DNA of 19,957 bases from Candidatus Micrarchaeota archaeon. Lineage in GTDB: Archaea > Micrarchaeota > Micrarchaeia > Anstonellales > Bilamarchaeaceae. Numbering within the stretch: position 1 is the stretch's first letter; the number at the start of each line of letters is the position of its first letter. The stretch covers positions 1 through 19,957 of the forward strand of contig JBFMCO010000057.1 in assembly GCA_040754495.1 (NCBI GenBank). Reading direction: 5' to 3'. This document shows positions 1-19,957 of the stretch, one piece after another. Under the pieces are notes generated by a model that worked only from the letters and a program-made list of their open reading frames with translations, was not told the DNA's origin and did not search any database. The translations under genes were made by a program, and so were the position numbers.

Positions 1-2
1 TT

Positions 3-3000
3 CTTTTCCTTGCCGCAGAGGAGGTCCGCATCAACGGGGGGCAGGAAGACGCGGCGGTCGAATTCCGCAGGGAAGCCGTGAGGGCGGCCGAGGACATGTC
101 TGGCGGAGCGGCATGGGCGGAAGGGAACCTCGCCAGGACGCTGGCGAATTTCCTCTCCGGAGAACTCGAAACGGCAGCCAACGGCCGCTGGCTCGGGGAG
201 CATCAGGACATACAGGGCCTGCTCCGCGATATTGCCGCAAACCTCCATGCGCTCGCAGAACGCCCCGAAGGCGCCACGGCGGAGGACTTCACGCGCGGCA
301 GGGCCGCGCTCGGCATCGCTTCAGACATGGAACAACGGCTGACCGGCCGCCACCCGCCGGCATCCGAATCAATTCAGGGTGCCCTGGCAGTCTACGGCCG
401 GGCGCTCGAATCGCTGAAAGAAAGCGGAGACATAGAAGCGGCGCTCGGGGAGGCGTCCCTTGGAGCAGCGTATCTTTCTGCCGGCAGCGATGAGGAGAGG
501 CACGACATCGAAACTCTTTCGCTTGCGCTTCACGATGACCCGGCGCAGCTTTCCCGCGTCAGGGATTACGTGGAGCTAAGTGGGAGGATCGCCGGCTTGG
601 AAGAAGAAAGGGACATGCAGAGGGAAGGAAGCGCAATGCGCGCAAACCTCGACACCATCATAGCCGAACTCGGACGGGCCGCGGCCAGGATAGCTGCGGG
701 GGGCGGGCTGGCCGACGAAGCCTGGGTTTCGCAGGAGGAAGAGGACCTGAGGGGACGCGTCCTCGTGGATGATAATACAAGGCGCATGGTTGAAGACTAT
801 GCCGCCCGGAACCAGATGTCGCTCGAAGATGCCATCCATACCATTGCGACGCAGCAGGCGGAGGCGCGGGCCGGCGTGCTGCTTACTGCCGGAGAAAAAA
901 TGCTGGAGGTCCTTGGCGGCCTCCGGGGCTCTGCCCGCAGCGAGGCTGCGGAGATTTTCGGCTTCGCAATAAGCGCGGCAATTGAAGGCCGCATCGATGA
1001 CGCCGGCTTGTTCATGCAGGCTGCCAGGTCATACGCAGGGCTTGAAAACGATACGGACAGGGAAGCGATTCTCAGGGTATGCCGGGAGTATAACGGCTCT
1101 TTCGTGGAAGAGTATGCCGGACCTGTTCTTGACGGGGGAACTGCAGAACGCATGCTGCGCGTGCAGCAGGAGCGGGCAAGTTACCTGGGAGCCGTAACGG
1201 ACAGGGAGCTTCGCCGAAATGCGACCGCGTATTTCGACCTTGCATTAATGGCAGCCGAGGGCATTGACGCGGCCGACGCTGAGTTCGTGCTCCACCTTGC
1301 CGTCTCATACGCCCGGGCCGCAGCCCTGCCTGAGCGCACGCTCGGCGCGGTGTTGCGCGAGGAGAGGGGCGAGGTCATGGCGCTGGCCGAGCAGCAACTT
1401 GGCGATTACAGCGAATTCAGCGGGCGCCGCGACACCACTGTTGCCAGCGGCAGGATACTCAACCTTGGAACAGAAGAATCGAGGCTCAGCGAGTCGGACA
1501 TTACCGGCCCCGTCGCGGTTGCGCTCGTAACGCAGCGGCCGGTGAAGGAAGCCATCGGGGAGGCGGAAGCGCTTGCAAAGTCCATCCCCCTGGCTGAGGC
1601 TGACATCGCCGCGCTCGGTATCGGCCGGCTCGTGGAGCTGGAAGGCAGGCTTACGGCATTCGAGAGCGCGGCCGACCTGTTCGCATTCGAAGAGCGCCTC
1701 GCGGAAGCGAGAGGGACGGATGAGCGGCGCAGCGAAAGAAGATATGGTTCCGAATCGGAAAGGCTGCTCCGGGAAGCTGAGCGCGCAAGGGCGGCGGGCG
1801 ATTCAGAGCTTGCGGAATGGTTTGCCATGCAGGCAGGGCTGATAGACCGCGGCTCGGTTACAGGGATGCTTGATAGCGCACGGGAGATATTCATCAGCGG
1901 CCAGGAGATGCTTGGGGCTGCGGTCGAGCGCGGGCGCGAGGCCGCAAGGGCCGACGCCGCCGGAAACAGCGAAGAAGCGCTCCGGCTCAGGATGGAAGCG
2001 TTCGAGATGGAGCGCCAGGGTGCCCGCCTCATAGACGCCGCGGACCATGCAGTAGCGGCCCTTTCCGATTTTGACAGGAGCGTGCAGCGCATCACGACAA
2101 GGCAGAGGGAGGATGGCCGCCTGGAGCTTTCGGTGAGCGCCAGAACGTACATCGCCATTGGGGAGAGCAGGGATGTGGACCTTCTCGGCAATCCGGTTGC
2201 CGCACCTGTCGAAGCTGGGGCGGAAGCAGTTGCAGCGTCATTAACCGAAGAACGCATCGCCACCCTCACTCAGAACGCACGCTCGGCCCAGCAATCCGGA
2301 AGCCAGGCAGTCCGGCAGCAGGCAGCAATCCAGAGAACGCGCGGTCAGCTCATGGACCAGGCGGAGGCCGGACTCCACCGGGCGAACCTTGAAAATGCCA
2401 GGCGCCTTATCGAGCCGCTCATCATGATGCTCCCCGAAGCCGAGAGGCAGGAGCATACGGAGCGCCTTGATGCCGCCTATTCATCAGGCAATGTGGCAGC
2501 CCTCCAGGAGCTTTACATGGAGCTGGCCGGGGAGGATTTCCCCGATACCGGCATACCTGCCACAGATTCGCAGGGGCGGGCCACATATGACATAACGGCA
2601 GTCGAGCAGTCTTACCAGCGCGTGCGCAGGCTTGCATGGAGCGAGAGTTTCGGGGCTGCGGGCAGGGAACTGGGCGAAGGCGTTACGGCCATGCAGACGA
2701 GCTTCGAAGCAACCCAGTCCGCCCTGAGGGACATCCAGTTGGTGGGGGTTGGCAATGCGGCCCGGTACGGGCGCGGAGTGGCGGAGGCGCAGGCTGCACA
2801 GCTTGCCGGACAGCGTGACGTTGCCCTCGGCGGGGCCATGTCCGGCTACATAGGGGCTGCGGAGCAGACAGACCCGCAGGTGCTGGCAGCCCTGGTAATC
2901 AACTACGTAACCGACCCGGCAGAGCGGAGAAGGCTTCTGGAGAGGCTTTGCCAGCCCGGAATGCAGGGCGAGGCCGGTGAAGAGGCCAGGAGGCAGCTGC

Positions 3001-6000
3001 TTGAAGAGCTCGACGCCATCGAAGTACATGACCCCCTTTCGGGTGCGACGACTACAATCAGGGACATGCTCACCAGCGGCGAGCTTGCGTATTACCATAT
3101 TGATACGTACGTGAGCGGGCCGAACGGATTTAACGACATCATCGACATGGTCGAGCGGGGCGAACTCGAGAACGCATCCGTGCTTCTTGGCGCCCTTCAG
3201 ACAGAGGTGGCAAGCGCTTACGTGGCGCAGGAACTTGATTCCCGCGCCCTCGGCCAGGCGTATGTCGTGGGCATAAGGATGCAGGATGGGGGAGGGCGAC
3301 TTGTTGAATATTCCGGGGAAGGTCCCAGGCCTGAGGACAGCATCGAAGTCACCGATGGACTGTTGTGGGTGCGGACCTACAGCGGCGGCATATGGGAGGA
3401 ATTCGACGAAACAGCGCCCCCTGAAGAAAGCAGCCGCCATCTTGAGCAGCGCATGAGAAGGGCAAGGGCCCTGCTGCCAGTCCTTGAGGCCCTTAGCGAC
3501 AGCATGGGCCGCAGCGCGGCAGAGCATTACGAGGCAGCGGCCTCATACCGCGCCGCCCGCGACGGCATACTCAACGGTGAGGCGCCGCTTGAGCTAAACC
3601 CGGCCCTCGCAGCGGACCTGCTTACCGGGTTGGACAATGCCGCAGCAGAGGGGATGCTGCCCTCAGGGGTCCAGACTCTGAGATACCGCCGGATGGTTGC
3701 AGGCATCGAAGCTGCCACAGACCCTGCTGAAAAGGCCCGGAGGGCGCAGGAGTTTTTCCTGGCAATCGGCCGCGACCCGCAGGCGCTTGGAGCGGCCCTT
3801 GACGGGATAGACGCACTCCCGCAGGGGGTGCAACTGCTTACACCCTTTACGAATACAGCTCTTGCACATCTTACTGGAATGGAGCAGGAGGCGCTCGCCA
3901 CGGAACATGACGGCCAGAGGCAGGTCGCATGGACCTTGTCCAGGACGTGCCTCAGGAACATGCAGGTCCAGCTCAGGATGGGCGATGACGCGGAGACGTA
4001 CAGGTACGAAACCAGCCAGCAGACCAGGCGCGAGGCGGAGGTGTATGGATGGGTCGCACCCACTTCGACGTCGGCGTATCATCGCGAGCTTGGGGGGAGG
4101 CGGGCCGCGCTAGCGCTCACGATTCTGGACGAGGAAAACGACAGGAGGGCGAGGGACATCGTGTATAATGGGGAAACCGTTGCCACCCATCAATATTCAT
4201 TCGAACCGCTTGGCATATCCGCAGGCACTGTCCACATCCAGGTGGCCCAGGAATTGATGACTCTCAATTACTTAGAGACTATGGAAATCCAGTCGTACGT
4301 AGAAGCGGACATCTCCGACATTTCCACACAGGCCCTCGGCTACATGGCCGCGAGGCTCTCGCGGCTCGACCTTGCACAGATAGGCCTGGCCACGGAAGTG
4401 ACCACTGACGAGAACCGGCGGCTTATTATGACGCTCAGTCCCGTCATGGTGGCTGAAGTCAGGCATGATGCGAACGGCAATGTCATGACAGACGAGTCTG
4501 GAAATCCGATAACCGATATGGTGCCCCTGGACCGGGCAAGCCCGGAAGTGCGGGCGGAGTATTACCAGCGCCTCGGGATGCTCCAGGAGCAGTCCATGCG
4601 GCTTAATGACATTCTGCTTGGAGCATTCTTCGCCCATGACACGAGCTGGGGCGAGAATCCGCAGTACAACCTCATGTCCAGGATGAACAGCAGGACGGAG
4701 TCATTGGACCAGGCGCTTTCCTGCCTCTTCAGATGGGCCGGCGCAACTCCGGAACAGCGGCCTGAGGAGCTCCGCGGCTTTGACGCACTGTACAATGTGA
4801 GCGTCCCGATTACTGCCGAATCCGGTTACCGCGATACGGATGCAGACACAAACGCCACCCTGTCGGACCTCAGAATGTGGCAGACCGGGCGCAGGATTGT
4901 AGGCATTGCCGGCACGATGGTTGAGGCGGGGGTCGGCGTGGTCCTGGCGGCGCCCACAGGCGGCGCGTCATTGTTTATCACAGGAGCCCATATGGGCGCA
5001 GAGGGAATAATCGGCGGAATAGAGATGTACCGGCAGCAAGGGGAGATGACATGGAGCGCTGGGTTCCAGATAGTGACCGGCGCATTGGGAATCCTTCTCC
5101 CCATCGGCACGATGGCTTCCGGCATGAGGGCTGTCGCCATGCCTGTTGCCGCGATGGAAGCCGGCGAAGCGCTTGGGACCGGCGCCGCACGGACCGGCGC
5201 GCTCTACAGGCTGATTGGACAGCCAGGAATGGCACCAGAGATGTATACCACTGGACAAAGGTTTGGCCAGTTCTTCCTCGGCGCGCCTGAGGCAGGCATT
5301 TTAGACAGGGCAGTGCAGTTCGGCGGGAGCATGCTCATGCTGAGCGGCGGTGGCATGTTCATTGCTCAATCCGTTCCGGGGCTGGCGGCTGCAATCCAGA
5401 GCGACGAGACCAGGTGGTGGGATTATGCCGAGCTTGCGCTCGGCGGCTTCCAGAACCTGGCGCTTCCGGCCATACAGGCACGCGCGAACATGCTTTATGT
5501 TTCGCAAAGGTATGCGAGCGGCGGCGCGGTGACGCGCTCGCTGACGAGGCAGATTGTCGAAGCGATGACTATTGGGACTCCCATGGATACACCGTTCGGA
5601 TTCGGGGTGGCAAGGGCCCAGTACGAGGCGAACCGCAGCTTCACCGAGCTTTCGCGCGCCGACCCCGCCTTCGCGGACAATTATCATTCTTTCATTGCAC
5701 GAAGCGGCATCGCGTTCACCCCGAGGCAGGAAGCGGAAGTGCTTGCGATTTACCGGGACGCGCATGCTGAAAACCCTTCCATCAGCTTCCATGAGTTCGC
5801 CGCCGGGGAGGGCGCAGGCTCGGCGCGGTTCCGCCAGATTTGCAACGAGTCCGCGCTCGAAGCTGTCATGACCGGCAGGGCGTCGTTTTCAGACCTCGAC
5901 CCTTCGCAGAGGGCTTACATCGAGACAAGGTATGGGTTCGAGAACCCCAACAGCCCTGAAGCGATTGCGGCTGCGGACCGGGCTGCGAGCGAGGCCGGAA

Positions 6001-9000
6001 TGGCCGCAGCCGGGCGCGAGGTGGAAGCGGCCGCAGCGGCGTGGTCGGCGCAGCAGCCGGCGGCGCCCCGCATGCCCCCTGCGGGCGAAATCGAGGCGAG
6101 GCTGACTGCAGCGGAAGAGGCCGATGCGCAGGCTGCGGCCGCGCGGAGGACGCAGGAGCAGGCTGCCCTTTCAAGGCGGCTGGACGTCCAGTTCACGGCC
6201 AGGGAGGGTACTGATTACATAATGGGACGCGGCGAGAGCGCCATCAGATATTCGCGGGAGCATTTCCAGGGGGCCGCGGATATTATTTATCGCGCAGAGG
6301 AGATACTAAGATTGCCGGAGGGCGACGCGCGCACGGCTGCACTTGAGGCGCTGCCGGAGAACGTGCGGACGCAGGTCCGTGACCTAGTGCTCGACAGGGA
6401 ATTTGTCGAGGCTGCGAGAAGCGGAAACTCGAGGACGAAGCTGATGCTCGGCCTGGAGAGGGCTGCGTATCTGCCAGAGATTGCCATGCGACCCGAAGTG
6501 ATGGCAGCCGGATATGCCACGGAGGCGCAGCTTCTTGCACAGAGGCGGGAGATAGGACCGGAAAGGCTTCTGGATTACGCCGCCCAGCGAAGGGAAGACG
6601 CAACCAGAATAAGAACCGAAGCGCAGGAGGCGCTGAGGCATGCTGAGGGGCTGCTTGCAAGGCCGGACAGGACGCCTGAGCAGAGAGGCAGGATTGAGGA
6701 GGCGATAGCGGCTGCGAGGGCCCGGCTCGCGATGGCGGATGCCCTGGACAACAGCGCGCTCATCCTTGAGCATGCTGCGACGGCCAGAAGGGAAGGAGCC
6801 GCGGCGCCTGCAGTTCCGCAAGAGGCGATTGAGGAGCCGGTGACCCCGCAGATAATTACCCCGCGATTGAGCGAGAGGCTGCGCTCCGTAGGGGTGGAGC
6901 TTACGCCGGAAACCAGCCACCAGCTTGAGGGTGATATCGGCGATTTGAGGGCAGGCATCATCACCCTTAACCAGTTCTGGGAGAGGCTCGGCCGCATAAT
7001 GGGTGGCAGGCCGGAGGCGCTGCCAGCGACCCTGAGAATGGACAGGCCGATCCCATCTTTCGAGGAATTCGGCCTTGTTCTCCAGAGCCCCGAGGCGCTC
7101 AGGTTCTTCGTAGAGGTAACCGCAGAGGCGCTGCCGCAGGTCTTCGCTCCCCCGGAAACGGCAGGGCTTTCCGAAACTGCGAGCGTTAATGTCGGCTTCG
7201 TGTCATTCGATTTGAGGAGGCAGAATTTCCTGAACTCGCTGGCGAGGGGCATCAGCAGGGTTACCGGCGACGTGAATGTCTATGAATATTTCACAAGAGT
7301 CGTCCGCGATGCGCCTGCCGAAGTGAACAGGCGGCTTGCCGCGGAAGGGCTTGACGCTACGGTCACCTCTGCTGCCTTCGGCACCAGCTCGGATGAATCC
7401 GGATTCCTGATAATGGCCAGGGATGAGCGCGCAAGAGGCAGGGCGCGCGAAATACTCGATGAAGTGCTGAACGAGAGCTTCAGGTTCGAGGGAAGCGCCC
7501 TTGATTATGTAACCAGGGGGACGGCAATCAGGCCGTATATCGAGGAGATATTCGCCACAAGAGGACGGGTCGGGACCGGCGGGGCTTTCGTGGAGCTTTC
7601 GGTCGCGGACTTCCGGCAGATGGCTGGCGAGCGGGGCGGGGTGGAGGGTTTCATAGATTTCATGAGGCGCATGGCAGACTCGCATATAGAAGCCGAAGAC
7701 TGGGTTAGGCAGGAGGCAGGCGTTCCCACCACCGCTGAGCTTCCTGAAACGTCCCTGCATTTCATGTCCGATGCGGTTCTGGAGAGGCCGTACATTGAAG
7801 AAAGCGGGAGGATGGGCGAAAGATACAGGACAAACCAGGACTACATGGACAGCGTCTTCGACAATCCGCAGGTGAGGGAGAACGATTCGGTAGTCGTTAT
7901 CGAAGGCGGACTGACCATCACAGACAGGAGCAGCGAGGCATATGCGACCCTGGCCTCGCTCGGCGCGAAAAAGGGCAAGATGTATGGTGCCACCACCGAG
8001 GGCAGGGTGGGCCTTTCCGTCTCCAATCTCCCCTCCCAGGCATCCGGAGAGGAGTTCCTTTTCGTGAACAGGGAGGCGGCAAGGAGCGCAGCCGACAGGT
8101 TTGCCGCAGAGCACGGAATCAGCCCTGAAACAATCGAGATAAGGCAGACGGGGGCCGGGCCGGACTTCGTATTTGTAGTAAGAGGACGCCGGCTGGAGGC
8201 TGCCGATGTCCAGGAACTCCTCGGATATTACCGGGAGACGGGCCAGGAGCTTTTGAGCGGAGAGTTCGGCGTGTCGGCCAGCGGAGTGCTGCTTACAGGA
8301 GAGAGGATAAACTTCAGTGATTACCGGGCTGCAATGAGATACCTGAAGGACGGGGCAGCATTCGGCGACATGTCTGCTGGCCCCGAAGGCAGATATGTGC
8401 CGGTGGAGGAAATTCCGGCCGATTATACTGCACGGGCCATGAGGCTTGATGGGGCAGGAAACATCCTTGGCCTCTTCCTTTCATCCGAGAGCATATCTTC
8501 CAGCGATACGGCAATGGCCCAGCAGCTGGCGCGCCTTGCGGGCGAAAGCTTTGTAGCAGATTTCAGGGCATTCATGCAGAGGGAGCACATTTCCATAAGA
8601 AACTGGGAGGACCTGAGGGTCGCGCTTGAGGGGTTCCCGGGAGGGGAAGGGATTATTCGGACGCTTTCCGGCGACGACTTCCTTCTCTTCGTGGAGCGGC
8701 AGTATCCCGATGCGACTCAGCAGCGGGCGGCTGCTGCGATAAGAAGGGCCGAGGCCGAGAGGAGGGGGGAGAACTTCGAGCGGCCTTTCGAAGAGGAATT
8801 CCCCGTAGCGCCACAAGAAGAGGTGGCTGCGATGGCTGTGGGTGCGGAGGAGATGGCAGCTCCGGCTGAGACCGCCCCCCACGGAGTTCCCGAAGCACAG
8901 GTTGTGCCACTTGAAGCACCGCGTTCCGTCGAGGCTCGACCAGCATACGAAGTAGGGCCGCGGCCGGAGGGAGCCGAAAGGCTGCGGGGAAGAGATGCGC

Positions 9001-11882
9001 CAAGGCCGAATGACTTCATCGGCATGGCCCCGAACGACGAGGCGCTTTCAGGCAGAGGTGTGCGCTACGCCGGGCCGTTCAGGCTCCAAGAAGGAACACG
9101 GGTTGCAGAATTCACGGTTACGCGAGGGGAAGGCGAGCCTCCGATTCAGATACGGATAGCTGAAGCCGATGACGCGACGCTTGCAAGGCTCGGCATCAGC
9201 AGAAAGGAGTATTTCCTGCAGCAGCTCGACATGGCAATCCGCTCACCCGGCAGAGGGCCGGGCGGCGGAGGAGCTTCTGGCCCGGGAGGAGAGGGGGCCC
9301 CGGTTGCCGCAGGCGAGCCGCATGCCGCTCCGCATATAGAAATTACTCCACGGCCTGAGGCACAGCCGGCCGAAGCACCGGTCTCTTCGCAGTTGAGGGC
9401 AGCCGCAGACGAGGTAATGGAAGCCCGCAGGGCGGCCGGGAACGAGGCCCTTGTTTCCCGCGAGGCAGTCGATGCCGAAGTGAGCTGGGCTGCAAGGTAT
9501 GGCGCGGGCCGCCAGCCCGAAACGGCTCTTGAGAAGCTGCTGTTCCATGCCGCTGATAGCGCGGCGGCGGCAGCCCGAGCCCGGGGCGGCGAAGTACAGA
9601 CGAGGGAGGTCACAGCATTCCATGCGATTGAGCAGATAAGCATCGGGGCAGGCCAGCTCATGCACGAGGTTATGGCAGGGCGGCTGCCGCAGGAGTTCAG
9701 GCGCAAGTACGAATTCGGGATGGCAAGGGCCGCCAGCCAGGGGCGGACCCAGCCCACACTCGAGGATTTCATGTTCGGCTTCGCTCTTGCCAACGAGGCC
9801 GGCCCGGTGTTCGGGAGCTATATACAAGCCGCCATGGAGCGGGCTTCTCCCGCCGGTGCGTTCCGGGACATAGAGGGGTATGCATTGACCGCATTGTCTC
9901 TGGCAGACCGCATGAGGAACCCCGTGACAGCGCTGACAAGCAGCGGATTCCAGAGCTGGATTGTCAAGAGTGCGCTAAACGAGGTATTCGGCCTTGCCGC
10001 CAGCCTCCATGTGGCTGGAGTTCACGACCCCCTGGCGCTATTCATAAATCCCGACGCCGCAGGCCATCCCAAAAACGCAGGCCTGCTTGATTTGTTCCCT
10101 CCAACCAGTGGCGAGGATTCTTTCTTTGACCTCTCGGATGCGGCGGGGTCGTTTGCCAGCATCCTTGCGAAGATACCTTCGGGAGAGCTTCCAATTACGA
10201 GGCAGGTCGGCGCCAGGCAGTTTGAGGCCGCAATATCTGCGCCGGAGGCCATCCAGGCTGTTTTCGCTTATACCCTTGCAGACATAAGACGGCTTCCCGA
10301 CTCGCTCTCGAGAAGGTCATATTTATCCAATCTGGCTGAGCCGTTCTCATGGACCGATTCGCTGAGCAGGGGGCTTGGAGAGGTACTCATCAACGACCAG
10401 GGGCAGGTATCGGCTCCACGCATAACAGACAGGCGCACGCCTCTTCTTGCATATGGCCTCGCATCACCAACAAACAGGATGCTTGCTGAATATTTGGGAA
10501 GCAGGGCCGCATTGAAGAAACTTGACCCCAACGCGAATTTCAGGGCAGCTGTCGACCTTGCCCAGACAGTGGAGGAAGTGACATGGGCGGTCAATCACCC
10601 GGAGCAGGCCGGTGCAGTTGGCCGCAGCGAGCGTATGAGAGCGTGGCTGGACGTTGTCGAGGGGATGCTGCAACGGCTACCAGCATCCGAAAGCGAGGGG
10701 ATGCTGGGCAGCGTAATGCCACAGCTCGTGAGGGTAATGAGGCATTTCCGGAACGGCCGGCTGAGCGCAGAACAGTTGGGCGAGGTCTGCCAGCTCCTCT
10801 CAGGCGCGCAAAGCGTCTCCGAGTTCAGGTCGCTCTTCGGACAGTGGTATAACAGGACGTTCTTCTCGGACCTCCAGCTCAGCGACGCCTTCGTTGCAGA
10901 CAACGTGGACGTTTTGCTTGACTTCGGCGGATACCGCGAGAACCTGGAAAGATTCACATCCGGCGGCGAGAGGCCTGCTGCGAACCACGAAATCTTTGCA
11001 GGCAATCCCAGGTATGCAGCAGTAAACCCGTATGCGGCCCGCAACCGTCCGGAGGCTTACGATGAGGTCATAGGGGTGCTGGAGGAAGCGATGCGCGCAA
11101 GGGCAGCCGGGCCGGAGGCTTTCGCAAGATTCAAGTTCTCCGAGGAATTTCACTCTGAATTGCAGGGAACGTATAGCCGGCCGTTGCAGCTTGATGCGGA
11201 TTACACAAGGCAAGGGGGTGTGGAAAGCGGAACGGCGCAGGGGGAGGCGATATTCCAGGTATGGCGCCAGGAGCACACCGGCCATGAGTTCAGCGCAGGC
11301 GGCAGGACTTACCAACTGAGCGAGAGCGGCTCTTTCGAAGCGGGGTTCTACAGTGCCCGCATACGCGGCGAGCAGAGCTGCCAGGATCCGACGAACCCGA
11401 ATCCGCACGTTGTCGTGGCGGGCCTGACAGGCACGGTGGAGCTTCCATGGGTGAAGACCATAGCTGTGAGGCTTCCGGATTTGCCTGACACTGTTTTCAG
11501 AAGAACACTCGTCCTTGTACAGGGAGAAAACGGCCCAATCCTGCTGGTGCAGCCGGAATACCACCAGCCGGACCTGCCAGGCTTGGACGCAATGAATGCA
11601 GAGGTGCTCGGTTATCTCAGGGGTATATATGAGCCGCTGGGGGTGGAAGTCAGGGATGTTTCCAAGGCGAGCATTAGGGAGGGCGGGGATGTGACCGGAT
11701 TCAGCACTTTCAGCAGCGGCCGCTCGCCGTTCTTTTACCTGGACAGCGACATGTGGCATTTTGTAGCAGGCCCGCACCAGATGGGCCAGAACGGCCTTCA
11801 TACCAGAAGAAGTGGAGAAGCGGTCGGATTCCCGGCCGAGTGGAGCGGAAGAATAGACCTTGAAGCGGCATACAGAAGGTGA
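3..11882 (+). CDS. Giant (>=3959 aa, 5'-truncated by the window) Ala/Glu/Arg-rich, Lys-depleted multidomain protein; putative membrane-inserting effector or giant receptor
   Basis: Uninterrupted frame from nt 3 (CTT TTC CTT GCC GCA GAG..., LFLAAEEVRINGGQEDAAVEFRREAVR) to TGA at 11880-11882. The GTG at 78 in the ORF track is internal, so the true start is upstream of the window. An 11.9 kb open frame cannot be chance. The function is inferred from its modules. Confidence 0.95.
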   Translation, partial: LFLAAEEVRINGGQEDAAVEFRREAVRAAEDMSGGAAWAEGNLARTLANFLSGELETAANGRWLGEHQDIQGLLRDIAANLHALAERPEGATAEDFTRGRAALGIASDMEQRLTGRHPPASESIQGALAVYGRALESLKESGDIEAALGEASLGAAYLSAGSDEERHDIETLSLALHDDPAQLSRVRDYVELSGRIAGLEEERDMQREGSAMRANLDTIIAELGRAAARIAAGGGLADEAWVSQEEEDLRGRVLVDDNTRRMVEDYAARNQMSLEDAIHTIATQQAEARAGVLLTAGEKMLEVLGGLRGSARSEAAEIFGFAISAAIEGRIDDAGLFMQAARSYAGLENDTDREAILRVCREYNGSFVEEYAGPVLDGGTAERMLRVQQERASYLGAVTDRELRRNATAYFDLALMAAEGIDAADAEFVLHLAVSYARAAALPERTLGAVLREERGEVMALAEQQLGDYSEFSGRRDTTVASGRILNLGTEESRLSESDITGPVAVALVTQRPVKEAIGEAEALAKSIPLAEADIAALGIGRLVELEGRLTAFESAADLFAFEERLAEARGTDERRSERRYGSESERLLREAERARAAGDSELAEWFAMQAGLIDRGSVTGMLDSAREIFISGQEMLGAAVERGREAARADAAGNSEEALRLRMEAFEMERQGARLIDAADHAVAALSDFDRSVQRITTRQREDGRLELSVSARTYIAIGESRDVDLLGNPVAAPVEAGAEAVAASLTEERIATLTQNARSAQQSGSQAVRQQAAIQRTRGQLMDQAEAGLHRANLENARRLIEPLIMMLPEAERQEHTERLDAAYSSGNVAALQELYMELAGEDFPDTGIPATDSQGRATYDITAVEQSYQRVRRLAWSESFGAAGRELGEGVTAMQTSFEATQSALRDIQLVGVGNAARYGRGVAEAQAAQLAGQRDVALGGAMSGYIGAAEQTDPQVLAALVINYVTDPAERRRLLERLCQPGMQGEAGEEARRQLLEELDAIEVHDPLSGATTTIRDMLTSGELAYYHIDTYVSGPNGFNDIIDMVERGELENASVLLGALQTEVASAYVAQELDSRALGQAYVVGIRMQDGGGRLVEYSGEGPRPEDSIEVTDGLLWVRTYSGGIWEEFDETAPPEESSRHLEQRMRRARALLPVLEALSDSMGRSAAEHYEAAASYRAARDGILNGEAPLELNPALAADLLTGLDNAAAEGMLPSGVQTLRYRRMVAGIEAATDPAEKARRAQEFFLAIGRDPQALGAALDGIDALPQGVQLLTPFTNTALAHLTGMEQEALATEHDGQRQVAWTLSRTCLRNMQVQLRMGDDAETYRYETSQQTRREAEVYGWVAPTSTSAYHRELGGRRAALALTILDEENDRRARDIVYNGETVATHQYSFEPLGISAGTVHIQVAQELMTLNYLETMEIQSYVEADISDISTQALGYMAARLSRLDLAQIGLATEVTTDENRRLIMTLSPVMVAEVRHDANGNVMTDESGNPITDMVPLDRASPEVRAEYYQRLGMLQEQSMRLNDILLGAFFAHDTSWGENPQYNLMSRMNSRTESLDQALSCLFRWAGATPEQRPEELRGFDALYNVSVPITAESGYRDTDADTNATLSDLRMWQTGRRIVGIAGTMVEAGVGVVLAAPTGGASLFITGAHMGAEGIIGGIEMYRQQGEMTWSAGFQIVTGALGILLPIGTMASGMRAVAMPVAAMEAGEALGTGAARTGALYRLIGQPGMAPEMYTTGQRFGQFFLGAPEAGILDRAVQFGGSMLMLSGGGMFIAQSVPGLAAAIQSDETRWWDYAELALGGFQNLALPAIQARANMLYVSQRYASGGAVTRSLTRQIVEAMTIGTPMDTPFGFGVARAQYEANRSFTELSRADPAFADNYHSFIARSGIAFTPRQEAEVLAIYRDAHAENPSISFHEFAAGEGAGSARFRQICNESALEAVMTGRASFSDLDPSQRAYIETRYGFENPNSPEAIAAADRAASEAGMAAAGREVEAAAAAWSAQQPAAPRMPPAGEIEARLTAAEEADAQAAAARRTQEQAALSRRLDVQFTAREGTDYIMGRGESAIRYSREHFQGAADIIYRAEEILRLPEGDARTAALEALPENVRTQVRDLVLDREFVEAARSGNSRTKLMLGLERAAYLPEIAMRPEVMAAGYATEAQLLAQRREIGPERLLDYAAQRREDATRIRTEAQEALRHAEGLLARPDRTPEQRGRIEEAIAAARARLAMADALDNSALILEHAATARREGAAAPAVPQEAIEEPVTPQIITPRLSERLRSVGVELTPETSHQLEGDIGDLRAGIITLNQFWERLGRIMGGRPEALPATLRMDRPIPSFEEFGLVLQSPEALRFFVEVTAEALPQVFAPPETAGLSETASVNVGFVSFDLRRQNFLNSLARGISRVTGDVNVYEYFTRVVRDAPAEVNRRLAAEGLDATVTSAAFGTSSDESGFLIMARDERARGRAREILDEVLNESFRFEGSALDYVTRGTAIRPYIEEIFATRGRVGTGGAFVELSVADFRQMAGERGGVEGFIDFMRRMADSHIEAEDWVRQEAGVPTTAELPETSLHFMSDAVLERPYIEESGRMGERYRTNQDYMDSVFDNPQVRENDSVVVIEGGLTITDRSSEAYATLASLGAKKGKMYGATTEGRVGLSVSNLPSQASGEEFLFVNREAARSAADRFAAEHGISPETIEIRQTGAGPDFVFVVRGRRLEAADVQELLGYYRETGQELLSGEFGVSASGVLLTGERINFSDYRAAMRYLKDGAAFGDMSAGPEGRYVPVEEIPADYTARAMRLDGAGNILGLFLSSESISSSDTAMAQQLARLAGESFVADFRAFMQREHISIRNWEDLRVALEGFPGGEGIIRTLSGDDFLLFVERQYPDATQQRAAAAIRRAEAERRGENFERPFEEEFPVAPQEEVAAMAVGAEEMAAPAETAPHGVPEAQVVPLEAPRSVEARPAYEVGPRPEGAERLRGRDAPRPNDFIGMAPNDEALSGRGVRYAGPFRLQEGTRVAEFTVTRGEGEPPIQIRIAEADDATLARLGISRKEYFLQQLDMAIRSPGRGPGGGGASGPGGEGAPVAAGEPHAAPHIEITPRPEAQPAEAPVSSQLRAAADEVMEARRAAGNEALVSREAVDAEVSWAARYGAGRQPETALEKLLFHAADSAAAAARARGGEVQTREVTAFHAIEQISIGAGQLMHEVMAGRLPQEFRRKYEFGMARAASQGRTQPTLEDFMFGFALANEAGPVFGSYIQAAMERASPAGAFRDIEGYALTALSLADRMRNPVTALTSSGFQSWIVKSALNEVFGLAASLHVAGVHDPLALFINPDAAGHPKNAGLLDLFPPTSGEDSFFDLSDAAGSFASILAKIPSGELPITRQVGARQFEAAISAPEAIQAVFAYTLADIRRLPDSLSRRSYLSNLAEPFSWTDSLSRGLGEVLINDQGQVSAPRITDRRTPLLAYGLASPTNRMLAEYLGSRAALKKLDPNANFRAAVDLAQTVEEVTWAVNHPEQAGAVGRSERMRAWLDVVEGMLQRLPASESEGMLGSVMPQLVRVMRHFRNGRLSAEQLGEVCQLLSGAQSVSEFRSLFGQWYNRTFFSDLQLSDAFVADNVDVLLDFGGYRENLERFTSGGERPAANHEIFAGNPRYAAVNPYAARNRPEAYDEVIGVLEEAMRARAAGPEAFARFKFSEEFHSELQGTYSRPLQLDADYTRQGGVESGTAQGEAIFQVWRQEHTGHEFSAGGRTYQLSESGSFEAGFYSARIRGEQSCQDPTNPNPHVVVAGLTGTVELPWVKTIAVRLPDLPDTVFRRTLVLVQGENGPILLVQPEYHQPDLPGLDAMNAEVLGYLRGIYEPLGVEVRDVSKASIREGGDVTGFSTFSSGRSPFFYLDSDMWHFVAGPHQMGQNGLHTRRSGEAVGFPAEWSGRIDLEAAYRR
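936..1313 (+). repeat. Pair of 34-aa TPR-like helical repeats within the giant protein
   Basis: RSEAAEIFGFAISAAIEGRIDDAGLFMQAARSYA (936-1037) and RRNATAYFDLALMAAEGIDAADAEFVLHLAVSYA (1212-1313) align ungapped with 12/34 identities, at a 92-codon period. Confidence 0.55.
4896..5474 (+). other. Gly/Ala-rich hydrophobic multi-helix segment (membrane insertion/translocation-type) of the giant protein
   Basis: IVGIAGTMVEAGVGVVLAAPTGGASLFITGAHMGAEGIIGGI, WSAGFQIVTGALGILLPIGTMASG, AVQFGGSMLMLSGGGMFIAQSVPGLAAAI and WWDYAELALGGFQNLALPAI. APTGGASL lies at 4950-4973. Confidence 0.7.
7188..8780 (+). other. Tandem degenerate GGDEF/palm (nucleotide cyclase-like) modules in the giant protein
   Basis: Module 1: FVSFDLRRQNFLNS...TGDV...FGTSSDESGFLI...RVGTGGAF...FMRRMADSHIE matches the GGDEF order DxDxFKxxND...GD...GGDEF...SIG...RRAD. 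Further signature-like motifs are SGEEFLFV (8043), AGPDFVFVV (8154), and MRLDG (8439) with IRTLSGDDFLLFV (SGDDF at 8667-8681). Confidence 0.55.
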
Positions 11883-11883
11883 G

Positions 11884-12447
11884 ATGATGGAGGAATATTA
11901 CAGCTTGCTCAGGAAAAGATTCACGACCGTAATGGTCGGTACCGACCAGCGTGAGAGGGAAAACGAGCGCAAGGCCCTCGAGATGAGCGAGAGCCCGGAT
12001 ATACGAAAAATGGCCGGGATAGCCGATGCAATCCATAAGGCCGTCCGGAGAAACGGCTCTCCGGATGAGCTCCTCAAGGCCATGAAAGCGTTCGATGAGC
12101 TGCCCGGAACCTCTTTCTGGTCATCGTGCATGGAGGAGGCAGCCGGGGTAGTGCTTGCCAGAGCGCTTTCGCTCGGACAGGAGGATCCCTGCAAGCCTAA
12201 GATGCTTGAGTATGGCGTCGCGATGGCCGGTCGTGCAATGTCTGCCGGCTTCCCGTTGTCGAAGGAGACAGTGTCCCGCGTGAAAGCCGTGAAAGAGGTA
12301 GAGCCTGCGCTCTCCAACCTGGTGGACATCGCCCTCATGATGAACTCCGCCCTTACTCCATCCAGGCCGGAGGGGACCCAGTTCAGGCCGAAGGCAAAAG
12401 AAGGCGAAGTGAGGGGCAGGACACGTGGCAGGGTCGCATCGGGATAG
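11884..12447 (+). CDS. Hypothetical helical protein (187 aa), coupled to the giant ORF; candidate immunity protein or chaperone
   Basis: ATG at 11884, 1 nt after the giant ORF's TGA (TGA-G-ATG-ATG). Normal Lys content (13/187), predicted helical, basic C-terminal tail QFRPKAKEGEVRGRTRGRVASG. Confidence 0.85.
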   Translation: MMEEYYSLLRKRFTTVMVGTDQRERENERKALEMSESPDIRKMAGIADAIHKAVRRNGSPDELLKAMKAFDELPGTSFWSSCMEEAAGVVLARALSLGQEDPCKPKMLEYGVAMAGRAMSAGFPLSKETVSRVKAVKEVEPALSNLVDIALMMNSALTPSRPEGTQFRPKAKEGEVRGRTRGRVASG

Positions 12448-12448
12448 C

Positions 12449-12457
12449 TTATAAATA
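12449..12457 (+). promoter_or_regulatory. Archaeal TATA box (leaderless) for the 12479 gene
   Basis: TTATAAATA starting 30 nt upstream of ATG 12479, in an AT-rich intergenic gap. Confidence 0.7.
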
Positions 12458-12478
12458 GGTCGCTATAGATAGTAAAAT

Positions 12479-13369
12479 ATGGATAAAATACCTGTCCTGC
12501 TCGCATTCGGAAGGCACTGGGACCGGACAGACGGGCTGATTACCCCGCCGGACAGGGGTTTCTACAGGAAAGCCGCGCTTCCGTTCATAGACCGGGAAGT
12601 CCTCGGCGCAGGGCGGAAAGCAACCTTGATACACGAGTGCCGGATAGTAGTTTATCCGCAGGGCTGCGACGATAAGCAGGCGAGGGAATATGTGAGGGAA
12701 GCGCTTGCAGCCGAGGAATCAGCCATACTCGCCATGCTCTCCGATACTGTCGATCGCGGCCTCCCGCTTCCAGGTGGCCTGCGCGACGAGCTGGACTGGG
12801 GGCTTCTGGACCGCATCATGGAAATCAACCGCTCGGAGCCGGGAAGAATCAGGAATGCGATCGAGCACCAGACGCCCGACCAGGTTTATCTTGCGCTTTC
12901 ACGGAATCACCACGACGAGGGCTTGGATGAAGATGCGAGGCGGCGGGAAAGGATGAAAGAAAGCATAAGGACCTCCATTGCGGTGTCCAAGCACAGGAGC
13001 AGGGAGGTGATGCGCCTCGTCGGCGAGCTCCTGGAGGAGGACCCGGGCCATGCGATATTGATTACGAGGGGCTATGCCCATGCCGGAATGGCGCGCCTAT
13101 TCGACCCTTCGAGATTCGCAGTCGAGTCCCATGCGGGAGGAACCCTCTCGCCCCGCATCTCCAGCGATGCCATCATCGCGTCTTATGACAGGGATTTGAG
13201 CGATACCGAGCTCGGGCAGTATGCAAGGCAAAGCATAGCATTCTCGGATTATTTTGATTCCAACTGGAACGGCGAACCATACCGCTCTCTTAGGGAGGGC
13301 GGTGCTGTCATAGAGGGCATACAGCTCCTGAAAAAGCACGCGCGGGAGCATGCCCTCGCCGTGGCCTGA
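12479..13369 (+). CDS. TIKI/TraB-PrgY-GumN/EreA/ChaN superfamily-like metallohydrolase (296 aa)
   Basis: Motifs in superfamily order: N-terminal strand plus FGRH (His 12515), strand plus LIHE (Glu 12635), HRSREVM (equivalent of RN..M), and strand plus ITRGYAH (His 13079; GxxH motif). Confidence 0.6.
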   Translation: MDKIPVLLAFGRHWDRTDGLITPPDRGFYRKAALPFIDREVLGAGRKATLIHECRIVVYPQGCDDKQAREYVREALAAEESAILAMLSDTVDRGLPLPGGLRDELDWGLLDRIMEINRSEPGRIRNAIEHQTPDQVYLALSRNHHDEGLDEDARRRERMKESIRTSIAVSKHRSREVMRLVGELLEEDPGHAILITRGYAHAGMARLFDPSRFAVESHAGGTLSPRISSDAIIASYDRDLSDTELGQYARQSIAFSDYFDSNWNGEPYRSLREGGAVIEGIQLLKKHAREHALAVA

Positions 13370-13377
13370 TGGGAAGT

Positions 13378-14157
13378 TCAGAGAAGCCCCTTGTAATGGT
13401 AATACGGCCACCCGACGGAAAATTTATCAGTGCCGTAAGGCCCCATCAGCTCACCGCTGATGAGCTTTTTAAGGAGGCGGCTAAAGAGGTCGGGCATTTC
13501 GCGCTTAAAGTCAAGATATGCCGCATAGCATAATCCGTGCATCTCGCGGGCATTCTTCCATCTCCGCTCAGGCAGGAAGAAATCGGAAAGCCTTTGATTG
13601 AAGAAAGCGACGAACAATTCGGCTTCCCGCTGCTTGGCCGAAGCGTCGGCGGAACTCTCGAATATTACATCCGGCACGTACCTCGCTGCACCGGCGAGGA
13701 AGAAGAAGGCCGAAACGGCGCACGTTGTTTCCATGTCCCGCTCCTCTGCGGGGAACTTCTCGAACCTCGGGGCCATGAACTCTTTTGCGGTTTTTTGGAG
13801 CTGGTTCCTGGCGTGCTCTGGTACCGCGGCGAAAGCCTTGCGCTCCTTCTCCTCGCGCTCATCCTTCGCGCTCTTTGGGAGCGATTCCGCTATTTCCTCG
13901 GATAATTGGACAAGGAAGACCGAGGACCTTTGATATGGCTCGAGTGTTGCAAAAAGGCGATTGCCGTTGCCTCGGATTTCGTCAAGCTGGCGGACGATGG
14001 GTGAAGGCAGTTGCGAGCGGGTGGTATTTGAGGCAAGGTATCTTCCCATGACGGCGCGTGCCCGGGTAACTCCGGCTGAAGCGGCGCCCGAAACGGGCCG
14101 CTTCTCGGGCCTGCCCCTATCGCCGTCAAAGACGCCAAGGTCTCCCCTCGCAGCCAT
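13378..14157 (-). CDS. Hypothetical helical protein (259 aa)
   Basis: Clean ORF convergent with the 12479 gene (8-bp gap). TATA box 28-29 nt upstream of its ATG. No recognisable motif. Confidence 0.85.
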   Translation of the reverse strand: MAARGDLGVFDGDRGRPEKRPVSGAASAGVTRARAVMGRYLASNTTRSQLPSPIVRQLDEIRGNGNRLFATLEPYQRSSVFLVQLSEEIAESLPKSAKDEREEKERKAFAAVPEHARNQLQKTAKEFMAPRFEKFPAEERDMETTCAVSAFFFLAGAARYVPDVIFESSADASAKQREAELFVAFFNQRLSDFFLPERRWKNAREMHGLCYAAYLDFKREMPDLFSRLLKKLISGELMGPYGTDKFSVGWPYYHYKGLL

Positions 14158-14178
14158 GAGACGGATATCTATGAAAGA

Positions 14179-14186
14179 GTTTAAAA
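14179..14186 (-). promoter_or_regulatory. Archaeal TATA box (leaderless) for the 14157 gene
   Basis: TTTTAAAC on the minus strand; TTTAAA begins 28 nt upstream of ATG 14157. Confidence 0.7.
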
Positions 14187-14226
14187 GACGGGCATTTCTA
14201 CTCCGACTCTGTGGCTGGCGATTGTG

Positions 14227-15183
14227 CTAGGCCTCCCGGCACGCTTCGTCGTAGCACGTCCAGGGCTGGTAGCAGAACGGCCCTTCATCGTCCTCGCAGC
14301 ACGGCGCATCCTGATACCCGCAGCCGGTGCGCTCGATGAAAGCCTGCGTGACTATGAAATAGTCGTTGACTCGTGCGACTCCGATTCCGGTCTCGTCAAA
14401 CCTCGTCTCGAGAATATTCGCCTTGTGGCCCGCGCTTCCCATCCAGCCGCCGACTATAATGGACTCGAGCTGGCTCTGGCTGAGCCAGTGGATAGCCGAC
14501 CATCTCACCCGCGTGGCGTTTTTCACAAAGTCGAGGCGTTCCTCGTAGTCGGCGCTCACGCGGGCTGCCGCGTCCTCGCCTTCGTATTCGTGGACTATCT
14601 GGGTGCCGGTCTCCGGGCAGTCTTCAGGCTGGTTGTAGGTGAGCGCGTAATCCCAGGCGGATATCATGAAGATGTTCTCCCCGGCCGCGCTGAAGTAGAA
14701 TACGCTCCGGTTATAGAGCCGGTCGGTTTCGTAGAGCCCGAAATCGAAGCCCTCGTGGTGGATGAAAGGCCTCTTGCAGAAAAGCGACGGCTCGGTGAGG
14801 GGCTGATTCTCCCTGGCGAGGCTGAGGCTGTGGTCCCGCGCCACCGAAGCCACGTCGTCGTTCCACTTCAGCGGCGATATCCCCGCCTTTATCCGCTCGG
14901 CGTTTATCAGGTCGAACAGCCTTTTTTCCATCCCGGCGAGGGAGTAATTCTCGGTCTGGTTGGCGCTCATGTTCCCGATTACCGCTGCCGGAGGCGGCTG
15001 GCCGCTGACGTTTATGTACTGGACTATGATGGGCGTCGCGTTCTGGACCGGCGGCTCGCGCACGAAATAGTATTGGGTGGTGTTGAGCTGGGGCGGCTGC
15101 TCCGGCTCCTGCGGAGCTTCGGCCGGCGGCGATGAGACGCACCCGAGCAGCGCTAGCGCGATGAGAAGATATGGGAGCCTCAT
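14227..15183 (-). CDS. CAP (SCP/PR-1/YkwD) domain lipoprotein with an internal insertion and a C-terminal 6-Cys mini-domain (318 aa)
   Basis: Signal/lipobox MRLPYLLIALALLGC, then a Pro/Gln linker. CAP motifs LINAERIKAGISPLKWNDDVASVARDHS, HHEG, GENI, WMGSAGHKANIL and TGIGVA...TQAF. Start set at ATG 15183 because the TATA box is 28 nt upstream (the track start at 15198 is too close to it). Confidence 0.92.
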   Translation of the reverse strand: MRLPYLLIALALLGCVSSPPAEAPQEPEQPPQLNTTQYYFVREPPVQNATPIIVQYINVSGQPPPAAVIGNMSANQTENYSLAGMEKRLFDLINAERIKAGISPLKWNDDVASVARDHSLSLARENQPLTEPSLFCKRPFIHHEGFDFGLYETDRLYNRSVFYFSAAGENIFMISAWDYALTYNQPEDCPETGTQIVHEYEGEDAAARVSADYEERLDFVKNATRVRWSAIHWLSQSQLESIIVGGWMGSAGHKANILETRFDETGIGVARVNDYFIVTQAFIERTGCGYQDAPCCEDDEGPFCYQPWTCYDEACREA

Positions 15184-15205
15184 GGAGGGGATAATCATCG
15201 GGAAA

Positions 15206-15234
15206 TTTAAATGGTTGGCATGCGGTTTTTAAAC
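15206..15234. promoter_or_regulatory. Back-to-back divergent TATA boxes (CAP gene on -, 15257 gene on +)
   Basis: TTTAAA on the minus strand at 15211-15206 (28 nt to ATG 15183). TTTTTAAAC on the plus strand at 15226-15234 (TTTAAA 29 nt to ATG 15257). Confidence 0.7.
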
Positions 15235-15256
15235 TATTTGTAATAGATGTAATTAT

Positions 15257-15763
15257 ATGGCTTCAATTCGCACGCTCACGAGGATTTATGCCGCGGAGGT
15301 CAGGGCCGAAGCCATGAGCCTTGAGGGCACCGCCGGGAGGCTGGAGGCACTCCGAAGGCAGCTCTCGGATTACAAGAACCTGTCTGAGGACAGACGCCGG
15401 GACAAGCTGAGATGGGCCCTTGCCAAGCTTGACGACACGGAAAAGTCGCTGGAGAAGGAGGCTGCAGGCGCCCGGGCCGGGGAGGAGAGCAGGCAGTTCG
15501 AGCACAAGTCGAAGGCCATAGGCAGGGTAGCCAAGTTCGTCGGCTACATAGGCGTCCTGCAGTTCGCATCCGAAGCCTTCAGCCGCCTGGCCGGGAGCAC
15601 GTACCTGAGCCTGGCCGTACCGGCGGCGATAGCCGCGGCCGCGTTCATTTTCGTTTCGAAGGCAGTGGATGCCGTCGTGGGCACATCATTCGACGAGAGC
15701 GTGAAGAGGCTCGGCAATGCAATAGAGGAGTGCCGCGGGGCAATACTGAAGGCGCAGGGATAA
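15257..15763 (+). CDS. Coiled-coil plus 2-TM membrane protein (168 aa)
   Basis: Charged heptad-like N-terminal half, then hydrophobic FVGYIGVLQFASEAF and YLSLAVPAAIAAAAFIFVSKAVDAVV. TATA box upstream. Confidence 0.85.
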   Translation: MASIRTLTRIYAAEVRAEAMSLEGTAGRLEALRRQLSDYKNLSEDRRRDKLRWALAKLDDTEKSLEKEAAGARAGEESRQFEHKSKAIGRVAKFVGYIGVLQFASEAFSRLAGSTYLSLAVPAAIAAAAFIFVSKAVDAVVGTSFDESVKRLGNAIEECRGAILKAQG

Positions 15764-15798
15764 AAAACAGTTCCGGCAACTATTCCATTGGTGATGGG

Positions 15799-16911
15799 AT
15801 GGGGGGACAACGGGCGGCGGAAAGGAGCTATTTCTCTGATGACAGCGCGCGCTTCCTGCTTCAGGTTTTCCAGGGCAATCCCGCGGACTACATGAGGCTG
15901 AGGGAGCTTCTTGCGCCCGGAACGCATCAAATCGGCAATTCGCCGCGCGAGAGATTCCTGTCCTGGCTGGCCGAGTACATCGTCCGGCAGGGGAGCCCGG
16001 TCAGGATGGACGGGCAGGGGAGATACGAGCTGAGCGAGGCCAACAAGAGGACGATACTTAGCCGGGCGCGCAGCATGACCGGGACGGACCTGTCTTCGGT
16101 TCCAGTGCGGAGGGAAGAATCCGCCCAGCCTGCAGAAATGGCACGCGAGGACTATTCCCGGCTGAGGGAAGCTGCCGAATCCGGGAATCCGGCAAGGGTC
16201 GTGCGCGAGCTGGCGTATATGGCCAGGGAAGACGGGTTCGGGCTCGACGCCCAGGGAAGAACAGAGGTCCTCAGGGCGCTGCGCGGGATAAGAAGCCAGC
16301 TGCGGCCATATTCACGACGGATTGAGACGCTGTCGATGAGGAGGCTCAGCCACCTCGTTGATGCGGCCGTCAGCTTCCCGGAGGGCTCGCACGAGGCTGC
16401 GGAGTTCCGGACGCACAGGCAGAATGCCAGGACCGCAATCACGAGGGCAGGATATTGGCTCAACTCTGCCATAAGAGCCCTTGAGAACCCGCCTGAAAGC
16501 TGGAGCGGGTCGCGGACCTCGTATGAGGGATTCTCAAGGCTTGGCCGTTTCTTCGATTATCTTAACGAATTCGACAGGGAATACCACGGCATGCTGGGCA
16601 TTGTCCGCCCCGCGCGGTGGCTGGAGCGGCTGGAGGATGTCCGGGATTTCGTGGTGAAGACAGGCATAAGCCTGGCCACCGGCCTTGCCATCGAGGGCCT
16701 TGCGGCGAGGTTCGTAGCCGGCTCACGCCTCGGCCGGCTTGCACTCGGCGGAGCGGGCGGTGTTGCCGGGGAGGAGGTGGGCAGCCTTGCCACGGGGCAG
16801 GAGAGCGAAAGGCTCCTTGCCTTCGGGAAGGGCGTTTTCACGAGCTATCTGAAGCTGAGGTATCCTGAGCAGTACCAAAGGCTCATGGACTGGCTTGAGA
16901 GGCCGAGGTAG
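15799..16911 (+). CDS. Lys-poor, Arg-rich helical protein with a C-terminal glycine-zipper hydrophobic hairpin (about 370 aa)
   Basis: Likely ATG 15799 preceded by an SD-like GGTGA (the track start at 15730 overlaps the previous gene). TGISLATGLAIEGLAARFVAGSRLGRLALGGAGGVAGEEVGSLATG lies at about 16648-16797. 4 Lys in 370 aa. Confidence 0.85.
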   Translation: MGGQRAAERSYFSDDSARFLLQVFQGNPADYMRLRELLAPGTHQIGNSPRERFLSWLAEYIVRQGSPVRMDGQGRYELSEANKRTILSRARSMTGTDLSSVPVRREESAQPAEMAREDYSRLREAAESGNPARVVRELAYMAREDGFGLDAQGRTEVLRALRGIRSQLRPYSRRIETLSMRRLSHLVDAAVSFPEGSHEAAEFRTHRQNARTAITRAGYWLNSAIRALENPPESWSGSRTSYEGFSRLGRFFDYLNEFDREYHGMLGIVRPARWLERLEDVRDFVVKTGISLATGLAIEGLAARFVAGSRLGRLALGGAGGVAGEEVGSLATGQESERLLAFGKGVFTSYLKLRYPEQYQRLMDWLERPR

Positions 16912-17031
16912 CCCGGGATGGCGCGGCAGAGCTTGGAATCAGCGAGTCCTCGAAAAGGGGGACGATGAGGCTCATTTCATCGCCGAATGCGAATGAGATA
17001 GAGGGGCTAGCTGAGGCAGTTTGGCGGGAAA

Positions 17032-17412
17032 TCAGATAAGATGCAGGTCGATGTCTGCGAATTTCGCTATGTCCCTGAAATCCTTGTCCATCGTGATGAA
17101 TTTCAGCCCCTCCTTTTCGGCAGTGGCGGCAATAAGAAGGTCGGCCATCGGCTTGTCCTTGCCGCTTCCGACCAGCTCGGCCTTAATGTAGCCGGCGCGA
17201 CGTGCGATGTCCTCGCCTACACCCAGTATGGTGCAGCCATCAAGAAACATCTCCACGGCATCAATCGCGCGGTGGCCTTGCCGTTTCGCAGCCCAGACAA
17301 GCTCATAGACAGTGATGATCGAGATTGCGACGCCTTCCTCCCCGGCGCGGCGTTTCAGGGCCTCGTCGCCCCTCAGCCATGCCACTGCCGCCGAGGTGTC
17401 AAAGAACAACAT
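17032..17412 (-). CDS. vapC: PIN-domain ribonuclease toxin VapC
   Basis: MLFFDTS...ISIITVYEL...MADLLIAATA...ITMDKDF carries all four PIN acidic positions. It overlaps the antitoxin stop. An alternative GTG start is at 17421. Confidence 0.93.
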   Translation of the reverse strand: MLFFDTSAAVAWLRGDEALKRRAGEEGVAISIITVYELVWAAKRQGHRAIDAVEMFLDGCTILGVGEDIARRAGYIKAELVGSGKDKPMADLLIAATAEKEGLKFITMDKDFRDIAKFADIDLHLI

Positions 17413-17608
17413 TCCGGTCACGCCTCGCCTTCTTTATCTCTTCGTAGTTGAGAGGGGAGCCCCGGAGCATACCGAACGATTCGCTCAGCCCTTTTCCTGA
17501 AATGCCGAGCAGGCGCTCAAGCAGCTCCGAGAAGCTCTCGTTCTCCTTCTTGAGTTTCCTCAGGCGCTCGTAAACGGAGATTTCGATGTTGATGTTCCTG
17601 CTTGTCAT
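17399..17608 (-). CDS. vapB: Archaeal VapB-type antitoxin (DUF217-like, 69 aa)
   Basis: MTSRNINIEISVYERLRKLKKENESFSELLERLL matches the archaeal TI.IS.EVY..L...K...ESFS..I.RL pattern. It lies directly upstream of, and overlaps, vapC. ATG 17608 is 29 nt from a TATA box. Confidence 0.88.
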   Translation of the reverse strand: MTSRNINIEISVYERLRKLKKENESFSELLERLLGISGKGLSESFGMLRGSPLNYEEIKKARRDRNVVL

Positions 17609-17627
17609 GCATGCATATATGCATGCA
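17608..17627. promoter_or_regulatory. Perfect 20-bp palindromic operator over the vapBC transcription start
   Basis: TGCATGCATA-TATGCATGCA is a perfect inverted repeat between the TATA box and the vapB ATG. An extra GCATGC lies at 17641-17646. Confidence 0.75.
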
Positions 17628-17630
17628 AAT

Positions 17631-17640
17631 GTATAAAAAA
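17631..17640 (-). promoter_or_regulatory. TATA box of vapBC
   Basis: TTTTTTATAC on the minus strand; TTTATA begins 29 nt upstream of ATG 17608. Confidence 0.72.
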
Positions 17641-17728
17641 GCATGCCGTTCATCCCCGGAAGAGAGGCACTAGCGGACTATTTATTCATCACCAGGGCTC
17701 GTTTCCGCGGCCCGAACCCCGGCAAGGA

Positions 17729-17734
17729 TTTAAT
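17729..17734 (+). promoter_or_regulatory. TATA-like box for the nuclease gene
   Basis: TTTAAT 28 nt upstream of ATG 17757. Confidence 0.55.
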
Positions 17735-17756
17735 TCCCCTTCAGCGTTTGCTAGTC

Positions 17757-18413
17757 ATGTACAAACTGTCCCCCTCGTCCCTGTCGCTGCTGAAGGACTG
17801 CCCGCGCTGCTTCTGGCTACGCTTCAGGAAGAAGGTGAAGCGGCCGGAAGGCATCTTTCCGTCCTTGCCTTCTGGCATGGACAAGATACTTAAGGAGCAT
17901 TTCGACCGTTTCAGGGCAGCCGGGAAATTGCCGCCCGAGCTTTCGAAGCTCGACGGCCAGGTGAAGCTTTTCGACGACATGAAGCTGCTTTCTGACTGGA
18001 GGAACAACTTCAAGGGCATCCAGTGGAAGGATTCCGAGGGCAACCTGTTCAGGGGAGCGGTGGACGAGATACTGCAGAAGGGGAGCAGGCTGATAATACT
18101 CGATTTCAAGACGAGGGGCTTCGAGAGGGACGAGAGCACGCTGGGCTATTACCAGGACCAGCTCGACATCTACAACCTGCTTTTCAGGAAGAACGGCTAC
18201 AAGACCGAGGAGTATTCTTATCTGCTGTTTTACATGCCGGACAAGGTGGACGAGAAGGGAGAGGTGCTCTTCAACAGGGAACTTGTCCAGATGCGCATAG
18301 ACGTAGGCAACGCCGAGAGGATTTTCAAAGAGTCCTTGGCTGTTTTGGCCGGAGAGATGCCGGAGCCGGATGCGGAGTGCGAGTATTGCAGGTGGGCGAA
18401 GGAGTGGGAATAA
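17757..18413 (+). CDS. RecB-family PD-(D/E)XK nuclease (Cas4/AddB-like, 218 aa) with CxxC...CxxC
   Basis: LSPSSL..L.DCPRCFW N-terminus, GAVD (motif II), ILDFKT (motif III), QLDIY (RecB QxxxY) and C-terminal CEYCRW. Start moved from 17643 to ATG 17757 on the basis of the family N-terminus and the TATA box. Confidence 0.9.
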   Translation: MYKLSPSSLSLLKDCPRCFWLRFRKKVKRPEGIFPSLPSGMDKILKEHFDRFRAAGKLPPELSKLDGQVKLFDDMKLLSDWRNNFKGIQWKDSEGNLFRGAVDEILQKGSRLIILDFKTRGFERDESTLGYYQDQLDIYNLLFRKNGYKTEEYSYLLFYMPDKVDEKGEVLFNRELVQMRIDVGNAERIFKESLAVLAGEMPEPDAECEYCRWAKEWE

Positions 18414-18458
18414 GCCGCAATCCATAGCATAATATAGGCTGGATGCGGTATAATAGCG

Positions 18459-18998
18459 ATGGAGCCGAAAACTGCCAACTATCTTTTCTACAAGAAAGCC
18501 GAGACTTCGGTAAAGGCGGGCTTCACGACGCTCACGGTTCGCGGCCGGAAAAGCATCTTCCGCGCGGCGAGATACGAGGTGCTGGTCGAGAACGGGGCGA
18601 CCGGCGAGAGCTCCATCAAGGCAGCAGGCCCTTATGTGGATGCCATGCTGGCCCTGAAAAGGAGCCCCAAGGCCTGGAACGCTGCGAGGGAGGCTCTGGA
18701 GCGCGTCGCTGAAGCGCTCTCGGATGATTCCAGGAACGTCAGGAAAGGCTTCACGAGGAGCGAGCTGACGATGCTCGCCGCGCTCGATTCGCCAAGAAGG
18801 ATGGATGAATTGCCCAAATTTGCGCACCTGGAAGGCAGGAAAGTGAGCGAGGCGCTCGAATCGCTGCAAGGGAAGGGTCTCGTAGCTATCGAGCACCACG
18901 GGGAGGCATCGCTCACAGCAGCAGGGGCGGCCATCCGCAAGTGCCTTGAAGGGGACCCGATTTTCGAAAGGATGGCAGGCTTGATTCACAGGACGTGA
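18459..18998 (+). CDS. Hypothetical protein with a C-terminal winged helix-turn-helix (179 aa)
   Basis: SELTMLAALDSPRRMDELPKFAHLEGRKVSEALESLQGKGLVAIEHHGEASLTAAG fits the MarR/ArsR/TrmB-type wHTH pattern (about 18759-18930). The N-terminal part is a small beta-rich unknown domain. Confidence 0.7.
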   Translation: MEPKTANYLFYKKAETSVKAGFTTLTVRGRKSIFRAARYEVLVENGATGESSIKAAGPYVDAMLALKRSPKAWNAAREALERVAEALSDDSRNVRKGFTRSELTMLAALDSPRRMDELPKFAHLEGRKVSEALESLQGKGLVAIEHHGEASLTAAGAAIRKCLEGDPIFERMAGLIHRT

Positions 18999-19033
18999 TT
19001 TGCTCGGCCGATCCGGCCTATTATGCCGGGGCA

Positions 19034-19345
19034 TCACCTCCATTGACTTCCGGAAATTGACGCACAGATTATTTTTTCTCTTTTCGTGAGTTCTGATGCG
19101 GCGAATAACTTTTCGATAATCGTTTCCAGGTCTTCTTTTGTATAGCGCAAGTGACCAACTTGATCATTGCGTTTGGGTTCTGTTAGAAAGCATTTATCCG
19201 AGCACCATTCGCCGAGGACGGAGTCGAAAGTTGGATTATCGTAATGAGAACGAAGGACAATTATTTCATCGATAATGTCACCATCATATAGGATATTCTT
19301 CCCGCAACAGTCGCATACTCCTTCAAGGCACTGTTTGGACTTCAT
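19034..19345 (-). CDS. Small Zn-finger-like protein (103 aa), lower GC
   Basis: CDCCGK...WCSDKC resembles treble-clef (TRASH/MYM-like) Cys spacing. It is co-oriented with the DpnI-like gene. Confidence 0.6.
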   Translation of the reverse strand: MKSKQCLEGVCDCCGKNILYDGDIIDEIIVLRSHYDNPTFDSVLGEWCSDKCFLTEPKRNDQVGHLRYTKEDLETIIEKLFAASELTKREKIICASISGSQWR

Positions 19346-19383
19346 AACGGGATCGATCGGACAACGGGTTTTTGAGGCTATCT

Positions 19384-19815
19384 CTACGTTCTGTAGAGAA
19401 CAAAGTGGGGCAGCTTCTTTAGGCCGATATAATTGAACATTTTGTAGTTTGCCCTTCGGGCAGACGGAGGGAGAACCCGTTTTTTTAGGTTCTCTTTTGG
19501 TACGAAAGGATAGAACACAATCTTCTGCCGTTTGTGGCCGCGTTCAATCCATTTGAAATTAACAATGAGGGGCGGGATCATGAAACCCGATTTCAATACC
19601 TTGTCTATTATGTCCCACCCAGCGCCCAAGATTTCATTAGTAGGTTTTGAGTTGTTTGTTTTTACTTGCGCCCTGAAAGAACAGCCAGTACATTGTACAT
19701 CATAAAGGGGGTAATTAGGAGGCAGGCGCGCCAACATTTTTCCGCAGTTGGGGCAATGGACTTTTTTTACGACTTCTATTTCCCCAACGTTCCCTGCATC
19801 TGAGCTTTTGCTCAT
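19384..19815 (-). CDS. DpnI-like (Dam-replacing family) nuclease catalytic domain only, 143 aa
   Basis: GNVGEIEVV-CPNCG-L..N.PLYDVQCTGC-QVKT-I.GAGW-LPPSARRANY..N parallels DpnI as I recall it (LTEDWV-CPNCG-NNRPVADFYCNHC-ELKS-INDGAY-LAPTARRAGW..N). The stop comes before the C-terminal winged helix. The track's N-terminal extension from 19872 is mostly IS-end sequence. Confidence 0.75.
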   Translation of the reverse strand: MSKSSDAGNVGEIEVVKKVHCPNCGKMLARLPPNYPLYDVQCTGCSFRAQVKTNNSKPTNEILGAGWDIIDKVLKSGFMIPPLIVNFKWIERGHKRQKIVFYPFVPKENLKKRVLPPSARRANYKMFNYIGLKKLPHFVLYRT

Positions 19816-19831
19816 GAAGAGATTGGAACCG

Positions 19832-19856
19832 TGGAGTGAACCCCTATTTGTAGACA
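19832..19856. repeat. IS3-family terminal inverted repeat (right end)
   Basis: TGGAGTGAACCCCTATTTGTAGACA has the IS3/IS150-like pattern 5'-TG...ACCCC...TAGAC and starts just beyond the transposase stop. Confidence 0.75.
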
Positions 19857-19861
19857 ACCAG

Positions 19862-19957
19862 TTAAGCCACATTCCCGTTTAAAAATCTCACCTCAAACTC
19901 ATTGGGCGGCACATATCCTATCGACGAGTGCAGCCGCTTTGAGTTGTAGACCTCCTC
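19862..19957 (-). CDS. IS3-family DDE transposase (OrfB/integrase core), C-terminal 31 aa, partial
   Basis: Minus-strand translation EEVYNSKRLHSSIGYVPPNEFEVRFLNGNVA* matches the YN..R.HS.LGY..P..FE signature. It is not in the ORF track because it has no start in the window. Confidence 0.88.
   Translation of the reverse strand, partial: EEVYNSKRLHSSIGYVPPNEFEVRFLNGNVA

Follow-up and report, generated by a model that had tools for sequence, protein, structure and literature searches.

A giant modular protein family of one Micrarchaeota family, with a predicted Cas10-like palm pair and a partnered GNAT-like terminal domain: possible effectors

Does a giant archaeal protein that joins a helix-favoring scaffold, a hydrophobic block and enzyme-like modules in one chain act on another cell, or does it serve the cell that makes it? 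This question is raised by the window analyzed here (that is, the whole stretch of 19,957 nucleotides), which comes from contig C57 of a Micrarchaeota MAG, denoted G000. A first-pass annotation, made from the letters alone, had read the locus as a contact-dependent effector system of a probable DPANN archaeon, following the logic of MARTX, large clostridial and polymorphic toxins. The lineage is as proposed (Micrarchaeota, DPANN), and the overall interpretation was partly supported: a conserved core with varying modules and a cognate partner were found, whereas delivery and a toxin role gained no support. One open frame, broken off on its 5' side by the contig end, begins the window:

3-11882, plus strand: 3' part of the giant gene, 3959 codons (ORF list and translation)

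The missing 5' end was located on contig C72 of the same genome (L046:10045-12116), the last 10 nucleotides of which are identical to the first 10 of C57. The reading frame runs through the join, homology to the giant of G022:C3 is collinear across it, and 1 of 144 contig ends matched the start of C57 in an overlap comparison. Joining the two parts gives a gene of approximately 4,647-4,650 codons. The earlier claim of a single protein of at least 3959 residues, with a small ORF 1 nt after its stop, was confirmed, the ORF having 187 codons and the giant gene extending onto C72. The upstream sequence, where a signal peptide or secretion neighbors had been looked for, provided neither. In the first 700 residues of the completed protein, hydropathy over 19-residue stretches peaks at 1.32; this N-terminus is thus hydrophilic, and a signal peptide or anchor was absent from it and from the N-termini of all full-length relatives. 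A small gene, F2, precedes the giant gene; the C72 genes upstream are housekeeping genes (SufBD and glutamate dehydrogenase are among the neighbors of the locus), and no secretion or conjugation genes were recognized in the giant locus, upstream C72 genes included. The GC content of the locus equals that of the genome. At the right flank of the window lie genes of defense, toxin-antitoxin or restriction type, namely VapBC, a PD-(D/E)XK nuclease and a DpnI-like gene.

Searches of Pfam (E <= 1 over the whole protein) and of NCBIfam assigned the giant protein to no family, and PADLOC and PDB sequence searches gave no usable match. A word-index search with the whole protein returned only itself, a blank that weighs little because the search method missed known carriers. 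The protein shows an extreme avoidance of lysine (21 of 3959 residues, versus a genome median of 4.15%), and lysine-poor and lysine-normal giant paralogs adjoin one another in the same genome. Lysine avoidance was considered as a mark of Sec export and rejected: signal-bearing ORFs accounted for 8% of those with less than 1% lysine and ~12% of those with at least 2% (Fisher p 0.61), by a crude signal-peptide heuristic and with a lysine-poor set that includes antisense artifacts.

The N-proximal part of the giant sequence in the window is the part that is shared with relatives:

3-4862, plus strand: conserved scaffold, residues 1-1620
4863-5492, plus strand: Gly/Ala-rich hydrophobic block, residues 1621-1830
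5493-6752, plus strand: post-block conserved region, residues 1831-2250, which closes the family core

The scaffold is rich in Ala, Glu, Arg and Leu and is 25-35% identical to N-proximal parts of giants found in 11 of 24 genomes of the same genus. It had been described as helical and TPR-like; the composition is indeed helix-favoring, whereas TPR-like repeats were not recovered, with no off-diagonal match in a self-comparison of the giant (E <= 0.01). The Gly-rich hydrophobic segment reported at first pass was seen again: hydropathy peaks indicate at least two strongly hydrophobic helices together with amphipathic segments, and in an alignment with 7 relatives the layout is conserved and the AP-TGG-SL turn is kept. 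Collinear alignments, supported for the post-block region by profile A7, extend to query residues ~2160-2280 in G011:C3, G023:C11, G022:C3 and C42, and residues 1 to ~2260 are collinear with giants of 2,700-6,800 residues. The N-terminal ~2,250 residues, Gly-rich block included, are common to giants of 1,330-8,609 residues in one Micrarchaeota family only; profile A7 identified the core in 14 of 401 genomes of the phylum, all belonging to that family, in ORFs spanning this size range. Roughly 30 giants were recovered in all. As the earlier reading had expected of homologs, the N-terminal part with its hydrophobic block is kept, and the modules following the core vary from giant to giant, separated by Pro-rich linkers.

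At least six F2-led large paralogs, this gene included, are present in G000, and the giant family makes up about 5.3% of this reduced genome. The paralogs on C22 and C42 have in common with it an operon start led by F2, the core, the hydrophobic block, serial modules and Pro-rich linkers, and it differs from them in ending in a GNAT-like domain accompanied by F3, without F1 genes. Its core has its best match in the first C42 giant (25-30%), whereas module M, which follows the core, shares 48.6% identity with part of the second C42 giant, the only one among the G000 paralogs with the same double-palm module. As judged from sequence, these matches to different C42 giants argue for a shuffling of modules between giants inside a single genome. 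The parts of module M and the linker after it are as follows:

7008-7712, plus strand: predicted palm 1 of module M, residues 2336-2570
7806-8420, plus strand: predicted palm 2 of module M, residues 2602-2806
8424-8762, plus strand: all-helical domain, residues 2808-2920, in a position like that of Cas10 D4 (DSSP of the model; Foldseek)
8853-9392, plus strand: Pro/Ala/Glu-rich linker, residues 2951-3130 (24 Pro in 180 residues; the linker start is of low confidence in the model)

In its predicted structure, module M (residues 2250-2950; found in 6 of 99 genomes of the family) consists of two tandem GGDEF-type palm domains and a helical domain. The metal- and base-binding residue set is retained in palm 1, with D2403-x7-N2411, G2422-D2423 and, as the hairpin, S2462-x-D2464-E2465 ('SSDESGF'); the model gives this palm the fold with an acidic beta-hairpin and the D-x7-N/GD base-binding set by which a GGDEF domain is recognized. 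Palm 2 is probably degenerate or regulatory because its hairpin, 'GAGPDF', is not invariant. A third palm, considered for the motif RTLSGDDF, was rejected: the domain containing it is all-helical, with helices only at model positions 559-671 (DSSP). In a Foldseek search with the AF2 model, Cas10 chains filled the top ~49 ranks (best E 4.5e-6, 600-750 aligned columns) at low global TM-scores (0.15-0.21), and a lead from a structural atlas agrees with the palm assignment. This assignment rests on predicted structure, since sequence profiles gave nothing significant. An own-genome search with PF00990 (E <= 1) did not match module M and found four other canonical GGDEF proteins, and hhalign of the module against the genome's own GGDEF domains was not significant (probability below 1%). 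A word-index search with the module M alignment came back empty for both the near and the longer length class; it missed known carriers and thus carries little weight.

Like Cas10 (Csm1/Cmr2), the large type III CRISPR effector subunit, module M has two palms and helical domains in one chain, one palm with intact acids and the other degenerate-looking. Unlike in Cas10, however, the intact palm is the first, with SSDE replacing GGDD, palm 2 has GAGPDF and no GGDD, and the module forms only one section of a chain of ~4,650 residues. Csm/Cmr subunits, a CRISPR array and an HD domain were absent from the window (Pfam on window ORFs; Rfam). The profiles for Cas10-palm2 (PF22335) and mCpol (PF18182) did not match; the minimal CRISPR polymerases (mCpol, Panoptes; PMC12657218) stand beside Cas10 among the closest known systems. 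It also differs from GGDEF diguanylate cyclases (PF00990), which are homodimers, in that its palms are fused in one chain and their hairpins read SSDE/GPDF instead of GG[DE]EF.

The end of the giant and the genes after it comprise the following features:

9393-10964, plus strand: pre-terminal region, residues 3131-3654 (aligned in 9 giants)
10965-11879, plus strand: predicted GNAT-like C-terminal domain, residues 3655-3959
11884-12447, plus strand: F3, 187 residues, with normal lysine content, starting 1 nt after the giant stop
12449-12457, plus strand: TTATAAATA, a TATA-box-like element read from the sequence, 22-30 nt before the ATG of the next gene
12479-13369, plus strand: F7, 296 residues, with homologs in G022:C4 (two copies) and G009:C9

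The pre-terminal region always directly precedes the C-terminal domain and travels with it. The latter is predicted to adopt a divergent GNAT-like core fold; of the enzyme-like modules proposed at first pass (a GGDEF/palm-like array and a C-terminal alpha/beta domain), predicted structures thus support a palm pair and a GNAT-like domain. The sole residue invariant in 34 terminal-domain sequences is Cys3793 (nt 11379-11381, 'CQDP'). The acyl-CoA pyrophosphate motif Q/RxxGxG/A after strand 4 is lacking; the loop at its position, an equivalence judged from the order of secondary-structure elements and not from coordinates, reads VQPEYHQPD (Q3850, P3851, Y3853) and is conserved as QPxY. The terminal module occurs in a subset of giants, always at the extreme C-terminus, and four relatives are followed by free-standing copies of the domain that resemble orphan cassettes. 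Searches of Pfam, NCBIfam and PADLOC linked the domain to no known toxin family, and its nearest structural neighbors (atlas, viral library) include uncharacterized phage and PcfJ-like proteins. Its weaker relatives had no Pfam family except for P0044, with sub-threshold Pkinase and Pre-toxin-TG matches (a lead only).

F3 is translationally coupled to the giant. Its homologs begin 1-15 nt past the stop in nine of nine examined giants that have the terminal domain, and G000 contains exactly one F3 and one giant with a GNAT-like end. Prediction of the complex between F3 and the terminal domain gave an ipSAE of 0.84 (best control 0.39), with at least 78% of the contacts common to the runs and a partner pLDDT of at least 81. 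Among 80 solved complexes 58 attained this ipSAE mark, as did 2 of 110 mismatched pairs. The predicted interface includes terminal-domain residues 133-138 and 198-208, and F3 is accordingly predicted to bind beside the invariant Cys, over the loop where GNATs hold CoA. Giants without the GNAT-like end have a different, convergent accessory family, F1. The downstream gene had been expected to vary; it does differ by C-terminal module (F3 with the GNAT-like end, F1 with other giants), whereas F3 itself is conserved, so that the small ORF is not a variable cassette: it belongs to a family that is conserved and goes with the terminal domain. Both F3 and the terminal domain are conserved across species and not hypervariable.

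From its sequence, TTATAAATA may have a promoter-type function. F7 recurs after F3 or F6 in relatives and tracks the terminal domain, not module M. Its motifs FGEH, WFDWG and RGYAH are conserved, and FGEH and RGYAH are invariant in 4 sequences. The gene had been taken for a TIKI-like hydrolase, of which the two conserved GxxH-type motifs (FGEH, RGYAH), of the kind paired at the metal site in the TIKI/TraB/erythromycin-esterase superfamily, stood, whereas no Pfam match (E <= 5) or PDB sequence match could be obtained. A PADLOC match to CARF was weak and short (E 4.6e-4) and corroborated by no other search, so that neither CARF nor TIKI was confirmed; F5 as a relative of F7 was ruled out by hhalign. 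The second Gly-zipper protein of the earlier reading (15730-16911) has a Gly-rich C-terminal segment, which falls below the hydropathy threshold.

At somewhat short of an even chance, we tentatively favor the giant as a modular effector that fits polymorphic-toxin logic. The hydrophobic block would insert into a membrane, plausibly in the contact zone with a host archaeon, and the enzyme modules would act on the far side, where a (cyclic) di- or oligonucleotide could be the product of the palm pair and acylation of a target the task of the GNAT-like domain. Inside the producer, F3 would act like an immunity protein or a chaperone and keep the terminal domain inactive, or keep it folded, and export would proceed by a route without need for a Sec signal. 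A constant core with varying cargo, the module shuffling within one genome, the predicted palm fold with its motifs, the predicted GNAT-like fold with its invariant Cys, the cognate F3, the F1 genes with other giants and the orphan-like terminal-domain copies argue for this reading, as do the heavy genome investment, the extreme lysine avoidance and a DPANN lineage that fits a host-contact lifestyle. We can only infer the effector role, because no secretion signal, secretion neighbor, processing protease or known toxin domain was found. Against it, the N-termini are hydrophilic and without a signal peptide; the terminal domain and F3 are not hypervariable, and the GNAT-like domain has no CoA motif. 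Cyclase and acyltransferase domains are equally typical of signaling and defense. If the number of membrane spans is even and the N-terminus is not translocated, both ends would lie in the producer cytoplasm.

Comparison with known systems gave likenesses and differences. Like bacterial polymorphic toxins (CDI/Rhs/LXG), the family has a constant N-terminal part with exchangeable C-terminal modules, several divergent paralogs per genome, a small, terminal-module-specific gene directly downstream whose product is predicted to bind that module, and, in relatives, free-standing terminal-domain copies downstream. Unlike them, the giant has no trafficking domain, signal peptide, RHS/filamentous-haemagglutinin repeats or releasing protease, its modules lie outside the described toxin folds, no described immunity family is present and the terminal domain is not hypervariable. 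Classical polymorphic toxin systems are rare in archaea, and their survey never mentions acetyltransferase, GNAT or GGDEF (PMC3482391). The giant is like MARTX and large clostridial toxins in being a very large single chain with an internal hydrophobic region and enzyme modules in series, and the ExoY-like domains of MARTX toxins are a precedent for a nucleotidyl-cyclase module as cargo. It differs from them in having no Gly-rich RTX or CROP repeats, receptor-binding repeats or type I secretion genes, and no relationship to either family was detected in sequence or fold. What the first-pass annotation had drawn from all these systems on delivery and toxicity was not borne out: Pfam, NCBIfam, PADLOC and a repeat search revealed in the giant locus no autoprocessing or other processing protease, no RTX/RHS-type repeat and no family of known toxins or immunity proteins, and for a cysteine protease domain in particular no Pfam family was found on the giant at E <= 1, with structures covering ~1,000 of 3,959 residues. 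The terminal domain resembles GNAT acyltransferases, including the TacT/AtaT-type toxins of toxin-antitoxin pairs, in its core fold and in the small adjacent protein predicted to cover its presumed active face. SPEARE-type giants of Nanohaloarchaeota carry serine protease, adhesion and restriction-endonuclease domains, unlike the present giant, on which no Pfam family was found.

It is conceivable, if rather doubtful, that the giant instead works within its own cell in signaling or defense, anchored by a membrane hairpin with both ends cytoplasmic. The alternative named in the first-pass annotation, a giant membrane receptor whose cyclase-like domains lie in the cytoplasm, is likewise conceivable. 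The scaffold would sense virus, host contact or envelope stress, the palm pair would make a nucleotide messenger, and the GNAT-like domain with F3 as its regulator would form an output or feedback arm. The missing signal peptide agrees with this, and two clearly hydrophobic helices would put both ends on the same side of the membrane. Wherever they have been characterized, Cas10 and GGDEF palms act as signaling enzymes, nucleotide signaling exists in this genome given its four canonical GGDEF proteins, and both the defense-type genes at the right flank and the weak CARF-like match of F7 point the same way. However, neither a sensor nor an effector from any known nucleotide pathway (such as CARF or SAVED) could be confirmed, the match of F7 being short and uncorroborated, and F7 goes with the terminal domain rather than with module M. 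Module swapping, many divergent paralogs and module-specific small partners are more like an offensive polymorphic system, and it is not obvious why a protein that stays in the cytoplasm should avoid lysine so strongly.

A structural role at the symbiont-host junction or in the envelope or cytoskeleton, with the scaffold as a tether, ruler or junction part and the enzyme modules as accessories modifying local components, appears quite improbable. More than half of the protein is helix-favoring scaffold without catalytic motifs, the family occupies about 5% of the genome, and a role in attachment has been discussed for giant proteins from other DPANN lineages; yet adhesin-type repeats, Ig-like or beta-rich domains and a signal peptide are all lacking, catalytic-looking motifs in palm 1 and the invariant terminal-domain Cys are among the elements conserved best, and module swaps between paralogs suggest that the modules themselves are under diversifying use. 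It is very improbable that the giant belongs to an integrated virus or mobile element as a polyvalent protein that enters recipient cells along with DNA, as the phage and PcfJ-like structural neighbors of the terminal domain and the toxin-antitoxin and restriction-type genes at the right end of the window might suggest. The locus lies among housekeeping genes and has genome-like GC, and genes for integrase, capsid, terminase or conjugation were not seen there. The giant family occurs in several copies on the chromosome of a genome, is restricted to a single archaeal family and has kept a stable syntenic placement across the species seen so far.

Returning to the modular effector, a more specific form of this reading is possible, albeit on the unlikely side: that a host-directed effector family was invented within one Micrarchaeota family. 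Its Gly-rich block would insert in the host membrane and a set of exchangeable enzymes would face the host cytoplasm, namely a nucleotide cyclase resembling Cas10, a GNAT-like acyltransferase that depends on its Cys and, among paralogs, modules of kinase-like type, while module-specific partners would protect the producer and lysine avoidance would shield the protein from lysine-directed tagging or degradation by the host.

The family bears on the question of how, in molecular terms, DPANN archaea attach to hosts and exploit them. Approximately 5% of the genome DNA is spent on giants that domain libraries do not recognize, and the family is therefore likely to be important to the biology of this organism. 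It now has testable parts: catalytic residues are named for the predicted nucleotide cyclase, and the predicted acyltransferase has a single invariant Cys and a partner protein that is predicted to bind it. The coexistence of lysine-free and lysine-normal paralogs in one genome offers a clean natural experiment. If the giants are not delivered, a Cas10-like palm pair in a CRISPR-unrelated setting would bear on how such signaling enzymes are recruited. If they are delivered to a host, archaea would have come to the logic of polymorphic toxins on their own, and the host-directed reading, if true, would provide an archaeal, separately evolved counterpart of bacterial polymorphic and MARTX toxins and a first molecular handle on host manipulation by DPANN.

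The first-pass annotation had described one protein of at least 3959 aa, with a small ORF coupled 1 nt past its stop, and both descriptions held. The ORF 3..11882 (+) runs for 3959 codons without interruption, with its 5' end open, and a single base separates its TGA (11880-11882) from ATG-ATG at 11884, where a 187-codon ORF (family F3) begins that ends at 12447. TTATAAATA (12449-12457) lies past this ORF, ahead of the next gene at 12479. Relatives of the giant carry 380-950 extra residues N-terminal to its window residue 1, and a small gene of about 110 aa (F2) was found directly 5' of 13 of the 16 giants examined. Both the F2 profile and the relatives' N-termini pointed to another contig of the same assembly, C72, with the following features:

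9645-10076 (locus L046), F2, profile match
10045 to the contig end at 12116, large ORF 3' of F2, open 3' end
5' of the giant, ordinary genes: SufBD, glutamate dehydrogenase, PP2C, alpha/beta hydrolase, HEAT-repeat protein and Rce1-like protease

We joined C72 to C57, the contig that the window spans entirely, because the end of C72 and the start of C57 share an identical 10 nt (TTCTTTTCCT), the frame runs on unbroken, only 1 of 144 contig ends matches, and, when aligned to the G022:C3 giant (genome:contig), the closest relative of full length, the two sides fall at neighbouring positions (about 811 and 813). Once joined, the frame spans 4,650 codons and likely starts at a TTG with GGGGGAG 5' of it. 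No signal peptide or anchor was found in the recovered N-terminus, which is hydrophilic, and the same is true of all full-length relatives. Antisense ORFs of 100-350 codons overlap the giant gene (576-11801, -; for example, 2484-3527 and 10800-11801); these are lysine-poor and Arg-rich, which is expected where an antisense frame is GC-rich, and most likely do not represent genes. At the small ORF, an antisense frame (11898-12506) is chosen over the real F3 gene by a greedy gene caller.

The assembly (G000; 1.63 Mb in 72 contigs, ∼60% GC, about 80% complete) is archaeal as judged by its marker sequences: the SSU on C48 scored 650 bits with the archaeal model vs 493 with the bacterial one, and ribosomal protein S19e was found. 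In a scan of named genomes, all 15 terminal-domain loci lay in MAGs that carry a Micrarchaeota label, among them 'Ca. Bilamarchaeum sp.', assigned by the genome catalogue to the genus of G000. The earlier call of a probable DPANN archaeon is therefore supported.

No part of the giant had a sequence match in Pfam, NCBIfam, PADLOC or PDB. The protein is rich in Ala (14.9%), Glu (9.8%) and Arg (9.3%), with 0.5% Lys and a pI of 4.8. Residues 1-1620 form a scaffold of helix-favouring composition; no internal repeats could be detected in it, and the earlier label 'TPR-like' is therefore unsupported. A Gly/Ala-rich hydrophobic block follows (residues ∼1621-1830). Two of its helices are clearly hydrophobic, other segments are amphipathic, and seven relatives keep the layout (AP-TGG-SL turn, WT loop, L-PF). 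Beyond the core (the N-terminal ∼2,250 residues) lie module M (2250-2950), a Pro-rich linker (2951-3130) and a GNAT-like terminal domain (3655-3959).

In the first palm of module M, no aligned sequence departs from D2403-x7-N2411, G2422-D2423 or the hairpin D2464-E2465; the second-palm hairpin (GAGPDF) varies. A feature-based atlas search led to Cas10 palm2/mCpol with scores of 0.80-0.84, which we treat as a lead only. PF00990, PF22335 and PF18182 did not match module M even at E <= 1 when G000 alone was searched. PF00990 did detect four canonical GGDEF proteins elsewhere in G000 (99-134 bits; two genes at C45:28520-29707, C12:890-1408 and C59:12322-12876), to which module M had no significant hhalign similarity. 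Thus, the palm assignment in module M rests on predicted structure and motif geometry. GGDEF signalling is regarded as uncommon in archaea.

Cys3793 (CQDP) is the sole invariant residue of the terminal domain, no histidine is conserved in its alignment, and the loop at the position of the GNAT Q/RxxGxG/A motif reads QPxY. Only 51 relatives turned up when 1.84 billion representative proteins were searched exhaustively with a profile; in nearly all, the domain either forms the very end of a protein of 1,300-7,250 aa or stands alone (270-380 aa). Free-standing copies (∼270-340 aa, lysine-normal) occur 1-2 kb 3' of giants in four relatives, and none is present in the window:

L004:7928-8743 (-), free-standing terminal-domain copy
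L008:6320-7156 (+), free-standing terminal-domain copy
L012:16772-17587 (+), free-standing terminal-domain copy
L013:1112-1948 (+), free-standing terminal-domain copy

These look like orphan cassettes, or else independent paralogues. The giant of G007:C16 (L012:14231-14660) has a frame shift within the terminal domain, which goes on in the +1 frame past a TAG; the gene is a pseudogene or the assembly is wrong here. A distant relative of the terminal domain, P0044 (1383 aa, E 6.7e-5), has sub-threshold Pfam matches N-terminal to that domain to protein kinase (26.6 bits vs a cut-off of 31.7) and Pre-toxin TG (19.7 vs 23.5), a weak hint of a toxin-type context.

By profile search, an F3 homologue stood 1-15 nt past the stop of 9 of the 9 giants examined with a GNAT-like end; with a homologue after all nine, F3 is ruled out as a variable cassette. 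A tenth copy starts a truncated contig, and G000 has exactly one. Complex prediction for the terminal domain and F3 gave an ipSAE of 0.84 vs 0.39 for the best control. Of 80 solved complexes 58 attained that mark, as did 2 of 110 mismatched pairs; as the prediction used our own alignments, these calibration counts apply only roughly. At least 78% of contacts were common to the runs, with partner pLDDT of at least 81. The predicted interface includes domain residues 133-138, beside Cys139 (Cys3793 of the giant), and 198-208, the QPxY loop. These models support binding of F3 to the terminal domain.

F7 (12479-13369) recurs in relatives after F3 or after the free-standing terminal-domain copy. 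It had been read as a TIKI-like hydrolase; its FGEH and RGYAH motifs fit TIKI/TraB, and no profile or PDB support was found. F1, a convergent family beside other giants, is absent from the window, which continues as follows:

13378-14157 (-), F18, 259 aa
14227-15198 (-), CAP-domain protein
within 15257-16911 (+), F22, 168 aa, then a 393-aa protein
17032-17653 (-), 17643-18413 (+) and 19384-19872 (-), right-end genes, a small defence or toxin-antitoxin type cluster

F18 had no family match; its homologues lie beside other F2-led loci, in G024:C15 just 5' of the F2 that belongs to the giant there, and at G000:C65:67-903, where an F2 gene and three F1 genes are close by. The CAP-domain protein begins with a lipobox-like sequence (LLIALALLGC) and ends in a Cys-rich tail, and a homologue (49% identity) adjoins the G021:C15 giant. 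F22 has one hydrophobic helix and homologues near the G022:C3 and G021:C15 giants. The 393-aa protein, lysine-poor (1.3%) and Arg-rich, was proposed as a second Gly-zipper protein; it does have a Gly-rich C-terminal segment, which falls below the hydropathy threshold. The right end holds a VapC (PIN, E 5e-19)/VapB pair, a PD-(D/E)XK nuclease (E 4.5e-12) and a DpnI-like gene (E 1e-12).

The core was found in giants of 11 of 24 same-genus genomes; the 16 genomes searched from the order's other families had none. When a profile covering the block and following region was run on 401 genomes drawn from the whole phylum, 14 matched; block-profile matches were confined to two genera of one family (13 of its 76 genomes) and always fell inside ORFs of 1,330-8,609 aa. 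Past the core the giants diverge: module M occurs in 6 of 99 family genomes, and the terminal module in a subset of giants, always at the very end. Within G000, the core is closest to the first giant on C42 (25-30% identity) and module M is 48.6% identical to a segment of the second, a mismatch that, on sequence comparison, is one of module exchange. Ten F2 genes occur in G000, where at least six large genes are F2-led; together they account for about 5.3% of the assembly. F2 carries a conserved A-x-W-[DE] motif at its centre and may act as a chaperone or as a partner in secretion.

The giant contains 21 lysines (0.5%), vs a G000 median of 4.15%. Lysine content across the family is bimodal (0-1% or 4-9%), and both classes adjoin on C42 (3460-21906 vs 26730-46706). 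Of the giant's 368 Arg codons, 197 are AGR, a single transition away from codons for Lys, and module M has R at 14 of 38 positions where its lysine-normal paralogue has K. This avoidance of lysine would speak for contact with a foreign or hostile milieu; in a crude test, it showed no link to N-termini that look like signal peptides.

Domain content is thus not fixed and the downstream gene tracks the terminal module, so that the refuting pattern named in the first-pass annotation was not seen; therefore, the architecture has the polymorphic-toxin logic that the annotation had proposed. Both pair a conserved front with exchangeable enzymatic ends, and both have a small cognate binder and spare end-domain copies. 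The components are not homologous to those of bacteria as far as our tests can see. The proposed delivery or toxin role fared worse, as no signal peptide, recognisable secretion partner, releasing protease or known toxin fold was found. Both enzyme types are as typical of signalling as of attack. Classical polymorphic toxin systems are rare in archaea, and their survey never mentions acetyltransferase, GNAT or GGDEF (PMC3482391). We tentatively regard the giant as a modular effector with F3 as its immunity protein or chaperone. A cell-autonomous, membrane-anchored signalling or defence hub is a less likely explanation. A structural role is improbable, and an origin from a mobile element very improbable.

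Our literature search found no publication describing this family. The giant adds a Cas10-like double palm backed by its predicted fold, a GNAT-like terminal domain with its partner family, a recovered full length and the phyletic limits of the core. By analogy, the giant family would belong among polymorphic, modular effector-like systems.

Follow-up and report, generated by a model that had tools for sequence, protein, structure and literature searches.

Lysine purged from a giant modular protein of Micrarchaeota: selection on the protein and a possible lysine-directed agent

The analysed window, a stretch of 19,957 nucleotides from a Candidatus Micrarchaeota archaeon, encodes on its forward strand a giant protein (3..11882, +) that is nearly devoid of lysine. 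This lysine was almost certainly lost through selection on the protein and not through DNA composition. The best guess for the selecting agent is a lysine-directed activity on the host side; the statement as a whole, purge by selection plus inferred host-side agent, is put forward tentatively and with slightly less than even confidence.

The reading frame of the giant is open at the 5′ contig end, and translation of positions 3–11882 yields at least 3,959 residues without a stop (3,934 amino acids if counted from the first GTG at position 78). Judging from its collinearity with a 5,706-amino-acid relative (P0003), approximately 750 N-terminal residues are probably missing. The 3,959 residues include 21 Lys (0.53%), 368 Arg (9.3%), and 7 Cys (0.18%). 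A recount thus gave the same 21 Lys on which the initial annotation had based its claim of extreme lysine avoidance, and the two Lys-free runs that it described, of 717 amino acids (between the codons at 1578 and 3732) and 901 amino acids (between 3732 and 6438), were reproduced exactly. The Lys codons start at positions 417, 897, 1545, 1578, 3732, 6438, 7968, 7971, 7977, 8346, 9204, 9534, 9705, 9966, 10071, 10170, 10515, 10518, 11133, 11454, and 11664. Five of them lie N-terminal and 16 C-terminal of a hydrophobic segment (amino acids 1630–1798), which agrees with the earlier statements that the depletion occurs on both sides of this segment and affects the whole chain. According to our own gene calls (crude, uncurated ORF prediction with a codon-usage filter), Lys accounts for about 5.15% of the proteome, and the giant has the seventh lowest Lys content among the 798 proteins of at least 200 amino acids.

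A compositional artefact or chance, with high GC, a low-complexity Ala/Glu/Arg-rich sequence, or a foreign origin behind the low Lys content, has a probability close to negligible. The gene does have a GC content of 62%, compared to 59.5% in the genome, and Ala, Glu, and Arg are abundant in the protein. However, GC3 of the giant (0.69) is below the genome median (0.77), Lys content is unrelated to GC3 across the genome (Spearman 0.10), all homologues of the giant are from Micrarchaeota, and the binomial probability of its Lys count is 3e-62. The artefact is already refuted by the numbers of AAR triplets in the gene, which are 21 in frame but 132 and 97 in the other two frames. A position-specific expectation predicts 120 Lys where 21 are observed, whereas Asn is near its expected count (109 expected, 95 observed); relative to the proteome, Lys is present at 0.10-fold and Phe, Tyr, Met, Ile, and Asn at 0.75–0.97-fold. 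The earlier argument that GC bias does not suffice as a cause is thus upheld. GC and length as causes are both ruled out by the weak correlations (Spearman of Lys content with length, −0.14 in our own gene calls) and by the presence of Lys-normal giants of 6,652 and 6,841 amino acids in the same genome. The codon footprint of recent AAR-to-AGR changes was sought opposite the Lys of a Lys-rich paralogue, and AGR was not enriched among the Arg codons at these positions (10 of 21, compared to 28 of 44 opposite Arg). With aragorn, 16–17 tRNAs and none for Lys were detected in this 80%-complete MAG, whose proteome uses about 5% Lys.

Lys content jumps between adjacent genes, from 8.8% to 0.3% and back to 5.5%. 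Two neighbours of the giant had been cited as Lys-normal controls of broadly similar GC. The 187-amino-acid downstream ORF serves this purpose (13 Lys at 59% GC), but the putative nuclease, which had been described as having 218 amino acids and about 21 Lys, was called as an ORF of 162 amino acids with 17 Lys and lies in an islet of 45% GC. The possibility that ordinary proteins are equally Lys-poor was considered as well; no housekeeping protein of the genome is as poor as the giant, and the remaining proteins below 1.2% Lys comprise giants of no known family, surface proteins of the beta-helix type, two M23 peptidases, and a kinase fragment. Bimodality, for which a genome-wide check had been suggested, is clear among proteins of at least 1,000 amino acids (13 with at most 1.7% and 16 with at least 3.6% Lys) and among homologous giants, but weak by gene count, where the K/(K+R) histogram has a weak shoulder at 0–0.10 and no clean second mode.

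Pfam searches with the whole giant retrieved no family at E-values up to 0.1. Comparison with its homologues established the giant as a member of a modular protein family that is specific to Micrarchaeota and ranges from 3,000 to 7,000 amino acids. Its members combine a helical scaffold with hydrophobic hairpins and exchangeable enzyme modules, and their GNAT-like end is paired with a small partner protein. The N-terminal scaffold (amino acids 1–1629; 3..4889, +) is rich in Ala, Glu, and Arg, contains only 5 Lys, and is homologous to P0003, to a second relative (P0004), and to the Lys-poor giant C42:3466-21909 at 25–30% identity over about 600 to 2,300 aligned residues (27.7% over 2,322 columns for P0003, and 25% over 1,588 columns for C42:3466-21909). 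It is followed by Gly/Ala-rich hydrophobic segments (amino acids 1630–1664, 1682–1716, and 1770–1798; 4890..5396, +), which include an APTGGASL motif and have an equivalent in P0003 and P0004. The giant thus has the collinear N-terminal scaffold and the Gly-rich hydrophobic hairpins of the other giants, and like them it ends in a C-terminal module followed by a small partner gene.

Between hairpins and C-terminus lies a shared, cyclase-like cargo module of 680 amino acids (amino acids 2266–2945; 6798..8837, +), whose overall architecture was nearest to Cas10 (Csm1/Cmr2) in Foldseek searches (E-value 1.2e-5 and probability 0.99 against Cas10 chains, with a TM of only about 0.18). It contains a GGDEF-type palm domain (amino acids 2602–2806; 7806..8420, +) with SGEEF at the GG(D/E)EF position. 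The predicted model of the module (pLDDT 69.6 overall, and 78–94 over most of the palm domain) has a palm fold with a GG(D/E)EF hairpin, and the palm domain aligned with the GGDEF domain of DosC over 150 of 161 residues (VIA Z 10.5, rmsd 3.1 Å). On the sequence level the cargo module had no match to the Pfam GGDEF family at E-values up to 0.1, and profiles of the cargo and C-terminal modules retrieved chance-level matches only from the PDB.

The conserved C-terminal module (amino acids 3159–3959; 9477..11879, +) gave profile matches with E-values down to 1e-269. Its family, as retrieved by an exhaustive profile search (word-based searches gave only 3–4 giants per module), has only 45 representatives among 1.84 billion proteins, and almost all of these are located at the C-terminus of giants or are proteins of 270–390 amino acids. 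The last part of the module adopts a GNAT-like fold (amino acids 3756–3959; 11268..11879, +) within a predicted domain spanning amino acids 3638–3959 (pLDDT 93), and carries an invariant Cys-Gln (SCQDP at 11376). The matches listed by Foldseek were GNAT enzymes (probability up to 1.00, best E-value 9e-4), and 50 of 50 among the matches listed by VIA were GNAT-type acetyltransferases, the best of which was NatD (Z 7.3, rmsd 4.0 Å, 154 aligned residues). With its middling Z, this is a similarity of the predicted domain at the fold level only, and the domain is not called a member of the GNAT family; no Pfam acetyltransferase family was matched at E-values up to 0.1, and the profile had no sequence match in the PDB. 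GNAT enzymes acylate amines, including Lys, and the purge could protect the giant from a lysine-modifying enzyme of its own or one delivered together with it, for example from auto-acetylation by the GNAT-like domain. This explanation, an option already named in the initial annotation, is disfavoured and considered very unlikely despite the fold, since the same domain also occurs on giants with 3.7–8.7% Lys and as stand-alone Lys-normal proteins, has itself 4–9% Lys in these contexts, and the cyclase-like module is likewise found in both lysine states.

The cargo module is 48.6% identical to amino acids 3182–3866 of a Lys-rich giant encoded in the same genome (C42:26751-46709), and their alignment of 774 columns contains 4 Lys in the giant and 44 in its paralogue. 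Each of the 4 retained Lys aligns with a Lys, and 15 Lys of the Lys-rich giant are replaced by Arg. All 4 are situated within the palm domain (7968, 7971, 7977, and 8346), 2 of them being invariant in 6 homologues; the Lys of the palm module and 2 of 10 in the C-terminal module are at positions conserved in homologues. On contig C42, a segment common to two neighbouring giants (83% identity) contains 3 Lys in one and 11 in the other, with 8 of 8 Lys differences in the same direction (binomial, two-sided P about 0.008) and 5 of these being Arg/Lys exchanges. Giants with the same C-terminal module form two groups with 0.10–1.43% (n = 12) and 3.67–8.73% Lys (n = 7), and on the domain tree the lysine state switched no fewer than 4 times (7 times by parsimony). 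Both states coexist within this genome, even on one contig, and likewise in the MAG DeMMO3_13. Judged from the sequences, lysine state is a property of the individual protein, same-fold relatives being Lys-normal even when they are encoded in this genome and on one contig with a Lys-poor protein. Arg is the most common replacement of the Lys lost from the giant, which otherwise gave way to Ala, Glu, Gln, or Gly, and Arg content is 10.6% in Lys-poor giants versus 7.7% in Lys-rich ones. Since charge was thus mostly kept, the selection seems aimed at the amino group rather than at charge. The closest relatives, P0003 and P0004, have 8 and 6 Lys within the first 200 amino acids; a Lys-exempt N-terminal domain is not general, most Lys-poor giants being purged from residue 1.

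The gene following the giant is a Lys-rich partner ORF of 187 amino acids (11884..12447, +; 13 Lys, 6.9%), which begins 2 nt past the stop of the giant. Homologues are found at the same position in 9 other loci, and the partner is Lys-rich (5.9–14.3%) in 10 of 10 loci examined, whatever the lysine state of the giant. The partner is predicted to bind the GNAT-like domain with an ipSAE of 0.85, compared to 0.04 for the best control (58 of 80 solved complexes attain the ipSAE mark applied, as do 2 of 110 mismatched pairs), and the predicted interface covers the invariant Cys region of the domain; agreement between runs was at least 72% and the pLDDT of the partner at least 81. The giant is thus accompanied by a conserved adjacent small gene whose product, according to this prediction, binds the enzyme domain. 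Further downstream, an ORF of 296 amino acids (12479..13369, +; 8 Lys, 33 Arg) belongs to no Pfam family, and its homologues flank the loci of related giants; in three of these loci (L053, L061, and L068) their position is clearly downstream of the C-terminal module.

About 20 proteins of the genome share a common signature in being Lys-poor, Arg-rich, and Cys-poor, having no signal peptide, and mostly belonging to no known family. Together (20 proteins, 24,389 amino acids) they contain 0.60% Lys, 10.6% Arg, and 0.17% Cys; most have no Pfam family and one is an M23 peptidase, while a 241-amino-acid M23-like ORF outside the 20 shares the signature. Within the window, the signature recurs in a 393-amino-acid protein without a Pfam family (15730..16911, +; 5 Lys, 52 Arg, no Cys), for which no paralogue was found in this genome. 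Crude hydropathy scans for membrane segments and signals revealed no Sec-type or other export signal in the giant and the Lys-poor proteins. Candidate lysine-directed agents encoded in the genome are three ORFs of the trypsin family and two ORFs with strong matches to the transglutaminase core (two further matches are weak), and nothing links these to Lys specificity or to the Lys-poor set.

The purge would most readily be explained by the withholding of a target from a chemistry that needs the epsilon-amino group of lysine and spares arginine. This chemistry could be ubiquitin-like (SAMP/Urm1-type) tagging for the proteasome, a different modification directed at lysine, or cleavage specific for Lys, and it would most likely be met outside the symbiont cytoplasm, at or inside the host cell. 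The approximately 20 proteins with the signature would then probably be a co-travelling set, and the Lys-rich partner would remain at home as an inhibitor or chaperone. A more specific version, in which the purge marks proteins sent by the DPANN archaeon into the host cytoplasm that escape SAMP/Urm1-type tagging and the proteasome as an archaeal counterpart of ERAD-evading AB toxins, is unlikely as it stands; the Lys-rich and Lys-poor paralogues would here reflect different hosts or an ongoing arms race. The two kinds of paralogue coexist in the same cell and agree in scaffold, hairpins, Cys avoidance, and partner genes; a common destination would therefore be expected to have cost the Lys-rich copies their lysine as well, unless targets or lifetimes differ.

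The symbiont itself has genes for a ThiF-type E1, for a ThiS-like protein of 87 amino acids with a terminal Gly-Gly, and for subunits of the 20S proteasome, and an agent inside its own cell would thus be equally possible. The purge could accordingly shield costly giants from the symbiont's own lysine-directed turnover or modification, be it SAMP/Urm1-type conjugation with the proteasome or non-enzymatic acylation, with the Lys-poor copies being long-lived and the Lys-rich paralogues regulated and short-lived. This would explain both kinds of paralogues in one cell, and is in line with the presence of the E1, of both 20S proteasome subunits, and of a PP-loop gene (NcsA-like by motifs) adjoining that of the ThiS-like protein. 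However, the ThiF and ThiS-like genes say little, because the respective searches matched 12 of 14 and 11 of 14 control genomes and because such proteins also serve in sulfur transfer. Moreover, other large cytoplasmic proteins of the genome retain 5–9% Lys, and two M23 peptidase-like ORFs, of a family that usually acts outside the cell, share the signature. Stabilisation within the symbiont is rated as rather unlikely.

A constraint imposed by the export route, for example by unfolded threading through a dedicated channel or by membrane insertion of the Gly-rich hairpins with Arg tolerated and Lys not, could account for a chain that is purged on both sides of the hairpins and has no Sec-type signal. 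The low Cys content of the whole giant family (0.12–0.16%) fits as well, since Cys avoidance is typical of proteins secreted unfolded, and a skewed Arg/Lys usage in toxin translocating domains was reportedly described by London and Luongo in 1989. However, the Lys-rich giants of this genome have the same scaffold, hairpins, and Cys avoidance, and this architecture therefore does not require the removal of lysine; we are also aware of no translocon that distinguishes between Lys and Arg. An export constraint is regarded as quite unlikely. Adaptation to alkaline or saline water by replacement of Lys by Arg in exposed proteins, of the kind seen in alkaliphiles and halophiles (the low Lys content of the latter is discussed in PMC13696103), is highly improbable and was rejected. 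Extracytoplasmic proteins do not have a low K/(K+R), with a median of 0.47 for 123 proteins with N-terminal signals or anchors versus 0.44 for 592 proteins without membrane segments (crude hydropathy), and the proteome is not acidic in the manner of halophiles (5.2% Asp, 6.9% Glu). The Lys-poor relatives stem from groundwater, marine sediment, and a deep mine, and both lysine states occur within one genome.

Little is known of the ways in which DPANN archaea affect their hosts, and the giant proteins of these archaea cannot be assigned to known families. The selected and switchable removal of a single amino acid is a simple handle, based on sequence only, that picks out about 20 proteins (6% of the proteome) that probably share a fate, apart from partners that keep their lysine. 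The purge predicts a lysine-directed defence or turnover system in an archaeal symbiosis. It also provides an unusually clean natural test of the lysine-desert hypothesis, as the same folds occur with and without lysine in one genome.

A lysine desert is defined as a stretch of 150 or more consecutive residues without Lys or, in relative terms, as a Lys-free region over at least 50% of the sequence (Szulc et al., 2023, as quoted in PMC13696103). With its runs of 901 and 717 amino acids the giant qualifies under the former but not the latter definition (901 of 3,959 amino acids, or 23%), under which some relatives do qualify, among them P0026 (3,492 of 5,122 amino acids Lys-free). Like the known deserts, which are read as shields against lysine-directed tagging, the giant has long Lys-free stretches and Arg where Lys-normal relatives have Lys. 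The examples covered in PMC13696103 are toxin subunits, phage proteins, components of the ubiquitin system, and selected Actinobacteria and their phages, and GC bias is named there as an unresolved confounder in the Actinobacteria. In contrast, the purge described here spans a whole archaeal protein of at least 4,000 amino acids, has same-fold homologues in both states, and is freed from this confounder by internal controls, namely the same folds with and without lysine in one genome. No published description of Lys-purged giants of Micrarchaeota was found. Ricin A, cholera toxin A1, and pertussis S1 resemble the giant in their strong bias for Arg over Lys, which in these toxins concerns the part entering the cytoplasm of another cell, and the few lysines retained by Lys-poor AB-toxin chains are functionally constrained too; these chains have 200–300 amino acids and exploit eukaryotic ERAD and ubiquitin, and the comparison is by analogy only. 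The giant differs from MARTX toxins in being archaeal and without sequence relationship to them (Pfam found nothing), neither RTX repeats nor a known secretion system were found for it, and MARTX toxins are, to our knowledge, not purged of lysine. With MARTX-type and polymorphic multi-effector toxins with immunity partners it nevertheless shares very few Cys, exchangeable enzyme cargo modules, and a conserved region, in the giant a putative delivery region, that has Gly-rich hydrophobic segments; its terminal enzyme domain is likewise followed by a small gene, and the product of this gene is a predicted binder of that domain.

The window spans an entire contig (C57) of an assembly (GCA_040754495.1) that has a size of 1.63 Mb in 72 contigs, a G + C content of 59.5% and a completeness rated at about 80%, and contains an archaeal 16S fragment. 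Public records holding relatives of the giant protein are nearly all labelled Candidatus Micrarchaeota. The 3,959-residue translation of the frame at 3–11882 (+) contains 21 Lys, 368 Arg and 7 Cys. This frame is open at the contig's 5′ edge; judged by collinearity with a relative of 5,706 aa, the protein probably continues for some 750 N-terminal residues past that edge. Two stretches devoid of Lys, 717 and 901 residues long, matched those of the initial annotation exactly. With our own ORF calls and a codon-usage filter (1,082 ORFs kept), the proteome contained 5.15% Lys and 6.7% Arg, and the giant was the seventh lowest in Lys among 798 proteins of at least 200 aa.

Base composition does not explain the depletion, and GC bias alone had already been judged insufficient in the initial annotation. 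Across the proteome, Lys content was unrelated to GC3 (Spearman 0.10) and weakly related to protein length (Spearman −0.14). The giant's ORF contains 21 AAA and AAG codons in frame versus 132 and 97 in the two other frames, and about 120 Lys (21 observed) would be expected from position-specific base frequencies, compared with 109 Asn, the other residue with AA-starting codons (95 observed). Relative to the proteome, Lys stands at 0.10×, Arg at 1.39× and Cys at 0.15×, with Phe, Tyr, Met, Ile and Asn at 0.75–0.97×. The 187-aa partner ORF (11884–12447, +), which starts 2 nt past the giant's stop, has the same GC and 6.9% Lys, and successive genes on contig C42 go from 8.8% to 0.3% and back to 5.5% Lys. 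The nuclease previously proposed as a Lys-normal control of similar GC is a poor one because it is sited in a 45% GC islet, and its length was 162 aa in our ORF calls rather than 218 aa. This islet (about 44–45% GC, window about 19020–19872) encodes the 162-aa DpnI-like (Dam-replacing family) ORF and a Cys-rich ORF of 103 aa, and is probably a mobile insertion. The depletion reflects protein-specific selection against Lys with positive charge largely kept, a pattern suggesting that the liability lies in the epsilon-amino group.

Pfam searches of the giant found no family; its plan was drawn from homology and structure prediction. An Ala/Glu/Arg-rich scaffold (residues 1–1629) is followed by three Gly/Ala-rich hydrophobic segments (1630–1798), a cargo module with a GGDEF-type palm (2266–2945; window 6798–8837, palm 7806–8420), a Pro/Ala-rich linker and a conserved C-terminal module that ends in a GNAT-like stretch of ~200 residues (window 11268–11879). 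The earlier idea of a palm module gained support from structure comparison of the palm with the DosC GGDEF domain (VIA Z 10.5, rmsd 3.1 Å, 150 residues aligned), from SGEEF at the signature hairpin, and from Cas10 (Csm1/Cmr2) as the nearest Foldseek match of the whole cargo module (E 1.2e-5, probability 0.99, TM low); the predicted models suggest that this archaeal giant carries a nucleotide cyclase as cargo. The GNAT-like part was modelled with a pLDDT of 93 and contains an invariant Cys-Gln (SCQDP); Foldseek gave a probability of about 1.0 (E 9e-4), and every match listed by VIA (best Z 7.3) was a GNAT-type acetyltransferase. Lys avoidance could in principle protect the giant from its own GNAT-like or cyclase-like domains, but such self-protection is unlikely because the same domains also occur in Lys-rich proteins.

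Residues 2266–2938 have a counterpart of 48.6% identity within another giant of this genome, 6,652 aa long (C42:26751–46709, 6.6% Lys). Over 774 aligned columns, the window's giant has 4 Lys, all facing Lys of the larger protein, versus 44 in the latter, whose other 40 face Arg (15 cases), Ala, Glu, Gln or other residues. The 6,652-aa giant adjoins a Lys-poor one (C42:3466–21909; 6,147 aa, 0.31% Lys), with which it has a kinase-like segment of 83% identity in common, containing 11 Lys in the Lys-rich and 3 in the Lys-poor copy; the differences run 8 to 0 in one direction, five of the eight being Arg/Lys. In the module alignments, Lys fell at conserved or invariant columns in 4 of 4 cases for the palm module and 2 of 10 for the C-terminal module. 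Judged from these sequences, Lys depletion is not a consequence of the fold.

A search of 1.84 billion proteins with the C-terminal module profile retrieved only 45 representatives, most of them located at the C-terminal end of giants. Those of at least 2,900 aa contained either 0.10–1.43% (n = 12) or 3.67–8.73% Lys (n = 7), with none between, and their Lys-free runs reach 3,492 aa, which makes the window's giant a moderate case. On the C-terminal-domain tree the Lys state requires seven changes, at least four of them forced by well-supported branches, a count possibly inflated by module shuffling. Among 21 giants (these 19 and two sharing only the cyclase-like module), mean Arg was 10.6% in Lys-poor versus 7.7% in Lys-rich proteins, and Gln was also higher in the former. 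Mean Cys was equally low in either state (0.16% and 0.12%; proteome 1.2%), which makes Cys avoidance a trait of the family and Lys content the one that switches. The helical giants of this genome (C22:20178–40703 and others on C42, C16, C28, C49 and C57) have 0–7 Cys per 1,400–6,800 aa in any Lys state. Lys-poor and Lys-rich giants occur side by side in the window's genome, and such mixture is not unique to it: four loci with the C-terminal module in another Micrarchaeota MAG, DeMMO3_13 (L054, L055, L061 and L062) encode proteins with 2.5, 0.6, 4.6 and 6.8% Lys (partial frames).

The Lys-poor proteins of the genome are of three kinds: polytopic membrane proteins, acidic surface proteins, and a distinct class with K/(K+R) < 0.13. 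The acidic surface proteins are of an ordinary kind, low in Arg, rich in Cys and in most cases bearing a hydrophobic segment at the N-terminus. Beta-helix/NosD domains were present in the four that were scanned, with DUF11 in one of these. The distinct class comprises 20 proteins (24,389 aa; K 0.60%, R 10.6%, Cys 0.17%), including a 393-aa ORF in the window (15730–16911); a signal-like N-terminus is absent from 19 of them, and almost none has a Pfam family. One of the 20 is an M23-peptidase-like ORF (C41:47698–49002; 5 K/46 R); the signature recurs in a second, smaller M23-like ORF (C34:487–1212; 2 K/28 R) that is not counted among them and scores just below the Pfam cut-off. Both M23-like ORFs found among the scanned Lys-poor proteins are thus Arg-rich, and the purge reaches a lytic-type enzyme family. 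No comparably Lys-poor housekeeping protein was found among the Lys-poor proteins of this genome. An environmental adaptation of exported proteins in general is disfavoured by the normal K/(K+R) of 0.47 in proteins with signal-like N-termini. A paralogous family of 330–410 aa with 0–4 Lys each and 34–44% mutual identity (C55:16098–17336, C55:17535–18734, C65:22942–24105, C71:10754–11749) gave a weak SprT-like Pfam hint only; a distant paralogue with 6 Lys (C22:18809–19777) lies about 70 nt upstream of a small ORF preceding a Lys-rich 6,841-aa giant.

Homologues of the partner ORF occupy the matching position at nine other loci and are all Lys-rich (5.9–14.3%), irrespective of the giant's Lys state. 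A predicted complex of the partner with the GNAT-like domain scored 0.85 versus 0.04 for the best control (run agreement ≥72%, partner pLDDT ≥81), a mark that 58 of 80 complexes of solved structure and 2 of 110 mismatched pairs attained, and the predicted interface covers the invariant Cys-Gln region. As modelled, the pair resembles an effector with its inhibitor, immunity protein or chaperone. Homologues of the adjacent 296-aa ORF (12479–13369), in which no Pfam family was found, flank at least six independent loci with related giants (closest 50% identity). A further neighbour (14227–15198, minus) has a CAP/cysteine-rich-secretory-protein domain (Pfam E 1.3e-10) and a hydrophobic, signal-like N-terminus.

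The favoured reading is that the giant would meet a putative Lys-directed agent of tagging, modification or cleavage at its site of action, probably on or within the host, because the Lys-purged set is Cys-poor, without known families or Sec signals, and includes lytic-type M23 peptidases, and because each giant's partner retains its Lys. What weakens this reading most is the presence, in the same cell, of Lys-rich paralogues built to the same plan. These paralogues, together with the symbiont's own E1-like, ThiS-like and proteasome genes, make own-cell turnover, with the purge as protection within the symbiont itself, a serious rival. An 87-aa ThiS/MoaD-like protein with a Gly-Gly end (C45:17869–18015; 1498–1761 of extracted locus L045, minus strand) adjoins a PP-loop gene that is NcsA-like by motifs; a ThiF-type E1 (C32:40893–41525) and 20S proteasome alpha and beta subunits are encoded elsewhere, and the symbiont may possess its own SAMP/Urm1-type system. 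In a full-text literature search on lysine-poor or giant proteins of DPANN or Micrarchaeota, no account of the phenomenon turned up. Both lysine deserts and toxin chains poor in Lys are already known (PMC13696103); the present analysis contributes controls from within one genome and one operon, as well as two fold assignments.

Follow-up and report, generated by a model that had tools for sequence, protein, structure and literature searches.

The stretch of DNA analysed here (the window, all 19,957 nucleotides of contig JBFMCO010000057.1 from a Candidatus Micrarchaeota archaeon) raises the question of whether a giant protein with no family in Pfam, NCBIfam or PHROG contains diverged relatives of the GGDEF nucleotide cyclases. 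An earlier note, made from the letters alone, had read positions 7188-8780 as an array of three degenerate GGDEF/palm modules, the third with both acidic sites in place. We compared this segment with its homologues, with related protein families and with canonical GGDEF domains.

Results

A conserved cassette in a giant open reading frame

All the motif strings quoted in the earlier note are present, where it had placed them, in the forward-strand ORF 3..11882 (Table 1). The homologue alignment (n = 10; family A, the cassette family of this ORF) defines a conserved cassette at about 6852-8807, exceeding the range given before. The family A cassette is known from 8 protein clusters only, every one a giant protein; a profile search through 99 genomes of the family with the family A alignment added none to the 6 already known, and a search for homologous proteins gave 3 proteins and left the alignment depth, shallow at Neff 3.5, unimproved.

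Table 1. Location of the cassette, its parts and its motifs in the window
Feature	Position (nt)	Strand	Residue	Basis or remark
Giant ORF	3..11882	+	3959 aa	5' end open at contig end; carries the cassette
Conserved cassette	6852-8807	+	652 residues (2284-2935)	Alignment of family A
Family A-specific lead-in	6852..7148	+		FW.RIN, R.FPS and LQSPE.L motifs; R2348 and L2366 invariant
Module 1, putative GGDEF-derived domain	7149..7721	+		Invariant residues; alignment to module 1 of families B/C
FDLRRQNFLN	7206	+	2402	Translation of giant ORF
Module 1 invariant positions	7209; 7233; 7266-7271; 7287	+	D2403; N2411; G2422-D2423; Y2429	
SSDES	7386	+	2462	Translation of giant ORF
Module 1 hairpin residues	7386-7397	+	S2462/D2464/E2465	SSDE replaces GG[DE]E
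RRMAD	7665	+	2555	Translation of giant ORF
Linker or insert between modules 1 and 2	7722..7853	+		Variable
Module 2, putative degenerate GGDEF-like domain	7854..8366	+		hhalign of A module 2 with B module 2
SGEEF	8043	+	2681	Translation of giant ORF
AGPDF	8154	+	2718	Translation of giant ORF
FGVSASG	8265	+	2755	Translation of giant ORF
DYRAAMRYLKDG	8319	+	2773	Translation of giant ORF
Tail (module 3 of the earlier note)	8367..8807	+		hhalign of A tail with B tail
MRLDG	8439	+	2813	Translation of giant ORF
RTLSGDDF	8658	+	2886	Translation of giant ORF
SGDD	8667-8678	+		Not conserved

No database searched directly recognised the cassette's own sequence. Pfam gave no family at E<=10 for the giant protein or the cassette segment, and the cassette had no match in NCBIfam, PHROGs or PADLOC, nor by sequence in the PDB; with the family A profile, the PDB yielded only a serpin (E 0.76) and an RRM (E 2.2), and with a second family A profile (A2) no match. 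None of the 10 family A members matched Pfam GGDEF at E<=10, and hhalign of the whole family A alignment with 33 canonical GGDEF domains gave 9 columns at a score of 22.6, the shuffle maximum being 21.7. The comparison with Cas10 Palm and class III nucleotidyl cyclases that the earlier note had proposed was not borne out: no Pfam family of either kind was found for family A at E<=10 or for family B (below) at E<=1, and of the 10 relatives only 4 have the SGDD motif.

An indirect link to GGDEF domains through two related families

Two further families make up the wider superfamily of the cassette: family B (n = 12 members), a cassette at the equivalent position in related giant proteins, and family C, a standalone gene of ~575 aa that this genome also carries, adjoining the ribosomal operon. 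The copy in this genome encodes 570 aa and lies at 7166-8875 on the minus strand of contig 19. Residues 1609-2258 of the giant ORF are 31% identical (BLASTP, E 6e-45) to part of a 5706-aa frame in a related genome, and the match stops just short of cassettes A and B, which is to say that the two occupy equivalent positions. The proteins bearing A- or B-type cassettes are 1500-6650 aa long, and among the genomes searched the two families never occur together in one genome.

The cassette aligned with family B over 432 collinear columns (hhalign Prob 90.2%, E 1.5e-6; with the official hhalign tool, 87.3%, E 3.7e-6 and 431 columns), and with a merged profile of B, C and intermediates (29 sequences) it reached Prob 95.7%, E 9.8e-9 and a score of 77.7. 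Against this score, the reversed control gave 23.8, and the maxima were 18.7 for 40 column shuffles and 36.6 for 30 block shuffles. The lead-in falls outside the part alignable with families B and C, and the linker shows little conservation and differs in length between A and B. Taken part by part, module 2 of A matched module 2 of B at E 1.3e-3 over 133 columns and the tails matched at Prob 75.8%, E 2.3e-5; module 1 of A alone matched module 1 of B weakly, at Prob 3.9% and E 0.011, the off-diagonal control with module 2 of B standing at E 0.016, and its score of 22.5 compares with a shuffle maximum of 19.3 (0/80). Two shuffle series each contained one outlier (133.6 and 132.4) above the real score (1/80 each).

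Family B is where the likeness to GGDEF surfaces. Its module 1 reaches 28.3 bits at best with Pfam GGDEF, the PF00990 cut-off of 23.8 bits being reached by family B only, and 7 of the 12 members match this model at E<=1; a blind genome scan gave three B-type GGDEF matches, within frames of 3377 to 5706 aa. Of the NCBIfam families, diguanylate cyclase alone comes up repeatedly among the 4 B members with matches, always under the cut-off, and a single weak PADLOC 'Cyclase' match (E 0.002, 15.3 bits) fell on module 2 of one member. The top two PDB matches of the B module 1 profile are GGDEF chains, neither significant (E 0.56 and 0.66). Compared with canonical archaeal GGDEF domains (n = 33), module 1 of the joint B/C profile gave Prob 75.4% and E 2.4e-5 over 95 columns, with SDE placed on GEE, and module 2 a score of 32.3 (28.2-32.3 against GGDEF overall, above every shuffle); the maximum of 50 shuffles against the archaeal domains, 22.2, is below both modules.

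For family C, Pfam GGDEF matched none of 10 members. In the ESM Atlas, 9 of the 10 structural-neighbour rows for this genome's own family C protein list PF00990 (in 89-100% of members), the tenth carrying the name diguanylate cyclase, and these neighbours have TM-scores of 0.25-0.33 on a poor model (pTM 0.29, pLDDT 0.38).

Carried back to family A, the signal fades. The B-module HMMs are misplaced in most family A proteins; the module 1 HMM falls in the right place in 2 of the 6 with any match (9 searched), at noise level. Module 1 of A alone scores 13.6 against the GGDEF profile, a value reached by 18 of 60 shuffles and hence noise. A merged A+B module 1 profile gives Prob 43.6% against GGDEF, compared with 57% for B alone, and misaligns the hairpin; in the PDB it finds a diguanylate cyclase in third place (E 0.87).

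Conserved residues of modules 1 and 2

In module 1, D2403, N2411, G2422, D2423, Y2429, S2462, D2464 and E2465 are invariant in all 10 family A homologues. When the 12 sequences of family B were added to the family A alignment, a D, N, G, Y, D, E set stayed unchanged in all rows of the two families (19 of 19), D2423 being kept in 18 of the 19. Such conservation shows that the motif residues are not there by chance. The profile alignments reproduce the registers proposed in the earlier note (D-x7-N, GD, and SSDE at the GGDEF hairpin): by alignment, module 1 has the Asp that closes strand 1 and the acidic hairpin residues, D2403, D2464 and E2465, which land on the Asp and GEE of GGDEF in the B/C-to-GGDEF alignments and which we take to be its metal-binding positions. 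It likewise has the Asn eight residues after the Asp and the Asp of 'GD', N2411 and D2423, presumably the guanine-reading positions (roles from PleD). The GG[DE]EF signature itself is absent at the beta2-beta3 hairpin of module 1 (T-S-S-D-E-S; consensus G-x-S-S-D-E-A-G), where the acidic pair is the sole part kept, and neither an RxxD site nor a clear KxxGRN-type C-terminal phosphate site was seen in the cassette. A Y-family polymerase-like reading of the D...SxDE pattern was also considered and was rejected, as no library supports it.

Module 2 has an invariant N2675 and G2682 and also carries G2658-K2659; G2682 is followed by Asp in at least 90% of rows (family consensus GDEF) and by Glu, E2683, in the giant ORF. 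The first strand is without the Asp and there is no conserved acidic pair, T-G-A-G-P-D-F standing at the hairpin in place of GG[DE]EF. The profile alignments concur with the earlier assignment of AGPDF to the second hairpin and of FGVSASG and DYRAAMRYLKDG to the last strand and helix, and an alternative register with SGEEF as the hairpin scores about equally against GGDEF directly. Modules 1 and 2 have no detectable similarity to one another (hhalign E 0.26 in family A and 0.23 in family B), and an 'array of repeats' therefore holds only through the separate resemblance of each to GGDEF.

The tail and the SGDD motif

The tail has an I-R-N-W-E-D motif, with R2866 and D2870 invariant, and Y2901; from its hydrophobic spacing it looks helical. 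SGD[DE]F is present in only 4 of the 10 family A homologues and D2816 varies between D, N and E, and the data do not bear out a third module whose acidic site is conserved; the region aligns to the helical-looking tail of families B and C, which is without an SGDD-like motif. Of the proposed three-module array, modules 1 and 2 are thus best taken as diverged GGDEF-type domains, and the third palm finds no support.

Canonical GGDEF proteins in these archaea

This genome has 4 canonical GGDEF genes of the GGEEF type, and such genes are found in 37 of 61 genomes of its relatives. In the main text of Sidorov et al. (Mol Microbiol 2026, PMC13725321), archaeal GGDEF proteins, some from DPANN MAGs, are described as having diguanylate cyclase activity, most of the 20 proteins chosen from MAGs being on contigs of DPANN and 'class II' archaea; with this text and the gene counts, the statement that c-di-GMP signalling is not established in archaea is outdated. 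That text does not contain the words 'Micrarchae', 'tandem', 'degenerate' or 'large protein', and the titles and abstract openings of the papers retrieved on archaeal, DPANN or tandem GGDEF domains, giant proteins and effectors describe no such cassette.

Discussion

Overall, we are inclined, by a narrow balance of judgement, to read the cassette as a lead-in, a GGDEF-derived domain, a linker, a degenerate GGDEF-like domain and a tail. The link from the cassette to GGDEF is transitive, through families B and C, and is indirect but consistent; judged by the profile comparisons, the superfamily formed by the cassette with B and C is a far relative of the GGDEF diguanylate cyclases. A GGDEF ancestry of modules 1 and 2 appears likely on these alignments. 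Because D2403, D2464, E2465, N2411 and D2423 are kept, module 1 may well still bind GTP-Mg and transfer nucleotidyl groups, its catalytic activity being a possibility that we put a little short of an even chance. Module 2, with its acidic residues lost, would most likely act as a regulatory or structural partner that might also hold a second nucleotide; candidate products are c-di-GMP after the pairing of two cassettes, a linear dinucleotide or another nucleotide. A bolder version, which we consider unlikely, would make the cassette an active and self-contained pseudo-heterodimeric cyclase, with one catalytic and one acceptor-holding domain, whose signal is not c-di-GMP but, for instance, a mixed or linear dinucleotide, and which in the giant proteins serves as the nucleotide-producing head of an effector delivered to the host cell or acting at host contact, family C being the cell's own version.

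Several other explanations have to be weighed. The cassette could be GGDEF-derived yet enzymatically dead, a sensor of GTP or of the c-di-GMP made by the cell's canonical cyclases that switches the giant protein; degenerate GGDEF receptor domains are known from bacteria in PelD, FimX and LapD, and a ligand may exist here since the genome has the 4 canonical GGEEF-type genes. The signature glycines and the Phe are gone (SSDES), module 2 is without any acidic residues of the site, and the cassette sequence is recognised by no GGDEF model, all of which would fit such a role. Receptor-type domains, however, usually lack the acidic pair but retain RxxD, and the residues invariant across A and B are those at the metal- and base-binding positions of GGDEF, not the RxxD motif of the inhibitory site; we hold this explanation to be unlikely, though it deserves serious thought. 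Less plausible still is that the cassette is some other alpha/beta region, unrelated to GGDEF, which resembles it through chance and composition. The lack of a direct match to any GGDEF model, the noise-level comparison of A module 1 with GGDEF, the shallow alignments and Atlas neighbours with TM below 0.35 on a poor model would all be expected then, but the collinear match of 400 columns to B/C lies far above three types of control, cassettes A and B sit at equivalent positions, family B clears the curated Pfam threshold, both B/C modules beat all 50 shuffles against GGDEF, and six invariant residues coincide across the families.

The three-palm reading, with the third module forming an active GGDD-type site (D2816 and SGDD) and missing its last strand, draws on the closest relatives, which have RTLSGDDF, RRLSGDDF, TRLSGDEF and even RRLGGDEF, and on three of these in which the best local match of the GGDEF HMM, non-significant (iE 0.069-11), falls on the SGDD motif. 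Set against the patchy occurrence of the motif, the variation at D2816 and the alignment of the region to a tail without it, and with module 3 of A matching GGDEF at E 0.15 in a different register, this reading is highly improbable.

With GGDEF-derived modules 1 and 2 as the preferred reading, the cassette can be set beside known systems. It is like GGDEF domains (PF00990; PleD, WspR, DosC/4zve) in the order of elements, the strand-1 Asp, the Asn 8 residues later, the Gly-Asp and the acidic hairpin pair, a likeness that is reached through the threshold-clearing family B; it differs in its signature ([SG][SG]DE-x as opposed to GG[DE]EF), in the greater length of the inserts that separate the first helix pair from the hairpin and that follow the third helix, in having no visible RxxD site, in the fusion of module 1, within such large proteins, to a tail and a second, degenerate copy, and in a sequence that the PF00990 model does not recognise. 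Mammalian adenylyl cyclase (C1/C2) and Cas10 (Palm1/Palm2) are two-domain cyclases with one half active and one degenerate, and the cassette would resemble them in joining, in one chain, a palm-type domain with its catalytic residues retained to a degenerate copy; no link to either was found by sequence, and Pfam gave GGDEF alone for family B. The canonical archaeal GGDEF proteins, as described in the main text of PMC13725321, share the domain superfamily and come from organisms of the same kind, but are short or sensor-linked and have an intact GGDEF/GGEEF.

If the preferred reading is true, a lineage of tiny symbiotic archaea has a branch of the GGDEF superfamily that has not been described before and whose two-domain layout is fixed, encoded by a chromosomal gene of its own as well as by a cassette of giant multi-enzyme proteins. 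Archaeal nucleotide-signalling chemistry would then reach past the canonical proteins reported in 2026, and the otherwise unannotated giant proteins would have a first enzymatic handle on their role. Like PelD, FimX and LapD, the cassette has lost the signature, but while these keep an RxxD-type c-di-GMP site, it conserves the residues of the catalytic site instead, and this conserved D/N/GD/DE constellation allows a direct test of the idea on a soluble fragment.

Distribution of the cassette

The window is one entire contig (C57, 19,957 bases) of a genome bin of 1.63 Mb in 72 contigs, and the array of GGDEF-like modules pointed out in the earlier note lies inside its giant ORF, at residues ~2396-2926; the motif strings quoted for it were all found where they had been placed. 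Pfam gave no family even at E<=10, for the entire giant protein and for the segment alone; NCBIfam, PHROGs and PADLOC held no match for the window's sequence, nor did PDB sequences searched by phmmer, and the sole matches of a PDB profile search were a serpin (E 0.76) and an RRM (E 2.2). An exhaustive phmmer comparison of residues 2284-2935 with 1.84 billion representatives returned eight proteins at E<=0.001, self included, all between 1521 and 6652 aa in length and one of them a paralogue in the same genome (contig 42, 51% identical). A word-based search added one further protein of this family, here called family A, and Pfam GGDEF matched 0 of 10 family-A members at E<=10. The cassette is rare among genomes: 7 of the 401 sampled from the phylum gave a match, one of the seven being a weak 277-aa match that we discounted, and the family-A profile places it in 6 of the 99 genomes of the taxonomic family.

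Two related families

A scan of related genomes with PF00990 gave weak matches of 24.8, 22.5 and 19.2 bits within frames of 5706, 4683 and 3377 aa in three genomes, and the regions, when translated, contained a cassette of three parts: a first module, a second module and a tail (family B). This family is present in 28/401 genomes of the phylum, with no case of A and B together in one genome among those searched. Pfam GGDEF matches 7 of the 12 aligned members at E<=1, the best scoring 28.3 bits (cut-off 23.8; cassette residues 46-136, profile positions 27-113 of 161), and in NCBIfam diguanylate cyclase was the only recurrent family for the four matching members, below its cut-off every time. 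The second module of one member (L055:1468-2958(-), G288:C6; cassette residues 309-372) weakly matches the PADLOC model PDLC00817, 'Cyclase, oligonucleotide-cyclase' (E 0.002, 15.3 bits), a model with no match in the other four proteins scanned.

The same three parts make up family C, standalone proteins of ~540-610 aa that align to family B at 99.8% and E 7e-29 (hhalign) and occur in 31/401 genomes of the phylum and 21/28 of the genus. Pfam GGDEF matched 0/10 members scanned, and the own genome's family-C protein has no Pfam family match. Its gene adjoins the ribosomal protein genes L3, L4 and L22, a Cbf5/TruB-PUA gene and an EMC3/TMCO1-like gene, a neighbourhood that gives it the appearance of a core chromosomal gene.

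Homology of the cassette to families B and C

The ten-sequence family-A alignment matched family B over 432 collinear columns (hhalign Prob 90.2%, E 1.5e-6; 87.3% and 3.7e-6 with the official tool) and a merged profile of B, C and intermediates (29 sequences) at 95.7%, E 9.8e-9 and a score of 77.7, against 23.8 for the reversed profile and maxima of 18.7 in 40 column shuffles and 36.6 in 30 shuffles of 25-column blocks. Taken alone, the tail block reached E 2.3e-5, module 2 E 1.3e-3 and module 1 E 0.011 (Prob 3.9%), with one off-diagonal control at E 0.016; the score of module 1 against its family-B counterpart, 22.5, was above all 80 column shuffles (maximum 19.3). Unguided MAFFT of A and B brought all motifs into register, with D, N, G, Y, D and E invariant in 19/19 rows. 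With 10, 12 and 11 sequences and an Neff of 3-5, the alignments are shallow; their related members do not count as independent, and hhalign was run without predicted secondary structure. Together, the profile comparisons demonstrate homology of the window's cassette as a whole to families B and C.

The giant proteins themselves give independent support. A hydrophobic segment rich in Gly (APTGGASL...), together with the ~600 residues that follow (window 4827-6776, residues 1609-2258), is 31% identical, at E 6e-45, to the stretch ending directly before the family-B cassette in another genome's giant protein; the A and B cassettes thus sit at an equivalent position in homologous giant proteins, which have a common trunk as far as the cassette and diverge after it.

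Relationship to GGDEF domains

Against 33 canonical GGDEF domains of these archaea (hhalign), module 1 of B/C aligned over 95 columns that start in the helix preceding strand 1 and extend across the hairpin, with SDE on GEE (Prob 75.4%, E 2.4e-5), and module 2 scored 32.3 (E 8.9e-4); the controls reached at most 22.2 in 50 column shuffles and 18.0 when reversed. A custom GGDEF HMM matched module 1 in 12/12 B members (iE 7.5e-6 to 0.16) and, in the same register, module 2 in 12/12, each of these second matches being individually insignificant. Two GGDEF structures rank first, not significantly, when the B module-1 profile is searched against the PDB (4zve E 0.56, 3icl E 0.66). The ESM Atlas model of the own genome's family-C protein is poor (pTM 0.29, pLDDT 0.38); PF00990 appears in 9 of its 10 structural-neighbour rows (TM 0.25-0.33), the tenth is named diguanylate cyclase, and a GGDEF cluster stands at feature rank 6 with score 0.89. 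We treat these neighbours as a lead to GGDEF and not as proof. The Pfam matches and profile alignments, for their part, demonstrate that B/C are related to GGDEF.

Residues of the modules

Via the chain of alignments, D2403, N2411, D2423, D2464 and E2465 of module 1 coincide with positions that have a role in PleD-type cyclases. The first sits at the metal-binding Asp of strand 1, N2411 and D2423 at the guanine-binding Asn and Asp, and D2464-E2465 at the acidic pair of GG[DE]EF; the signature itself reads SSDES, its glycines and Phe replaced. Module 1 is invariant in the ten family-A sequences at D2403, N2411, R2419, G2422, D2423, Y2429, N2442, S2462, D2464 and E2465, module 2 at G2658, K2659, N2675 and G2682, and the tail at R2866, D2870 and Y2901. 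Within this alignment, the residues at the presumed catalytic positions are demonstrably invariant.

In module 2, LSVSNLPSQASGEEF aligns to LNTFLGHYGAN of B/C (ND..GH..GD in GGDEF) and TGAGPDF to LGTMKY, the GGDEF position; the module lacks both the Asp of strand 1 and a conserved acidic pair. When SGEEF is taken as the hairpin instead, the direct score against GGDEF is about the same; our preference for the bridged register rests on its 133 collinear columns. Similarity between modules 1 and 2 was not detectable. The third module with an SGDD metal site, proposed in the earlier note, is not supported: SGD[DE]F is present in only 4/10 relatives, D2816 varies and the region aligns to the B/C tail, which looks helical from its hydrophobic spacing (I-R-N-[WF]-E-D). 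One of the four relatives reads RRLGGDEF, which we take to be coincidence.

Features of the window, the own genome and family B
Feature	Position	Strand	Description
Giant ORF	3 to 11882	+	single frame, 3959 aa, 5' end open
Module 1	nt 7149-7721	+	GGDEF positions via chain of alignments
Module 2	nt 7854-8366	+	aligned to degenerate second module of B/C
Tail ('module 3')	nt 8367-8807	+	aligned to tail of B/C
CAP/cysteine-rich secretory family protein	14227-15198	-	Pfam
PD-(D/E)XK nuclease	17643-18413	+	Pfam
DpnI-like protein	19384-19872	-	Pfam
Own genome's family-C protein (L084)	C19:7166-8875	-	570 aa, module 1 + module 2 + tail
Canonical GGDEF genes (L009-L012)	C45:29234-29707, C45:28520-28993, C12:890-1408, C59:12322-12876	-, -, +, -	GGEEF type
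Family B first module			reads ...ISADKRRLNQINDIFGMENGDRAL...IRPSPRGDEVIGII...
Family B second module			reads ...LNTFLGHYGANRVI...HGLTIRRLGTMKYIIEGG...
Family B tail			contains ...IRNFEDLV...

Possible role and classification

Module 1 would bind GTP-Mg and may catalyse nucleotidyl transfer, with module 2 as a putative non-catalytic partner. The main alternative, that the cassette is a nucleotide sensor rather than an enzyme, we regard as rather unlikely, if far from negligible. In the PF00990 scan the own genome showed four canonical GGDEF genes (E 4e-39 to 2e-28), and a c-di-GMP ligand may therefore be available; at least one such gene was found in 37/61 related genomes, and by these counts genes of the c-di-GMP-synthesis type are common in the lineage. 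Since tests of the family-model match and the signature motif found neither, the cassette is not classed as a member of PF00990, and we file it as a putative GGDEF variant outside that family.

A 2026 paper (PMC13725321) reports canonical GGDEF proteins of archaea, DPANN bins among their sources; a word search of its text gave no hit for 'Micrarchae', 'tandem', 'degenerate' or 'large protein'. Among the papers listed by the literature searches, no title or abstract opening describes giant archaeal proteins with a GGDEF-derived cassette of two modules, or a standalone family like C.

Neighbouring genes and modules

The other seven neighbouring ORFs scanned in the window have no Pfam family. A possible HD-type phosphohydrolase module (H...HD) adjoins the GGDEF-like cassette in some giant proteins, upstream in one and downstream in another (protein P0010, with a similar stretch after the cassette), and has no obvious counterpart by eye in the window's giant protein; at locus L044:3-1829 (G275:C13), frame residues ~182-218 match Pfam HD at E 0.033 and 14.9 bits, below the cut-off. 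In composition, Lys makes up 0.6% of the window's cassette (6852-8807), compared with 10.3% for Arg and 10.6% for Glu.
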